From positions 124,001 to 188,000 of the forward strand of contig CDROCS010001802.1 in NCBI GenBank assembly GCA_977020255.1: 64,000 nucleotides of DNA, read 5' to 3'. This document shows positions 1 to 64,000 of this stretch, one piece after another; the first letter of the stretch is position 1, and every line of letters begins with the position of its first letter. The notes beneath the pieces are model-generated. The model was given only the letters and a program-made list of their open reading frames with translations. It was not told where the DNA came from and ran no database searches. Both the position numbers and the translations under genes were made by a program. The stretch is from Obrimoposthia wandeli. Its lineage: Eukaryota.

Positions 1-665
1 CTCCAACCATTATCAAGTATCGTTTTACAAGAAGTGGCTAATCCAGTACCGATAGAACTTTGATTTTCATTTTCTATCAATGTTTTATTTTCTGTATTTG
101 TCGAAAATAAAGTTTCAGAATCATCAGCCCATATATCATAGATAGTTTCAGTTCTATCTTGGTCTTGTGAACAACTTCTTGTTTGATTAAAGCTCTCTCC
201 TAGATTAACAGTTGAAGCTAAAGGACTGAATATGCCACAATCATAATGTACACCATTATCTATCCAAATAGAATATTCAGTTCTTTGAGTGCCTGTATTG
301 TAATTTTCCAAACCTGTTTCGAGATATGAAATAATAGCAGTTATATTTTGATTTTCAATTTTTACTGTTGTTCTTGGTGTTCCGTTGAATATTTCAGTTG
401 TAGTTACTGTTCTTTCTTGTTTTTGTAAGCAGTTTTCATTTTGTGTAAACACTTCTCCAAGAGGGTAGTTATAAGGATTAGACTCTTTTACACAACTAAA
501 CTCAACCCCTTTATCAATCCAACTTGTTGCAACAGGAAGCGAATTTTCAACAATATCATACACATGTTTTTCTTGTGAAATTATGCTAATATAATCATTT
601 GCTTGTACTGTCCCAAATAATATGGTAATTATTGATGTCGCCATCAATTTCTTTCTATAATTCAT
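1..665 (-). CDS. Secreted repeat/fibrinogen-tip adhesin-like paralog, partial (runs off the window start)
   Basis: Not in the ORF track. Manual translation from ATG 665 gives MNYRKKLMATSIITILFGTVQANDYISIISQEK..., one 88-aa repeat, then GTGLATSCKTILDNGW, matching the five neighbouring paralogs. Confidence 0.9.
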   Translation of the reverse strand, partial: MNYRKKLMATSIITILFGTVQANDYISIISQEKHVYDIVENSLPVATSWIDKGVEFSCVKESNPYNYPLGEVFTQNENCLQKQERTVTTTEIFNGTPRTTVKIENQNITAIISYLETGLENYNTGTQRTEYSIWIDNGVHYDCGIFSPLASTVNLGESFNQTRSCSQDQDRTETIYDIWADDSETLFSTNTENKTLIENENQSSIGTGLATSCKTILDNGW

Positions 666-689
666 AATGATCTCTTTTTATTTGTAATA

Positions 690-3314
690 TTATCTTATAA
701 ACCAATTTTGTTTGACAATGGAAACAGAGTCCCAAGCATTAACAACGCCAGCTAAATCTGTTCCATATCCATTTTTCGTTTTCATATCACCAAAGCCATT
801 CCTGTAATTAGCGAAGCCTTGTGGTACGTATGCTGGACCGAAGTGTAAAGTTGAAAACTCTGAACTATCATTACCTAAATAATTAATTCCCATACCTATA
901 TCCCAATTGTTAGAAGCTGTAGCCGAAACGATGTTTCCAGTTCCATCAACAGTTGTTATAGTGTCTGCATACGCATTAGCTAAATACATACCAATACCTG
1001 TATTAACAGTTGTATTAGGAGCTGAAGCATATGACTTAACAGATTGATTATTCTTATTAAGATTTGTACCTTTTATTTTAGATCCTCTACTATAAATCAT
1101 CATGTCATTCCAATCACTATCATTTATGTATGAGCTAATACCTTCGACATCTAGGTTCATAAGTTCACTATTAAAAGGATTGAAAGCTTTAGCTACTACA
1201 TTTGTCATAACAGAACTAGCATCTATAGCTGTAACAATTAATGTCCAACCACCGCCATCTGTTGTCATATCACAATAAGCCTGTTTAGCGGTTGCAGAAG
1301 GATATATATTATATGAACCATCTCCAGAGCTTCCTTGTGAGTTAAGTATTTGTTTACAAGATTTAGCTAGAAAAGAACCAGAATTTATCTTCGCTTCATT
1401 TTCAATTATCGTTTTATTTTCAACTAAAGTGTTATCTATTGTTTCAGAACCGTCAGCCCACATATTATATACAGTTTTAGTTCTGTCTTGATTCTGAGAA
1501 CAATTAGCATTCTGTGTAAATGATTTGTCCTTGTATATTGTTGCAGCGACAGGCGTAAACGTATCACAGGCATAATAAGCGCCATCATCAACCCATTCTG
1601 TGTATTCTATTCTTTGACCACCTGTAGTGAAGTTTTTAGAGCCGATAGCGCTCTGTGTTTCTGATTCATTTAATGTTTGAATTTCTGTGTTTGTATTATT
1701 GATAGTCTCAGAATTATCAGCCCATATATCATAAACCGTTTTTGTTCTTTCTTGATTTTGAGAACAATCTCTATTTTGAGTGAAAGACTCGCCTAAATTA
1801 ATAGTTGATACAAGTGGAGTAAAGTCACTACAAGCATAATGAACACCACTATCTAACCAATTAGTATATTCAGTTCTTTGCGTTCCTGTATTAAAGTTTT
1901 TAGTCCCGATAGAGTTTTGGGTTTCAGATTCAGTTAAGGTTTGGACTTCAACATTTGTACTATTAACAGTCTCAGAATTATCAGCCCATATATCATATAT
2001 TGTTTCTGTTCTATTTTGATCTTGTGAGCAATTACGATTTTGGGTAAATGATTCTCCTAAATTAATAGTTGATACAAGTGGCGAGAAACCTTCACAGTCA
2101 TAATGAACACCATTATCTAACCAATTGGTATATTCAGTTCTTGTTGAACCAGTATTGAAGTTTTTAGAACCAACCGCTTGTTGTGTTTCGTTTTCTGTTA
2201 ATGTTTTCATTTCTATATTTGTAGTGTCAATAGTTTCTGAATTATCAGCCCATATATTGTATATTGTTTTGGTTCTTTCTTGATCTTGAGAGCAATCACG
2301 GTTTTGAGTAAATGATTCGCCTAAATTAACTGTAGTAATTAAAGGACCCCAAGCGGCACAAGCGTAATGTATACCATCGTTTAGCCAAGTGCTGTATTCG
2401 GTTCTTTGAGAACCTGTATCAAAGTTTTTAGTTCCAGTATTATTTTGAGTTTCATTTTCTATTAATGTTTTAGTCTCAGTATTTGTTGAATTAACAGTTT
2501 CAGATCCAGCCGCCCATATATCATAAACTGTTTCAATTCGTGTTTGATCTTGAGAACAATCTCTGTTTTGTATAAAAGATTCATTTAGATTTACACTAGA
2601 TACAAGTGGCATAAATGTAGTACAAGAATAATGCACACCATTGTTTATCCAACCAGTATATTCAAATCTTTGAGTTCCCGTTATAAAATCCTTAGTACCA
2701 ACAGATTGTTGATATTCCAATTCATTTAAGATTCTTTCTTCATTATTTGTAGAATAAAGAGTCTCAGAATTGTCAGCCCATATATCATATATCGTTTCAA
2801 TTCTTGTTTGTTTTTGAGAGCAAGATTTATTCTGAGTAAAGTCTTCATTTAGGTTAACATTAGAAGCAAGTGGGTTAAAACTCCCACAATTATAGTGTAT
2901 TCCTTCATCTGTCCACGTAGAATATTGAGTCCTTTGATTTCCTGTATTGTAGTTTTCTTTACCTGTTTCTAAATACGAAATAACAACAGGGATATTTTGA
3001 TTTTCAGTTTTAACGGTTGTTCTTGATGTTCCATTGAATATTTCAGTTGTGGTTACTGTACGTTCTTGTTTCTGTAAACAGTCTTCATTCTGTGTGAATG
3101 CTACTCCTAGAGGGAAATCATATTCATTAAACTCTTTTACACAATTAAATTCACTACCAATATCAACCCAATTTGTCGCAACAGGAATTGAATTTTCAAT
3201 GATATCATAATCATTTTTTTCTTGCGAAATAATACTGATGTAGTCATTGGCCTGTGATGTTCCAAATAATATAGCTATTATTGATGTAGTTAGTAATGTC
3301 TTTTTATAATTCAT
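690..3314 (-). CDS. Secreted modular adhesin-like protein: signal peptide, six 88-aa Cys-pair repeats, fibrinogen-N-like SC...YCDMTTDGGGWTL module, divergent tip
   Basis: Signal peptide MNYKKTLLTTSIIAILFGTSQA; repeats (K/E)N(F/Y)xTGxQRTEYxxW...C...QNRDCSQDQxR...IWADNSET; C-terminal SCKQIL...YCDMTTDGGGWTL. Confidence 0.85.
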   Translation of the reverse strand: MNYKKTLLTTSIIAILFGTSQANDYISIISQEKNDYDIIENSIPVATNWVDIGSEFNCVKEFNEYDFPLGVAFTQNEDCLQKQERTVTTTEIFNGTSRTTVKTENQNIPVVISYLETGKENYNTGNQRTQYSTWTDEGIHYNCGSFNPLASNVNLNEDFTQNKSCSQKQTRIETIYDIWADNSETLYSTNNEERILNELEYQQSVGTKDFITGTQRFEYTGWINNGVHYSCTTFMPLVSSVNLNESFIQNRDCSQDQTRIETVYDIWAAGSETVNSTNTETKTLIENETQNNTGTKNFDTGSQRTEYSTWLNDGIHYACAAWGPLITTVNLGESFTQNRDCSQDQERTKTIYNIWADNSETIDTTNIEMKTLTENETQQAVGSKNFNTGSTRTEYTNWLDNGVHYDCEGFSPLVSTINLGESFTQNRNCSQDQNRTETIYDIWADNSETVNSTNVEVQTLTESETQNSIGTKNFNTGTQRTEYTNWLDSGVHYACSDFTPLVSTINLGESFTQNRDCSQNQERTKTVYDIWADNSETINNTNTEIQTLNESETQSAIGSKNFTTGGQRIEYTEWVDDGAYYACDTFTPVAATIYKDKSFTQNANCSQNQDRTKTVYNMWADGSETIDNTLVENKTIIENEAKINSGSFLAKSCKQILNSQGSSGDGSYNIYPSATAKQAYCDMTTDGGGWTLIVTAIDASSVMTNVVAKAFNPFNSELMNLDVEGISSYINDSDWNDMMIYSRGSKIKGTNLNKNNQSVKSYASAPNTTVNTGIGMYLANAYADTITTVDGTGNIVSATASNNWDIGMGINYLGNDSSEFSTLHFGPAYVPQGFANYRNGFGDMKTKNGYGTDLAGVVNAWDSVSIVKQNWFIR

Positions 3315-3340
3315 AATTATCTCTTTTTATTTATAATAAT

Positions 3341-3368
3341 ATTGTATTTCATTTAATATTATTGTCAA
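3341..3368 (-). promoter_or_regulatory. sigma70-like promoter TTGACA-N16-TACAAT for the 874-aa paralog
   Basis: Reverse complement reads ttgaca ataatattaaatgaaa tacaat; same layout upstream of four other paralogs. Confidence 0.7.
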
Positions 3369-3489
3369 AGAGGCACAGAAAGAACAGTTAAATATTTAAT
3401 CACTTGTTAATTAAGGTAATGAATATTATTATTTTTTATTATTTATTTTTAAGCATAAAAAAGAATGAACAAATCATTCTTTTTTATAT

Positions 3490-5016
3490 TTATCTAAACA
3501 TCATTCTAGTTGTTTTGTAACTATAATTAAGGGTCGTATTATAACGCCAATTTATATTATATTGGACTGAGCCACTAGTATCTCCATCTATACTATCTAA
3601 ATATAACCCATTTAAATTGGATGTAAAACAACTTCCATGCCACCAAGCTCCGACTCCTAAAAGAGACGCACAATTAGAAGGATGTTCATCATTGTCAACA
3701 TCTTGTGTTGTGAACGGTTTACCAGAGTGATACGCCAAGCTATCACCTTGTGTTCCACTATGACCATCTACAGTTAATGTATATTTACTTGCTTCATTAG
3801 AAATGTTGAAAGTTGAATACCTTGCGTTATAAATAACTCCATTGTGATGACCGAGTTCTACATATAATTCTTTATTTCCGATTGTCATTTCTGCAATAGC
3901 TTCATTTCCTAACCAAAAATTATCTCCTGAACCAAAACCATTTTTATATTCAGACCAATTTTGGTTAAAATTGGAATTAGAAAATCGGCTTTGAAAAACA
4001 GTCCACCCTCCACCGTCAGTGGTCATATCACAAGTAGCACTTTTATTTCCAGAAGGTAAGTTTAATGTATAAATGCCAGAACCAGTGCTCCAACCATTAT
4101 CAAGAATAACTTTACAAGAAGTAGCTAATCCAGTACCAACATTATTTTGTGATTGATCATTTACTAATGTTTGAACTTCCACAATTGTTGTATTAACCGT
4201 TTCAGATGTGTCAGCCCATATATCGTATACTGTTTTAGTTCTATCTTGATCTTGAGAACAATCTCTATTTTGTACAAGAGGTTCATTTAATCTTAATGTG
4301 TTTGTAAGAGGAATCCAATCAGTACAGGAATGAATAGCGCCATTATTTAACCATTCAGTATATTCAGTTCTTTGTGAACCAGTAATGAAGTTTTTAGTGC
4401 CAACCGCTTCTTGATATTCTAATTCATTTAGATTTCGTTCTTCATTATTTGTAGAAAAAAGAGTTTCTGAGTTATCAGCCCATATATCATAAACCGTTTC
4501 AGTTCTTGTTTGTTTTTGAGAACAAGATCTATTTTGCGTAAACACTTCATTTAGATTTATAGTATTAATAAGTGGAGAAAAATCGCCACAAGCAAAATGA
4601 GAGCCATCATCTATCCAGTTAGTATATTCTGTACGTTTTACTTCGGTGTTATAATTTTCCAATCCAGTATCAATATATGAAATAATTACAGGTATATTTT
4701 GATAATCAGTTACAATGGTAGTTCTTGGTGTACCATTAAAAATTTCAGTTGTGGTAATTGTTCTTTCTTGTTTTTGTAAGCAGTTTTCATTTTGAGTAAA
4801 TGTTACTCCTAGAGGGAAATCATATTCATTAAACTCTTTTACACAATTAAATTCACTACCAATATCAGCCCAATTTGTCGTAATGGGAAGCGAATTTTCA
4901 ACAACATCGTAAACGTGTTTTTCTTGCGAAATAATACTAATATAGTCATTTGCTTGTGATGTTCCAAATAATATCGCTATTATTGAAGTAGTTAGTAATG
5001 TTTTTTTATAATTCAT
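3490..5016 (-). CDS. Secreted repeat protein with two 88-aa repeats and a complete fibrinogen C-terminal (FReD) domain
   Basis: Start re-set to MNYKK at 5016 by paralog alignment and RBS-like AAAAAGAG. FReD motifs GGGWTVFQSR, W-x-EYKNGFG, FWLGN, FTTQDVDND, GAWW, SNLNGLY. Confidence 0.9.
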   Translation of the reverse strand: MNYKKTLLTTSIIAILFGTSQANDYISIISQEKHVYDVVENSLPITTNWADIGSEFNCVKEFNEYDFPLGVTFTQNENCLQKQERTITTTEIFNGTPRTTIVTDYQNIPVIISYIDTGLENYNTEVKRTEYTNWIDDGSHFACGDFSPLINTINLNEVFTQNRSCSQKQTRTETVYDIWADNSETLFSTNNEERNLNELEYQEAVGTKNFITGSQRTEYTEWLNNGAIHSCTDWIPLTNTLRLNEPLVQNRDCSQDQDRTKTVYDIWADTSETVNTTIVEVQTLVNDQSQNNVGTGLATSCKVILDNGWSTGSGIYTLNLPSGNKSATCDMTTDGGGWTVFQSRFSNSNFNQNWSEYKNGFGSGDNFWLGNEAIAEMTIGNKELYVELGHHNGVIYNARYSTFNISNEASKYTLTVDGHSGTQGDSLAYHSGKPFTTQDVDNDEHPSNCASLLGVGAWWHGSCFTSNLNGLYLDSIDGDTSGSVQYNINWRYNTTLNYSYKTTRMMFR

Positions 5017-5042
5017 AATTATCTCTTTTTGTTTATAATAAT

Positions 5043-5070
5043 ATTGTATTTGATTTAAGAATATTGTCAA
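5043..5070 (-). promoter_or_regulatory. sigma70-like promoter TTGACA-N16-TACAAT
   Basis: ttgaca atattcttaaatcaaa tacaat on the minus strand. Confidence 0.7.
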
Positions 5071-5138
5071 AACACTATATTTTAAGAATAAAAAAGAGCG
5101 ATAGTTAATCACTCTTTATATTATTGATGAATTAATCT

Positions 5139-6398
5139 TTATCTAAACATCATTTTTACACTTTTATAACTATAAAGATGTCCATGTCCATGATACCAAT
5201 TAAGTCCGTTTTCGATACCAGAATAATTGCCATCTTTGTATATTCCGTTTAAATTAGAAAAATAACATCTATTATGCCACCAAGCCCCATTATAATTAAC
5301 AGCACAGTTAACAGATTCATGAAGATCATTATCAACATCTTTTGTCGTGAAAGCCATTCCTGAATGGTATGTTAAAGAATCACCATTGTTTCCACTAAAC
5401 CCAGAAACAGTTAACATATACTGACTTAATTCATTTCCGACATTAAAAGTATCATATTTGGCGTAATAGACAGTCCCATCGTGATGTCTAAAGTCTATAT
5501 ATAATTCTTTATTACCTACTGTCATTTCTGCAATTAAATCATTGCCAAGCCAAAAATTTCCTTCTGAGCCGAATCCGTTTTTGTATTCGATCCAGTTTTT
5601 ATAAAAATCTGTATCAGATACTCTACTTTGGAAAACAGTCCAACCACCACCATCAGTAGTCATATCACAAGTAACATCTTTGTTCCCAGAAGGAAGGTCT
5701 AATGTATAAACTCCATCTCCAGTGCTTAATCCATCATCCAATATATTTTTACAAGACAATCCTAATATAGAGGGTTTAGTTCCAATTGCAATTTGTGATT
5801 CGATTTCTATTAAAGTTTTAGTTTCTGTTTCGGTGCTGCTAATGGTTTCAGAATTGTCTGCCCATATATTGTATATATTTTTAATTCTATCTTGATTTTG
5901 AGAACAATTACGATTTTGGGTAAATGACTCTCCTAAATTAACGGTTGAAATTAATGGAGCAAAATTATTGCACGAATAATGAACTCCATTATCAATCCAA
6001 GCAGTATATTCAGTTCTTTCGACTCCAGTATTGAAATTTTCTTTGCCGACATCAATATAAGAGACAACGATATCCTTATTTTGATAATCAGTTACAACGG
6101 TAGTTCGAGGTGTACCATTAAAAACTTCAGTTGTTGTAATTGTCCTTTCTTGCTTTTGTAAACAATTTTCATTTTGAGTAAATTCTTCTCCTAAAGGATA
6201 GTTATATTCACTAAATTCTTTAATACAATTAAACTCGCTACCAACATCGATCCAATTTGTCGCAACGGGAATCGAATTTTCAACAACATCGTAAACGTGT
6301 TTTTCTTGAGAAATAATACTTATATAATCATTTGCTTGTGAATAACCAAATAATATGGCTATTATTGATGTGGTTAGTAATTTTTTTTTATAATTCAT
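5139..6398 (-). CDS. Secreted repeat protein with one 88-aa repeat and a complete FReD domain
   Basis: Same N-terminus; GGGWTVFQSR, WIEYKNGFG, FWLGN, FTTKDVDND, GAWWHNRCYFSNLNGIY. Confidence 0.9.
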   Translation of the reverse strand: MNYKKKLLTTSIIAILFGYSQANDYISIISQEKHVYDVVENSIPVATNWIDVGSEFNCIKEFSEYNYPLGEEFTQNENCLQKQERTITTTEVFNGTPRTTVVTDYQNKDIVVSYIDVGKENFNTGVERTEYTAWIDNGVHYSCNNFAPLISTVNLGESFTQNRNCSQNQDRIKNIYNIWADNSETISSTETETKTLIEIESQIAIGTKPSILGLSCKNILDDGLSTGDGVYTLDLPSGNKDVTCDMTTDGGGWTVFQSRVSDTDFYKNWIEYKNGFGSEGNFWLGNDLIAEMTVGNKELYIDFRHHDGTVYYAKYDTFNVGNELSQYMLTVSGFSGNNGDSLTYHSGMAFTTKDVDNDLHESVNCAVNYNGAWWHNRCYFSNLNGIYKDGNYSGIENGLNWYHGHGHLYSYKSVKMMFR

Positions 6399-6424
6399 AA
6401 TTGTCTCTTTTTATCTATAACATT

Positions 6425-6452
6425 ATTGTATTTTATTTAGTGATATTGTCAA
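6425..6452 (-). promoter_or_regulatory. sigma70-like promoter TTGACA-N16-TACAAT
   Basis: ttgaca atatcactaaataaaa tacaat on the minus strand. Confidence 0.7.
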
Positions 6453-6544
6453 AATAGTATTTTTATAAATATTTTTATAAATATTTTTTCAAATAAAAAA
6501 GAGCAATATATTATCACTCTTTTTATTATTTATAATTTTATTTT

Positions 6545-8575
6545 TTATCTAAACATATAGAATAATTTTGTACCATTGACCGTTGACTTATTTCTGTGCC
6601 AGCCGTTAAGGTGTGCATAAGCTCCAACTCCACGAGGGTCTATTTTAATAGACGTTATATATGCATTTTCAGAATATTGATGATATTCAGGTTTATTTAG
6701 AAGTCCACAGTTGTCAGTGCCTTCAGTTCCGCTACAATAAACTCTTGGGAAGTTCCCATTAAAATGTATACTTACAACAGTGTTATTCCAACCATTCATC
6801 ATTTCAACTTTTGTTTCGTTGATTAAGTCTATTGATTTATAAGTAATGCTTGAAGGATTTATGCTATCATCAGCTTGCATATTCATAATCCAATCTGTAT
6901 CTAATCCATTTTCTGACGATATGTTTTTTATATATGCCATATTAATCAAATCTTCCGCTGATAATATTTCGATGTCATATGAGCCATCATTAATATTAAC
7001 GAGATTATAAGTAGTATCAGTACCAAAAGTAGTCCAACCACCGCCATCAATCGTCATATTGCAAGATACATTATATGATTTGGTATTATTAATGATTTCA
7101 TAAACACCGTCACCATTACTTCCTGAATGATTTAGTATATCCAAACAAGATTCAGCCAAATAAGTACCAGTCGCAATTTGAGATTCATTTTCACTTACTA
7201 TTTGTGATTCTGAACTTGTTGAATTAATAGTTTCAGTTCCATCAGCCCATAAGTCAACAATAGTCATTGTTCTATTTTGGTTTTGTGAACAACTTCTATT
7301 TTGTGTAAAATCAGTTTCATTATATATTGTAGGAATAAGTGGAGCGAAAGTACCACAATCATAATGAGTCCCGTTATCTAACCACTCTGTATAATCCGTT
7401 CTTTGTTCGCCAGTTATAAAGTTCTTTGTCCCTGTTGAAATTTGTTCTTCATTCTCAATAAGTGTTTGCGTTTCTACATCGGTAGAAGATAGTGTTTCAG
7501 AATTATCAGCCCATATATCATATATGTTTTTAGTCCTATCTTGGTCTTGTGAGCAATCTCTATTTTGAGTAAATGAACTACCTAAATTAACAGTTGTCGT
7601 AAGTGGAATAAATGTATTACAACCGTAATGAGAGCCATTATCTAACCACTCTGTATACTCAGTTCTTTGAGTTCCAGTATTAAAGTTTTTAGTACCGATT
7701 GAATCTATTTCTTCATTTTCTATTAAAGTTTGTAATTCTATGTTTGTATTATTAAGCGTTTCAGAACCATCAGCCCATATATCATAAACTGTTTCTGTTC
7801 TGTTTTGATCCTGAGAACAATCTCTGTTCTGTTTGAATGTATCACCTAAATTAATAGTAGATTTTTCAGGTAAGAAGTTGCTACAAGAATATAATCCCCC
7901 ATTATTAATCCAGTTAGTATATTCAGTTCTTTGTACGCCAGTGTTGAAATTTAAAGTACCAATTGCAGGTTGTGACTCATTTTCATTTAATGTTCTAACT
8001 TCCGTATCTGTTGAATAGAATGTTTCAGAATTATCAGCCCATATATCATAAACAGTCTCAGTTCTTTTTTGATCCTGAGAACAATTCCTATTTTGTGTAA
8101 ATGATTCATCTAGATTGATTGTTGAAACAAGTGGGGAAAAATCACCACAAGCGTAGTGAGAACCATTATCTATCCAATTAGTATATTCTGTACGTTTTAC
8201 TTCAGTGTTATAATTTTCTAAACCAGTGTCTAAATATGAAACAACAACAGGTATGTTTTGATGATCAGTTACAACGGTAGTTCTTGGTATACCATTAAAA
8301 ACCTCAGTTGTTGTAACTGTTCTTTCTTGTTTTTGTAAACAGTTTTCATTTTGCATAAATGATTCGTTTAAAGGGTAATCATACGCATTAAACTCTTTAA
8401 CACAATTAAATTCATTTCCAATATCGATCCAGTTTGTAGCCACAGGAAGAGAATTTTCAACAACATCATAAACATGTTTTTCTTGCGAAATTATACTTAT
8501 ATAGTCATTAGCTTGCGCTGTTCCAAATAATATTGTTATTATTGATGTGGTTAGTAATGTTTTTTTATAATTCAT
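6545..8575 (-). CDS. Secreted repeat protein with four 88-aa repeats, fibrinogen-N-like module and a unique tip
   Basis: MNYKK start at 8575 (ORF track starts at 8581); SCLDIL...SCNMTIDGGGWT followed by sequence unrelated to the other tips. Confidence 0.85.
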   Translation of the reverse strand: MNYKKTLLTTSIITILFGTAQANDYISIISQEKHVYDVVENSLPVATNWIDIGNEFNCVKEFNAYDYPLNESFMQNENCLQKQERTVTTTEVFNGIPRTTVVTDHQNIPVVVSYLDTGLENYNTEVKRTEYTNWIDNGSHYACGDFSPLVSTINLDESFTQNRNCSQDQKRTETVYDIWADNSETFYSTDTEVRTLNENESQPAIGTLNFNTGVQRTEYTNWINNGGLYSCSNFLPEKSTINLGDTFKQNRDCSQDQNRTETVYDIWADGSETLNNTNIELQTLIENEEIDSIGTKNFNTGTQRTEYTEWLDNGSHYGCNTFIPLTTTVNLGSSFTQNRDCSQDQDRTKNIYDIWADNSETLSSTDVETQTLIENEEQISTGTKNFITGEQRTDYTEWLDNGTHYDCGTFAPLIPTIYNETDFTQNRSCSQNQNRTMTIVDLWADGTETINSTSSESQIVSENESQIATGTYLAESCLDILNHSGSNGDGVYEIINNTKSYNVSCNMTIDGGGWTTFGTDTTYNLVNINDGSYDIEILSAEDLINMAYIKNISSENGLDTDWIMNMQADDSINPSSITYKSIDLINETKVEMMNGWNNTVVSIHFNGNFPRVYCSGTEGTDNCGLLNKPEYHQYSENAYITSIKIDPRGVGAYAHLNGWHRNKSTVNGTKLFYMFR

Positions 8576-8600
8576 AATCATCTCTTTTGTTTATAATAAT

Positions 8601-8628
8601 ATTATATTTCATATAAAATAATTGTCAA
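8601..8628 (-). promoter_or_regulatory. sigma70-like promoter TTGACA-N16-TATAAT
   Basis: ttgaca attattttatatgaaa tataat on the minus strand. Confidence 0.7.
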
Positions 8629-8666
8629 AAATCAAATTATTTTAATCACTAAATAAATTATTATCA

Positions 8667-9896
8667 TTATCTTACCCAAAAGCTAAACTGGTTTGCTGTA
8701 CATTGTCTGCTACCATTGTGTGTATATGGATTTGTTACAATAGGACAAGTATCTGCTTCATACATCTTAAATTGCCCTAAACTCCACCACCAACTATTAG
8801 TTTGACTTCCATATTTTGCATGTCCATAACTATGCTGTACTAATCCAAAACCATTTAGGCTTTGTAATCCTGGTTCGGTTGTACTTAATATCTGAAAACC
8901 AGCAGGGACTGTAACTGAAGTATCCCCATTATTCGCAATAACTGAAGCATCTTGCTTAAAAATCGTATGGTTATATGTTGTAGTGGTTCTGTAATTTTTA
9001 TACATATATTGATTGTTGGTTTTTATATCATCGACTTTACCTAATATAGAATAAAGGTTACTGTTAGAATCTGGGTTAGATGCATTAAAATTTAGATTAT
9101 TAGATTCTGTAAACCAATGGTTTAATTTCTGACTCATTAATAATGTCCAACCACCACCATCTGTAATCATGTCGCAATACACATTTATATTATCACTTCC
9201 TGTTTGATTAATAGTGTAGTTACCACTCAATGTTTCACCACTGTTCAATAATGCTAAACATGAAGTCAAAACAAGAGTTCCTGTCGCATTTCGAGTTTCA
9301 TTTTCGTTTAAAACTGTTGTTTCTAAGTCACTAGAAAATAAGGTTTCTGTATTATTAGCCCATATATCATAAACAGTTTTTGTTCGTTCTTGATTTTGAG
9401 AACAATCTCTATTTTGTTCAAATGATTCGCCCAGATTAACAGTTGATACAAGTGGTGCAAATGTACCACAAGAATAATGAATACCTTCATTTAACCAAGT
9501 CGAATATTCAGTTCTTTGAGTGCCAGTCTTATAATTATCCAGACCAGTTTCTAAATATGAAATAACAACAGGAACATTTTGATTTTCAACTTTTACAGTT
9601 GTTCTTGGTGTACCATTAAAAACCTCAGTTGTTGTAACGGTTCTTTCTTGTTTCTGCAAACAATTTTCATTTTGAGTAAAAGACTGACCTAAAGGAAAAT
9701 CATAGGCACTAAACTCTTCAACACAGCTAAACTCTGTGCCTATATCAAGCCACTCTGTTGCTACAGGCAATGAGTTTTCAACGACATCATAGATATGTTT
9801 TTCTTGCGTAATGATACTAATATAATCATTTGCTTGAGTTGTTCCAAACAATATTGCTATGATTGATGTTGTTATTAACGTTTTTTTATAATTCAT
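8667..9896 (-). CDS. Secreted repeat protein with one 88-aa repeat, fibrinogen-N-like module and a unique tip
   Basis: Same signal peptide and N-domain; SCLALL...VYCDMITDGGGWTL...NLYSILGKVDDIK. Confidence 0.85.
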   Translation of the reverse strand: MNYKKTLITTSIIAILFGTTQANDYISIITQEKHIYDVVENSLPVATEWLDIGTEFSCVEEFSAYDFPLGQSFTQNENCLQKQERTVTTTEVFNGTPRTTVKVENQNVPVVISYLETGLDNYKTGTQRTEYSTWLNEGIHYSCGTFAPLVSTVNLGESFEQNRDCSQNQERTKTVYDIWANNTETLFSSDLETTVLNENETRNATGTLVLTSCLALLNSGETLSGNYTINQTGSDNINVYCDMITDGGGWTLLMSQKLNHWFTESNNLNFNASNPDSNSNLYSILGKVDDIKTNNQYMYKNYRTTTTYNHTIFKQDASVIANNGDTSVTVPAGFQILSTTEPGLQSLNGFGLVQHSYGHAKYGSQTNSWWWSLGQFKMYEADTCPIVTNPYTHNGSRQCTANQFSFWVR

Positions 9897-9921
9897 AATA
9901 CTCTCTTTATTTTATAATATT

Positions 9922-9949
9922 ATTGTATTTTATTAAAAAGTATTGTCAA
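9922..9949 (-). promoter_or_regulatory. sigma70-like promoter TTGACA-N16-TACAAT
   Basis: ttgaca atactttttaataaaa tacaat on the minus strand. Confidence 0.7.
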
Positions 9950-10067
9950 AATTATAAGAAAAACGTTGATTATGTAATAGGAAAAAACAAAGATAAGAAT
10001 TAATGGAATTTTAAGCAAAAAAAAGAGTGATATGAAATCACTCTTTAGAAATTGTTTATTTTCGAGA

Positions 10068-10442
10068 TTAGCCAGTTAAGAACTTACTTAAATCTTCTCT
10101 AAAAATCATACAGGATAACCCGACCATAACAAAGAATACCATTAAATAGTCAGCGATAAGAATATTGGTATCTTTTAGATAAAAGAATTGGATTAATAAA
10201 GAAATGATTAAACTAAAAGCGTAAGTAGCAACAGTTAATACAACATAACTATATTTAAATGAACCTGCGCCAAAAAAATATGACATCATTGTGTTGGCAA
10301 TGATCCCAGTTGGAATTGTCATCAAACCAATTGTAAAAGCGACCGAAAGCGTCATTGCCTGATCACCAGATTTATTCATTGCAATTATATTAGGTACTTG
10401 AATACATATCATAGAAACGAGTAGAGCGAACCATATAGCCAT
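10068..10442 (-). CDS. Small multi-pass membrane protein
   Basis: 124 aa with about four hydrophobic segments. Confidence 0.7.
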   Translation of the reverse strand: MAIWFALLVSMICIQVPNIIAMNKSGDQAMTLSVAFTIGLMTIPTGIIANTMMSYFFGAGSFKYSYVVLTVATYAFSLIISLLIQFFYLKDTNILIADYLMVFFVMVGLSCMIFREDLSKFLTG

Positions 10443-10538
10443 TATTTTCCTTATTAAAATATTTTATTGAGTTAAGCTATAATTGTAACATAAGATAATG
10501 AAAATAGCTATTTTATGTTACAAAATGAATAAAAAACA

Positions 10539-11069
10539 TTATTTAATTTTGTTGATCATTAATTTTATTTGTTCTTTATAAACAGATTTTTCAGAATCAT
10601 TGATAATAAATTTTATCATTCTTTCTTTTTCTTTTGGATTACTTTTAATTATTAGATTTAAAATATTCATTTTATGAGTGAGTGCCGTTTTCTCAAAGGC
10701 TTCCATCTCGTCACCCCAAACTTCTGAATATGCATCCTTAGCCGCTTGTGATAGATAATATTCTTCAGTACCAAAAGCGAGTGATGAGAAACATCCAGCC
10801 GCAAGCTTATTAATAATTTCGTATACATCTTCATTTTCTGGATTATTTATGTTTTCATATGAATCCTTTGCAATCAATTTATAACTTTCCTTAAAAAGCA
10901 AATAAGATATATTTTGTTCATAATTAAAGTAATCAGAATAAAGGGAATAATCATTAATATTATGCTCAGATAAAACATCCATAACATTTTTAAATGCTTC
11001 ATTAACATCATTGTTTTCTTTATAGTCTTTGGCTATTTCTTTGATTTTATTTTGCACTACAATATTCAT
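10539..11069 (-). CDS. Hypothetical protein
   Basis: 176-aa ORF with RBS-like GGAG upstream. Confidence 0.7.
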   Translation of the reverse strand: MNIVVQNKIKEIAKDYKENNDVNEAFKNVMDVLSEHNINDYSLYSDYFNYEQNISYLLFKESYKLIAKDSYENINNPENEDVYEIINKLAAGCFSSLAFGTEEYYLSQAAKDAYSEVWGDEMEAFEKTALTHKMNILNLIIKSNPKEKERMIKFIINDSEKSVYKEQIKLMINKIK

Positions 11070-11173
11070 TTTTATCTCCGATTTTATAAGATAATAATAA
11101 CATTTTTCATAGAATAAATCAATTGAAATAAGTGCTTTAATTTGTTATAATAAAAGAAAAATAGGAGAATAAA

Positions 11174-12067
11174 ATGGGAACAAGACATTACGCTTGTGCT
11201 ATATCAAGAGCATCAATTTTAGAAGGTCAGAAAATCAGAGTCATTATCGGGAGTTCTTGTACTGGCAATGTTTTATTAACAGGTAAACAATATGCAGAAC
11301 TACAAACCTCTGGTGGTATATCTATCCCCGCAATGATTTCTGATTGTGGAGAACATATCGAATTAAATGAAGATTTAATGTCAGAAGAAAACTTTGATGT
11401 TTTTTCTGAAATCTATTTTAAGGATAAGGGTGTTTATGATATTTGCAGTCTTCTTGACCATATAGAAGAATCGTTTGATCGAGAAAAGACTAGAAATAAA
11501 ACTTATACAATTATCTTAGAAGATGTTTATAAATTATTATCTAAATCATTAAGCATCCGTGGTGAAGACGATCATTTTTCAGGTTTCACAAAATCAACAG
11601 ACGTTATAAAAGGGCTATTAAACGAAGTTTATGAAACGGAACTCTATAAATCAGAACAAAAAGAAATTGTAGAAATTAGAGAAGGTTTTATAGAACGATT
11701 TAATGCAGGAGAGTTGAGAGCTGGATCTGAAGAATATGATAATTTCGATGATTTTTTAGAAGATACATCATTTATGAGGAATATATTTATACCTAGATCT
11801 GTACTTTCATTTCTTGAAGATAGACTCGATGTAAGACGTTCTGGTTATCTAGAAGACATTATACTTAGAAGTAGATTTTTGCTAGATATGATACTTGAAG
11901 ATATTGCATTTCATCAAGGAATGGATTCTCAGAATATTATATTAACACCATTGTTATTAACTCAGTTATATCCAAATGAGGGTCAGGTAACATTTCATAA
12001 AGAGATTGCTGAAATATTAAGTAATCAAGTATTATTACAGAAGTTACAAGACGAAGGCGAAGAATAA
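11174..12067 (+). CDS. Hypothetical acidic protein
   Basis: 297-aa ORF with AGGAG RBS, followed by a terminator hairpin. Confidence 0.75.
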   Translation: MGTRHYACAISRASILEGQKIRVIIGSSCTGNVLLTGKQYAELQTSGGISIPAMISDCGEHIELNEDLMSEENFDVFSEIYFKDKGVYDICSLLDHIEESFDREKTRNKTYTIILEDVYKLLSKSLSIRGEDDHFSGFTKSTDVIKGLLNEVYETELYKSEQKEIVEIREGFIERFNAGELRAGSEEYDNFDDFLEDTSFMRNIFIPRSVLSFLEDRLDVRRSGYLEDIILRSRFLLDMILEDIAFHQGMDSQNIILTPLLLTQLYPNEGQVTFHKEIAEILSNQVLLQKLQDEGEE

Positions 12068-12072
12068 GAAAC

Positions 12073-12105
12073 AAAAAAGAGTATCAACGATTGATACTCT
12101 TTTTT
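12073..12105. terminator. Bidirectional intrinsic terminator
   Basis: aaaaaagagtatcaa-cga-ttgatactctttttt, a perfect hairpin between convergent genes. Confidence 0.85.
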
Positions 12106-12128
12106 AATTTAGGAATTTAATTAGAAAC

Positions 12129-12647
12129 TTAATATTCAGGCAAACGATGTTTAGGTACAGTCTTTCCATTGAAAGTATGAGTACAACAACGACAAGAAAC
12201 AGGAATGGTATCAACAGAACAGTTTTTGTTTACATATTGAATAAGATTATTTTCATCAACATAAAATTGACTAAAATAACTTGATTCACCACTACCAAAA
12301 TAACCTCTTTCACGCTCACTATCCGATAAGTCAGTCCATTCATCATTTGTTAGTACAACACCATCAAATGGGTCGTATCTGATATGTTCTGGTAGTCTTT
12401 GGGTTGCTTTAGAATGAACTTCACTCCAGTCTTTACCAACATTTTTACGTAAGAATCCATAAAGAGGGGTATAGTCAACTCCGTGAAACTGTTTACCGCC
12501 TTTCATTTTGGATTTCTCTTTGTCACTTTCTTTTGTACCACGTTTATAACTATCATAATTTCCGTGATGTTTTTTGCCACCATGACAAGTCGTATTTATT
12601 TTTCGCCATAATGGTTTTTCTTTAAACTCTTTTCGATTATCTCTCAT
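12129..12647 (-). CDS. Hypothetical basic protein
   Basis: 172-aa ORF; K/R-rich N-terminus, C-terminal CRCC. Confidence 0.7.
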   Translation of the reverse strand: MRDNRKEFKEKPLWRKINTTCHGGKKHHGNYDSYKRGTKESDKEKSKMKGGKQFHGVDYTPLYGFLRKNVGKDWSEVHSKATQRLPEHIRYDPFDGVVLTNDEWTDLSDSERERGYFGSGESSYFSQFYVDENNLIQYVNKNCSVDTIPVSCRCCTHTFNGKTVPKHRLPEY

Positions 12648-12666
12648 TTTTTAGCCCTTTTATATA

Positions 12667-13209
12667 TTATTGGTTGTCGATTGTTAATTCAAGAAAGTTT
12701 TGTTCCATTTCTTTTTCAACAAATGTTTCAAGTATATCTAGGTTAGTTAATTTTTTAGTTGATGTATTAATCCGAACTTCATTAAGTATTTCTAAAACTA
12801 GTTCTTGACTAATTTCTTCAAGTCGTTCATCTTCTTTAAGAACAAAAAGTTCTCTTGCATAAGTTTCATAATAATCTGAAACCACCATTTTGTTTTTTAT
12901 AATATTATTTAATTCATCTCTCGATTTATCGTGTAATTTGATTGCTCTTTCTTGTTTTTTAAAAAACTTAAAATGAAAATTAATAACAGTAAAAATTAAA
13001 GCAATAAAAACAAATACAGAAATAAAAGTTAAAAGACTAGTATAAAGAAACATAAACATAATTTCTAAAACAATTAAAGAAACAAAGGTCGAAATCATCA
13101 TAACTTCAATAGGGTGTGATGTTTTAGCTCTAAGATATTCTAATATAGGAACTCTTTTACTGAGAGTATCAAATCTGATTTTTTGTTTGTTCTTTTTTAG
13201 TATGATCAT
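12667..13209 (-). CDS. Membrane protein, paralog of 13275-13808
   Basis: Two TM segments; YARELFVLKEDERLEEI aligns with YMELFELKKENRLDEV. Confidence 0.75.
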   Translation of the reverse strand: MIILKKNKQKIRFDTLSKRVPILEYLRAKTSHPIEVMMISTFVSLIVLEIMFMFLYTSLLTFISVFVFIALIFTVINFHFKFFKKQERAIKLHDKSRDELNNIIKNKMVVSDYYETYARELFVLKEDERLEEISQELVLEILNEVRINTSTKKLTNLDILETFVEKEMEQNFLELTIDNQ

Positions 13210-13274
13210 TTTATAAACCTTTAATTTTAATAATAATGCTGATTATAACATATCTCTATTGTTATCTCAATCAA

Positions 13275-13808
13275 TTAATCATTAAAGATTGATATTTCAA
13301 TCTCTTGAGAAAGTTCCATATCTACAAATAAATTTAGTTTATCTTCTTTTGTTGGTGTTCTGGTTTCCTTGGTTTCTCTATATGTATTAAGGATTTCATC
13401 AATTATCACTTCAGGTACTTCATCTAATCTATTTTCTTTTTTTAATTCAAAGAGTTCCATATAACATATTTCAAAATCACTTGAAATATAAATGCGATTT
13501 TTATTAAGTTCTTCAATTTTTTCATTATTTTTGATATGTATTTTGTTTGCTTGAACAAATTTATCAATTATAGGTACTTTAATAGGTGCTTTATAAGCGA
13601 TAAAAATAATACCTCCGAATACTATGATTACCCACCAAGAAATACAGAGTGATAAAAAGATACCAAAAACAGCCCCGAAACCAAAAATGTAACAAAGTAT
13701 TGTATCAGTTTTTCTAGAGATGATACGCACTTTATCATCTATAATTGAAGATCTGCGATAAAGTTCTTTAAGTCTTTTATCTTGTTGTACTTTTTTTAAA
13801 ATAAGCAT
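13275..13808 (-). CDS. Membrane protein, paralog of 12667-13209
   Basis: Same architecture: M(I/L)ILKK start, TM hairpin, shared C-terminal block. Confidence 0.75.
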   Translation of the reverse strand: MLILKKVQQDKRLKELYRRSSIIDDKVRIISRKTDTILCYIFGFGAVFGIFLSLCISWWVIIVFGGIIFIAYKAPIKVPIIDKFVQANKIHIKNNEKIEELNKNRIYISSDFEICYMELFELKKENRLDEVPEVIIDEILNTYRETKETRTPTKEDKLNLFVDMELSQEIEISIFND

Positions 13809-13817
13809 TTGTTATAT

Positions 13818-14390
13818 TTAAAGCTCTAATTTCTTGTAGAGACCAACTCTAATGCAACTAACATCATTTTTTTCACTTATTTTAATTCTATTATAAGAAA
13901 TTATAACAATATTTTCATCGTCATTAAAATCATTAATTATGTTTTGTAATGCTAAATGTTGTCTCGAATATGGTTTATTAATTTTCAACTCTGTATTTTC
14001 AATAAACTTATTTTCTTTCTGATCCCTTTTGTCCTCTCCATCTAATGTTTTAATATTATGATCTGTAAAGTCCTTAATTGATATACATTCATATTCTTTA
14101 TTTATTGTACTATCAGGTATTATTTTAAAATCAGTCCAAGCTAAAGAATTGTGTCCTGATTCGTTTTCAATAACAACCCATTTGTCGCCAATAGTATTTA
14201 ACCCCATATCGGAGACTTGACTTCGTAGCTGTGTTTTTTCTTGTATAAGATCGTCAATGTCAGATAAAGAATTATCAGTTAAATCTTCAACAATCATACT
14301 TGCCACACATTTTAAACCAATATTTGTTAAGCTTTTTCTTGTATTCATAATGATAACCTCATTTAATTTATATGGTTCTAATAGTATCAT
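13818..14390 (-). CDS. Hypothetical protein
   Basis: 190-aa ORF; the true start may be the second Met (MNTRKS). Confidence 0.65.
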   Translation of the reverse strand: MILLEPYKLNEVIIMNTRKSLTNIGLKCVASMIVEDLTDNSLSDIDDLIQEKTQLRSQVSDMGLNTIGDKWVVIENESGHNSLAWTDFKIIPDSTINKEYECISIKDFTDHNIKTLDGEDKRDQKENKFIENTELKINKPYSRQHLALQNIINDFNDDENIVIISYNRIKISEKNDVSCIRVGLYKKLEL

Positions 14391-14499
14391 ATTACATCTT
14401 TGATTTCAATAAATATAAAAGCAATTTAGACTTGAAAAAACCTTAGTTTTATAGTATAATATCCTACAATTAGCATTAATAAATTACTAAGGGTTTAAA

Positions 14500-15786
14500 A
14501 TGTTTTCTTTTAGAAAAGTTAAAAATATAGTATTTTCCCATATCAAAGGTTCAAACTTTGAACTTGTTGGTGATGATTCAAACATAAAAAAAGATACTGA
14601 TTTAAATGCTTTTTTTAATTTGAGACAGTCTGGTGATACCCTTACTATTACAAGTAAATCGGATGAAGAGTTAAAACAAGCGGGATATAATGCTGAAGGT
14701 AATTCCCCTCTTTTAGTCGGAAAATTCAAGAGCGAAAAAAAGATAAATACTTTTTTCAATATAAATCAGAAAAACATTGAATCAATTACATTTCAAAATT
14801 GTAATCTACAAATTAGATCAAGTGGTAAAGATTTATATTCACCGAAAATTATTACAAAAAAATCAACACTTAATATTAAACGTTATTTTAAAGATGAATT
14901 AAATCTTGAATTGTCTGAATCAAAAGTTTATATGACCAATTCTTTATTTGTTAAAAGACTTTACTTAAACGCTTCTAAAGGTTCTAGAGTTCTTGTTGAC
15001 GAGGCTTTTATTGTAGATGCCTATATTTATGTCGATAGCTGTCAATTACACGGATGCTCAAATGTTAGATTCTATCGTGGAGCTTTTTGTAACAACGCAA
15101 CAATTGGATTAAGCTATAGTGCAAAACTGTTAATAAACGTAATTCAAAAGTTAACATATTGTATGTATAAACAAAACTCATTAATTTTAAATGGAGAACC
15201 AGATGTAAACAATTACGCAAATTTCCAAATTGGTGGAATAACTAGCTCATTACATTCTGTTTATCCAAGTTCAGCCCCAGTAAGGGGTAAAGGTCAGTCT
15301 CAAGATTTTAATCAAATAAATGTAAGAGATTTATCAGATGAAGAAATCGAATCAGCTTATGTGTTTTCGATATTAAAACAGGAAATCAGATATCCAGTAA
15401 GCCTAGATGTTCATTTTAAAGAAATGAATGAATTAAGAGACGCTTTTAAAGAAGAAAAGAAACTGTTGGCAAAAGAAAAAGAACAAGATCCCAACATTGA
15501 AATAGACCCTAAAATAATGAAAATATTAGAAAAAATAGCAAAAGAAGAACTTGAAGAAGAATTGAAAAATGAGAAAGAAATTGATTCGGAATTATTTATA
15601 TTAGATCTGTTAGGATCTGAAAATCCCACAGATGTAATAGATTCAGAAAATAGAGAATATGTAATTGAATCTATGAAATACATAATGGATAAGAAAGTAA
15701 AACTAACAGAAAAACAACTTAAAAATAAAGATAAACTTTGTCAATTATTTGATATTAAGTATTATGGAAAATCTGTTATTTTTTAA
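14500..15786 (+). CDS. Paralog family A member 1 (possible DUF2807/GIN-like beta-helix plus conserved helical C-terminal domain)
   Basis: Periodic I/L-x-I/L-x-x-S strands; C-terminus LGSENPTDVIDSENR...NKDKLCQLFDIKYYGKSVIF shared with three other ORFs. Confidence 0.7.
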   Translation: MFSFRKVKNIVFSHIKGSNFELVGDDSNIKKDTDLNAFFNLRQSGDTLTITSKSDEELKQAGYNAEGNSPLLVGKFKSEKKINTFFNINQKNIESITFQNCNLQIRSSGKDLYSPKIITKKSTLNIKRYFKDELNLELSESKVYMTNSLFVKRLYLNASKGSRVLVDEAFIVDAYIYVDSCQLHGCSNVRFYRGAFCNNATIGLSYSAKLLINVIQKLTYCMYKQNSLILNGEPDVNNYANFQIGGITSSLHSVYPSSAPVRGKGQSQDFNQINVRDLSDEEIESAYVFSILKQEIRYPVSLDVHFKEMNELRDAFKEEKKLLAKEKEQDPNIEIDPKIMKILEKIAKEELEEELKNEKEIDSELFILDLLGSENPTDVIDSENREYVIESMKYIMDKKVKLTEKQLKNKDKLCQLFDIKYYGKSVIF

Positions 15787-15810
15787 AAACAAACAATAAA
15801 TAGGTGACAA

Positions 15811-17127
15811 ATGATTTCATTTAGAAGAATAAAACATATAACATTTGAGAATGTTTGGAATGAACATATTAAGTTCGTTGATAAAAAATCAAACATTAAA
15901 GACAATGATGTGTTAAAAAATAATTTCACTATTTCTCAAAAGGGAAATAGATTGTTTATTTGTCAAAATAGAAGGACGAATAAAGAAACCTTAGATTTAA
16001 ATATAAGAGGGATAAAGAGTATACATCTTAATAACTCAACTTTATATATTGATGAAATTACAGAAGATAAGGAATCACCGCCACTTACTTTACTTAATTC
16101 AAAATTGTTTGTAGAAAAACTTTTTCAAAAAGCACTAAACTTTAAGTTAAATAAATCTACAATAATAATCGAAGAAATATTCTCTTATGATTTTGATGTT
16201 TCAATAAGTAAAAGTTCAGAACTTAGAGTGAAAAACGGGTTTATTAAAAACGTATTCATTGAAATGGATAACAAAGAATTAATAAATTCTTCTACTGTTG
16301 TTTTTGGTAGAGAATCTTTCGTGCAAAAGGCAGAATTATTATTAGGAGAATACGAAAAAGTTAAAATAAATGTTATGGATGAGCTTAAATATAGTATGAG
16401 TGTAAATAACTCTTTAATTCTTGCAGGTGATCCAGAAATCATTAATTTAGGGGATTCGAAAAACTCAAAAGTTAATATAAAAAAAGCAAGAGATGTTAAA
16501 TTTGGATATGATAAAGCAAACATAAAAAAAATGACTGCTTTTCATATAAATAAGTCATTTAATATTTCTGTTGCAACAAGGGTTTTAAATTATCCATTAT
16601 TATTGAAATACAATATTGATGATAATGCAAAAAATAAACGAAATTATTCTGAAAAAAGGAAGAATGAGCATATTGAGGCAAATAAACGTGAGAAACTATC
16701 ATTAGAAAAAGAGAAATTATTTCTTAAAGAAGTAAATAAATCTAAAATTAAGATGATGGAAATAGAACAACTTGCTAAAGAAAGAAAGATGAAAATATCG
16801 GAAGAAAGAAAGAGTATTATGGACAAAGCAATGAAATCTGAGTTTGATTTAAAAGATGCTGAATATAAAATGAAGATCGAAAGAGAAAAATATAAATCAT
16901 CAATTATAAACGACAACCAAAAAGACTATGGTTTAAAATTACTAGATTTACTTAAAATGGATTCACCGACTGATGATATAACGTCCAATAATAGAGCTTA
17001 TTATATTACAGCGATAGAAGATTCATTTAAAAATAAAGTAACATTAAACTCAGTTCAAAAAGAGAACAGAAAGCGTTTGTGTCAGTTGTTTAGAATTAAA
17101 TATGATAAACCATCAGTTATATTTTAA
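15811..17127 (+). CDS. Paralog family A member 2
   Basis: MISFRRIKHITF start; C-terminus MDSPTDDITSNNR...NRKRLCQLFRIKYDKPSVIF. Confidence 0.7.
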   Translation: MISFRRIKHITFENVWNEHIKFVDKKSNIKDNDVLKNNFTISQKGNRLFICQNRRTNKETLDLNIRGIKSIHLNNSTLYIDEITEDKESPPLTLLNSKLFVEKLFQKALNFKLNKSTIIIEEIFSYDFDVSISKSSELRVKNGFIKNVFIEMDNKELINSSTVVFGRESFVQKAELLLGEYEKVKINVMDELKYSMSVNNSLILAGDPEIINLGDSKNSKVNIKKARDVKFGYDKANIKKMTAFHINKSFNISVATRVLNYPLLLKYNIDDNAKNKRNYSEKRKNEHIEANKREKLSLEKEKLFLKEVNKSKIKMMEIEQLAKERKMKISEERKSIMDKAMKSEFDLKDAEYKMKIEREKYKSSIINDNQKDYGLKLLDLLKMDSPTDDITSNNRAYYITAIEDSFKNKVTLNSVQKENRKRLCQLFRIKYDKPSVIF

Positions 17128-17256
17128 ACTTAAAATATTCCTAAAAGAAGACTATAATTATTTAAGACATTTTAAATTCTGAATATTATAGTCTTTTGAC
17201 TTCCTAATTATTATATGTTTAAATATTATTATAATATGATAGGAACGTAACATAAA

Positions 17257-17826
17257 ATGAAAAAATATTTAACAATAATAATCTTAAGCCTTTCAAGTCT
17301 TTCAATGGCTGATACATATCAAGTGGTGATAAATAAATCGAACTATACTGTTTCTGATAACATTATTGATGACGGGGATAAAGAATATAATACTTTACTA
17401 GATGAATTTCTTGCTGTAAGTACAAACGCACAATATATTTATGGTTCTAGCATAGAGGAAACAGTATTTAAGCCAGATAGCTATATGCAAGTTAGATATA
17501 CTAATACATTGAATATATCCATAAAATTAAAAGAAGAAAAGATTGTTAAAGGAATTAGACTTTACCATGACGATGCTTTTATGCCATATCGTAAAAAAGC
17601 AACTATTTTTAGTGCTTATTCACAATCGACCCATTCAGGAAATTTAATACCTAGTAGTGGATGGAATCTTCATGAAACAATTAACATTCCTGTATTAGAA
17701 AGCCTTAAATATAAAGATTTTATGTTTTCAACTCCTATGGAAAAAACAAATGCATTTCATTTTTCATTTTATGGATCTTCTGAAAATGGTTATCAAGGGT
17801 TGCAATATATACAATTTTTATATTAA
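17257..17826 (+). CDS. Secreted protein, possibly a discoidin/galactose-binding-like beta-sandwich
   Basis: Signal peptide MKKYLTIIILSLSSLSMA; ISIKLKEEKIVKGIRLY resembles an F5/8-type strand (weak). Confidence 0.6.
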   Translation: MKKYLTIIILSLSSLSMADTYQVVINKSNYTVSDNIIDDGDKEYNTLLDEFLAVSTNAQYIYGSSIEETVFKPDSYMQVRYTNTLNISIKLKEEKIVKGIRLYHDDAFMPYRKKATIFSAYSQSTHSGNLIPSSGWNLHETINIPVLESLKYKDFMFSTPMEKTNAFHFSFYGSSENGYQGLQYIQFLY

Positions 17827-18089
17827 TTTTTATAAAAATGAACGTTTCTAATGAAGAATAAAAAAAGAGACCAACGTTCTGTGAGTCTCTTAAAAATTAA
17901 TTGCTTTTTTGTTGTTAGTCGATGCCTAACTGAACGATATTCACCATTATAGTAGACCTCGTTCTAAGGTACTGCTCGAACCCATAAGTTTTCACTTATA
18001 TCTTCTTTAAAGACCATAGGGTACATGTACGGTCTATTTAAATTATATATATTTAATTTGTGATGTCAATTTATTTTAATTGACCATAT

Positions 18090-19037
18090 TTAACAGTTAA
18101 CTAAACGAGTGAGGTAATCTTCATTTCGAGCATTTAACCCAGTAAGGTAGTGAATAGCATCTTCTTTATTTAAAAATGCTTTATAGTTATCAGATGTTTG
18201 AATTTTGTTCCCTTCATAAGGTCTGGGATTTTTATTGATGAACAATCCGTACTTATTATTTTCTAATTTTAATTCAACTTGAATTGTAAGTTCTGTATTT
18301 CGTGTAGAACAGAAGTTATAAACCAGATTATAATTATTTTTACAAATTACATTTTCACTGTTATATTCACGGTTTTCAAGAAAGGTATCTTTTAATTTAA
18401 ATTCACACATTTCAAATACACCTTGAAAATCTTGATTAAATAAAACAACGTGTAAAACAAAATTATCATCAATTGGGTTATCTTGAAGTGTAATATCACT
18501 TTTTTCAAGAATGAAATGATCACGGAGTTTAGGATTATTTGAGTGAACAGCTTCAACTAGTTCCTTATGATTTGATAATAAATCTATCATCCCTGTCAAA
18601 TTATCTCTAATCTTATTAAACTCTGCTTCCGATAGGTAGCTATTACCTCTTATTTTGTTAATCATAGAGGCAGTTTTTGGGTATTTTTGATAATTTTGAA
18701 GTTCATATTTAAGATCAATGAACATCGTTTTAAAACGTTCATTGATACATGAATTAAGATATAAATGCCACTTATCATTAAACATCGAACGAGTATGTTG
18801 ATCTCCAGTGCCTCGTTCCCAAAAACTACGACCATTTAACCACTTAGTCGTCACGCCTGTTTTTATCGTATCTTTAAATAACAATTCAACTAATTCTCTC
18901 AGTTCCAAGTTCTTAAAAGATTCAATCGTCCATTCTTCAGTCCGATTAAACATATAATAAATAACTAGGTCTGATGATTCTCTTAATTCGTGAAGACTCA
19001 ATGAATGATCTTGATAATTGATTTTTTTAAGTAACAT
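18090..19037 (-). CDS. Hypothetical protein, paralog family B
   Basis: C-terminal AFLNKEDAIHYL motif shared with 30011-30985 and 61203-62030. Confidence 0.7.
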   Translation of the reverse strand: MLLKKINYQDHSLSLHELRESSDLVIYYMFNRTEEWTIESFKNLELRELVELLFKDTIKTGVTTKWLNGRSFWERGTGDQHTRSMFNDKWHLYLNSCINERFKTMFIDLKYELQNYQKYPKTASMINKIRGNSYLSEAEFNKIRDNLTGMIDLLSNHKELVEAVHSNNPKLRDHFILEKSDITLQDNPIDDNFVLHVVLFNQDFQGVFEMCEFKLKDTFLENREYNSENVICKNNYNLVYNFCSTRNTELTIQVELKLENNKYGLFINKNPRPYEGNKIQTSDNYKAFLNKEDAIHYLTGLNARNEDYLTRLVNC

Positions 19038-19112
19038 GTAATTTCTCAGTTTAGTTTTAAGTTAGATAAATTATATCAAAAAATACATATAAACTCAAGT
19101 TAAATAGAGATA

Positions 19113-20075
19113 TTAATAAAGTTTTTTGTTATTTTTAGCTGAAATATTCCATTTATTTATATTTCTATCAAAAAGAGAATATTTAAACATTCTATCAAAT
19201 TGAGTGCCGCTTGATACATTCCACAAACTTATATCTTTATTAAAAATAGATCTTTCAAACATTCCTCCAAAATTAAGACCTTTTGATACATTCCATTCGG
19301 AAACATCCTGATTGAATCTGCTTTTTCTGAACATATAACTAAAATTAATACCTTTCGATACGTCCCATTTACTTATATCTTTATCAAAAATAGTATTATC
19401 GAACATCCCCATAAAATTAATTCCACTGGAAACATTCCATTGTCCAATATTTTTATTAAAATAAGAGGAACTAAACATTAAACTAAATTGTTCACCTTTT
19501 GATACATTCCAATGCCCAAGATCTTGATTAAACTTTGATTCGCTAAACATATAACTAAAATTAGTAACATTTAAAACTTTCCAATTATTTATTTCTTGAT
19601 TAAAATCTGATTTAGCAAACATACTAGAGAGATTACTGGCAGAATATGGATTCCATTTACTTATATCTTGATTGAATTTTGTTAATTCAAACATTCGAGA
19701 AAAGTTTTCTCCTTTTGAAACATTCCAATCACCAATATATTGATTAAACTTACTATTGGCAAACATTGATTCAAAATTAATTCCTTTTGATACATCCCAT
19801 TTATTAATAGTATAATTAAATGAAGATTTACTAAACATATAAGAAAAATTAGTGCCGTTAGAGACATCCCAATTACTGATATCCTGCTTGAAAGACTTAT
19901 TGTTATAGAAGAGTTTGCTAAAATCAGTAATACAGCTAGTGTTTACTTTTGTGACATTTTTTCCGCTATGGACCATCTTTTTAAGCTGTTCTTTCGGATA
20001 GCATTTTTTAGTGTCGGCTTGTGCATTTGAAAATACAGAAGCAAGTATTATAGCTAATATTATTTTTTTCATCAA
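19113..20075 (-). CDS. BspA/DUF285-type leucine-rich repeat surface protein
   Basis: Signal peptide plus about 11 tandem 22-aa repeats FNQDISxWDVSxGxNFSxMF. Confidence 0.9.
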   Translation of the reverse strand: MMKKIILAIILASVFSNAQADTKKCYPKEQLKKMVHSGKNVTKVNTSCITDFSKLFYNNKSFKQDISNWDVSNGTNFSYMFSKSSFNYTINKWDVSKGINFESMFANSKFNQYIGDWNVSKGENFSRMFELTKFNQDISKWNPYSASNLSSMFAKSDFNQEINNWKVLNVTNFSYMFSESKFNQDLGHWNVSKGEQFSLMFSSSYFNKNIGQWNVSSGINFMGMFDNTIFDKDISKWDVSKGINFSYMFRKSRFNQDVSEWNVSKGLNFGGMFERSIFNKDISLWNVSSGTQFDRMFKYSLFDRNINKWNISAKNNKKLY

Positions 20076-20323
20076 ATCTTCCTAAGTGTTTTGTTTTGTT
20101 AATCTATTTAAACATTTAAAAGAAGAAGATCAATGACTTTATTTAATAATTAAAAGAGAAATTAAAAAATAAAATTAGATAAAAATATAATTATTACGAA
20201 CAAAGCGCTGTATTTTATGAAGATAAAGGGGAATTTTTTTTGATTTATTTAAGAAGATAATTAAATATTTATATTTTTAGTATAAAAAAGGATGCTATGA
20301 CTAAGCACCGTTTTATTTTAATA

Positions 20324-20983
20324 TTAAGTATGAACAGATTCAGAGAATGATTCGATCCACTTGTTTTTTTCTTCGTCATAATCAGCTTTAAATAAATAGA
20401 CACCTTGCTCATTGAAAGGGTGTGGTGTTGACCAATGACTACGAAAGACATATTGTTCCTGCTTGTTGATGTATACTCTTACACGTCCTGCAAGATCTCT
20501 CTCGAATGTTTTAGCAGCTAAACTTGCCATATTCCATTTAAAGAAGAAAAATGTCATTTCAAAAAAGACTAATATACAGCCCCCAAAGAAAGCATATGTG
20601 TAAAAAAGATCATTTAAAGTATTAAATAAAAGATCGAAATACGTAAAAATAGCTGAAAGCGTAATAGAAAAACAGAAGAATGCTAATCTAATGGTTACTA
20701 TGTGTTTATATTTGTTATCTAATATATTTTTTGCATTACTGCCTTTATTCCACGTTCCCATATTTCGTCCGATAATATCTAAAAATATGTTAGAGACAAT
20801 AATGAATAAAATCAATGGAGATAAAAAAGATACTAAGATATTAAAAAAGACATCAATTCGTGAAAATAGAAAAACTCCCAATTCATTTAATTCTTTATTA
20901 AATAAGAAAATAGAAATTGAAATTAAAGATATTAAACCGACTTTAATAGTTGTATTTATTGACTTGATTTCTAATTTGTTCAT
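20324..20983 (-). CDS. Multi-pass membrane protein
   Basis: 219 aa with about four TM segments. Confidence 0.7.
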   Translation of the reverse strand: MNKLEIKSINTTIKVGLISLISISIFLFNKELNELGVFLFSRIDVFFNILVSFLSPLILFIIVSNIFLDIIGRNMGTWNKGSNAKNILDNKYKHIVTIRLAFFCFSITLSAIFTYFDLLFNTLNDLFYTYAFFGGCILVFFEMTFFFFKWNMASLAAKTFERDLAGRVRVYINKQEQYVFRSHWSTPHPFNEQGVYLFKADYDEEKNKWIESFSESVHT

Positions 20984-21064
20984 TTTAGAACCTTTTATAT
21001 ATTAATAAGAAAACCATTATATAACAAAAATAATAAAAAATAAACATTTTATATTCATTTTTAA

Positions 21065-21835
21065 TTAATCAATTATAAATTCAACATATCTTTTCTTTCC
21101 AGTATTTGGATCTAAATCAACACTTAAATCAATGTCTCCGTTATTTCTTCTAACATCTTCATATTCAAATTTTAAACCATCTGCAAAATACTTATTTTTT
21201 CCAGTAATAAATTTAAATTTGAATGTCCCTTCATAGTAGCTTAATCGTCTATAAGTTGATGATATTCTTTTATCGTCATTCCAATAAATCTTATCTGGTG
21301 CTCCTACTATCATATCTTCGTGTTCCATTAAATTACCATAATCAATGATAAAATCAGGTCCCATTGGGTTAGAAATTTTTAATTCATATATTTTCTTTGA
21401 ATATTCATTTAGTTCTAATAAAGTATCAAAACTAAGAACATTATAACTATACATATAATCAATGACGGTTGTTCTTTCTGAACCTTCTATGTACTTTAGG
21501 ACTTGTACTGTTTCTTTTTCTTCATCAACTTCAAATCCTAAATCACGAATATACTTAATAGTTAAAGCCAATTTTTCTTTTCGGGATTCTTCTTTTTTTA
21601 ATTCTCTATTTTTAATAAACTCAAGACCTTTATCATAATCTCTTTTGATAAGAATTCGTTCTTCTTCTGTTTTTGAAGGAATAACCTTTGATTCATTTAC
21701 GAATTTTTTAGCTTCAACTTTAGGTGTATCTAGAGTTGGGGGGCTTTTAGGTACACTCGATTGATTGAGCAAGGAATAGATACCTCCACCGATGAGAGAG
21801 ATTGCTAATATTGAAATAATTACCTTTTTGATCAT
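21065..21835 (-). CDS. Membrane-anchored or secreted protein, near-duplicate of 28185-28961
   Basis: About 90% identical over the first ~164 aa and the last 21 aa, with a divergent block between. Confidence 0.85.
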   Translation of the reverse strand: MIKKVIISILAISLIGGGIYSLLNQSSVPKSPPTLDTPKVEAKKFVNESKVIPSKTEEERILIKRDYDKGLEFIKNRELKKEESRKEKLALTIKYIRDLGFEVDEEKETVQVLKYIEGSERTTVIDYMYSYNVLSFDTLLELNEYSKKIYELKISNPMGPDFIIDYGNLMEHEDMIVGAPDKIYWNDDKRISSTYRRLSYYEGTFKFKFITGKNKYFADGLKFEYEDVRRNNGDIDLSVDLDPNTGKKRYVEFIID

Positions 21836-22012
21836 GATTAAACCTTTTTGTCTTTAACTATAGGAATATCATAATTTTTATATAAAGAAAGACACAAGTA
21901 AATGTGCCTTTCTAGTTGTTTTAAAGTTAAACAATGTTTTTTTTATTTAATTTGATTAAAAATATCAAAATGGCTTAATAAATAATAATTAATATAAAAA
22001 GATTTGTAAATA

Positions 22013-25000
22013 TTATTTATATATAATTATTTCTCTTCCATCCTTTTTTAATTTATAAAAAGAACTCATTTCAACAAACTCATAAGAAGGATAAGTATGC
22101 TCTGTAATTAATGGTGTGTCTATTCCTACATATTTAATTGAAACTTTTTCAACATTAAAGAACGGATTAAGTACAACAGAGGACGTAATATTAACATTTT
22201 TACCTGACAACAAACTAAACGTTGAATCAGTAGTAATGTTCATATCGTCATTACCTGTAATTTTTGTTCCATAACCTATAATATTGATATCGGATTTACC
22301 ATCTAAAGTAATGTCACAATGAGCTGTTGAGTTAATAACATTATTTTCGCTATGAAAAATAAGTTCAGCAGAACCATTATTTAATGAAATATCTGCATTT
22401 CCTACAATATCAAAGTTTAATTTTTCATTAGAAAAATTGTTATTCTTAAATACAACGCTACCTGTTGATTTTATTGTCCCTGAACCTCTTTTGTTATCCT
22501 CTCCATATGTTCCGTAATCTTGAAGAATATCGTATCCATTTATAATAGCATTACCAGTTCCCAGACTTATATTAAAATTATTTAAATTAGTTAAATTTAT
22601 AATGGAGTCTCCATTTAATAAAACGGCTTTCAAATCGACAGGTCGATCATCTTCTCCAATAACATTTATATTTTTAATACCAGTTCCAACATTTAAATTA
22701 ATATTTTCAAAATTAGATATACCTAAAGTTATTTTGCCATCACCTAATTTTGCAGTGAAATCGCCTCGTTTTGCAATGAAATCGCCTCGTTCTTCTATTC
22801 CAGAATCAGCATTTATTATTTTATCACCATTTTTTGATGTAATATTTACAATCTTATAGTTATTTGATTCAATATTTAATACTTCAGTGCTCGGTGTTAT
22901 ATTTAAAATACCATTACTACCTTCTTTTATTGTTTTAAAGGTTTGTGAACCATCGTTAGAAACAATATTAATATCTTGAACATTTAATAGCTTAAAATCT
23001 AAATTACGTTCACCTAAATCAGTAGTTAATTTTTCGGCACGTTTAATATCTACAGTTTGAACTCCTGATATCCCAGTTAAAACAATATCCTTATAATCTG
23101 ATATGATTATTGTTGCATCTGTTTCACTTAGATTAGCATTGAAAGATTCATTTGTTCGAGTTGCTTCATCTGTTTTTACTGCCGTAATATTTTGAGTTCC
23201 TGTTCCAAATGTTAATTCTACATTTGTATAATCTTCAAGAGAAATCACAGCATCACCTTCTAAAAATTTTGTTTTTAAAGATGTTTTATTTAATGCTTTT
23301 CCAGTTAGTATATTATTACCCTTAATCGAATTAATTGTATATTTATTAAAAAATGAATGATTCAATGTTTTATCACTCTTTTCAATATTTATATTGTTAT
23401 TTCCTTCTCCAAGATTTATTTCACCTGTGAATGTTATATTTTCGAATTTTAGAGTTTTATTTCCTTTTTCAAAGTTAAACTTTACATCATTTATATAACT
23501 ATTTTTAATATCCATAGTGTCATTGCCACTGTACAACTCGAAATCAATTAAATTTAATTGAGAATTTGATATCGTGATTTTGTCAATATCTTGTGTGTTT
23601 TTACTGCCTCTTATATAATCTCTATCTGAAATATTATCACTTGTGGCTTTAATATAATTTTCAAAATTAACTATATTATTTCCTTCACCCAATGAAACAT
23701 CTAATTTATTACCATAGTTATATAGATTTAATGTATCATCACCTGTTCCTGCCGTTAAATCTAATGACGTGTTATTGAATGAAAACTCATTGTTTCCACC
23801 CGAATCTATAAATACATTAGAAAACTCTAAAGAAGTATTAGAGACATTAACAATATCCTTATCAATACCAGAAATGACATTTAAATTATAATTAGATGAA
23901 GTTAATGTATTTTCACCATTCCCAAGATTAATATCAGCAGTAGCATTAGATACTTTAGATGAATTATAACTACTCCCAATAAGGTTTACGATGTCGTTAC
24001 CGCCATTTAAATAAAGGTCGGTATTATATTTTTCAATATGAATATTGTCAATTCCCGCACCGCCATTTATTTTCACTAGCGAACCACCAATTTGATTACC
24101 ATCAATATCTTTTACACTATAATTTATATGTCCAAGAGAATTAATAATAGAGGCAGTATTGTTTCCTTCACCTAAATCAATATCAAAGTTAATAAAATTA
24201 TTAATATTAACAGTATCATTTCCACCAAAGGTTTTAATAATATCTGGTTTTGATTTATACAATTCATAAGAACTGTAATAAGAATTATTAGGGTCATATT
24301 TTATATTATTAGAATATATGGTTTCATTTCCTCCATTACCAGTATAGTCATTAGAAAAATATGTATTTAAATGTGTAACATTATTATCAGATGTAGATAT
24401 AATGTTATTTATAGGTGTAACTTTGTTAATCATATCGGAAAGTTTTATAGTTTTAGATATGTTTTCAAAATGTAAATTAACGTCAAACTTAGACCACTTT
24501 TTAAAATACATTCCAAAAAAATCATCAATTTTTAAAAAATTATTACCATCTATTGCTATAATTAAATCATTTTTACTCTCTTCCGAACTTGTACCTGATT
24601 TAAATGTGATATTATTAGAAGTTACTTCTCCCTCTATAATGACATTAATACCTTCATTCTCTGTATCTACATTATAGTTTTCATTCTGATCTCTATAGTT
24701 TGCCAATTCATCTTGAATAATTTGCAATATTCGATCTTCTTCATTAGCATCATCTTCAATTTTTTTTAATTCTTCAAGCCTTTTTAATTCCTCAAGAACT
24801 TCGTTATCAACAGGCTCTTCATTGTCAACAGGCTCTTCATTGTCAACAGGCTCTTCATTATCAACAGGCTCATCATTGTCAACAGGCTCATCATTGTCAA
24901 CAGGCTCTTCATTGTCAACAGGTTCTTCGTTATCAACAGGTTCTTCGTTGTCAACAGGTTCTTCGGTGCAATCATTTCCTGCACAGATTTCTTTTTCTGT

Positions 25001-25087
25001 ATCGTTACTGTAGTTTGATGCTTTTTCGTTACAACCGACCAATAGGATTGCAAAAGACAACAAAATTACTTTAATTATATTTCTCAT
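22013..25087 (-). CDS. Large lipoprotein with EEPVDN repeats and Gly/Asn-rich RTX-like or beta-roll repeats (adhesin-like)
   Basis: Lipobox LLVGC; (E/D)EPVDN x9; repeated (D/N)LGxGNNxxxI and GGxGxDxI motifs. Confidence 0.8.
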   Translation of the reverse strand: MRNIIKVILLSFAILLVGCNEKASNYSNDTEKEICAGNDCTEEPVDNEEPVDNEEPVDNEEPVDNDEPVDNDEPVDNEEPVDNEEPVDNEEPVDNEVLEELKRLEELKKIEDDANEEDRILQIIQDELANYRDQNENYNVDTENEGINVIIEGEVTSNNITFKSGTSSEESKNDLIIAIDGNNFLKIDDFFGMYFKKWSKFDVNLHFENISKTIKLSDMINKVTPINNIISTSDNNVTHLNTYFSNDYTGNGGNETIYSNNIKYDPNNSYYSSYELYKSKPDIIKTFGGNDTVNINNFINFDIDLGEGNNTASIINSLGHINYSVKDIDGNQIGGSLVKINGGAGIDNIHIEKYNTDLYLNGGNDIVNLIGSSYNSSKVSNATADINLGNGENTLTSSNYNLNVISGIDKDIVNVSNTSLEFSNVFIDSGGNNEFSFNNTSLDLTAGTGDDTLNLYNYGNKLDVSLGEGNNIVNFENYIKATSDNISDRDYIRGSKNTQDIDKITISNSQLNLIDFELYSGNDTMDIKNSYINDVKFNFEKGNKTLKFENITFTGEINLGEGNNNINIEKSDKTLNHSFFNKYTINSIKGNNILTGKALNKTSLKTKFLEGDAVISLEDYTNVELTFGTGTQNITAVKTDEATRTNESFNANLSETDATIIISDYKDIVLTGISGVQTVDIKRAEKLTTDLGERNLDFKLLNVQDINIVSNDGSQTFKTIKEGSNGILNITPSTEVLNIESNNYKIVNITSKNGDKIINADSGIEERGDFIAKRGDFTAKLGDGKITLGISNFENINLNVGTGIKNINVIGEDDRPVDLKAVLLNGDSIINLTNLNNFNISLGTGNAIINGYDILQDYGTYGEDNKRGSGTIKSTGSVVFKNNNFSNEKLNFDIVGNADISLNNGSAELIFHSENNVINSTAHCDITLDGKSDINIIGYGTKITGNDDMNITTDSTFSLLSGKNVNITSSVVLNPFFNVEKVSIKYVGIDTPLITEHTYPSYEFVEMSSFYKLKKDGREIIIYK
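24803..24964. repeat. 18-bp tandem repeat x9 encoding (E/D)EPVDN
   Basis: Unit (r)TT(r)TCAACAGG(y)TC(t/a)TC on the plus strand; in-frame linker just after the lipobox. Confidence 0.95.
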
Positions 25088-25107
25088 TTTTTATTTTTTC
25101 CTATTGT

Positions 25108-28100
25108 TTAGTTTTCTTTGAATGATTTAATTGTTTTCATGCCTTCATCTATTTTTAAAATGAGTACATCTCCACCTTCTAATTCTTCAATAATATCATT
25201 ACCGATCCCAGGTTTGTAATATTCAATACGGTCATTACCATAAAAATCCTCATCAGGCTTCTTAAAAAACTCCGCAACATCTTCAATTGTTTGATGAATA
25301 TACCCCTTTATTAAGGTAATAAAACCGTGATAGATTATTTTATCAGTAATTATTTCAACATCTCTTTCGGTATGGATGTTATGTTTAAAATATTGAAACT
25401 CTTCGATGTTCTTTTCTCGATAAAGCTCATCTAAAAAATTATTCTTAATTGTTGCTAATTTTTTATATTTATAGTAAAGATTTAAATCATTGTTATCCCT
25501 AACAAAATTAAGTCTTGATAAAACAAGTTCATCATCAGATTTAATAAATAATGTGTCATATCCGCCTCTATCTTCAATTGTTATTATATCTTTGCTGTTT
25601 ACATCAAGTATGTATTTATCTTTCTTTAACCCTCCAACATAAATTGTTTTACCTTCTGTTGGCTGGAATGTATTGCTTGTATCAATATTTCCCCAGAGGA
25701 TATTTTCAGCATAATTATTATCTACATTATTAACCTGATCAATAATATCAATAGCAGTAAGAATAACAGGATTAGCATCGTCTTTGTTTAAGAAAAACTT
25801 GAATATTTCAATTTGGTTAGCTTCATATTGATAAGGGAAGGTTATATCTATAACTTTAAAAAAGTCTTCAACTATTATCATATTTTTTTCTTTTAACTTT
25901 GATATTATTACTAAATCAAATTGATGTCTTTCAAAAATAACATCATTAACAGTAAAACCAATTAACTGAATCTGATCGAAGTCATTAAAAGCACCTCCAT
26001 AAATTTTAGATACATCAGCCCTGTCATAAATAGTGTTAGTGCCAAAATCACCTTCAAAGATATAAGTATCAGAATATGGACTTCCATAAATAAAATCATT
26101 GCCGCCTTTAGGTTCATAGGTGTCCCCTGCAAAGTCATGATTTATCCATTCATCACTTTCAAAGTCAGGATTACCCATTATGTCATTACCTTCTGTTCCT
26201 TCTAAAGTATCTGAACCTGATGTGCTTGGAATAGTAGACTTAATCTTGTTATCATTATCATCATTTTCATCAATCGTGTCTGAAAATCTTTCTTCCGTTG
26301 GTGATATTGTAAATTCGTAATAATCATATTGATTGGTTTCCAAAGGCAATAATTGGGGATTTCCAAGAGGGTTGTTATCTCTGTAAATATTATCACTGTA
26401 ATCATAAAACAACAACTTACTAATACCGCCAGCTTCTGGTGATATTTCTACATCTAATGATTTAGAATTATATGAAAAAGAAATAATAAAACTCTCTGTA
26501 TTTGATTCATTATCAGAACATAATATTTTAGCATATTCATTTAATAAATCTTCATGATCTTTTAGATAAAAAGAAGAGTTGTACTCTTTGTATTTTTCGA
26601 ATGATGGTATTTTTATACAAAAATTTAATTCACCACCGATAGGAATAAATAATTTTGTTTTAGAGTTAAAATTATTTAATACACTTTTACTTTTTTCTTC
26701 AAGTGATAAATCTATCAGGTCTTGTATTTCATTTTCTTCGACAATAAAAATATTACCCACGGTATTATCTATTTCATAGGTGTCATTACCTGTAGACAAA
26801 TAAACAACATTATCAGAACCTAATTTATAGGTGTTATCAAGAATTGATGTATGAATTATGTTTTGAGATGAATTTTCTATAATTTCATCTATAACAATTT
26901 CATCATTTAATTCTTTTAATCTTCTAATTTCGTAAGGGTATTCTTCTATTTTTTTATCAATTGCGTTTGGTAAAGAATCGTTTGTTAATTCTATTAAATA
27001 TTTTTGAACAATAGGGGCTGTGTTTGATGATGCATTAGCAACCATTGGTTTGTAATTAGGGTCGGTAAATTTTCCATAAGGTATATTTACCGTACTATTT
27101 TCCAAACTGCTACTATAACTTGAAATTTCAGAATTAGAAAAAACATTTAAACTGACTTGATCATTAGGATTATTCCAATATTGTCCCATGCTTGCATAAG
27201 ACATTATACTAAAATATTCTTTTCCACCTTTTATTTTTATAAACCCCTTTCCATTTAATTCATTATAAAAGTTATTATCTCTAAAATAATAATGTTCAGC
27301 TTTATCATATTCTTTAGTATCTATAAATTCTATTTTATAAGAGGTCATTGGGTCATGATACAATGAAAAAGTATGACCCATCTCGTGCATTATAACCCAA
27401 GGTACATTTTCATAATCTTGTCTAATTGTAACAAACTTTGTTACAATATCTTCATTTCTTATTTCTCTAATTTTTTCTTTTGAAAAAGAATCTATACTAC
27501 CATCACTATCATAAGAGGAATACGCTGTCATCATTGAACCAGCCTGACCTATAGTTTGACTATATAATTCATTAATTCCATTTGGTAGTAAAACTATTAA
27601 ATCTGGATTTTTATATATTATTTCTTTTGTTAACAAAGAAAGGAATTGGTTAAATTCTGGTGTATTAGATTTACCCTTCTTTAATGAGTTATTTATAGTT
27701 AGTTCTTCTAGTAACTTCTTAAAAATAAATTGAGTGTCTTCTACGGCTTCTATTTTTTCTAATATCCCATTCTTATTTGGTTCTTTTTTATATAGCATAC
27801 CTAGACCAGTAGCTACATCGTCAAAATTTATATTTATAATAGAAGAATCTATAGTATATGAATACCCCATACCATTATTAAAACTAAAATTACTATTAGA
27901 TACGGAATCGTTGAGCATTTTTTCAATACCTGTTGGATTGTCTGGATCTTCTACTAGATTTTCATCCTTATCTAACTTCAAACCGCTAGATATATTAATT
28001 TTATTAATATATTCGTTTATTTTACTTGTGTATAATATTTTATCTTCAAGTAACTTATTTTCTGCATCATCAACTATATAAAGTATTTTAAAGCTTCTAT

Positions 28101-28167
28101 CTTCTGAATAAGCTAGAATATTTGTCGAAATTAGCAACAGTAAAATTGAACATATTATTTTAAACAT
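25108..28167 (-). CDS. Secreted metzincin (M12B/reprolysin-like) zinc metalloprotease with haemolysin-type Ca-binding repeats
   Basis: Signal peptide; HEMGHTFSLYHD (HExxHxxxxxH-like); Met-turn SIMSY; GSDTLEGTEGNDIM, GGNDFIYG, DVIFERHQFDLVI-type modules. Confidence 0.8.
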   Translation of the reverse strand: MFKIICSILLLLISTNILAYSEDRSFKILYIVDDAENKLLEDKILYTSKINEYINKINISSGLKLDKDENLVEDPDNPTGIEKMLNDSVSNSNFSFNNGMGYSYTIDSSIININFDDVATGLGMLYKKEPNKNGILEKIEAVEDTQFIFKKLLEELTINNSLKKGKSNTPEFNQFLSLLTKEIIYKNPDLIVLLPNGINELYSQTIGQAGSMMTAYSSYDSDGSIDSFSKEKIREIRNEDIVTKFVTIRQDYENVPWVIMHEMGHTFSLYHDPMTSYKIEFIDTKEYDKAEHYYFRDNNFYNELNGKGFIKIKGGKEYFSIMSYASMGQYWNNPNDQVSLNVFSNSEISSYSSSLENSTVNIPYGKFTDPNYKPMVANASSNTAPIVQKYLIELTNDSLPNAIDKKIEEYPYEIRRLKELNDEIVIDEIIENSSQNIIHTSILDNTYKLGSDNVVYLSTGNDTYEIDNTVGNIFIVEENEIQDLIDLSLEEKSKSVLNNFNSKTKLFIPIGGELNFCIKIPSFEKYKEYNSSFYLKDHEDLLNEYAKILCSDNESNTESFIISFSYNSKSLDVEISPEAGGISKLLFYDYSDNIYRDNNPLGNPQLLPLETNQYDYYEFTISPTEERFSDTIDENDDNDNKIKSTIPSTSGSDTLEGTEGNDIMGNPDFESDEWINHDFAGDTYEPKGGNDFIYGSPYSDTYIFEGDFGTNTIYDRADVSKIYGGAFNDFDQIQLIGFTVNDVIFERHQFDLVIISKLKEKNMIIVEDFFKVIDITFPYQYEANQIEIFKFFLNKDDANPVILTAIDIIDQVNNVDNNYAENILWGNIDTSNTFQPTEGKTIYVGGLKKDKYILDVNSKDIITIEDRGGYDTLFIKSDDELVLSRLNFVRDNNDLNLYYKYKKLATIKNNFLDELYREKNIEEFQYFKHNIHTERDVEIITDKIIYHGFITLIKGYIHQTIEDVAEFFKKPDEDFYGNDRIEYYKPGIGNDIIEELEGGDVLILKIDEGMKTIKSFKEN

Positions 28168-28184
28168 TTCATATTCCTTTTTAA

Positions 28185-28961
28185 TTAATCAATTATAAAC
28201 TCAACATATCTTTTCTTGCCCGTATTTGGATCTAAATCAATACTTAAATCAACTTTTTTTAGAGATTCACCCTTTTCTAATTTTGAACCCTTATATTTGA
28301 AATTTAAATTTTTAAAATTTTCAACCTTTATTATATTTAATTCAAAATTTCTACTATTTATCGCTAATGTTCTGCCATGTGACAATATACTGTCACCATT
28401 ATTTAATAAAATATTATCTGGGCTGCCGACTATCAGGTTTTTTTGATTTTTTATTAAATTATCATACGATATAATAAAATCAGAACCCATTGGATTAGGT
28501 ATTTTTAATTCATATATTTTATTTGAATATTCATTTAGTTCTAATAAAGTATTAAAACTAAGAACATTATAACTATACATATAATCAATGACGGTTGTTC
28601 TTTCTGAACCTTCTATATATTTCAAAGCTTGCACTGTTTCTTTTTCTTCATCTACTTCAAATCCTAAATCACGAATATACTTAATAGTTAAATCCAATTT
28701 TTCTTTTCGGGTTTCTTCTTTTTTCAATTCTCTATTTTTAATAAACTCAAGACCCTTATCATAATCTCTTTTAACAAGAATGCGTTCTTCTTCTGTTTTT
28801 GAGGGAGGCACAGTCGATTCATCTACAAATTTTTTAGCTTCGACTTTTGGGGATTCTGGAGTGGGGGGGCTTTTAGGTACACTCGATTGATTGAGCAAGA
28901 AGTAGATACCTCCACCGATGAGAGAGATTGCTAATATTGAAATAATTACCTTTTTGATCAT
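28185..28961 (-). CDS. Membrane-anchored or secreted protein, near-duplicate of 21065-21835
   Basis: See paralog; identical end DLDPNTGKKRYVEFIID. Confidence 0.85.
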   Translation of the reverse strand: MIKKVIISILAISLIGGGIYFLLNQSSVPKSPPTPESPKVEAKKFVDESTVPPSKTEEERILVKRDYDKGLEFIKNRELKKEETRKEKLDLTIKYIRDLGFEVDEEKETVQALKYIEGSERTTVIDYMYSYNVLSFNTLLELNEYSNKIYELKIPNPMGSDFIISYDNLIKNQKNLIVGSPDNILLNNGDSILSHGRTLAINSRNFELNIIKVENFKNLNFKYKGSKLEKGESLKKVDLSIDLDPNTGKKRYVEFIID

Positions 28962-29076
28962 GATTACACCCTTTTGTCTGCCTAAAAGGTTGTAAGTATA
29001 TATAAAAACTTATAAAATAGCAAGGTTTTTATTCGATAAAAAGGCACAAATATGTGCCTTTTTAATTGTTCTAAAG

Positions 29077-29655
29077 TTAAATTGCTTTTTTTACTAACTG
29101 AAGGTTCTCCCTCTCACCATAAGGGTCTTCAATACGCTCTATTTCAAAGATATCTTCGGGAAAGATAGTTTGGGTGGTATAATAAATAATGTCTGTTAAA
29201 AGATGTTCCACTGCTTCCATATGTTGATATTCAGATCCAGATCTAACCCATCCAAAGTTTTTACCACGTCCCATATGTTCGAATACTTGAGACAATCTAA
29301 TTTCCAAAGAATAAACAACTTCTTTTGGAACGTTTAATTGTCGAATAGCCTTCTTATATTCCTTAGAAATAGACCATTTATGTGCATTACCAGTGCCGTT
29401 GTTGTAGGTGTCATAATGCATGTTGCTAACTAAACGGAAGCCTTCTACTCGTTTATCATCACAGTTTCCGTTATGTGGAACTAATGTTTGAAGTTTATTA
29501 TATAACGAATTTAAAGGATGATCACTTGACCAAAAGTTTTTGTGAATACGATAGTTAAAAGAATCATTGTAAAAATGTTCAACACCAGAATAGATCATTA
29601 ATTTCAGAGGTGTTGTGAATGTCATTTTATGTTTAATAATTGATTTGCGAGTCAT
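29077..29655 (-). CDS. Hypothetical protein (phage/plasmid type)
   Basis: 192-aa ORF; block LYNKLQTLVP...FRLVSNMHYDTYNNG looks like a conserved core. Confidence 0.7.
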   Translation of the reverse strand: MTRKSIIKHKMTFTTPLKLMIYSGVEHFYNDSFNYRIHKNFWSSDHPLNSLYNKLQTLVPHNGNCDDKRVEGFRLVSNMHYDTYNNGTGNAHKWSISKEYKKAIRQLNVPKEVVYSLEIRLSQVFEHMGRGKNFGWVRSGSEYQHMEAVEHLLTDIIYYTTQTIFPEDIFEIERIEDPYGERENLQLVKKAI

Positions 29656-30010
29656 AATATATTCCTGTTTTTTGTTTGTATTTAGGTTTTATCTATCTCT
29701 ATTTGTTAAAACCATTATACAACATTTAACAACAATATTCAAAAAATAGACCTTGACAAAAATCGTTTTTTTTGATAAAATTACTGCAATCAAGATAATG
29801 GTAGAATCGTATTTTTTTCGATAAAACCCTCTAAATCATTGATATTTTATAAAATCTTCCTAAAAACACCTATTTAAAATAATTGAAAATAATTTAATTT
29901 AATTTATTTTTCAAGAAAATACACAATAAAGCATATTAGATATTGACTTAACCCATTATTTTGATTAAAATAAGGGCTAATTACTCTTTAAACAAAAAAG
30001 CGAGAAAACA

Positions 30011-30985
30011 ATGTTTTTACACGAAAGAAAAATTATGTTTGATAAAAGAAATTATGATAATGCATCATTTATTCTAGATATGTCGAGTTATTACATAACA
30101 AACAAAAGCCGAAATGAAGTTATTGATATGGGTATCGAATACGATTTAGATTTATCTCTTGCAAATGATTCTTATGAAGTGCTTCGTGAAAAAATCATAA
30201 ATAGTTTGTTTTCTACAATAACAGTTCATCTTAGCGGTTATTTTTCAAATAACTCTCAAATGCTGAATAGTATTGTTCGCTTAAGAGACGAAAAAACTTG
30301 TACATCATTAGATGAAGTATTAAGTGAGACATTAGGTAGCATATTAACGGGACTTAATAAATTAAGTTCGAAAAATAAAAAATATAATCATTTCGATATG
30401 TTAATGAATAAAGCCAAGAAATCAGATAAATATATTTCAAAGAGTTCTTTTGAAGGAATTAAAAGAAAAATATTGAAATTATCAAACTTCTTTTCAGATC
30501 AATCATTGGTATTGGAAGAAATCAATAAAAACCATAAAGAAAAATTATTTGAAAACGAGGCTCATCAAAAATACAATTTTAACATCGGTTTCTCATCATT
30601 TGAAAAAGAACAAATTTTTTATATGTTAAGTATCGAATCAAATACTTGTAAATGTTGTGAATCACGCCCATTTAAGTTGGAAGAATATCACATTGAAAAT
30701 ATTACATATGCGGAAAACACTACAGATAAAGATGTCTATGCGAATGAAGTATTAATAATTGCTTCTGTTAAAAAGCAAGGTAAAAGAATGAAATTAGAAG
30801 TAAAAAAAGAAGATGGTAAAGAAGGCTTATTTTTATTCAATAAAACGAAAGAAAATGGAAATCTAGCTGGCGAAAAGGATGAAGTTTCAGAAACCAGTAT
30901 GAAGTTATTTTTAAGTAAAGATGAAGCATTAGAATATTTAGATGAAATTAATGATTTAGTTGACCAAAAAACGTATCATCTTTAA
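30011..30985 (+). CDS. Hypothetical protein, paralog family B
   Basis: C-terminal LFLSKDEALEYL motif. Confidence 0.7.
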   Translation: MFLHERKIMFDKRNYDNASFILDMSSYYITNKSRNEVIDMGIEYDLDLSLANDSYEVLREKIINSLFSTITVHLSGYFSNNSQMLNSIVRLRDEKTCTSLDEVLSETLGSILTGLNKLSSKNKKYNHFDMLMNKAKKSDKYISKSSFEGIKRKILKLSNFFSDQSLVLEEINKNHKEKLFENEAHQKYNFNIGFSSFEKEQIFYMLSIESNTCKCCESRPFKLEEYHIENITYAENTTDKDVYANEVLIIASVKKQGKRMKLEVKKEDGKEGLFLFNKTKENGNLAGEKDEVSETSMKLFLSKDEALEYLDEINDLVDQKTYHL

Positions 30986-31098
30986 TTATATACATTAAAA
31001 TAGAATAAGAAGCCTATCCATGATAGGTTTTTTTTGCACTTTTTTTAATACGTGTTTATATTGTTAGATATTAATATATTTTAAAGGGAACTTAATAA

Positions 31099-31302
31099 AT
31101 GAATAAAAATAAGGTTAATGAGTATATAGCTAAAGAAAGCGAAAAAATAAATAAAAGAGAAAAAATTAGTGGCAGGTTTGGTTGCTTGTTAATTTTATCT
31201 ATTTTATCTATAATCGTTATATCTGGTTTCTTAGCTTATTTTTCTTTCTTTTGGAGTGTTGATTTCGTCAATGCTTTTGTAACAGACTTACAAAAAAAGT
31301 AG
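31099..31302 (+). CDS. Small single-TM protein
   Basis: 67 aa with one hydrophobic stretch; RBS-like AAGGG. Confidence 0.65.
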   Translation: MNKNKVNEYIAKESEKINKREKISGRFGCLLILSILSIIVISGFLAYFSFFWSVDFVNAFVTDLQKK

Positions 31303-31313
31303 AATTCAACCTA

Positions 31314-31928
31314 TTAAAGAATATTGGTTTCGACTTTAAAGGCTTCAATGGCATCTGTCGTATATTTTATATTTCTATCTGCAATTGCTTCTGATTTTTT
31401 GAACATCGCAGCTTTATTCTTATCATTCTCTTCCTTATTTCTTTCTTCTACATAGATCTTACCGTAATCAACAATAGAACCAATCTCCATTCCAAAAATA
31501 AGGAAATTAGTATCAGGAAGTTTATTTGACAATGAAAAATTAATATCAAATAAATAATAATAAAAAGGTGAATTTCTCAGCGCTTTTTCTAGAAAACGCC
31601 ATCCGATAATTTGTTTACTTTCAGCACGAACACTAATAGATGTACTTTCTGTATTTCCTTGAATTAAATAGTAGAAGTAATTTGGTGTTTTCTTATAAAT
31701 AAACTTTTTAACAATATTTTCAGATTTTTCTTTGTCAGTAAGATTTAGAGTTAATTTGTTAGCAAGTTCTTTATCGTTCTCTGTGAATGAGAATAATTCA
31801 GAAAATTCTAGTATTAATCGACTCTCTTCTTTCAATTGGGATTCTTTAACGCCAATCATTTTATTAAAAGAAAAAAAACTTTTTCGTTCGAATCGCAGGA
31901 ATGTTTTGAAATGTTTGTTTATAATCAT
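31314..31928 (-). CDS. Hypothetical protein
   Basis: 204-aa ORF. Confidence 0.65.
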   Translation of the reverse strand: MIINKHFKTFLRFERKSFFSFNKMIGVKESQLKEESRLILEFSELFSFTENDKELANKLTLNLTDKEKSENIVKKFIYKKTPNYFYYLIQGNTESTSISVRAESKQIIGWRFLEKALRNSPFYYYLFDINFSLSNKLPDTNFLIFGMEIGSIVDYGKIYVEERNKEENDKNKAAMFKKSEAIADRNIKYTTDAIEAFKVETNIL

Positions 31929-32046
31929 AATTAAGCCTTTTTTTTAGTTAATATATTATAACAAAATTGAAGATTTTTTTCAATAACAATTGATAAAAAA
32001 CCTGATTTGGTATATAATTAGTTATTATTTTAAATTAAGGAATACT

Positions 32047-32868
32047 ATGTTCAGTTATCTTTCGGGTTTCGTTTCGGAATTAGATTTAGACCAAAATGCG
32101 GATGTCTATGTTTATCTATTATTCCCACAACGATATGCACAACACTTAAAACGAGACTTATTCAGAGGCTTTATGGATTTAAATAAAGATCCTCGAAGTA
32201 ATCATTTATCATCAGTGACACAATCGGGTTATGGTTCTATACACGATGAATATATCCCATTTGCTTTACCTTTTAAAGCGAGTTATGTAAGAGATACAGG
32301 TGTTTATCTTGACGGTGAAAAATGTCCTGTCATCGAATGGTTAGAAACTAATTTTAAGATTGATATGAATGATTTTTTAAACAATCTTTCAGAAAGAAGA
32401 CTGCCAAATGAACCAAGTGAAATTGGTTATGATAATATTATGGATTATGTTACCGTTGCTTTTGAACATCAAGATTTCGTTAATTGTATTCATAATGAAG
32501 TAATTGATGATGATGACTTTATGAGAGGTGTCGAATACACTCACGAATTCTACTCATTCTATAAGTTATCCTTGACCCAAGAATTAATGATTGGCAAAGA
32601 TCTTACATTACTATCAAGTACAAAAACAAAATATGAAATGGTAATGAATGGTGAAGAATATGAAAAAGACTTCAACTCTAATCAGGAACTATTTATTGAA
32701 TCAGCTTTAGTATTCGCTTCTCTTCGATTTTTCATGGTTAATTTAAACAAGATATTCAAACCTTGTAGTAGAGGTGGTCAGCGTTGTTCAAGAAAATATG
32801 ACAATCTACTTAACAGAGCAAGAACAGAAACAAATGAATTGTTATATAAGGGATATGAAGATGAGTAA
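32047..32868 (+). CDS. Hypothetical protein
   Basis: Start re-set to ATG 32047 (TAAGG RBS); the ORF track starts at 31990. Confidence 0.7.
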   Translation: MFSYLSGFVSELDLDQNADVYVYLLFPQRYAQHLKRDLFRGFMDLNKDPRSNHLSSVTQSGYGSIHDEYIPFALPFKASYVRDTGVYLDGEKCPVIEWLETNFKIDMNDFLNNLSERRLPNEPSEIGYDNIMDYVTVAFEHQDFVNCIHNEVIDDDDFMRGVEYTHEFYSFYKLSLTQELMIGKDLTLLSSTKTKYEMVMNGEEYEKDFNSNQELFIESALVFASLRFFMVNLNKIFKPCSRGGQRCSRKYDNLLNRARTETNELLYKGYEDE

Positions 32869-33214
32869 TTTAGATGAAATTAAAACAAAAAAACAGATTG
32901 CAGTTGTTCTTGCAGAAATGGTTAATGAATACTGCGGGGAATTAGCGCCAGCAGATTCGGCAAAAATCACAAAAAAAATGATCGACAAAGAAGAAATGAA
33001 ACGTATACGCAGTAGTCTTTTAAATATGTTTGGTGATAATGATTTTAAATCTGACTATTATCTTAATTTTGCAGATAAAGAAATAAAATTGCCTTATAGC
33101 GGAAGTTTTATCAATATTTATAAATGTTTTCTTTTAAACGAATTTCAAATGAATGCGGTAGATTTTAATCAGCTCAGAAGTTTAAAATCGGCAATAATTC
33201 AATTCAAAGAATAA
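32861..33214 (+). CDS. Hypothetical protein
   Basis: ATG 32861 overlaps the end of the upstream gene; followed by a terminator. Confidence 0.65.
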   Translation: MSNLDEIKTKKQIAVVLAEMVNEYCGELAPADSAKITKKMIDKEEMKRIRSSLLNMFGDNDFKSDYYLNFADKEIKLPYSGSFINIYKCFLLNEFQMNAVDFNQLRSLKSAIIQFKE

Positions 33215-33223
33215 TCAGAAAAT

Positions 33224-33250
33224 AAAAAAGAGCTACTAAGCTCTTTTTTT
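33224..33250. terminator. Bidirectional intrinsic terminator
   Basis: aaaaaagagct-acta-agctcttttttt. Confidence 0.85.
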
Positions 33251-33268
33251 GTTTTAAAAATTGATTAA

Positions 33269-33358
33269 TTAAATATAAATGGAAAGCATTCCAACACCAA
33301 ATAAAACAACCATAAGGGTAACAATAGAAAACGTAACAGCTTGAACCTTCTTAGTCAT
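33269..33358 (-). CDS. 29-aa hydrophobic micropeptide MTKKVQAVTFSIVTLMVVLFGVGMLSIYI
   Basis: Below the ORF-track cutoff; TAAGGA RBS overlapping the upstream stop; single TM with a basic N-terminus. Confidence 0.55.
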   Translation of the reverse strand: MTKKVQAVTFSIVTLMVVLFGVGMLSIYI

Positions 33359-33368
33359 TTTATTATCC

Positions 33369-33746
33369 TTATTTCATCTTTTTAATGCAGTAATCGTAGA
33401 CATAAACTTGGAATGCAATAATAGCGTTCTTTTTATTAGATTCGCCTTCTACAACCTCTTTACCATATGCTTTATTAATAACGTCAGCCATAATAACTTG
33501 GCTTTTTTCGAAAATATCTTTCTCACGAAGAGTAAGTTGGTCACTTGGTTTTTCTTTTACCATTGTTAGTAAAAACTCAGATGTAATATCTGGTTTGAAT
33601 TGTCTAAGTTGCATTATCATGCTACCTAACCCACTAATACTATCACAAGCTTTATCTTCTTTTGTAATATCTTGAGCAGCAAATGTATTTGCTGATAATA
33701 GGCTAAACCCTAATACAATAGCAGGTATTAATTTTTTTACGTTCAT
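33369..33746 (-). CDS. Secreted hypothetical protein
   Basis: Signal peptide MNVKKLIPAIVLGFSLLSANTFA. Confidence 0.75.
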   Translation of the reverse strand: MNVKKLIPAIVLGFSLLSANTFAAQDITKEDKACDSISGLGSMIMQLRQFKPDITSEFLLTMVKEKPSDQLTLREKDIFEKSQVIMADVINKAYGKEVVEGESNKKNAIIAFQVYVYDYCIKKMK

Positions 33747-33762
33747 TCTTAAATCCTTTTTT

Positions 33763-34143
33763 TTATTTGTTTAAAACGATAACTTTAAATTTTCTTACAA
33801 TAAAATCATTTGGCGCTTTTAAATCTGTTTCCGTTTCCGTTGAAAACCTAAAAGTTGTTTTAATGTCAACTTCTGGAGCTTTACCAAAAATATTGTACTC
33901 ATCCATTTCTAAAGAAATGCCGTCATCCTTTTCTATAATTACAGTTTTATATTCAAAGCCATCTCTATAAGGGAGTGATGCAGGTATTCCTATATAGAAA
34001 CCAAATGAATCACCTTCTTCAATAGTGTAAACTTTTTCGAGATCTAAATGGTTCATTCCGTTCCCATTAACATCAGGAGATGTCGCCAGAGAATTTAAAC
34101 TAGTACCAAGTAGAGCTAACGCTATAATTTTTTTCATATTCAT
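33763..34143 (-). CDS. Secreted hypothetical protein
   Basis: Signal peptide MKKIIALALLGTSLNSLA. Confidence 0.75.
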   Translation of the reverse strand: MNMKKIIALALLGTSLNSLATSPDVNGNGMNHLDLEKVYTIEEGDSFGFYIGIPASLPYRDGFEYKTVIIEKDDGISLEMDEYNIFGKAPEVDIKTTFRFSTETETDLKAPNDFIVRKFKVIVLNK

Positions 34144-34332
34144 TTTAAAATATCCTTTTACTAATATTAATAATATATAATATTTTGATATTAAATCAAA
34201 AAAAACATTTTCAATAAAAGAATGAACAAAAATGAATAAATATAAAACACTGTATTTATGGGATAAATATTGATTTTTTAATAATAGAATTGAGTAAATT
34301 ATGGGGAACTAAACGCCAATATAATTTTTTTT

Positions 34333-35328
34333 TTAATGATTTTCCCTTATACATCTAGAATATTCGTTACTATCCACCATTATAATTCCGCAGCCACCTT
34401 TTCTACTTTCTCTTAAAACGCTAGTCAAAATACAACCGAGTTTAGTATCTTCAATGAATGAATTAAGAACGAAGCCTTTGACATAACAGACTGTTTGACA
34501 CTGATTTAAAGCCCTAATCCCAATTAGATTATTTAAATGAGATTCGTGAAAGATATAATATGATGAAATAAACTCAAATATCTCCAGCAAAAGAAATAAA
34601 AAATAATTATCTTCGGGATTAAAATGCTCATCTTTAATACTCAGAATAATATTTTTTAATTCAGGTTGATGAGATGAGTATCTACCATTTCTTATTAGTT
34701 TTTCTGATATAAGAATCGCATGCTCTTTTGAATATTTTTTTAACGTTTTAGATGTTATTTTTACGTGTTTTATAGTTTCTTCATTATTTTTTAAATATAA
34801 TTCAAGATTCTTTGTAAAATCGTCATATTCTTTTTCTTTATTAAACATATAATTAATATTATAACACCCGCCATATTTTAGATTAAATATGTCATAAGAT
34901 TTATGAACAGCATTGTTGATTTTATAAATATCATTTATTTTTTCGATTATATGATCTAGATGAATTTCTTCTTTGCCATCAATAAATTCACCTAATGTTG
35001 TAGCACCTCTAAGAAGTGGTAATCCATATCCTTCTAGTAGCTCAACAGAAAACTCTTTTCTTCTTGGTGAAAGTTGTCTCTGATTAATTTCATATGTCTG
35101 TGCAAGTTCGTAATCGACACAAACTTTAATATTAAAACATTTGTAACAAAGACCTTCACTTTCATATTTTTTTAATGATTCGAGTTCACTTTCTTTAAAA
35201 CTGGTACTTGCACATTGCTTACAAAATTGAGTTTGTTTTATATAATAAAAACGTTTCGAATATTTTTCATTATTTGAAAAGTTTCGTAATAATTTTATAA
35301 TAAAATTAGAGGCAGTGTGGGACATCAT
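34333..35328 (-). CDS. Hypothetical protein with an N-terminal CxxC...CxxC Zn-ribbon-like motif
   Basis: FCKQCAS...LCYKCF. Confidence 0.65.
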   Translation of the reverse strand: MMSHTASNFIIKLLRNFSNNEKYSKRFYYIKQTQFCKQCASTSFKESELESLKKYESEGLCYKCFNIKVCVDYELAQTYEINQRQLSPRRKEFSVELLEGYGLPLLRGATTLGEFIDGKEEIHLDHIIEKINDIYKINNAVHKSYDIFNLKYGGCYNINYMFNKEKEYDDFTKNLELYLKNNEETIKHVKITSKTLKKYSKEHAILISEKLIRNGRYSSHQPELKNIILSIKDEHFNPEDNYFLFLLLEIFEFISSYYIFHESHLNNLIGIRALNQCQTVCYVKGFVLNSFIEDTKLGCILTSVLRESRKGGCGIIMVDSNEYSRCIRENH

Positions 35329-35388
35329 ATTTCCTTGTAGTTGTTTCGTTTAACACTACCACAAGAAAGTATAATTTACAAGTTGAAA

Positions 35389-35640
35389 TTAATGATTGAG
35401 ATCTATAGAAATTATCGAGTTCTCGGTAAGAGATACCGTTTTTTCAGGTTCTTCGGGGATTAGTTTTTTTTCTAAAATTGCGGAGATTACTCGACTATTG
35501 TATTTATTTGTCGAAACAGAGTGTCCAACAGTTCTATAACCTCTTTTATAAAGTCTTTGTAATTTTCGATTAAAGGTATCTTCATTACTTTCATTTAAAT
35601 ATTCAACGTCAAATTCATCAGACATAATTAGATCATCCAC
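35389..35640 (-). CDS. Hypothetical protein
   Basis: 83-aa ORF overlapping the upstream stop. Confidence 0.6.
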   Translation of the reverse strand: MDDLIMSDEFDVEYLNESNEDTFNRKLQRLYKRGYRTVGHSVSTNKYNSRVISAILEKKLIPEEPEKTVSLTENSIISIDLNH

Positions 35641-36095
35641 TCTAATTTAGTATATTTTTCTTTGTTAAGGTAATAATCACCATTACGTTTTGCTTTATCA
35701 ATTTTACGTTTAATGGCTTCTGATACTTTCCATTGTGATGGATCACCGAATACATATGAAAATGCATACGACATATCATCATTGGTAGCAGAGTTGGCAA
35801 TGGATATCCAATCATAATCTTCTTTTTCAGAATCTTTTAAATGGTCAAAAACATCTTTAACAAAAGTATAATTGATATCAGAGTCGTCATTTGTCTGGAC
35901 GGCAAGTTTATCACCAACAATTAAAGGATTCTCAAGTGTTACAACATCAAAATCATCTTCATTATGGGCAAACTTTGAAAGTCGCTTCGCAAGATCAGTT
36001 AATTGTTTTGTATTACGTGATACAATAAGCACTTTTGTAATAGAACAAGAATGCTGATCTTCTGCGTTATATTTTAAGACTGATATCTTTGACAT
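35628..36095 (-). CDS. Hypothetical protein
   Basis: 155-aa ORF. Confidence 0.65.
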   Translation of the reverse strand: MSKISVLKYNAEDQHSCSITKVLIVSRNTKQLTDLAKRLSKFAHNEDDFDVVTLENPLIVGDKLAVQTNDDSDINYTFVKDVFDHLKDSEKEDYDWISIANSATNDDMSYAFSYVFGDPSQWKVSEAIKRKIDKAKRNGDYYLNKEKYTKLEWMI

Positions 36096-36158
36096 AATGT
36101 TCTCTAGTTGTTGGTTTATTTGATTATTATACTACAAGAAGAATAATAAAACAACAAT

Positions 36159-36476
36159 TTATTGTTTTATATTTTCGAAATTAGTCATTAAATATGGTAT
36201 TCCTTTTTCTCTCCAAAAGGTAGTAGAAATAACCCCAGAGGACATTCCTTTTGAATGATCATTACTTTCATATTCTTTTTTAAAAACGTTCCCTTCTTTT
36301 GATAATGGTTGACCTAATAACGTTTCATATCCATCTTCTAGTAATAGTAAAAGCGCTTCTGAATTTTCAGGTAATTCAATATCATTAAAATAATCTTTTA
36401 ATGCAAACCAAAATGTTGGATCACCACGTAGTCCCCAAGTACCGGGTTTGTTTTCAAATATAACAGATGTCTTCAT
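36159..36476 (-). CDS. Conserved hypothetical protein (WGLRGDP motif)
   Basis: PGTWGLRGDPTFW and GMSSGVISTTFW blocks. Confidence 0.75.
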   Translation of the reverse strand: MKTSVIFENKPGTWGLRGDPTFWFALKDYFNDIELPENSEALLLLLEDGYETLLGQPLSKEGNVFKKEYESNDHSKGMSSGVISTTFWREKGIPYLMTNFENIKQ

Positions 36477-36586
36477 TTTTAGCTCCTATAAGTATTTTAA
36501 AATCATAACATAAATAATCTTATAATACCGAATTATTTACATTTTAAAAGAAAAAAATAGTTATTAATTTGTAAAATACGACCTAA

Positions 36587-37429
36587 TTAAGAATTAAATA
36601 ATTTAATCCATATATTTTTTATAATATTTTTATCTATAAAAAGGTCTATATGATCACCATCAGCCTCATAAATAATTACGTCATTATTTACATTCTTTTG
36701 CAATGCAATAGTTTGTTTAGGAGGGACTAAATCATCTTTTAAGCCAACAATAATATTTGTTTGACAAGAAATATTTAATATTGAAGGTAAACGATTATTT
36801 ATAAATACATTTTCCATCGCCCATAAATACCATCCCCCTGATAGATTTTGTGGGGAGTTTTTCCATTTTAAAAGTTTTTCGTTTTTACTTTTTTGATCTG
36901 TAGGATTTAATAAACTCCAACCTTTTAATAGCCAATCACCTTTTAAAACCCCTCCCCCACAAAAAACGATATATTGAAAGATACTTAAAGGCATCTTGTT
37001 TATATTTGATAAAGAAGACTCATAAGAGGTATCAATAGGAGATCCTGCTATAGTTATTCTCGAAAAAAGATTATGATTTGTTTGAGAGAGCGCAGTCAGC
37101 CAGCCACCTTGACTCAAACCTATAGCATGTACATTATTACTATTGATAAACTTTGTAGCTCTTATAACTTGATCTTGCAAATCATCAATCGTTTCCAAAG
37201 CTCTATTTATGTCGGGGTTTTTCCATTCAATAGAATAAACTCCCCCGTCAGTATTTTCAATCGCACATTCGACCAAGCTTTGTTTGCTATCAAAATCAAC
37301 AATCCAACTCTCTTGTCCAGATTGTGGTGGAACAAACATTGTTGTTTCAAAATCATTAGATTTTCGGAACTCTAATAATCGTATTGATGAATCTTCATAA
37401 ACTATTTTATTTTTTGTGAACCAAGTCAT
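36587..37429 (-). CDS. Alpha/beta hydrolase, PhaC/PhaZ-like
   Basis: VPPQSGQ, nucleophile elbow GLSQGGW, GLKDDLVP (Asp), GDHIDLF (His). Confidence 0.8.
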   Translation of the reverse strand: MTWFTKNKIVYEDSSIRLLEFRKSNDFETTMFVPPQSGQESWIVDFDSKQSLVECAIENTDGGVYSIEWKNPDINRALETIDDLQDQVIRATKFINSNNVHAIGLSQGGWLTALSQTNHNLFSRITIAGSPIDTSYESSLSNINKMPLSIFQYIVFCGGGVLKGDWLLKGWSLLNPTDQKSKNEKLLKWKNSPQNLSGGWYLWAMENVFINNRLPSILNISCQTNIIVGLKDDLVPPKQTIALQKNVNNDVIIYEADGDHIDLFIDKNIIKNIWIKLFNS

Positions 37430-37757
37430 TTTAATTACCTTTTTTGTTGATTTTTTCTATATGATAAACGTATAAATATAATAGACAAAATAAATTATAC
37501 CTTATAGAATATTGGCTATATACTACCCCATCAAATTAAGCAAGTCAATATTTTAGAGCTTTCGTTTCAATACCTTAAGACCATATAAATTTTATTAAAA
37601 AAAATATTAATCTTCTATGAGCCACTAAAAAAATATACAATTATATATGATTATAGCCTTTAACAAACTTATTTCATTAACGTGTCTAATTTGTTTACTT
37701 TTTTATTGATTTATGCTATAATAGCCTTAAAATAACCCAATATTAAGAGGTAATATA

Positions 37758-38102
37758 ATGAGTTTACATTTCGATATAATAAAAGATTTTTCACCTGTTT
37801 TTGGTGGAAAGACTCGTAATGATGGAAAATATAGTGCCGAGTCATTGAGAGAAGATTATCTAGTTCCTCTTTTAAAGAAACGAGAATCAGAACAAATTAT
37901 TATAATTAATTTGGGTGATGATATTGATGAATGTAATTATGCATCTAATTTTTTAAGAGAAGCTTTTGCAGGTTTAATTGAACACAATCATATTTCATAT
38001 AGCGACTTTGTTAAAAATATTAAATTCGTTTATGGCGATGAAGATTTTGATTTTTATGTAGAAAGAATCTATAAATATGCATCTGAATATAAAACATTAT
38101 AG
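37758..38102 (+). CDS. STAS-like DUF4325-type protein
   Basis: GGKTRNDGKYSAESLREDYL...YASNFLREAFAGL pattern. Confidence 0.7.
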   Translation: MSLHFDIIKDFSPVFGGKTRNDGKYSAESLREDYLVPLLKKRESEQIIIINLGDDIDECNYASNFLREAFAGLIEHNHISYSDFVKNIKFVYGDEDFDFYVERIYKYASEYKTL

Positions 38103-38182
38103 TATAAATAAAGAATGACTTTATACATTAAAAATGATAACATGTCTCTAATTAAATTAACGTAGAAATTAATATAGGACTT

Positions 38183-38923
38183 TTGATGAAAAAAATAATA
38201 TTTTACATGGCTTTACTGTTTGTGATTGCGATTGTCATTATAAGCAAGTTTAATAGTGGTGAAAATAAATCTACAAATTATGTAAATAATGCGTGTAGTA
38301 TGTTAAAAGAAAATCCTGACTGGTATCTTTCTCTTAAAAGTTCAGAAAAGAAATGGAAAACTCCAATTCATATACAGCTTGGTATGATTAGGCAGGAATC
38401 AGCTTTCAAACACGATGCGAAGCCGAAAAGAGAAAATAAATGGCACGAATTTGGTAGTAATTATCAATCAAGCGCAGTTGGATATTCTCAAGCTTTAAAT
38501 GGTACGTGGGATCACTATTTAAAAAATACCCAAAGTATATTAAAAGATCGCCAATCATTTAAAGATGCAACTGATTTTATCGGTTGGTATAACGATAAGA
38601 CCAATAAGAAAAATAAAATAGCATTTAATGATCCGAAGGGATTATATCTTAATTATCATGAGGGTTGGAGAGGATATAAGAAAAAAAGTTATGAAGAAAA
38701 ACATTTTTTAAAAAAAGCATCTTCAAATGTTATTAATTGGTCAAAGAAATATAAAGAACAATTAAAGGGTTGTAAATTAACAGGAGAACCAGATATTTAT
38801 TTTATGTTATCTGTTTATGCTGACCACCTTGTTGTTGGCTTAGGTTATTTGTGGGTTGCAATTGTATTTATAGCAGAATGTTTATTCTCTGTTGTTACTT
38901 TTATTTATCATTTACTTGTATAG
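38183..38923 (+). CDS. Lytic transglycosylase (SLT-like)
   Basis: N-terminal TM; MIRQESAF (catalytic Glu), SSAVGYSQAL, DFIGWY, YLNYHEG. Confidence 0.85.
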   Translation: MMKKIIFYMALLFVIAIVIISKFNSGENKSTNYVNNACSMLKENPDWYLSLKSSEKKWKTPIHIQLGMIRQESAFKHDAKPKRENKWHEFGSNYQSSAVGYSQALNGTWDHYLKNTQSILKDRQSFKDATDFIGWYNDKTNKKNKIAFNDPKGLYLNYHEGWRGYKKKSYEEKHFLKKASSNVINWSKKYKEQLKGCKLTGEPDIYFMLSVYADHLVVGLGYLWVAIVFIAECLFSVVTFIYHLLV

Positions 38924-38931
38924 GAGTTATA

Positions 38932-40071
38932 ATGTTTAAAACAATCTTAAACGCTAAAATAAAACATCTTGTTTTTAATAACTTATCAAGTTTTAATGTT
39001 AGATTCGTAGATGGTTATTCACCAGTTGTAAATAATAAAAAACGTTTGTTTGCTCATAGTGATTATAACGATATTAAACAATTTAAGACATCAATGAAAG
39101 GTGATGTCTTAAGTTTTAATTCAGGGATAATGATGAGTGACAATCAACTTGTTTTAAATATTGAAGGTATAGAAACAATTACTTTTAATGGCACATATGC
39201 AGATGTTTCAGATTGTTGTGATGAAACAAATAAATCTAAATATTTTGTAAATGGTTCTGCTGTAAATATTTTAAAAATTAATAGGGAAGTATTTAAAATA
39301 TCCTCGTGTTCTGGAAGTATTAAATTATTAAATGCTGTTATAAATGATTTTTATTTTGATTTAAAAAATGCTTCACTATCAATCAATGGATATTTTATAA
39401 ATAAGGTTTCTTCATATTTATCTGATGGTTCTAAGGTCTCGTTGAGGGAAGGTTTCATACATAAATTAGATGTTACTTTAAAAAACTCTAAATTAAAAAC
39501 AGATGATCAATCGGGAAAAGAAACTTTTGTTTATAACGCAAACATAAATCTTTGTTCAAAATCAAAAGTAGAACTTTCAGTGCTCTATTATGTAAATTAT
39601 CATTTAAACTCTGTTGGTGATATTATGGATATTAATGGCACGAAAAAAGAAATTATTCTAGATATTGAAGATAAAGGTAGTTTTAAAGGTAATTATTATG
39701 ATTATTTCGGGCTGATAGATATGGATTCCGAATCAAAATTTACTATTAATGAATGTTTTAGAACTTGTGATCTGGTGTATCCGACAAAATTAGCAGAACT
39801 AAGTGACTCTAAATCTATTACTTATGAATGTAATCAAGCGGAAAAAAGAAAAGAACAAAAGAAAATAACAGAATATTTGTTTTTCAAAGAAATACTGGGT
39901 AGCGAATATCCGACTGATCTAATAACCCCACAAAATAGAGATTGTTTTTTGGAAATATTAGAAAAATCTTTTAATGGAGAGATTGAACTTTCTGATGAAG
40001 AGGTTTATAATAGGGATAAACTTAATGTTCTATTTGGACGTAAATATACAAAAAGCGCTGTGATTTTTTAA
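38932..40071 (+). CDS. Paralog family A member 3
   Basis: Start re-set to ATG 38932 (AGGAG RBS); C-terminus ILGSEYPTDLITPQNR...NRDKLNVLFGRKYTKSAVIF. Confidence 0.7.
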   Translation: MFKTILNAKIKHLVFNNLSSFNVRFVDGYSPVVNNKKRLFAHSDYNDIKQFKTSMKGDVLSFNSGIMMSDNQLVLNIEGIETITFNGTYADVSDCCDETNKSKYFVNGSAVNILKINREVFKISSCSGSIKLLNAVINDFYFDLKNASLSINGYFINKVSSYLSDGSKVSLREGFIHKLDVTLKNSKLKTDDQSGKETFVYNANINLCSKSKVELSVLYYVNYHLNSVGDIMDINGTKKEIILDIEDKGSFKGNYYDYFGLIDMDSESKFTINECFRTCDLVYPTKLAELSDSKSITYECNQAEKRKEQKKITEYLFFKEILGSEYPTDLITPQNRDCFLEILEKSFNGEIELSDEEVYNRDKLNVLFGRKYTKSAVIF

Positions 40072-40090
40072 TAAAAGGGAAATAGATAAA

Positions 40091-40687
40091 ATGTTTTTAG
40101 ATAAAATTAAATTTGTTGAAGATTTTCGTTGTTACAAAAAAGATGAAGAAGTCGTATTCAATGATAATTTGACAATTATTTCAGGAGATAATGGGTCTGG
40201 AAAAAGTACCTTGCTGTCTTGTATTCGTAGTATGTATGAAGTTAAATGGACATTATCAGATGAACCTTCTGCAAAAAATAAAATTGAGATAGAGGGCGAC
40301 AAAGAAGGTTCTGTATTTTACTTGGATTTAAGTTCAGACCTTTATAAAAACTCTTCTGAATTAGATTTTGATAATATGTCACTTTATATGCAGTGTCAGC
40401 AGTCATCTAGTGGAGAGGGTGTTATTTTTCAATTAGTTAATTTACTAAAAGAAAAAATAAGTACAGCTAAAATGATTATTATTGATGAACCTGAACGTGG
40501 TTTAAGTATTAAAAATCAAATATTGATTTCAAGAGTGATCAATAAGTTTTCAACAGAAAATCCTGAAGTCCAATTCATTGTGACAACACATTCAGAAGCT
40601 ATTTTGTTAACAAAAAAAGAAATATGGTCAGCTAGTCATAAAAGTTATATTTCAAGCGATGCTTATATGTTATGGTTATATAAATAA
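40091..40687 (+). CDS. ABC/AAA_21-type ATPase
   Basis: Walker A GDNGSGKST, signature-like SSSGEG, Walker B IIIDEPE, H-loop TTHS. Confidence 0.9.
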   Translation: MFLDKIKFVEDFRCYKKDEEVVFNDNLTIISGDNGSGKSTLLSCIRSMYEVKWTLSDEPSAKNKIEIEGDKEGSVFYLDLSSDLYKNSSELDFDNMSLYMQCQQSSSGEGVIFQLVNLLKEKISTAKMIIIDEPERGLSIKNQILISRVINKFSTENPEVQFIVTTHSEAILLTKKEIWSASHKSYISSDAYMLWLYK

Positions 40688-40698
40688 AAGGAAAAAAA

Positions 40699-41034
40699 AT
40701 GAAAAATATATTTACAATTACGACTTTTCAAAAAGAAAAAAAAGTGGAAGGTTCTGATTTAACGCATAGAGACTCTAGAACAGTTGGTTATATGTATGAT
40801 AAACAAGAAGCAATTAGATTGGTTGAGTCGAATGCTTGCGATTTAAATGAAGCAGGTTATTATCCTTATGCCTTAGTGGAAGAAGTCCCAGAAGGAATCT
40901 ATGCAATGTCAAGGGATTTGCCATTTAAAGACCGTGTAACTTGGTTTAAATGGAATGAAAAAACAGAATCTTATGAGATCACGGATAAATGTCCAAAAGG
41001 ATATGAAAGATTGGTTAACTTATCATTGGGATAG
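40699..41034 (+). CDS. Conserved hypothetical protein (phage type)
   Basis: 111-aa ORF with AGGA RBS; RTVGY...NACDLNEAGYY. Confidence 0.7.
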   Translation: MKNIFTITTFQKEKKVEGSDLTHRDSRTVGYMYDKQEAIRLVESNACDLNEAGYYPYALVEEVPEGIYAMSRDLPFKDRVTWFKWNEKTESYEITDKCPKGYERLVNLSLG

Positions 41035-41128
41035 TTTATCAATATTAAACAAACTCATTGATATTTTAGTTGTCATTTGATATACTTAATTTAATATAAA
41101 TCAACTTTATAATGAATCGTAGGAATAA

Positions 41129-42262
41129 ATGATGACTAATCAAAAAGTAACATATCAATGGGTATCTTCTCAAAATGGTGAAGGCTACGATCAAAAAGAT
41201 AATCGAACTCATAATGCAGAATTATTGGGTTCTACCCCTTTAAGAGACCTCGAATGTCATATGTCTTTGACGAAGGATGGTAAAGGTTTTAATTTAATCA
41301 GAACATTGTTAGGAAACTTTCAGGGTTTTTCTTCATCCGAATCTGCAATCGCTGCTGCAAATAAGGTTCTTCATTTTCCAAAAGCTTCTGACTTTAAGAA
41401 TAAAGTTGTTAAATTTAAAGATTTTAATGCAAGAACATTATATCCATCTTCTACAATTGCTCGTTTTAGTTTAGGTGATAATGTTGAGTTTGAACAAAAA
41501 ACGCCAATTTTCATTGATTCAAAAACAGGTTTGTTTTTTATTGTGATGGACGAACGATTCTTAAGAGATACTACAGCGGCAGAGGTTATCGGTGATGGTA
41601 TTGAAAATGTTATTATTTATAAATCAAAAACGAATCGAAGTTATTTAGCAGTTACAGGTGCATCACTTGATGAACTTAAAAGTAATTTAAAAAAAGACGG
41701 CAAAGCATATAGCATATTAAAAGCGAATTATCGTTTGTTATTTATTTCACTTCTTAATTCAAGAAGAGTTATTGTTTTACGTTATGATACAAAAAATGAA
41801 GATAGTTTAGAGTCTTTGGTAAATAGTCAAGTTCACGTACCGAGTTCAGGAAGTAGAGAGTCTGTAATGAAATTAATGATGCGCCAGAAAATGCAATTAG
41901 AAATATTTCAAGCAGCTCAGAGTGAAAGTTTATTTTATCTAATGAACGAAAATGGAGATATCGATCCCAAAGCAATCGTTTATTATGATGAATTTACGAC
42001 AGATTTAGAAAATCGAAAAAATGAAACATCAACAATGAAAGAATTTCATAGTTATGATGGCGGAATGACTTATTTAGTAATTGATTACACAGAAGAAGAT
42101 TGGGCGTTTATTAAGACACTTCAAGATCGTTTACATCAATTGTGTAAAGATATTGAAACAATGTTCTTATCAACTAAAACAGAACTTGGAGTTTCGGATA
42201 AGTCTTTTTCTGATGTTGATTTAATTGGCTTTAGTGGGGCATTGCTCGAAAATAAATCATAA
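41129..42262 (+). CDS. Hypothetical protein
   Basis: 377-aa ORF with AGGA RBS and a terminator downstream. Confidence 0.75.
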   Translation: MMTNQKVTYQWVSSQNGEGYDQKDNRTHNAELLGSTPLRDLECHMSLTKDGKGFNLIRTLLGNFQGFSSSESAIAAANKVLHFPKASDFKNKVVKFKDFNARTLYPSSTIARFSLGDNVEFEQKTPIFIDSKTGLFFIVMDERFLRDTTAAEVIGDGIENVIIYKSKTNRSYLAVTGASLDELKSNLKKDGKAYSILKANYRLLFISLLNSRRVIVLRYDTKNEDSLESLVNSQVHVPSSGSRESVMKLMMRQKMQLEIFQAAQSESLFYLMNENGDIDPKAIVYYDEFTTDLENRKNETSTMKEFHSYDGGMTYLVIDYTEEDWAFIKTLQDRLHQLCKDIETMFLSTKTELGVSDKSFSDVDLIGFSGALLENKS

Positions 42263-42352
42263 TAATAATTATTTTATAAAAAATTAAAAAGCCGATAAAA
42301 ATCGGCTTTTATTTTTGCAAGATACATTATAATAATATCTAATATCAAAACA

Positions 42353-42898
42353 TTATTTACAACCTTTCGTTAGCCTTTTTACAAGAGCTGCAATTTTTAG
42401 TGTTAGTTCTTCTTTTCTTTCTATTATTCGTGGTATTCTTCCAATATGTTCTAAATAAGCCCAAGCCTTTTCTAATTCAGTAAACTTTAATTCTCTTTTT
42501 TTACGATAATATCTTTCAACTTTTTTGTTAGCTTTTGAATTATTATAAATAAAATTACTCTTAACAGTTGAAAATCTGACTATTTCATCTATATTTTCAA
42601 AATATTCTAACAGGCTTTGGGGAATGTCTTCACTTGTAATAATCTCAATACAATTTGAGTTATGTATGGAAACAATTTCAATTTCTTTTTGATATTCTTT
42701 ATTTAAATTAGAATATTTTTCTTCAAAAGAAAAATTATGACAAAATGTATCTTTTATGAATAAAATAGTTTTAATATTATCAACAGACCATCGCTCATCT
42801 CTTTCATAGGATTCAACAAGGTTATTCGCTTTGAAAGGTTTTTTAGGATCTATTAATAGCTTCCCTGTCGCTTTATTTCTAAATGCATAATTAATCAT
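42353..42898 (-). CDS. Hypothetical protein
   Basis: 181-aa ORF. Confidence 0.65.
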   Translation of the reverse strand: MINYAFRNKATGKLLIDPKKPFKANNLVESYERDERWSVDNIKTILFIKDTFCHNFSFEEKYSNLNKEYQKEIEIVSIHNSNCIEIITSEDIPQSLLEYFENIDEIVRFSTVKSNFIYNNSKANKKVERYYRKKRELKFTELEKAWAYLEHIGRIPRIIERKEELTLKIAALVKRLTKGCK

Positions 42899-43084
42899 TC
42901 AAAGAATCCTTTTATTTTGGACATCTATAACAAAAGAAGTAAAAAACAATGTTTTTATTTCAATTAATTCATATGAAAAGAATGATTTATATCAACTTAT
43001 TATGATACATTTAGAATGTTGTTATTAATTTAAAATAAAAAAGAGAGTCAATTGACTCTCTTTTTTTGTATTTAAATAATGAAG

Positions 43085-43405
43085 TTAACTAACTTCTACT
43101 TTCCTTTTATCAGGGTCAATAAGAACATAAATTTTTTGCCCTTCGAATACGTATTCGCTAACTGGCGTAATAGCGTTCACTACAACATCTAGATCATCAA
43201 CAATAAATCCTAATCTTGTATTGTCTGTGGTATTGTTTTCGAGCGCTGGATATAACTCCATAACCACTTCATCAAGTGTTGTACTATAATGTTCAACACC
43301 TTTTCCGTGTTTCTCTTTTTTAAAATAAAAACCTAGTTTTTCATAAAAAGATTTTGTTTCTTCAATATCCAAACATCTCAAGACAATTAATTTTATTTTC
43401 ATCAT
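43085..43405 (-). CDS. VOC/glyoxalase superfamily protein
   Basis: LIVLRCLDIEETKSFYEKLG...VMELYP...LGFIVDDLD...DPDKRKVE. Confidence 0.85.
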   Translation of the reverse strand: MMKIKLIVLRCLDIEETKSFYEKLGFYFKKEKHGKGVEHYSTTLDEVVMELYPALENNTTDNTRLGFIVDDLDVVVNAITPVSEYVFEGQKIYVLIDPDKRKVEVS

Positions 43406-43770
43406 GAAGTCTTTTTTGCTTTCATAATTTTATGTTCATCGTGTAAAAGTTCAATTTCGCATCCGAAAAAAACATTTGAAGTTAATTTGATAGTAACCCC
43501 CGCTTCCTTGTGTGTTAAAATAACCCAATTAAGTAAAGGTTTACCATCTTCACCCTTTTCTTGTTCTTCAAACGTTTCACCTTTGAAATTACCAAATTGA
43601 TCACTCAAATCGAACCCTTCTTGCATAAAACTAGAAAGATGTAATTGAAATCGCAGACATTCAGGATCGTTAATTAACCAATTCATATCTTGTATCAGAT
43701 TTTTTGATAAGGTTTCAGCACTCATTTTAGATTCCCTGTTTAAGTTAGTATTATAATAATTATAACACAA
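43402..43770 (-). CDS. Hypothetical protein
   Basis: Probable start at the internal MSAETL; the stop overlaps the glyoxalase start. Confidence 0.6.
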   Translation of the reverse strand: MCYNYYNTNLNRESKMSAETLSKNLIQDMNWLINDPECLRFQLHLSSFMQEGFDLSDQFGNFKGETFEEQEKGEDGKPLLNWVILTHKEAGVTIKLTSNVFFGCEIELLHDEHKIMKAKKTS

Positions 43771-43853
43771 TATATAATTAAAAGGAAGTCGTTTTTGACG
43801 AGATATTACATTGATTTAATACTTGTTATGCGTTATAATATAGAAATATTACC

Positions 43854-45155
43854 GTGGGGAAAATTATGTTTTCGAGAAAAAAGACAACGCATCTTGTGAT
43901 TGAAAATTTTGATAATAAAATGACAATTTTTAATGAAGAGATAAAATCTATTTTTATTGATCAAGAGAAGGACAATAAAGAAGATGTCTATGACAACGGT
44001 ATTAACTTAAAATTAAAGAAATATTTTAAAACATCGAGAAAGGGGGATAAATTAGTATTATCTTTTTTAAAAAAGAAGTTTACAGATGATTTTAGAAACA
44101 AAGAAATGGTTGATGTCATATTCAACTTATATGGTTATGAAAAAATAACTTTTATAGATTCAGAGATAAAAATAAAAGATACTTGTACGTCTAAAAACAG
44201 AACTAATATTTGTTTAAAGAATACAACGATGTCAATATCTTCATTAAGAAGAAAAGCGCTATCTGTCTCATTAGAGAAATCCAATATAAGATTTCTTAGT
44301 GATACCGCACTAAATTTTTTACATTTAACATCTTCATTTTCTAAAGTAAAAACCTACGGAAAATTTTTAGTAGAAGCTCTATCGCTAAATGAAGTTAATA
44401 ATAGCAATATAGCAATTAATGAAGGTTATATTAATCACCTATATGGAACAATGGAAGATTCTGTTTTTGGAACTTTAAATACAAGCTCTTTGGGTATGGT
44501 ATCGGTTTCTATTAAGGGTAAAAGTGAAGTATCAATGAATGTTTTAAACAACATAAGATATTCATTAGAATCAGATTCTTATTTAGAAATAAAGGGAAAT
44601 GTACCAGTTCATAATGAAGGTGATGAAAAAAATGAAATCAATGTAGAAAGAAAATGGGAAGATACTTCTTTATTTGATAAAAAATTACTATCATCAGTAG
44701 CATTTTCGCAAGAGTTACGTTCTTGTATTAAAGATTCTTTTTTTTATAGCGAAATTTCATACCCTTCCAATTTAGATATCATTGTTGAAGATAATATTAC
44801 AAATAAAATAAATGAAAATATATTGTCTGAAAATGAGGCTAAAGCGAACGTAGACTCAATCTTAGCGATTGTTACTAACGAATTGAATAAGAGCAAGGCT
44901 AATCAAGATAAGCTTATCTATGAAGTTCGAGAGCCTACCATAGATGAAAGAGAAGATGTAAAAAATATAAAGTATATCTTGTCAAATAAAAACCCTGCTC
45001 ATTATATAACAAATAACAATAAAGAAGAATTGATAAATGTATTAAAAATATTAATTGTCGAGAAAATAAAACTAAATGAATTACAACAATTAAACCTCGA
45101 TAAATTATGCTTCCTATTTGATATAAAAAAACGAAAAAACGAAGTCGAATATTAG
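43854..45155 (+). CDS. Paralog family A member 4 (most divergent)
   Basis: MFSRKKTTHLVI start; C-terminus ILSNKNPAHYITNNNK...NLDKLCFLFDIK. Confidence 0.7.
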   Translation: MGKIMFSRKKTTHLVIENFDNKMTIFNEEIKSIFIDQEKDNKEDVYDNGINLKLKKYFKTSRKGDKLVLSFLKKKFTDDFRNKEMVDVIFNLYGYEKITFIDSEIKIKDTCTSKNRTNICLKNTTMSISSLRRKALSVSLEKSNIRFLSDTALNFLHLTSSFSKVKTYGKFLVEALSLNEVNNSNIAINEGYINHLYGTMEDSVFGTLNTSSLGMVSVSIKGKSEVSMNVLNNIRYSLESDSYLEIKGNVPVHNEGDEKNEINVERKWEDTSLFDKKLLSSVAFSQELRSCIKDSFFYSEISYPSNLDIIVEDNITNKINENILSENEAKANVDSILAIVTNELNKSKANQDKLIYEVREPTIDEREDVKNIKYILSNKNPAHYITNNNKEELINVLKILIVEKIKLNELQQLNLDKLCFLFDIKKRKNEVEY

Positions 45156-45186
45156 TAAATAAATACTGTAAAATAGCGATAAACAG

Positions 45187-45215
45187 TTGCTTTAGTTGCG
45201 TTTTTTTGTTATAAT
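45187..45215 (+). promoter_or_regulatory. sigma70-like promoter TTGCTT-N17-TATAAT for sRNA candidate 1
   Basis: Exact 17-nt spacer; predicted TSS coincides with the start of the closing stem. Confidence 0.7.
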
Positions 45216-45220
45216 ATCTT

Positions 45221-45302
45221 TGTTAGCTCGCTAGGTGAAACGTGTTTTTTTTACTAATGATGAATAGTCTTTAAGACTTCGTAGTAACTTAACGAGCTAA
45301 TG
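45221..45302 (+). ncRNA. Candidate small structured RNA, copy 1
   Basis: Closing stem ttagctcg/cgagctaa; conserved GGTGAAACGTGTTTTTT and TAGTAACTT; internal hairpin ttacta...agtct-tta-agact...tagtaa. Confidence 0.65.
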
Positions 45303-45407
45303 TTTTCCTATCAATATCTCCAAATAAAGGGATTTAATCAAAATCCCATCTATGAAAAAATCCAAAAAAAATATATCAAATAAAGCATTCTTTTATGCAA
45401 AAAAAGA

Positions 45408-45436
45408 TTGTATTAAAACTCAAAACATGTTATAAT
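45408..45436 (+). promoter_or_regulatory. sigma70-like promoter TTGTAT-N17-TATAAT for sRNA candidate 2
   Basis: Exact 17-nt spacer; TSS predicted at the stem start. Confidence 0.7.
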
Positions 45437-45441
45437 TACAA

Positions 45442-45531
45442 TGTTGGTCGTTGGGTGAAACGTGTTTTTTGAATAGTTCTTGAATTATTATAGAGCTGAA
45501 AAACTATAGCCTAGTAACTTAACGACCAACA
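45442..45531 (+). ncRNA. Candidate small structured RNA, copy 2
   Basis: Perfect 11-bp closing stem tgttggtcgtt/aacgaccaaca; the same two conserved blocks; a different internal hairpin. Confidence 0.65.
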
Positions 45532-45554
45532 ATCCAATAAAAATAGATGCTATA

Positions 45555-45666
45555 TGTATACAAAACGAAAGAAAGTATACATATAATATTTACGTGTATA
45601 CAAAACGAAAGAAAGTATACATATAATATTTACGTGTATACAAAACGAAAGAAAGTATACATATAA
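45555..45666. repeat. 40-bp perfect tandem repeat x2.8 with an internal palindrome
   Basis: Unit tgtatacaaaacgaaagaaagtatacatataatatttacg starting at 45555, 45595 and 45635. Confidence 0.95.
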
Positions 45667-45764
45667 CAATTCCAACAAAAAAGAAACATTTTCAGAGAAA
45701 TATCCAATATCCAATATTAAAAACAAAAAAAAGATAACTTATTCGTTATCTTATTTATTTTTGA

Positions 45765-46067
45765 TCATGAGAACATATTAATAAGCCATAAGGGTGATCC
45801 GTAAATAAGGGAATAAAAGCCAACAATTCCAGTGACAGGATAAAATATAGGTATAAGTCCGATAAAGATCATCAATCCACTATCAAATTCAGTGAAACTC
45901 ATATAAATAAAGTTAAAACTACCTACAACCCCAGCAAAATATAAAGCAAATTCAAATATTAAAAACAAAATAAAAAAACCATTCCATCTAGACATAACAA
46001 TAACAATCCTTAATTGATAATAAAATACTTCGAAACAATCTAAATTGTTTATACAGAAATAATACAT
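45765..46067 (-). CDS. Small membrane protein
   Basis: Hydrophobic; probable start at the internal MSRWNG. Confidence 0.6.
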   Translation of the reverse strand: MYYFCINNLDCFEVFYYQLRIVIVMSRWNGFFILFLIFEFALYFAGVVGSFNFIYMSFTEFDSGLMIFIGLIPIFYPVTGIVGFYSLIYGSPLWLINMFS

Positions 46068-46159
46068 TATGATTTAATATAATCAAGGACAAATAACTTG
46101 TTTATTTTCATTTTTTTTGATAAAATAAACAAACCTATAACGAAAGAGAGAAATAAAAA

Positions 46160-46369
46160 ATGAAATATCATACATTAGTGGTTCATTACGATGAAGAAAA
46201 TTCCACAAAAGAGATTTTAAAAAGTTCTAAAAGTAAAAAAGCTTGTGAGGATAAAGCAAAAGAGTTAAATAAGGTCTACGCACCAGGTGGAAACTCTCCT
46301 GAAGGTGATGTGTACTCAATTGCAACTGTTATTGATGATGACTTAAAAGCAAATATGTCATTTAATTAA
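46160..46369 (+). CDS. Hypothetical protein
   Basis: 69 aa with a GAGAG RBS, followed by a terminator. Confidence 0.7.
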   Translation: MKYHTLVVHYDEENSTKEILKSSKSKKACEDKAKELNKVYAPGGNSPEGDVYSIATVIDDDLKANMSFN

Positions 46370-46410
46370 CGAAATAAAAAAAGCCCATTTCATAATGGGA
46401 TTTTTTGTAA

Positions 46411-47400
46411 TTAGATTTTGGAAAGACAATTAATAGCTTTAGGGATATCATTTTTAGATAGCGCCCCTAGATGAAGTCTTAGATATGACTTAGATTTGTC
46501 ATTCATATATTGGTTCTTGTTGTTATCTAATAAAACCCCATTATTTTTTGCTTTTTCTATAAAGTCTTCTAAGTCAACATCAGGGCTTAATGGAAACTTA
46601 ATAAAAGAGCCTCCATCATTAATTGGTATAAAGAAGCCAAAGTCTGTTCCAATAGCCTTTTGAGCAATTTTATAACGTTCTTTTAACTCTCTACTCCATT
46701 GATTAACAATGTTCTTATTTTTCAGTATATCTCTTATAATTGATTGAGGTATTGGTGATGAGGATAAATTCATTGTAATTTTATTAGAACGTATCCTTGA
46801 AAATAGTTCCCCATCAGTCATTATGAATCCCATTCTAAGACTCGGAGATAATAATTTTGAAAAGCTATTAATACGAATGGTTTTTTTAGCATCAATGGCG
46901 GTGATTTCGTCATCATTATAAGATAAGAACTCATAAGCGTTATCTTCAATAACAACAGCAAGGTGTTCATCAGCACACTCTTTAATAATCCACTTATCTT
47001 TTTCGCTAAAGGATTTTCCAGTAGGCGGTGTAAAGTTAGAAGTTAATAAGATAGCATCATACTCTTTTAATTTAATGAGATCTTCAACTGTTTCCCATTC
47101 AAGAATTTCAATTCCTAACGATTTAGCTTGTCTTATAATACCAAAGTAACTTGGTACATTGAGAGCAAGCTTCCCCCCAGCGAATTGAGATAAAGCTAAA
47201 TAAGTAGCTTCTGTTGCTGAATTAGTAATAAGCACCTCTCCATTCCAGTGAGGATGATAATTTTTGATTTGTTCTCTAAGTTCTTTATCGCCACTTGGAT
47301 CAGGATATTCAAAAGAAGTTTCTATATTTTTAATTGCCTCTTCGAACGCCCTCTGCATCTCTGGTAATGGTTCAATTTTAGATGATTGGAATGATAACAT
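46411..47400 (-). CDS. PLP-dependent aminotransferase class I/II (MocR/ARO8-like catalytic domain, no HTH)
   Basis: YPDPSGDKELR, NFTPPTG, IEDNAY, SFSKLLSPSLRMG (PLP Lys). The start codon abuts the upstream stop. Confidence 0.9.
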   Translation of the reverse strand: MLSFQSSKIEPLPEMQRAFEEAIKNIETSFEYPDPSGDKELREQIKNYHPHWNGEVLITNSATEATYLALSQFAGGKLALNVPSYFGIIRQAKSLGIEILEWETVEDLIKLKEYDAILLTSNFTPPTGKSFSEKDKWIIKECADEHLAVVIEDNAYEFLSYNDDEITAIDAKKTIRINSFSKLLSPSLRMGFIMTDGELFSRIRSNKITMNLSSSPIPQSIIRDILKNKNIVNQWSRELKERYKIAQKAIGTDFGFFIPINDGGSFIKFPLSPDVDLEDFIEKAKNNGVLLDNNKNQYMNDKSKSYLRLHLGALSKNDIPKAINCLSKI

Positions 47401-49317
47401 TTATTTTTTCCTCGCAACAAAGCACTGACTTTTATTAAGTGTTTTTATCTCTACTTCAAATCCAGCTTTTTCAAAAATAGGTTTAACTTTATCTAAATCA
47501 TACTGATTAAAAACATTGATATCATATAAAGGAATATACTCACCAGTATTAGAATTAAGATATTCTGTTCTTTGTGAGTGAATGATTTTTTCATTAGTAA
47601 TAATATTTGTTTCTTTTGTTTTTAAAAGAACTCCATCATTTTCAAACTCATCGTAGCGAGTGTTAATATTTTCAGATAAAGGTTTAAAAGTATTAAAAAC
47701 TAAGTAGCCGTTATTATTTAATTTTGAATAAATACCAGTAGCAAATTGTTCTACCTTATTTCTATCTAAATAGGGGAATGCTTGTCTAATTGTTATTAAG
47801 TCATATTTATGAACTAATGAACTTAAATTCTCAAATGTAGCAACAGTTCCTTTTGTGTTAATACGATCTTCTGCAATTTTGAGCATATCTTTCGAAGCGT
47901 CTGCAATATTAACGTCTGTAAAGCCCAATTTTAAAAGCTCTAAGGCTGATTTACCTGTTCCGCAAGCAAGGTCTAATACCTTTATATCTTTATTTAACTG
48001 TAGTTCTTCCACAGAACGTTCTAAGCTTCCTTTTTCGAAACGGTAATATGCTGCATCGTAGTATTTTGAATAGGGTGAATTATAAAGCCCATTATTTTTA
48101 AGTACATCAAGTAAGTCTTCATATTTTTCAAGCAATATTAAACAACCGTGTCCTATTTGATTGATCACACGACTTCCATTTTCGACTAAAGATTTGATAA
48201 CAGCATAATCATTGTAAGTACCAGGTGCGGATTGTTCTTCTACGTAATCACCATTTGGCAAATATACGTGGGCGTGAACAATGAAATTAATTTCTTTTCG
48301 TTCTTTTAATATGTACCAAAGTGTCGGTGCATTAAGAGTCGCTTTGACTTTGTTAGATGAAAGTTCGATAATATTGTTATTTATATCATTAACGAATACG
48401 ATATTTTGATTACTTATATACTCTTTTGTTGTTCCTCTTCCTGTTGTTAGCATACCTTGGTCTGTTCTTGAAGCAACAGACCCAAAATCAGCTCCTTCAC
48501 GACCTTCACCATAAGGGGAGAAAAGAGAATATCTTGAACAATCGCTGATTAATTCAAAAAATGAGTTAGCATCAAAATTACTTGGTAATCTTTTTGTAAT
48601 TTTCGTATTATAAAAATCATGATTAATTCTTTGATCAATTGTTTTAACTAAAACAGAAGCTAGATCATCTCTATTCAAAACAGGAATGATATTTTTTTCA
48701 GGTGTAATAATAACAGTATGAATTGGTTTAAAGTTTTCATCAACAAGATTTGCAACAACTAACGCCATTCTTAAATCTAAAAGACTTTTATAGGCAACCT
48801 CAATAAGTTCAGCTAAAGTCGAGCTTTCACTTGATAATAATTTAAATCCTACAATCGGCATCATCGGGTATTTATTTTTTACTTCTCGAATTACTTTAGG
48901 TAATTTAATTAAATCAAGTTTCATATTATCATCACTTGATGATATTTTACCATTCTCTTTGATAGGAGCATAATCAGAAACAGCGGCAGTTGCTATAAAG
49001 ACAGTTCTTTCATCTGTGTTAGGTATTGTTAGGCAATTATGTAAATAATCATCGAATGTAGGTGTTTTATGATAGGTGTAATTATGATAAACATCTTTCC
49101 CTTCATTAACCCGTATAAGATCAGAAATGTTATTTGGTCTGATTTTCATTTCAAAAGGTTGTTTTGCATTCTCATTTGCAATATAATCAACTTTAAATCC
49201 TTTTAAAAGGGCTTCTTCTCCTATTTTTGCGCCTGTTGTTCCTTTTGAAACATTAGTGATTCCACGTACTCTATCCCAACGGGCAAAAGTAGATCCACTA
49301 GTAATAATAAATCGCAT
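47401..49317 (-). CDS. Three-domain fusion: CoaB-like (phosphopantothenate-cysteine ligase fold), class II aldolase/adducin-like, class I SAM methyltransferase
   Basis: CoaB: ITSGST..DRVRGITNVSKGTTG, TAAVSDY, VGFKL, VVANL. Aldolase: GSVASR, IVHAH, IGHG. MTase: VLDLACGTG. Confidence 0.8.
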   Translation of the reverse strand: MRFIITSGSTFARWDRVRGITNVSKGTTGAKIGEEALLKGFKVDYIANENAKQPFEMKIRPNNISDLIRVNEGKDVYHNYTYHKTPTFDDYLHNCLTIPNTDERTVFIATAAVSDYAPIKENGKISSSDDNMKLDLIKLPKVIREVKNKYPMMPIVGFKLLSSESSTLAELIEVAYKSLLDLRMALVVANLVDENFKPIHTVIITPEKNIIPVLNRDDLASVLVKTIDQRINHDFYNTKITKRLPSNFDANSFFELISDCSRYSLFSPYGEGREGADFGSVASRTDQGMLTTGRGTTKEYISNQNIVFVNDINNNIIELSSNKVKATLNAPTLWYILKERKEINFIVHAHVYLPNGDYVEEQSAPGTYNDYAVIKSLVENGSRVINQIGHGCLILLEKYEDLLDVLKNNGLYNSPYSKYYDAAYYRFEKGSLERSVEELQLNKDIKVLDLACGTGKSALELLKLGFTDVNIADASKDMLKIAEDRINTKGTVATFENLSSLVHKYDLITIRQAFPYLDRNKVEQFATGIYSKLNNNGYLVFNTFKPLSENINTRYDEFENDGVLLKTKETNIITNEKIIHSQRTEYLNSNTGEYIPLYDINVFNQYDLDKVKPIFEKAGFEVEIKTLNKSQCFVARKK

Positions 49318-49387
49318 AAAAAAAATCCTTATAATTTTTAAAAATAATAAGGATATTATACTTTATATTCTTTTTTATTTCAATCTT

Positions 49388-50560
49388 TTAATATTGCTGG
49401 TTTGTATTCCAAACAAAGATTGAATTTCTTTTTTCTTTAGCTTTATATAGTGCTTGATCTGCACAATTAAAAATAGTATTTGTATTATCGTTATCTTTTT
49501 CAAAAAATGCAATACCGATTGAAATAGTTAATGGAATAGTTATCAGCCCATCTTTAGATTGAAATGCTTTTTTTTCAATTGTATTTTTTATTTTTTTAGA
49601 AAGAAAAACAACGTCATCTTTCTTCATATTTTTTGATAAAATAATAAACTCTTCACCACCATATCGAGAACAATGTGTTTTTACATAAGCTTTTTCAACA
49701 CGCTTAAAAATAGCGCCAATATAACGAAGCACTTCATCACCGACTAAATGACCATACATATCATTAATTTTTTTAAAATAATCAATATCAAGAACCATTA
49801 AAGCAAATTCAACGTTAGTTTTGTTTTTATGTTTAGACCAAAAACAATCTATTTTTTCACATTCAATATCATAACCTTTACGATTACTAATATCAGTAAG
49901 TTTATCTATTAAAGATTCTTCAATGGCTTTGTTGAGCTGTTCTTTCATCTCAACTATTTCTTTTTCCATTGATGACATTTGTTTATTTTGTTTTTTAATA
50001 TTTAGTTCTTGCTTACTTATTAATTTAGTCTGTTCTTTTGTGAAGCTGGAAAGTTTTTTCTTCATATTGGCGGCATTATTTAAAAGGTCGCCTCTTAAAA
50101 CATTTATGTCGTCTGTTTCATTTTTGCTGATGTTATTTAATGAACTAACAAAATCATTATCAAACATATCAACATTATCTTTCTGATTATTATTTATTTC
50201 AAGACTTTGTGATATAAAAAACTCTACAGCTTTAATATTACTTGATATTTTAAGTAGAAAATCTTTAGTTTCTTTGTTAGTGTTTATTTGTATTTTTTTA
50301 AGGACGCTAGAAATTAGAGAAAATAAGTTAATAAGTTCTATCGTATTCGTATTCTTAAAATCTATCGCCATTATTTCATTTTTAATTTTTGATAATTTTT
50401 GATTTTCTGGGTTTTGGTTAATAAGTATATCAACTAATTCATTCAATTCATTGATTGTCTTTTTTGTAGAAACTTTAATATCGAAATTTTCTATAGTTAC
50501 AATGTTGCCATCTCCTAATTGAGAATCAATGTTTCCAATGTTATGATTTACTTTTATCAT
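49388..50560 (-). CDS. Diguanylate cyclase (coiled-coil plus GGDEF)
   Basis: DKLTDISNR, LDIDYFKKINDMYGHLVGD, RYGGEEF, ADQALYKAK. Confidence 0.92.
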   Translation of the reverse strand: MIKVNHNIGNIDSQLGDGNIVTIENFDIKVSTKKTINELNELVDILINQNPENQKLSKIKNEIMAIDFKNTNTIELINLFSLISSVLKKIQINTNKETKDFLLKISSNIKAVEFFISQSLEINNNQKDNVDMFDNDFVSSLNNISKNETDDINVLRGDLLNNAANMKKKLSSFTKEQTKLISKQELNIKKQNKQMSSMEKEIVEMKEQLNKAIEESLIDKLTDISNRKGYDIECEKIDCFWSKHKNKTNVEFALMVLDIDYFKKINDMYGHLVGDEVLRYIGAIFKRVEKAYVKTHCSRYGGEEFIILSKNMKKDDVVFLSKKIKNTIEKKAFQSKDGLITIPLTISIGIAFFEKDNDNTNTIFNCADQALYKAKEKRNSIFVWNTNQQY

Positions 50561-50634
50561 TTTATTTAAACCCTTTAATTTAATATATAATTATATATGA
50601 AAACAGAACAAAAATCAAGATATTTTTTTAAGAC

Positions 50635-51204
50635 TTAAAATGTATATGTTGCTTCAACATTAAACATATAAGCATGAAAACCCATCGTTCTTATTTTAGG
50701 AGAAACTTGTAATCCTTTATATTTTAAGAAGTTAGGACTATATTTTAATGCAAGTAGTGGTACGACCATCCAATCTCCTACAAATGAATTTGATTGAAGT
50801 ACGTCTGAATTATAGCCATTAGAAAGACCTATACCAACTTGTACACCAAAATCATAGAATGACAATAAATCATGCTCAATACTAAACATTTCTGAATCTT
50901 CGAAATAAGAGTTGTAAAAAGAAGAGTAACCCAATGTCATTGTTCCACTTCTTATTGCTATGGAACGCAATTCATTATCTTCGTTATAATCAGTCTTTAT
51001 ACCATATTCACTTACATATGTTGCATCAGAATGATCTGTGTATAAGTTTAACTCTGTTCCTATTGATATATCATCCATATCTAATCTAAATGAGTTTAGA
51101 AAATCTTCTTTTTCGATTGTTCCTTTTTCTTCTTCATGGGCTATTTCATTAGCCATTGTGCTCAACGATGTCATTGACGTTAGTAGTAGTATCCATTTAT
51201 ACAT
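50635..51204 (-). CDS. Small outer-membrane beta-barrel-like protein (PagP-like, tentative)
   Basis: Signal peptide; alternating strands; C-terminal FNVEATYTF ending in Phe. Confidence 0.6.
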   Translation of the reverse strand: MYKWILLLTSMTSLSTMANEIAHEEEKGTIEKEDFLNSFRLDMDDISIGTELNLYTDHSDATYVSEYGIKTDYNEDNELRSIAIRSGTMTLGYSSFYNSYFEDSEMFSIEHDLLSFYDFGVQVGIGLSNGYNSDVLQSNSFVGDWMVVPLLALKYSPNFLKYKGLQVSPKIRTMGFHAYMFNVEATYTF

Positions 51205-51500
51205 TTTATGTTTCCTTTTAATAAAAACGACACTTTAAATTGATATCATTCTTAAAAAATCTTACAAATGAAAAATAATACAAATCATATTTTTTTCTCA
51301 ATCAATAGGAATTATTTTTATTTAACTATTATAAAATGTGATTATTTTTTATAAATAAATAAGTAATTTTAAATATGAAAGGTCTATTTTATTCTTTATT
51401 TACTGTGAAAAATAAGAATTGGGTATTAATTTTTAATATCTTTAATAAATTAGAAATGTTATAATAGAAAACGTTTTTTAATTTAAGAGGAAGAAATAAA

Positions 51501-51782
51501 ATGAGTGATTCAAAAATTATTGATTTAAACCTATATAGAGATGGTGGTTCATTTGCATTTACATTTGAAAAAGCAGAATATGAATGTATGACAGGTTTGT
51601 TTATATTAGAGTCGAAAGGAACTGTAGTAGTAGACACTGTATTGGTAAAAAAAATCATTGATGCATTTTCAGTTCAGTTAGATTCAGATGATGAGTTTAA
51701 TAAGTTGATGAGAGGTCGAGTTAATGAATTAGCCAGATACTTGATGACACTGGAAAAGATCCATTCAGAATTAGTAAAATAA
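51501..51782 (+). CDS. Hypothetical protein
   Basis: 93 aa with a GAGG RBS. Confidence 0.7.
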   Translation: MSDSKIIDLNLYRDGGSFAFTFEKAEYECMTGLFILESKGTVVVDTVLVKKIIDAFSVQLDSDDEFNKLMRGRVNELARYLMTLEKIHSELVK

Positions 51783-51944
51783 TATTGAAGAAAAAGCTAT
51801 TTTGTATTGACTTCTATTTAATATTGATATAAAATATGTTTGATAGCTCTGACCTCTTACGCCTTTATGGTATTGACATCAGTAGCGAATGTAGAAGTAG
51901 ATTGAAGTTCGTTAATAAAGTTTTAAATTAAATTAAGATTTCTA

Positions 51945-51973
51945 TTGACATAAAAGATTCTTTGGTCTATAAT
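51945..51973 (+). promoter_or_regulatory. Perfect consensus sigma70 promoter TTGACA-N17-TATAAT driving tmRNA
   Basis: ttgaca taaaagattctttggtc tataat. Confidence 0.9.
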
Positions 51974-51979
51974 GTATAT

Positions 51980-52320
51980 CTGATTGGTTGATGCGGAACT
52001 CAACTTTTCTGGACAAGGGTTCAAATCCCTTCAGCTCCACCAAAAGTACATTTAGTAAATCGAGTTACGATTACTAGTATGTTAGCGGTTAAGTGTATTT
52101 TTGATGGGGCTGTTCTGGAATCGACAGGATTGAGCGGTGATGTGGACAATTCAAGAGGAAATAACTCTTGTAAATAAAGTTAAAAAACGAATAATATCTA
52201 ACGATAATTCATTTGAAGGTGCTGCCTTAGCTGCGTAAGCCCTTCCGAGGTGTAAGAAGCCTTGTTACCAAATATCATAGGTTTTGCGAAAGGTTAGCTT
52301 GCTAATTAATCAATGAACCG
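51980..52320 (+). ncRNA. ssrA: Circularly permuted two-piece tmRNA: acceptor piece ~51980-52042, intervening segment 52043-52105, coding piece 52106-~52320; tag (A)SNDNSFEGAALAA at 52197-52238
   Basis: T-arm plus 3' end GGACAAGGGTTCAAATCCCTTCAGCTCCACCA lies upstream of the 5' end GGGGCTGTTCTGGAATCGAC. Acceptor stem GGGGCTG/CAGCTCC has G3:U70. The tag ORF ends LAA-stop. The intervening segment has complementary ends. Confidence 0.93.
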
Positions 52321-52326
52321 ACTTAG

Positions 52327-52348
52327 AACCACCTTCGGGTGGTTTTTT
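52327..52348 (+). terminator. Intrinsic terminator with a cUUCGg loop
   Basis: aaccacc-ttcg-ggtggtttttt. Confidence 0.9.
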
Positions 52349-52372
52349 GCTTTTATAAATAGAGGAAATTAA

Positions 52373-52660
52373 ATGTCTAAAGAAACAGATATGGAATACG
52401 GTGAAGTTGTTTATACAACTTTGACAGGAATAACAAATGTTGTAAAGGTAATTATTTACAATGATAGAGATAGTTATGCGACTCAATTAATACATAGTGG
52501 AACTTTGTATCTATACACAAAACAAGATCTTGAATATAAAAGTGATGTTAAAGGATCACCTTTAAATAGATATGAATCAGTTTATTTCAATGGTGTTCTT
52601 ATTTATAAAGCGTCAATAATTAAAAAGATATTAAACTATTTTAAATCGAATGTTTTATAA
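52373..52660 (+). CDS. Hypothetical protein
   Basis: 95 aa with a GAGG RBS. Confidence 0.7.
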   Translation: MSKETDMEYGEVVYTTLTGITNVVKVIIYNDRDSYATQLIHSGTLYLYTKQDLEYKSDVKGSPLNRYESVYFNGVLIYKASIIKKILNYFKSNVL

Positions 52661-52700
52661 ATATTAAATTAAGGGTTATTTATATTTTGATAAACAGCTC

Positions 52701-54317
52701 TTAATTTTTATTTATATATATTTGACACAGATTGATAATAGTAATTTTTTCAGCATCGTCTAAATCAAAATTAGATAAAATAAGATCAATATTGTCTATA
52801 GCATCAAAGATAAAGTAATCTAAACCTCTTTCGCCTAAAATATCAACATTAAAACATTCAGTTCCTCCTCCACATTTTTTTAAGACTTTACTCATGTGTT
52901 TTTGATCTTTTTTATATTTTAACAAAACCCAATATTCAGCCAATCCAGAAATAATGTTGTTGACTTCTTTAATTTCATATTTTTTAATTACAACATTATC
53001 TTTTTCTAAATTATTTTTAGAAAACCGATAATTTATATTATGCTTTGTTAATCCTATTTTGTAAAAAGATTTCCCCTTGTATTTAAAATCTACATAGTAT
53101 AGGAATCTTTTATCTTCATAAAAAACTTTGTTATTAATTAACATTTTTAGATTTCTTGTGATACTAGAGCAAATAGGACAACCTGAACCATTTTTTAAAT
53201 TGAGGGCATCTGGAATCCAAGGCTTATTAAATAGTGCTCCATTGCCATGAATATGACAGGAAACATTACAAGATGTTTTTCTTAAATTAGTGTATTTACC
53301 TCTAAAACTCAAAAAATTATAATTATTCAATTTAGCTTGAATTAAGATTTCTTTAAGTGACTCTTTTTCATTTAATTCATAATTTCCAGAACATTTTGGG
53401 CATGTTGTACCTCGTGTTAAATTGTCAAAATCGGGTTGCCATTTATTATCCCATTTGTTACCTTCACCGTGAATATTACATTTTACAATACATCTGGTTC
53501 TTACATTTTTAAAATTATCATTTTTAAAGCCTAAGAATTCGATATTTGTGTTCTTTAGTTTTTCATTTAATCTTTTTATCGCATCTTCTTTTTTCAATAA
53601 AGAATAATGTGGCTGACCATTACAGTCAGGACATTTAAAACCAACAATAGAAAAAGAATTTATTCTCTTTATTTTTGGTATTTTCCATTGATCGCTTCTT
53701 CCATGTTTGCTACAGGTTACTATAATTTTTGTTTTATTGACATTCTCATAAAATCCCTTTTCAAAAGAATGAAACTTTATATTTGATGTTTCTCTTGTTC
53801 TTAATTTAAAATTTTCAAAAAATCTTTTTTCAGCTTTAGAAATTAATTTATTATTATTTTTAAAAGGAGATTTCTTTCTGTTTTTATGAGCACATTTGCT
53901 GCAACTTACACCTCTTGTTAACGTCTCGAAACTTGGGAAACTTGGGTTTTCAAAATCAGATAATTTTCCGTGGGTTTTGCATTCAATTAAACATTTAGTT
54001 TTTTTACCTTCATACTTCCCGTTTAAAAAACCTAAAAAGGTCAATCCCTCTTTTAATTTTTCTTTTAATACCATACCAGCTTCTTCTGTACTTGGTTTAT
54101 AATTTTTTTTACATTTTGGACAGCCAGATCCGTTAATTAAATTAGAATAAGTAGGAATCCACCTATTACCCCATTCAGCCCCATATCCGTGTATATCACA
54201 CATTACAAAGCATTTACCTTTTTGTGTTCTTAATTCACCATCAACGAATCCAAGAAATGATAATAAAGTGTTGGAAAACAATTTATTTATATTATTTATA
54301 TAACTTTGATTTTTAAT
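52701..54317 (-). CDS. Putative homing endonuclease: tandem Zn-ribbon (CxxHG...GCPxC, DUF723-like) repeats plus a C-terminal GIY-YIG/T5orf172-like domain
   Basis: Five C-x2-HG...C-P/S-x-C units; LYYV...YKIGLTK...RF...E...TECF. The ORF track starts at TTG 54281; the frame is open to an ATT at 54317 behind an AGGAG. Confidence 0.7.
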   Translation of the reverse strand: MKNQSYINNINKLFSNTLLSFLGFVDGELRTQKGKCFVMCDIHGYGAEWGNRWIPTYSNLINGSGCPKCKKNYKPSTEEAGMVLKEKLKEGLTFLGFLNGKYEGKKTKCLIECKTHGKLSDFENPSFPSFETLTRGVSCSKCAHKNRKKSPFKNNNKLISKAEKRFFENFKLRTRETSNIKFHSFEKGFYENVNKTKIIVTCSKHGRSDQWKIPKIKRINSFSIVGFKCPDCNGQPHYSLLKKEDAIKRLNEKLKNTNIEFLGFKNDNFKNVRTRCIVKCNIHGEGNKWDNKWQPDFDNLTRGTTCPKCSGNYELNEKESLKEILIQAKLNNYNFLSFRGKYTNLRKTSCNVSCHIHGNGALFNKPWIPDALNLKNGSGCPICSSITRNLKMLINNKVFYEDKRFLYYVDFKYKGKSFYKIGLTKHNINYRFSKNNLEKDNVVIKKYEIKEVNNIISGLAEYWVLLKYKKDQKHMSKVLKKCGGGTECFNVDILGERGLDYFIFDAIDNIDLILSNFDLDDAEKITIINLCQIYINKN

Positions 54318-54351
54318 TAATTTCTCCTAACTTAATTTTTACTTGAAACAC

Positions 54352-54707
54352 TTATAATATTATATATAAATAAAAAAGCAATATTAGTTCCTTGAAAAGA
54401 AATGATAAATTTGTTGGTTTTATCATTAAAATATAATGAATATTCAATGTCACCATTATTTTCAACAGTTGAACTATTAAATCGAATTATATTATATTGA
54501 CCTGATTTGCTATCAATGTATAACTCTTTATATTGAATCTCATTTTGATTTTTGTCTAAATTATTTGATTTTTCATCGTTTACATATGAATAAGCATCTT
54601 GATCATACTCTGAATATTTTTTATATAATCTAATTGTATCATTTTTATTTTCCTTTTAATAAAAAGTCCGTTTTATTTGGGAAAATCCATTTTATTTTTT
54701 GTAACAT
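54352..54707 (-). pseudogene. Probable frameshifted ORF (~118 codons)
   Basis: MLQKIKWIFPNKTDFLL continues in another frame as KENKNDTIRLYKKYSEY... after an A-run near 54655. Could also be a sequencing error. Confidence 0.35.
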
Positions 54708-54712
54708 ATTAT

Positions 54713-55930
54713 TTATCTTAAATAAGGTTTAAGATCGACCTTAAAAATCTGAATGTAATTATTTACACTTCTATATATGTATAAATAATCATCTTTAAAA
54801 ATAAATCCATTTATACCAGTATTACAAGAAAAAATAGGGGAATTATTAATATATATAGCGGTCTTTTGTTTATTTTGTTGTGATTGGTTTATTGCTTTAT
54901 ACACATAAAGCCCTTTATATAGTTTTGCTTTCCCTCTTTTTGAAGTAAAACCGTCATAATTTCTATATTTCTCAATATATTTAAATTTTAACTTATTATT
55001 TTCTATATAATGTCTTACAAAAACGTTTCCATCAATATTATTTTTCAATAAATAATAGAAATTTTTATAACCAGCCTTTGTAGGACAATTATTTTCGGGA
55101 TACTTTTTACAGTAATAGTCTAAGTCGGAGATATGCAAGTTAGAATCATTAAACTTGGAATATGTTTGATTATTATTTCCTATATTAAGAAGTGGATGTG
55201 TATTGAATAAACTGCTTTCAAAAGTTAATCTGAATGTTTTGTGTTTGTCGAAATATTCTTTTCTATCTATTTTATTTTCTATGTAAGAAACTCCATTCAC
55301 AAAATTTAAACTTTCATCCAGCAAAGGAAGCCTAAAGTATTTTTTAAAATTAGCAACCTTAAGATTGTTTTTAACAATATTTATAGAATCGTCAATTTGA
55401 GAAATAATTTTACTATCTTCTGCGAGGAAGAAATCATTCTCGGTAACAGAAATATAATTGAATTCAAAGTTATATTTAATCCAAGAATTAAATTCTAAAA
55501 TCATTTTATGATCTTTAAATCTAAAAACTTTATTTGAATATAAAATCTTGCCATTATTTTTTGATTTAGAAGGGTTATAATAAATCATATAATATTTTTC
55601 TGATAATTTTATGATCACCGATTTTGGTGATATATATTCATTGAACTGTTTTTCTACATTTAAATGATTAAAAATATCATTATCCTTGATTTCAATTTCA
55701 CTAACTAATTTTATGTTTTCAAATAATTTATAATCATCTTTTTCAAATAAGTATTCTTTTTTCTTTTTTTCTAAATACTCTTGTAATAGTTTATCTTCTT
55801 CCCATTTGACTTTAAGATTTTTAAAATCTTCATTTTTCTTGACTTGTTCATTTTCAAAATATATATCTAATCCGAATACTGCTGTTGCAAGAAGTAAAAT
55901 GATTCCAAACATTTTTTTAAAAACATTCAT
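54713..55930 (-). CDS. Membrane-anchored hypothetical protein
   Basis: N-terminal hydrophobic helix; 405 aa. Confidence 0.7.
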   Translation of the reverse strand: MNVFKKMFGIILLLATAVFGLDIYFENEQVKKNEDFKNLKVKWEEDKLLQEYLEKKKKEYLFEKDDYKLFENIKLVSEIEIKDNDIFNHLNVEKQFNEYISPKSVIIKLSEKYYMIYYNPSKSKNNGKILYSNKVFRFKDHKMILEFNSWIKYNFEFNYISVTENDFFLAEDSKIISQIDDSINIVKNNLKVANFKKYFRLPLLDESLNFVNGVSYIENKIDRKEYFDKHKTFRLTFESSLFNTHPLLNIGNNNQTYSKFNDSNLHISDLDYYCKKYPENNCPTKAGYKNFYYLLKNNIDGNVFVRHYIENNKLKFKYIEKYRNYDGFTSKRGKAKLYKGLYVYKAINQSQQNKQKTAIYINNSPIFSCNTGINGFIFKDDYLYIYRSVNNYIQIFKVDLKPYLR

Positions 55931-55974
55931 TTTTAAATTTCCTTTTTTAATATTAAACTATTTATATAAATATT

Positions 55975-56444
55975 TTACCTTTCAACAAGGCTTTCGTCAA
56001 TTGTTCTTCTTACGGGATTAAAGAAAAAGTTAATAATCCTTCTTGTGCCAGTTTTTGCTTCAACTACGACAGACATTCCTGAGTTTATATTTATAAAATT
56101 TCCATTAATATATAATTTAGTATCTTCTAATATAATTTAGTATCTTCTAATTTAATTTTGGCTTTAAATACAAGTCCTAATTTTCCATCTTGAATTGCAT
56201 CATTCGAAATATTTGTAATTTCTCCTTTTAGAGAACCATTTTTTATAAAATTAAAAGTATCAACCTTCACAGTCGTTTCTTGTCCGACACTTAGAAATCC
56301 AATATCTTTATTAAGTATCATTGCTTCAACAATAAGTTCATCATTTTCAGGAACAATTTTTAAAACGGGTTCTGTTGCATTTAGAGAACCACCTCTTGTG
56401 TGTATTGCTAAATCTTGCACGAAGCCATTGATTGGAGATCTTAT
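55975..56444 (-). pseudogene. hlyD: HlyD-family (type I secretion membrane-fusion protein) C-terminal remnant
   Basis: SPINGFVQDLAIHTRGG...KIVPENDELIVEAMILNKDIGF...KVDTFNF..NGSLKGEI, then SGMSVVVEAKTGTRRIINFFFNP in another frame. A 20-bp tandem duplication at 56112-56151 creates a stop; no N-terminal half. Confidence 0.85.
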
Positions 56445-56501
56445 TTAGTTAAAACATCTACAAAAATTAAAAATATCAATACAATAACATCTTTTAATTC
56501 A

Positions 56502-56530
56502 TTGACTGACAATATTTTATGTGTTATTAT
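56502..56530 (+). promoter_or_regulatory. sigma70-like promoter TTGACT-N17-TATTAT
   Basis: Sits upstream of the ORF-free structured region. Confidence 0.65.
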
Positions 56531-56536
56531 TTATTA

Positions 56537-57029
56537 TTCCATCAGTATTAAGTTTACTTGATTATCTGGTGGTAAGTTAAGAAGGTGAATCGTTAGGATT
56601 GAAAAATAACCACCTCTCCCGTTAGCTAAAAAAGCACTTTGAGCAGGTATAAAAGCTTGTAACATTGATGTATGCTAGTGTTAGCGTAAGTCGCTTGGTA
56701 ACTAGGAAATCCAGAATACTATTTAATTGTAAAGATTTCATTTCTTACGGTTAGATGAGAACGAAATAGGATCTTTGGTCGCTACAATTGAAAAATTGTT
56801 CCTCTTAGATCGCAAAGAATCATGAAAATGATTCTTTGTTTAAATTAATGTATCGTGGTGTCGGATGTGCTCCTCGTAGAATGAACAAGTATCTTTTGAA
56901 TGATTCGTGGTGTATAGTATGCTCCTCGTAGAATGAACAAGTAAAAACTTGGATAGGGGACAGGAACGGCTTCCTGCCTATTGACCCGTTAATTCGGTTA
57001 GCCGACAATAAGCACCTTCGGGTGCTTTT
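56537..57029 (+). ncRNA. Candidate large structured ncRNA (~490 nt), family unknown
   Basis: Promoter-terminator unit with no credible ORF and raised GC. Hairpins caaagaatcat-GAAA-atgattctttg (56813-56838), acaatt-GAAA-aattgt (56784-56799), caggaa-cggc-ttcctg (56961-56976); internal duplicated 39-nt motif. Confidence 0.7.
57010..57029 (+). terminator. Intrinsic terminator with a cUUCGg loop
   Basis: aagcacc-ttcg-ggtgctttt. Confidence 0.9.
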
Positions 57030-57046
57030 ATTTTTTCTAATAATTT

Positions 57047-57447
57047 TTAATTAAAAGCAATAAAATCTGTAATTATTTGTTGCTTTTCTTTTGCTTCCAA
57101 TTTATCAAGGTATCGAAGTTTTGCATTTTCTTTTCCTTGGATAACAGTAATTATATAATATTCAACGTCTAAATCTTTTCTTTTTTTAATGGGGTTTAAT
57201 ATTAATCCATTTTTATTAAAAACTTTGTCGTTAATAATTAAAGCATTTCCTTTAATTGAATATTCATTTTTGATGTTAGAGACATTCTTAATAATAATAT
57301 CTTTACAGACATTGTTATTGTGCGATTCTAATCTTTCTCCTTCTTTTCCACCATACCAAGCATTTTGTTCAAAAAAAGAATCAAAGTAATGCTCACATCT
57401 ATCAATATGTTGATTGTCTATTTCGGTTCGGCATTGTGAGAATTTAT
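57047..57447 (-). pseudogene. 3' part of the IS-interrupted lipoprotein gene
   Basis: Joined to 58904 it reads in frame ...KGS-H-KFSQCRTEIDNQ...QQIITDFIAFN-stop at 57047-57049. Confidence 0.85.
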
Positions 57448-58903
57448 CGACTCAAAAGCAAGAACACCCATTCCTTCAGGTATGGGATGAATTGCTAGTA
57501 AATTAGGCTAATTTATCTTTTTATTGATTTCTCAATGTTTTTGTTGACATTTCAATGGGAACCATTATTATTGTCAACATGATAACAATTAGAAATCTGG
57601 TCAAAACCAGTCATCACAACTATAAAAATATTAAACGTGCCTGTCGAAATACAAGTGCTATTTTTAATTGTGCTAATTATATTATGAGACAATCTTTTTT
57701 CGATGGTGATATGAGAAAATGGAATAGTGTTGATAAACAATTAAAAAACTTAAATCCCATATATCAAACTAACCCAAGTGCCGCTTCTCAAACAACAATA
57801 AAACGATTAGGTGAAGATTGGGAGTCTTTTAGAAAAGGGGTTGAAGATTTTAAAAACAATTCTTCAAAATACAAGAAAAGACCCAAGCCTCCTGCTTATT
57901 CTAAAAATTTAAAAACATACATTCAACCCGCTCAAGGCTTTAAAATACTTGACGGGTTTATTCACTTTCCAAAAATATTGGAACTTGAACCAATGAAAAT
58001 TTTTAATATAGAAGATAAAAAAAGTGGAAAAAACGGAAAAACAAGTGAGATTCGTTTTGTCCCTCACGGTCATTGTTTCTGGGTTGAAGTCATTTTCGAT
58101 GATGTCGAACAAGTAGAAAACAACCAGAAAGACATCAAATTAAACAAAGAAAACCATATTGCTATTGATTTAGGGATAGATAATCTTTTAACTATTATTT
58201 CAAATGTAGACACGGTAAAACCGATTCTCATTAAAGGAAGAATTATTAAATCTATAAATCAACAATACAATAAGAAAAAAGCTTTTTTTCAAAGCCAAAA
58301 TAACAAACCTATGGTAGATAAAATTGGGGTACAACGTTATCTTAAAATACAAGATTATATGCACAAATCATCCAATAAAGTAATTCAACATTGCTTGAAA
58401 AATGACATTGGGACAATTGTTATTGGTAAAAATGATAATTGGAAAGATGAAATAAATATTGGTCGAGTAAATAATCAAAAATTTGTAAGTATTCCGTTTC
58501 AAAGTCTTATTTCAAAAATAGAATATAAAGCCGAAAAAATAGGTATTAAAGTGATTATTCAAGAAGAGTCTTACACATCTAAAAGTGATGCATTAGCCCT
58601 TGATAATTTACCGAAATATAAAAAAGGCAACAAGAAAAAACACGTATTTTTGGGTAAAAGAAAAAAACGTGGTTTGTATCAATCTTCGATTGGAAAGTTG
58701 GTCAATGCGGATATTAATGGAGCGATTAATATCTTAAGAAAAGTAATTGGCGATGGTTTTGTAAAAAACCTAGTTAATAAGGGGTTAGTCTTCAACCCCG
58801 AAGTCATTGCGTTGCAATAACTTCGAGATGAAAACAGAAAATTTAGATTGTATCTCTATCTTTTTTGTTTCAAGCACCGTCCTTCAGGTCGGTTGTATTT
58901 GAC
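57448..58903 (+). mobile_element. Non-autonomous IS200/IS605-family (IS1341-like, tnpB-only) element, 1456 bp, inserted 3' of TTAT
   Basis: Subterminal hairpins cccat-t-cc-TTCA-gg-t-atggg (57467-57486) and accg-t-cc-TTCA-gg-t-cggt (58876-58893). Right end ...TGAC. No target duplication. Removal restores the host ORF. Confidence 0.88.
57555..58820 (+). CDS. tnpB: TnpB RNA-guided endonuclease (RuvC with relocated catalytic Glu)
   Basis: RuvC-I IAIDLGIDN; IVIGKNDNWK at the canonical RuvC-II site; QEESYTSK; RuvC-III NADINGAINI. The start may be the internal MITIRN. Confidence 0.92.
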   Translation: MGTIIIVNMITIRNLVKTSHHNYKNIKRACRNTSAIFNCANYIMRQSFFDGDMRKWNSVDKQLKNLNPIYQTNPSAASQTTIKRLGEDWESFRKGVEDFKNNSSKYKKRPKPPAYSKNLKTYIQPAQGFKILDGFIHFPKILELEPMKIFNIEDKKSGKNGKTSEIRFVPHGHCFWVEVIFDDVEQVENNQKDIKLNKENHIAIDLGIDNLLTIISNVDTVKPILIKGRIIKSINQQYNKKKAFFQSQNNKPMVDKIGVQRYLKIQDYMHKSSNKVIQHCLKNDIGTIVIGKNDNWKDEINIGRVNNQKFVSIPFQSLISKIEYKAEKIGIKVIIQEESYTSKSDALALDNLPKYKKGNKKKHVFLGKRKKRGLYQSSIGKLVNADINGAINILRKVIGDGFVKNLVNKGLVFNPEVIALQ

Positions 58904-58920
58904 GAGAACCTTTCAATTCT
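58740..58920 (+). ncRNA. Predicted omegaRNA (reRNA) scaffold ending at 58903 plus flanking guide gagaacctttcaattc
   Basis: Hairpin cgaagt-c-attgc-gtt-gcaat-a-acttcg, further stems and the RE hairpin. Position follows established TnpB biology; the 5' boundary is a guess. Confidence 0.6.
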
Positions 58921-59090
58921 TTATCATAAATATATTTTGAAGAACTATGTTTGAATGAAAGCAATTCGTTACAATCAATTTTTTCATTGGAAAGATCCAT
59001 AGCAATATAATCAGTACATCCTGATAATATAATTAGAATGAGTGGTGGTAATAATAATTTAATAATTTTACTCCTATTTTTTAATACCAA
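58904..59090 (-). pseudogene. 5' part of the IS-interrupted lipoprotein gene
   Basis: Lipobox ILSGC; the last six residues (RQIQPT) in the ORF track come from the IS. Confidence 0.85.
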
Positions 59091-59145
59091 ATAATATCAT
59101 TTTTTTTAAAAAAATCAAGAAAATACTGATTAATCAGTTAAAGTG

Positions 59146-59174
59146 TTGATTTAAAAAAATGATTGTGTTATAGT
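59146..59174 (+). promoter_or_regulatory. sigma70-like promoter TTGATT-N17-TATAGT with extended -10 TG
   Basis: Lies upstream of an ORF-free structured region. Confidence 0.65.
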
Positions 59175-59180
59175 ATGTTT

Positions 59181-59561
59181 TCAAAGGTTGGTTTGATTTT
59201 ATCCTTAATGGGATATTGAATTACTCTCCTTTAACTTATTCCCATCGCACTATGGTAAAGTGTGGTCAACCATGAGACATGATTGGTGACTTGGAGATGT
59301 CGTATCTAACCTGAATGTTACATTTTTGATAAAAATAAAAATGCGGAGTTTGTAAATACTTCGACAGAAAGAATATCAGAATTTATTTTAAAATGATAAT
59401 AACAGGTTTAGGGCTTATAATCCGAAAATGTCTGATTATTTAGATTTGAATTGGTTGAATAAGCCATTGACGATTTAAGGTTCGGTAGTATCTTACTACA
59501 AGTCTTTAACCAATACGACCGTGTTAAACGCTATTTAAAGCCACCTTCGGGTGGCTTTTTT
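59181..59561 (+). ncRNA. Candidate structured ncRNA (~380 nt), family unknown
   Basis: Promoter-terminator unit with no ORF of 60 aa or more. Hairpins cgcact/agtgtg, gtca..acca/tggtgac, gtagta-tct-tactac; 5'/3' pairing gttggtt/aaccaat. Confidence 0.55.
59537..59561 (+). terminator. Intrinsic terminator with a cUUCGg loop
   Basis: aaagccacc-ttcg-ggtggctttttt. Confidence 0.9.
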
Positions 59562-59774
59562 ACTTTCTTTTATTTTAATATGACGATAATTATTTATACT
59601 AACAAAAATAATTTAAAATCCCTTTCCACGCTGCGTTGGCTTTGCTATACTAAATGTTACTATGTCGGTTAAAACAACAGAATTGTGCTTTACTTCTTTT
59701 ATTAATAGGAATATAATAGAGTTTCAAACTAGCCTTTTGGCTTACTCTTATTTCTTTTTTTAAAGGTATTAAAC

Positions 59775-60335
59775 ATGAAATTAAATCAAAAATTAGTAGA
59801 ATTATTCGATAAAGTATTTAGTAAGTCCGAGAAATCAGAAATGGCAGATATGTTTAATCTTTCAGTGGAAGAAGTAAGTAAAATTAATTCATCATCTGAT
59901 ATTAATATTTTAGAATCAATTTCACTTATTCATTCTAAAAATTCACAAGAATCATTAATTGAAAAAACAAATATTACAAAAGAAACTTTACTTGAGATGA
60001 ATCAAATTGTCCATATCTTTAATTTTGAACCAGAGTTAGTTCCAATTATTGGTATTACGGGACTAATTGACCATAAAGCAAAAAAAATAACATTCGAAAA
60101 CAATGGTGAAGTTGCTATAGTTAACTTTGAAAGTTATGATGAATGGGGTGCTTTTGAAATGTCAGGAAGTTTGTTTGACTATCAAATTTTACTTGATGAT
60201 AAGCTTTCACTTTGTATTTATGGTCTTATTTCAAATGGTGAAGGAAAGCCAATGAGTACAAATCATAGTCAAGAGATTGTGCTCGATTTTGACGAAATCA
60301 ATGATATGCCAGAAATGTTTTCACAATATCAATAA
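59775..60335 (+). CDS. Hypothetical acidic protein
   Basis: 186 aa with an AAGG RBS. Confidence 0.7.
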   Translation: MKLNQKLVELFDKVFSKSEKSEMADMFNLSVEEVSKINSSSDINILESISLIHSKNSQESLIEKTNITKETLLEMNQIVHIFNFEPELVPIIGITGLIDHKAKKITFENNGEVAIVNFESYDEWGAFEMSGSLFDYQILLDDKLSLCIYGLISNGEGKPMSTNHSQEIVLDFDEINDMPEMFSQYQ

Positions 60336-60352
60336 CAAATAGGATTTAAAAT

Positions 60353-60604
60353 ATGTATAAATTAGAAGAAGTATCTTTAGATGATGCAATTGCTGAATGT
60401 TCTGATGGTGAGGAAGTTTATTTTAGAATTTCTGAATTAAAGGGGCAATGGGTAATTGATAATAAAACAAGTGTACATATCCAAACAGAGATTATTGAAG
60501 ATGACGGAAAATCCATTGAAAAGGAAATTTCGTATATTCGAGTGAATAGTCACGAAGAGTTTGAGGATGGGAATCAGAAAACCTACATCTGGAAAGAGGT
60601 ATAA
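60353..60604 (+). CDS. Hypothetical protein
   Basis: 83 aa with an AGGA RBS; terminator gtcacc-gaaa-ggtggc downstream. Confidence 0.7.
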   Translation: MYKLEEVSLDDAIAECSDGEEVYFRISELKGQWVIDNKTSVHIQTEIIEDDGKSIEKEISYIRVNSHEEFEDGNQKTYIWKEV

Positions 60605-60703
60605 GTATAAGTCACCGAAAGGTGGCTTTTTTATTTAATTATTAAATATTTTTGTTTTTTTTAATATGAGGTATATAATAGATTAATTAATTAGGAGTTA
60701 TAT

Positions 60704-60943
60704 ATGGATTCATTTTTTCAAAGAAAGGAAGTAAAAGACGTATTGTTAAGTAGAGGAAAAGAATCGAGGAATATAGGTTCTTCGTTTTCAGCGGGAGATA
60801 AAAATGGACTTTTCACTAGAGAATATATTTCTTGGCAAGTTCGTAGTGCTCGGACAAAAGTTACAATGCACCTTAACGATGATGAGAGGGTTGCTTGGTT
60901 TAGAGATAATCCAGAACCACAAAACAAATATAAAAAAGTTTAA
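60704..60943 (+). CDS. Small hypothetical protein, tandem paralog 1
   Basis: MDSFFQRKEVKDVLLSRG... with an AGGAG RBS. Confidence 0.8.
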   Translation: MDSFFQRKEVKDVLLSRGKESRNIGSSFSAGDKNGLFTREYISWQVRSARTKVTMHLNDDERVAWFRDNPEPQNKYKKV

Positions 60944-60956
60944 TAGCGAGGTACTT

Positions 60957-61193
60957 ATGGATTCATTTTTTCAAAAAAAAGAAGTAAAAGACGTTTTGTT
61001 AAGTAGAGCAAAAAGTTCGAACAAAGTTGGATCATCCTTCTCAGGAAGCGATGAAAATGGAACGTTTACTAGGGAATACCTTTCTTGGCAACTTCATTGT
61101 GTTTGGGCAAAAGTTACAGTGCATCTTAACGATGAAGAAAGAGTAGCTTGGTTTGCAGAACATCCAGAGCCTCAAAACAAGTATGAAAAGTAG
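60957..61193 (+). CDS. Small hypothetical protein, tandem paralog 2
   Basis: Start re-set to ATG 60957 (GAGG RBS); MDSFFQKKEVKDVLLSRA... Confidence 0.8.
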   Translation: MDSFFQKKEVKDVLLSRAKSSNKVGSSFSGSDENGTFTREYLSWQLHCVWAKVTVHLNDEERVAWFAEHPEPQNKYEK

Positions 61194-61202
61194 AATAGTG
61201 AA

Positions 61203-62030
61203 ATGATTTTAAAAAAACAATCTTTTAAAAATAAAGATTTCTTATTTAAATATGCATTAAAAATAGTTAATGCTAATATGATATTCTTTTATAACCCACC
61301 GAAAGAAGATTATTTTACAATAGAGATGTTTATAGATAACTCATTTGAAGATTTAGTTAGCTCATTTAATGGTTACACAGCTAATGCTGTTCAGATAGAA
61401 CCAATAAAAGATAATAAAAACCTATTTGAAAAAGAGAAAATAAATAATACAGCAACATTTGGTTTAACTAATTTACTTGAAGTTGTATTTTTAGATGAAA
61501 AAAGAAAATTATACGAATTAAAGAAAACATTGACAAAATATTTATTAATGAAGAAATTAATCCATAATTTTACTTCTTCAGGTTCTTTCAATTATAAAGC
61601 ATTAAAAGAAACTAAAACGAAAATAGATAAGATGATTTATCACCTTGATCAATTAAATGGCTATAATATTGTAACTCGCTTAAAACCGACATTGGTAAAA
61701 GACAATTATTTAGAAATGAATAATATGTCTATTCCTGTCTCACCATTTAGTAATAGCCAAGTGTTTTATCTGTTAAATAAAGAAACAAAAGAAATCAGAG
61801 AATATAGAATAACATCTCTTGAATATCCATTTGATAAAGATAAATTAGGTAACTATCAGGCAAATATTGTTTATAAATTAACATCTTTAATTGATTCATT
61901 TGATTTGTTATTATCAGAAATAGACGGTGTTCAGGGTTTGTCAATTTATGAGGGTAGGTTTGATCAGCATACAAATGAGACTGATTTATATTTATTTACA
62001 GAAAAGAATGAAGCGTTAAATTTTCTATAA
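61203..62030 (+). CDS. Hypothetical protein, paralog family B
   Basis: C-terminal LFTEKNEALNFL motif. Confidence 0.7.
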   Translation: MILKKQSFKNKDFLFKYALKIVNANMIFFYNPPKEDYFTIEMFIDNSFEDLVSSFNGYTANAVQIEPIKDNKNLFEKEKINNTATFGLTNLLEVVFLDEKRKLYELKKTLTKYLLMKKLIHNFTSSGSFNYKALKETKTKIDKMIYHLDQLNGYNIVTRLKPTLVKDNYLEMNNMSIPVSPFSNSQVFYLLNKETKEIREYRITSLEYPFDKDKLGNYQANIVYKLTSLIDSFDLLLSEIDGVQGLSIYEGRFDQHTNETDLYLFTEKNEALNFL

Positions 62031-62097
62031 ATAATTAATCATATAATTAAAACAAAAAAACCATCCGAAGATGGTTTTTTATTAATAATTTAAGAAA

Positions 62098-62322
62098 TTA
62101 AGATCCAACAACCCAAATTTCAAACTCTTCATGTTCATTTTCAACATCTTCAACAATATAATCTTCGTAGGCGTGACAAGGAGAATGAATCTTTTGTTTT
62201 TTTAGCTCATATCGAAGAATTGCGGTTCTAATACGGCATCCATATTCAAAATCAGGCAACTCAGTTTCAGTATGGAAACAGAAAGTATCGGGATAATGTT
62301 TTACAGTGATTGTTTTAAGCAT
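62098..62322 (-). CDS. Hypothetical protein
   Basis: 74 aa, overlapping the upstream stop. Confidence 0.65.
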   Translation of the reverse strand: MLKTITVKHYPDTFCFHTETELPDFEYGCRIRTAILRYELKKQKIHSPCHAYEDYIVEDVENEHEEFEIWVVGS

Positions 62323-62617
62323 TTTTACGTCCTCTGATTAGTCGAGATATTTCTTTAGCTAGTTCGAATGAAGTGTCAAAAAAACCGTCTGGAAAATAGT
62401 CTACATTTCCATCATCTAAAATATTAACGATTTCGCCATTTAAATTAAAGTGATCAATAATAATATTGCCTTTTAAATGTTCAACTCTGCATTTAAACAT
62501 TTGTGTCTGATTTGAGAAGTGAATCACTTCTTTATCTTTGTTTTCTTGAAACCATTCTTCAAGACGGTGATCAGATACAGAATGTTCATTCGTAAAAATT
62601 ACGGTTGTAGGTTTCAT
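62315..62617 (-). CDS. Hypothetical protein
   Basis: 100 aa with an AAGG RBS. Confidence 0.7.
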   Translation of the reverse strand: MKPTTVIFTNEHSVSDHRLEEWFQENKDKEVIHFSNQTQMFKCRVEHLKGNIIIDHFNLNGEIVNILDDGNVDYFPDGFFDTSFELAKEISRLIRGRKNA

Positions 62618-62726
62618 AATTTACCTTGTTTATGCGTTTAACTGAATATTAATAATACGTTAATTATATTGTGATGTCAATAAAAAAGACCGTACAATAG
62701 GTCTTTTTTATTAAAACATTTATTTT

Positions 62727-63167
62727 TTAAAGGTTGCCAAGTGTTTCTTTTAACCCTTCTAGATCACGAAAGCTTTCTTGATCGTCTTCATTATCTTTAC
62801 AAGAATCATTTTTAATTTTATATTTTTCAAACACTTTAAAAAACATATCTGCTTCTACTTTAAAAGAACAGATGTCATTAGTTATGCTTAGAAAACGAAT
62901 AAAAAGGTTAGAAGATATTGCAATATCTCTTTCACTTTCTTCTTTCTGTTCATTTATGAGGATAGTAGGAACGTCATTACCTATCAACATAAAATAATCA
63001 TCTAAAATATTAATTTCAATATTGGAAGAATCAATGAAGCTTATTTTTACATTATGGGAATTTTTATCATTTTCAATGGATGAATTAAATATTTTCTGGA
63101 TGTATTTTACTTTTGACTCATCTTTGTATAATAATGAAAGTCTTTTTTTAGTCATTGACATTTTCAA
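62727..63167 (-). CDS. Hypothetical protein
   Basis: 146 aa. Confidence 0.65.
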   Translation of the reverse strand: MKMSMTKKRLSLLYKDESKVKYIQKIFNSSIENDKNSHNVKISFIDSSNIEINILDDYFMLIGNDVPTILINEQKEESERDIAISSNLFIRFLSITNDICSFKVEADMFFKVFEKYKIKNDSCKDNEDDQESFRDLEGLKETLGNL

Positions 63168-63217
63168 TCCTTTTTTATATTAATTAAGGGATGTATTATA
63201 TCAAAAAAAACTTTTAA

Positions 63218-63646
63218 TTACAATTTTATTCTTTCAAAGGTGGGGCGATATTTATTTTTAGGATTAGGCTTGTGATGTTCTAAATATTGGCAATTAATCA
63301 TAACATTATCTTTATCTGGGTTTATGTGTCTTATTCTTTTACAAATTATATCAAGATTTCCTTTTATAAAAGAGAACTCTTTGTTATTTAGAATTGTTAT
63401 TTTTTCACCATTGCTATAATTATGATTGGCTCTGTTTTTATATATTACAATAATATCTTCGGTTGTTTTCATTACACCAATTTCTTTCCAAGTTCCCTCG
63501 AAAGACTCTTGATTGATAAAACCGCTATTTTCTATTGTTTCACTGTAGGTAAAAGTAACTCCACCCATAATTGTTAATAAAAATAAGCTAATGATTCCAT
63601 TCTTTGTCTTCATCTTATATTTTTCCTTTGAATATTTTAAATTCAT
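63218..63646 (-). CDS. Secreted hypothetical protein
   Basis: Probable start at MKTKNGIISLFLLTIMGG (signal-like). Confidence 0.65.
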   Translation of the reverse strand: MNLKYSKEKYKMKTKNGIISLFLLTIMGGVTFTYSETIENSGFINQESFEGTWKEIGVMKTTEDIIVIYKNRANHNYSNGEKITILNNKEFSFIKGNLDIICKRIRHINPDKDNVMINCQYLEHHKPNPKNKYRPTFERIKL

Positions 63647-64000
63647 TGAAATTAAATGTTAAATTGTTATGTCCACCATCAAGCTCTATGTATTCAGTCT
63701 CTATATTGTTTTCAATAAAGGTATCTCTAATTTCTTTAGCAATATTAATGTGAAATAATTGATCTTTATCACCGTGTATAACTAACGCACTTTTTAATTT
63801 AGATTTTTTAGCGATCATTTCAATTTTCCAATCAGCTTCAAAATCCCAGAACAGCATCTTTGTAAGTAGCGGTTTAAATATTTTATGATCTGTGATAGCG
63901 TTGATAGGAGACATAAATCCAGATTGGATAACAAGATGGTCAACCAATTTAGGATAGGTTTCAGAAAAATGTAATGCGTGAGCACTGCCAATACTCTTTC
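63615..64000 (-). CDS. Alpha/beta hydrolase, partial (runs off the window end)
   Basis: The frame extends to the window edge: GKSIGSAHA (GxSxG), VIHGDKDQL, GGHNN. Confidence 0.85.
   Translation of the reverse strand, partial: KSIGSAHALHFSETYPKLVDHLVIQSGFMSPINAITDHKIFKPLLTKMLFWDFEADWKIEMIAKKSKLKSALVIHGDKDQLFHINIAKEIRDTFIENNIETEYIELDGGHNNLTFNFNEFKIFKGKI

What the first reader, a model, noticed from the sequence alone, without database searches (positions are those of the whole stretch)
56502..57029. About 490-nt highly structured ORF-free transcription unit: candidate new large ncRNA
It has its own promoter and cUUCGg terminator, and GC is clearly above the flanks. Many stems are present: aggtg/cacct enclosing aatc-gttag-gatt; aacatt/agtgtt; agcg/cgct; tatctgg/ccagaata closing a 5' domain; aaagat/atcttt; two GAAA-tetraloop hairpins (one of 11 perfect bp); and atagg..caggaa/ttcctg..cctat. 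It lacks the hallmark motifs of RNase P, group I/II introns, SRP and tmRNA. The size and context resemble large phage-associated RNAs of unknown function (ROOL/GOLLD class), but I cannot assign it to them.
Basis: partly seen in the sequence, partly recalled or inferred. Interest (0 to 1): 0.75.

Follow-up and report, generated by a model that had tools for sequence, protein, structure and literature searches.

The report
Orphan copy of toxin-linked small RNA
The ORF-free unit is real, but only its last ~65 nt has outside support: it is a toxin-less copy of an uncatalogued pseudoknotted small RNA that elsewhere sits just after MazF-like toxin genes on mobile elements and that several phages carry alone.

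Summary
They include a sigma-70-like promoter (56502-56530), a cUUCGg terminator (57010-57027), raised GC, no long ORF and the named stems. The fold of the whole ~490 nt is only modestly better than shuffles (z -2.3). No Rfam family matches.

No homologue of the left ~400 nt was found anywhere I could search. The right end (56946-57010) belongs to a conserved 65-nt RNA module with three helices and a loop-tail pseudoknot. On 16 distinct sequences, 98.7% of cells pair and 10 pairs change on both sides.

In Gammaproteobacteria this module is a ~100-nt promoter-to-terminator sRNA gene. It lies directly downstream of a ~330-aa MazF/PemK-fold "YifN-like" gene in all 9 protein lineages sampled, on ICEs, mobilisable islands and defence islands.

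Toxin-less copies occur in T4-like phage tRNA clusters, inside the intervening sequence of a jumbo-phage permuted tmRNA, after a phage gp32-like gene, and in this window.

My best reading, which is inferred, is an RNA antitoxin or partner of a MazF-like toxin (type III-like). Here it is an orphan copy at the 3' end of a longer lineage-specific transcript. It is not a ROOL/GOLLD-class large RNA.

The parts
56502..56530 (+). Sigma-70-like promoter (TTGACT, 17-nt spacer, TG, TATTAT). It predicts a transcription start near 56537-56540.
   Evidence: matches 10 of 12 positions and has an extended -10 TG. This is a consensus match only; transcription was not tested.
56538..56945 (+). Lineage-specific 5' extension (leader) of about 400 nt. 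It is ORF-free and moderately GC-enriched, with several local hairpins.
   Evidence: fold z-score -3.0 on the + strand against -1.4 on the - strand. No homologue was found. No YifN-like or other protein remnant was found.
56813..56838 (+). Perfect 11-bp hairpin with a GAAA loop, followed by GUUUAAAUU. It could be a weak internal terminator or a structural hairpin.
   Evidence: it appears in both the MFE and the centroid structure.
56847..56943 (+). Two tandem 45-nt direct repeats (56847-56891 and 56899-56943, period 52). They share an identical 23-nt core and differ in a 7-nt segment. They are not copies of the conserved module.
   Evidence: The core 18-mer has no real match in GTDB representative genomes or IMG/VR. 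Model R1 does not match here.
56946..57010 (+). The conserved 65-nt pseudoknotted RNA module. P1 is 56952-56957 paired with 56977-56982. The GGA bulge is 56958-56960. P2 is 56961-56966 paired with 56971-56976, with the CGGC loop at 56967-56970. The GAC linker is 56983-56985. P3 is 56986-56988 paired with 56995-56997. GCCG at 57001-57004 can pair with the CGGC loop.
   Evidence: 85% identity to T4-like phages, E 1e-9. Searches found further instances. Searches give the covariation; model R1 scores 84.6 bits and finds a single copy in the window; compensatory support for the pseudoknot.
57010..57037 (+). Intrinsic terminator (AAGCACC-UUCG-GGUGCUU plus a T-run), starting 6 nt after the module. 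The close spacing matches the phage gp32-type copies.
   Evidence: The CACCTTCGGGTG core occurs only 3 times in the window, all on the + strand downstream of the tmRNA gene.

Best explanation
Shown: positions 56946-57010 are one copy of a conserved, previously uncatalogued 65-nt RNA module. It has an outer helix P1, a bulge, an inner hairpin P2 with a CGGC loop, a GAC linker and a small hairpin P3. A following GCCG can pair back to the P2 loop to form a pseudoknot. An intrinsic terminator follows.

Shown: in Gammaproteobacteria (Enterobacter hormaechei, Edwardsiella ictaluri, Marinomonas, Xanthomonas, and many metagenomic contigs) the module is a self-contained ~100-nt sRNA gene. It has its own promoter and terminator and lies 30-90 nt after the stop codon of a ~330-aa protein. 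The central domain of that protein has the MazF/PemK endoribonuclease-toxin fold. The pair sits on ICEs, mobilisable islands and defence islands.

Inferred: the RNA is the direct partner of that toxin. Most likely it is a protein-binding RNA antitoxin, in the way ToxI neutralises ToxN in type III toxin-antitoxin systems. The invariant unpaired nucleotides would be the protein contact or a substrate mimic.

Inferred: the toxin-less copies in phages and in this window act as antitoxin mimics or anti-addiction decoys. The phage copies lie in T4-like tRNA clusters, in a jumbo-phage tmRNA intervening sequence, and downstream of a gp32-like gene.

In the window no good promoter lies directly before the module. 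It is probably made as the 3' end of a ~490-nt transcript started at 56502-56530. The first ~400 nt of that transcript are specific to this lineage and of unknown role.
For: Module and structure:
- It is 85% identical over 61 nt to an unannotated spacer in T4-like phages.
- Exact-pattern scans recovered independent instances.
- On 16 distinct sequences, 98.7% of cells pair, 10 of 15 nested pairs change on both sides, and slid controls pair at 19-46%.
- The Xanthomonas variant replaces the CGGC/GCCG pairing by GCAGCA/UGCUGC at the same places, with 0 of 2000 shuffles matching.

Linkage to the toxin gene:
- All loci fetched by protein identity alone carry the module downstream on the same strand. 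That covers 9 protein lineages, 100% down to ~31% identity to P0001 (the L036 protein).
- A TTGACA-17-TAnnnT promoter begins at or just after the stop codon.

Toxin identity:
- PF02452 PemK_toxin hits and NCBI names support it.
- The AlphaFold model has pLDDT 91, and its top Foldseek hits are MazF toxins with TM 0.70-0.80.

Other points:
- No conserved protein antitoxin neighbour is seen.
- The sRNA has no better-than-chance antisense match to the toxin mRNA 5' region, with z from -1.2 to +2.7. This favours protein binding.
- Solo copies exist in phages and in a jumbo-phage permuted tmRNA intervening sequence.
- The window copy scores as high as any other (84.6 bits).
- The window has no YifN-like gene or remnant.
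Against: - No experiment links the RNA and the protein. Conserved adjacency could reflect shared descent of one mobile module.
- The layout differs from every known type III system. This RNA is single-copy and downstream of the toxin, not tandem repeats upstream of it. The toxin is MazF-like, not ToxN/CptN/TenpN.
- The YifN-like protein has an extra N-terminal beta domain that could itself be an inhibitor.
- One bacterial copy (L023) also lacks the toxin and lies next to PD-T7-5.
- Many members were found with a pattern that fixes P2, so the census is biased.
- Transcription of the window unit is untested, and the role of its 5' 400 nt is unexplained.
Confidence: 0.5

Rival explanations
1. One reading: the whole ~490 nt is one large structured non-coding RNA with a function of its own. 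The conserved module would be just one of its domains.
For: There is a single good promoter at 56502-56530 and a single strong terminator. GC is raised over the whole unit. The 5' part folds better on the + strand than on the - strand, z -3.0 against -1.4. One other instance, L024, also has a ~300-nt ORF-free stretch before the module.
Against: No homologue of the 5' 400 nt was found in any collection or fetched locus. It shows no similarity to the L024 leader or to the phage upstream module. The overall z-score is only -2.3. In at least 9 lineages the module works as a ~100-nt gene without any such extension. No Rfam large-RNA model matches.
Confidence: 0.15
2. The module is a small self-cleaving ribozyme or RNA-processing signal. 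It would be used to cut multi-RNA precursors or to define 3' ends.
For: It is compact and pseudoknotted, with about 25 invariant nucleotides. It occurs between tRNAs. It also occurs between the two halves of a permuted tmRNA, where cleavage is required, and just before terminators after a phage gene. Known small ribozymes have a similar phage-associated, context-free distribution (own knowledge).
Against: No known ribozyme model matches even at E<=10. In bacteria the module begins a few nucleotides after its own predicted start site, where cleavage would serve no clear purpose. The tight linkage to one protein family is not expected of a ribozyme.
Confidence: 0.1
3. The module is a trans-acting base-pairing sRNA, or a binder of a general host factor such as a tRNA/tmRNA-processing or translation component. 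On this view it is unrelated to the neighbouring toxin gene.
For: It has the promoter, structured 5' domain, A/U-rich spacer and terminator layout typical of sRNAs. Its sequence is extremely constant across phages of enterics, marine Gammaproteobacteria and this AT-rich bacterium, which suggests a universal target. It is associated with tRNA and tmRNA genes in phages.
Against: The conserved nucleotides lie mostly in helices or the pseudoknot, not in an open seed. It is adjacent to YifN-like genes in 9 of 9 lineages. It is absent from 5,426 complete E. coli genomes and 72,556 plasmids, so it is not a housekeeping RNA.
Confidence: 0.15
4. The window copy is a functionless relic. It would be a fragment of a phage or mobile element left in a decaying tmRNA-adjacent island, with chance promoter-like and hairpin features upstream.
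For: The neighbourhood is degraded. There is a HlyD C-terminal fragment, a gene apparently split by a tnpB-only insertion, and no partner toxin. Promoter-like sites are frequent in this AT-rich DNA.
Against: The module keeps every invariant position and has its own compensated P1 (GAUAGG/CCUAUU), scoring 84.6 bits. Its GC is 49% in a 28% GC genome, which argues for selection or very recent arrival. It retains an intact terminator.
Confidence: 0.1

Closest known systems
Type III toxin-antitoxin systems (ToxIN, CptIN, TenpIN) and the phage PhiTE pseudo-ToxI mimic (own knowledge: Fineran 2009; Blower 2011, 2012)
   Same: A small pseudoknotted RNA is encoded next to an endoribonuclease-type toxin gene on mobile or defence DNA, with a promoter and an intrinsic terminator. 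No protein antitoxin is evident. Phages carry toxin-less copies of the RNA, as PhiTE does with pseudo-ToxI.
   Different: The RNA here is a single copy placed downstream of the toxin gene, not 2-5.5 tandem repeats upstream of it. The partner protein is a ~330-aa MazF/PemK-fold protein with extra N-terminal and coiled-coil domains, not ToxN/AbiQ/CptN/TenpN. Neither RNA-protein binding nor toxicity has been tested.
MazEF/PemIK type II toxin-antitoxin systems
   Same: The partner protein's central domain is a confident MazF fold. It is annotated as a PemK/MazF family toxin.
   Different: No MazE/PemI-like antitoxin gene is conserved next to it. The protein is three times longer than MazF. A conserved structured sRNA gene occupies the neighbouring position.
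pemK RNA motif of Rfam (own knowledge: a Firmicutes RNA motif found near pemK genes)
   Same: It is a structured RNA associated with PemK-family toxin genes.
   Different: No Rfam 15 model, that one included, matches any instance, even at E<=1 to 10. The phyla and the architecture differ.
ROOL, GOLLD and other large phage-associated ncRNAs
   Same: An ORF-free, GC-enriched unit with links to phages and to tRNA/tmRNA neighbourhoods.
   Different: No match to their covariance models. The conserved core is 65 nt, not 400-800 nt. The long 5' part is not conserved anywhere I could search.

Membership tests
ROOL / GOLLD / OLE / raiA / HEARO large ncRNAs (Rfam) | A match to the family covariance model (sequence plus structure). 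| tested here: not met
   cmscan of the whole window at gathering thresholds finds only tmRNA_permuted at 51982-52238. cmscan of 56300-57200 at E<=10 gives only terminator-like chance hits.
RNase P RNA, SRP RNA, tmRNA, group I/II introns, tRNA | A match to the Rfam models or to ARAGORN. | tested here: not met
   The only tmRNA is 4.7 kb upstream.
Type III antitoxin RNA (ToxI/CptI/TenpI) | Tandem direct repeats of ~34-48 nt that make up the antitoxin, lying between a promoter and a terminator upstream of the toxin gene. | tested here: not met
   The conserved module is single-copy in every locus and lies downstream of the toxin gene. The window's two 45-nt repeats are unrelated to the module and have no toxin gene after them.
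Type III antitoxin RNA (ToxI/CptI/TenpI) | A partner toxin of the ToxN/AbiQ, CptN or TenpN families. | tested here: not met
   The partner matches PF02452 PemK_toxin and MazF structures, and no ToxN-family Pfam hit was seen. The window has no partner at all.
Type III antitoxin RNA (ToxI/CptI/TenpI) | The RNA folds as a pseudoknot and binds and inhibits the toxin protein directly. | not testable with these tools
   The pseudoknot is supported by a compensatory variant. An antisense mechanism is not supported. Binding and inhibition need experiments.
The YifN-associated sRNA module defined here (model R1) | P1, P2 and P3 helices plus the invariant GGAACGGCU, GAC and GCCG positions. | tested here: met
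   Window 56946-57010 scores 84.6 bits, E 6e-21, over the full model length. The window sequence is part of the seed alignment. Independent support is its 85% identity to the phage copies and the pair counts.
The YifN-associated sRNA module defined here (model R1) | A position 30-90 nt downstream of a YifN-like MazF-fold gene on the same strand. | tested here: not met
   tblastn and a family HMM against all six frames of the window find nothing. The window copy is therefore a solo copy, like the phage copies and L023.
The YifN-associated sRNA module defined here (model R1) | Its own sigma-70 promoter ending about 7-10 nt before P1, and an intrinsic terminator after the module. | tested here: inconclusive
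   The terminator is present. No promoter passing the scan lies directly upstream. There is only a TAGAAT box at 56929-56934 with a poor -35 (my reading). The nearest good promoter is at 56502-56530.

The most novel reading that the evidence does not exclude
A new type III-like toxin-antitoxin or defence family in which a long MazF-fold toxin is held in check by a single pseudoknotted ~100-nt sRNA encoded just downstream. Phages have repeatedly captured that RNA as an anti-defence decoy. T4-like phages carry it in tRNA clusters, a jumbo phage carries it inside its own permuted tmRNA gene, and others carry it after gene 32. The window's 490-nt transcript would be a long-form, chromosomally kept decoy in an otherwise unsampled AT-rich bacterium.
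Probability: 0.35. Interest if true: 0.8.

Novelty: new variant of a known kind. Interest (0 to 1): 0.62.

Why it matters
If the RNA really neutralises the MazF-like protein, it would link the MazF superfamily to RNA antitoxins. That would be a fourth, architecturally different type III-like family. It would also be a second natural case of phages stealing an antitoxin RNA.

It would explain conserved but unannotated spacers in T4-like tRNA clusters. It would also explain an odd passenger inside a phage tmRNA gene.

Even without the mechanism, the module is a well-supported structured RNA family that is missing from Rfam 15.

The 490-nt size is not.

Tried and rejected
Searches for a known identity of the region:
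- Rfam at gathering and permissive thresholds, on the region and on other instances, found nothing.
- ARAGORN found nothing.
- No second copy of the region exists in the window.

Searches for homologues of the 5' part and repeats:
- The 23-nt repeat core is absent from IMG/VR.
- Its 18-mer gave three hits in GTDB genomes. nhmmer found no similarity to the region in any of them, so I treat them as chance. That spent the only genome-contig scan.
- BLAST of the region against plasmids gave nothing.
- Against phages, only the 61-nt module and the terminator matched.

Attempts to widen the family:
- Generalised module patterns added only chance coding hits (L010, L011, L038, L039), plus one real new member, L040.

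Specific ideas tested and dropped:
- Homology does not extend upstream into the T4-like 120-nt module; the alignment score equals the shuffle mean.
- T4 itself, including rnaC and rnaD, lacks the module.
- The 3' end is not a duplicated tmRNA 3' end; similarity is limited to the terminator.
- Protein remnants in the 5' part were not found.
- Homologues of the flanking genes, sought in order to fetch syntenic loci, do not exist in the protein collection searched (about 5.8 billion non-redundant sequences). Exact look-ups are not on record either.
- A link to the nearby TnpB is rejected. The tnpB element looks like a separate insertion in a - strand gene, and other instances of the module have no TnpB.
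- An antisense (type I-like) action on the toxin mRNA has no signal.
- E. coli complete genomes and plasmids contain no copy.
- Literature searches for the sequence, YifN, pemK RNA and permuted tmRNA in phages found no description of this module.

Full report
**1. The observation.**

The window is AT-rich bacterial DNA with 28% GC and no N runs. Between a HlyD-family C-terminal fragment on the - strand (56127-56420, PF13437) and a start-less - strand ORF (57050-57451) lies about 630 nt with no ORF over 62 aa.

The consensus scan finds TTGACT-17-TATTAT with an upstream TG at 56502-56530. It also finds a 7-bp UUCG terminator with a T-run at 57010-57027 on the + strand. GC is 0.33-0.40 inside the unit against 0.20-0.28 outside it.

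The thermodynamic signal is modest:
- z is -2.3 for the 500 nt.
- z is -3.0 for the 5' 311 nt on the + strand, against -1.4 on the - strand.

Promoter-like sites are common in this AT-rich stretch, with 33 found against 23 expected. So the features are real, but "highly structured 490-nt RNA" is not established by them alone.

**2. No known family.**

Rfam 15 at curated thresholds finds only a permuted tmRNA at 51982-52238. A permissive scan of 56300-57200 gives only terminator-like chance hits. ARAGORN finds nothing.

**3. What is conserved.**

BLAST of the region against 50,697 phage records matched only two pieces. One is the terminator. The other is 61 nt (56945-57005) at 85% identity, E 1e-9, to an unannotated spacer in the tRNA clusters of three T4-like phages: STP4-a, CkP1 and SEA1.

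A 19-nt core of this piece was then found in several other places:
- IMG/VR phage contigs, just after a gp32-like gene and before a terminator.
- Metagenomic bacterial contigs, including two copies on one 842-kb contig.
- A phage-like contig, L024.

A degenerate pattern then found the module in a 363-kb jumbo-phage contig. There it fills the intervening sequence of a permuted tmRNA gene, between the CCA end of the acceptor piece and the GGGG start of the coding piece.

The other 18 metagenome loci (19 hits, one of them at E 0.08 to the nhmmer query) and several pattern hits lie in high-GC or evidently coding sequence and show no significant match to the rest of the module, so I treat them as chance.

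**4. Structure of the module.**

The parts, with window coordinates, are:
- P1, a 6-bp outer helix: 56952-56957 with 56977-56982.
- A 3-nt bulge.
- P2, a 6-bp hairpin with a CGGC loop: 56961-56976.
- A GAC linker.
- P3, a 3-bp hairpin.
- GCCG, three nucleotides further on.

On nine hand-picked sequences all 171 cells pair, and 8 pairs change on both sides.

On 16 distinct sequences aligned to model R1:
- 98.7% of cells pair.
- 10 of 15 nested pairs change on both sides.
- Partners slid by 1-3 columns pair at only 19-46%.

The loop-tail pairing CGGC/GCCG never varies in these sequences. In the Xanthomonas variant it is replaced by GCAGCA/UGCUGC at the equivalent places, with 0 of 2000 shuffles matching. 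I take this as compensatory support for a pseudoknot.

The window holds exactly one copy, scoring 84.6 bits.

Two caveats apply. Many members were retrieved with a pattern that fixes P2, and alignment A3 is fitted to the model.

**5. Genomic partner.**

In two bacterial loci the gene just upstream is a ~330-aa protein of no Pfam family at default thresholds. The word search found 43 relatives. Some are named by NCBI or JGI as PemK/MazF family toxin or YifN.

I fetched loci by protein identity only, with no use of the RNA sequence. Every lineage carried the module 30-90 nt after the stop codon on the same strand:
- Three lineages at 61-80% identity (P0002, P0003, P0007; nine loci, L043-L051).
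- Enterobacter hormaechei, Edwardsiella ictaluri and Marinomonas at ~35-42% identity, and Xanthomonas at ~31% with a divergent form.

In each locus a TTGACA-17-TAnnnT promoter starts at or just after the stop codon. An A-rich spacer and an intrinsic terminator follow the module. It is therefore an independent ~100-nt sRNA gene.

The protein's central domain is a MazF fold:
- PF02452 is detected in 7 of the 8 members scanned, and is above the curated cut-off in two.
- The AlphaFold model has pLDDT 91.
- The top 50 Foldseek PDB hits are all MazF-family toxins (MazF, MoxT, YdcE and similar mRNA interferases); the top 30 have target-normalised TM 0.65-0.80, with the best alignments at 0.70-0.80.

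The neighbours are CBASS genes, tra genes of ICEs, and integrase, relaxase and MobC genes. One solo bacterial copy lies between an integrase-like gene and PD-T7-5. No protein antitoxin gene is conserved beside the toxin.

A family HMM finds no YifN-like gene or remnant in the window. It finds none in the phage loci, L023, L024 or L040 either.

**6. Mechanism.**

Shown: there is a covarying pseudoknotted RNA. It is invariably adjacent to a MazF-fold gene in mobile DNA. Toxin-less copies exist in phages and in this window.

Inferred: the RNA is the toxin's antitoxin or regulator and acts by binding the protein, as ToxI does with ToxN (own knowledge). Three observations favour protein binding:
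- About 25 nucleotides are invariant across hosts as different as enteric phages and this bacterium.
- No protein antitoxin is present.
- The sRNA has no better-than-chance complementarity to the toxin mRNA 5' region.

Phage copies would then be antitoxin mimics, like pseudo-ToxI of PhiTE (own knowledge). Their placement among tRNAs, or inside a tmRNA precursor, would let tRNA-processing enzymes release them.

The window copy would be an orphan (anti-addiction or decoy) copy, or a recent arrival. Its short 6-nt distance to the terminator resembles the phage gp32-type copies rather than the toxin-linked bacterial ones.

I put about 0.5 on this reading. The rivals are a true large RNA, a ribozyme or processing signal, a general trans-acting sRNA, and a relic. 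They are set out separately.

**7. The 5' 400 nt.**

Nothing related was found:
- Not in phages or plasmids.
- Not in IMG/VR or GTDB genomes for the repeat core.
- Not in any fetched locus.
- Not in the phage module upstream of the T4-like copies.

It contains two 45-nt tandem repeats with an identical 23-nt core and an 11-bp GAAA hairpin. No promoter passing the scan lies directly before the module. The module is therefore probably transcribed from 56502-56530 as the tail of a longer RNA. Whether that extension matters cannot be decided here.

The flanking proteins have no relatives at all in the protein collection searched, about 5.8 billion non-redundant sequences. Syntenic loci could therefore not be fetched.

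**8. Context.**

The unit lies 4.7 kb downstream of the permuted tmRNA gene, in what looks like a decaying island. A tnpB-only insertion (57555-58820; PF01385 and PF07282) appears to split a - strand lipoprotein-like gene (58884-59090 and 57050-57451).

The terminator core CACCTTCGGGTG occurs only three times in 64 kb. All three are on the + strand, at the ends of the tmRNA gene, of this unit, and of a second ORF-free unit.

**9. Comparison and novelty.**

The module works most like a type III antitoxin, but it fails that family's defining layout and toxin type. It matches no Rfam family, the pemK motif included. I found no description of it in the literature I could search.

I rate it a new variant of a known kind. 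Interest is 0.62.

**10. Limits.**

- Public collections could be searched only by exact patterns or by BLAST of three curated sets.
- The family census is incomplete and biased.

Noticed in passing
window 51982-52348 (+): A permuted (two-piece) tmRNA gene, scoring 95.2 bits to RF04321. It has its own promoter-like site and a CACCTTCGGGTG terminator at 52326-52348. ARAGORN missed it, and the alpha, beta and cyano tmRNA models did not reach threshold.
   Followed up: partly
window 59146-59562 (+): A second ORF-free promoter-to-terminator unit of about 380 nt (TTGATT-17-TATAGT with TG; terminator at 59537-59558). It folds better than the finding itself, with z -4.0 and 0 of 100 shuffles as good. 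It has no Rfam match, and only its terminator hits phages. It is a candidate ncRNA in its own right.
   Followed up: partly
window 52330, 57013, 59542 (+): The 12-mer CACCTTCGGGTG occurs only three times in 64 kb. All three are on the + strand within 7.3 kb downstream of the tmRNA gene, and each ends an RNA-like unit. This could reflect tandem islands integrated at the tmRNA 3' end, or a shared terminator type. Similarity does not extend beyond about 26 nt.
   Followed up: partly
window 57555-58820 (+), with 57050-57451 (-) and 58884-59090 (-): A tnpB-only IS200/IS605-type element (421-aa TnpB; OrfB_IS605 plus Cas12f1-like TNB domains). It appears to be inserted in a - strand lipoprotein-like gene, whose signal-peptide N-terminus and start-less C-terminus lie on either side of it.
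   Followed up: partly
window 56127-56420 (-): An isolated C-terminal fragment (97 aa) of a HlyD-family membrane-fusion protein. No N-terminal part is present upstream.
   Followed up: no
L005 2393-2511 and L004 2393-2511; core at L005 2424-2456: A separate unannotated ~120-nt segment follows tRNA-Gln in T4-like phages. Its 33-nt core is 97% identical in many Vi01-like (Ackermannviridae) phages of Salmonella and Klebsiella. This is another conserved phage non-coding element with no Rfam match.
   Followed up: partly
L040 10349-10757 (-): A 363-kb jumbo-phage contig encodes a permuted tmRNA (tag AANDAFFEETRLAA). Its intervening sequence consists almost entirely of the conserved module.
   Followed up: yes
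L043-L050; L023 2611-3639: YifN-like gene plus sRNA pairs sit beside CBASS genes (CD-NTase, Cap15). A solo sRNA copy sits beside a PD-T7-5 defence gene (E 1e-116). This is a defence-island context.
   Followed up: partly
window 54713-55930 (-) and 57050-57451 (-): Both flanking proteins have no relative in the protein collection searched (about 5.8 billion non-redundant sequences). Many other window ORFs have no Pfam or NCBIfam match. The source lineage seems essentially unsampled.
   Followed up: partly
window 60687-61189 (+): A 250-nt tandem duplication at 78% identity. It overlaps the ORF at 60804-61193.
   Followed up: no
window 690-9896 (-): A run of four large genes, each carrying a fibrinogen-like GGGWT_bact domain.
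   Followed up: no
window 52701-54281 (-): A 526-aa protein containing a CapR homology domain and a DUF723 region, and built of repeated Cys-rich segments.
   Followed up: no
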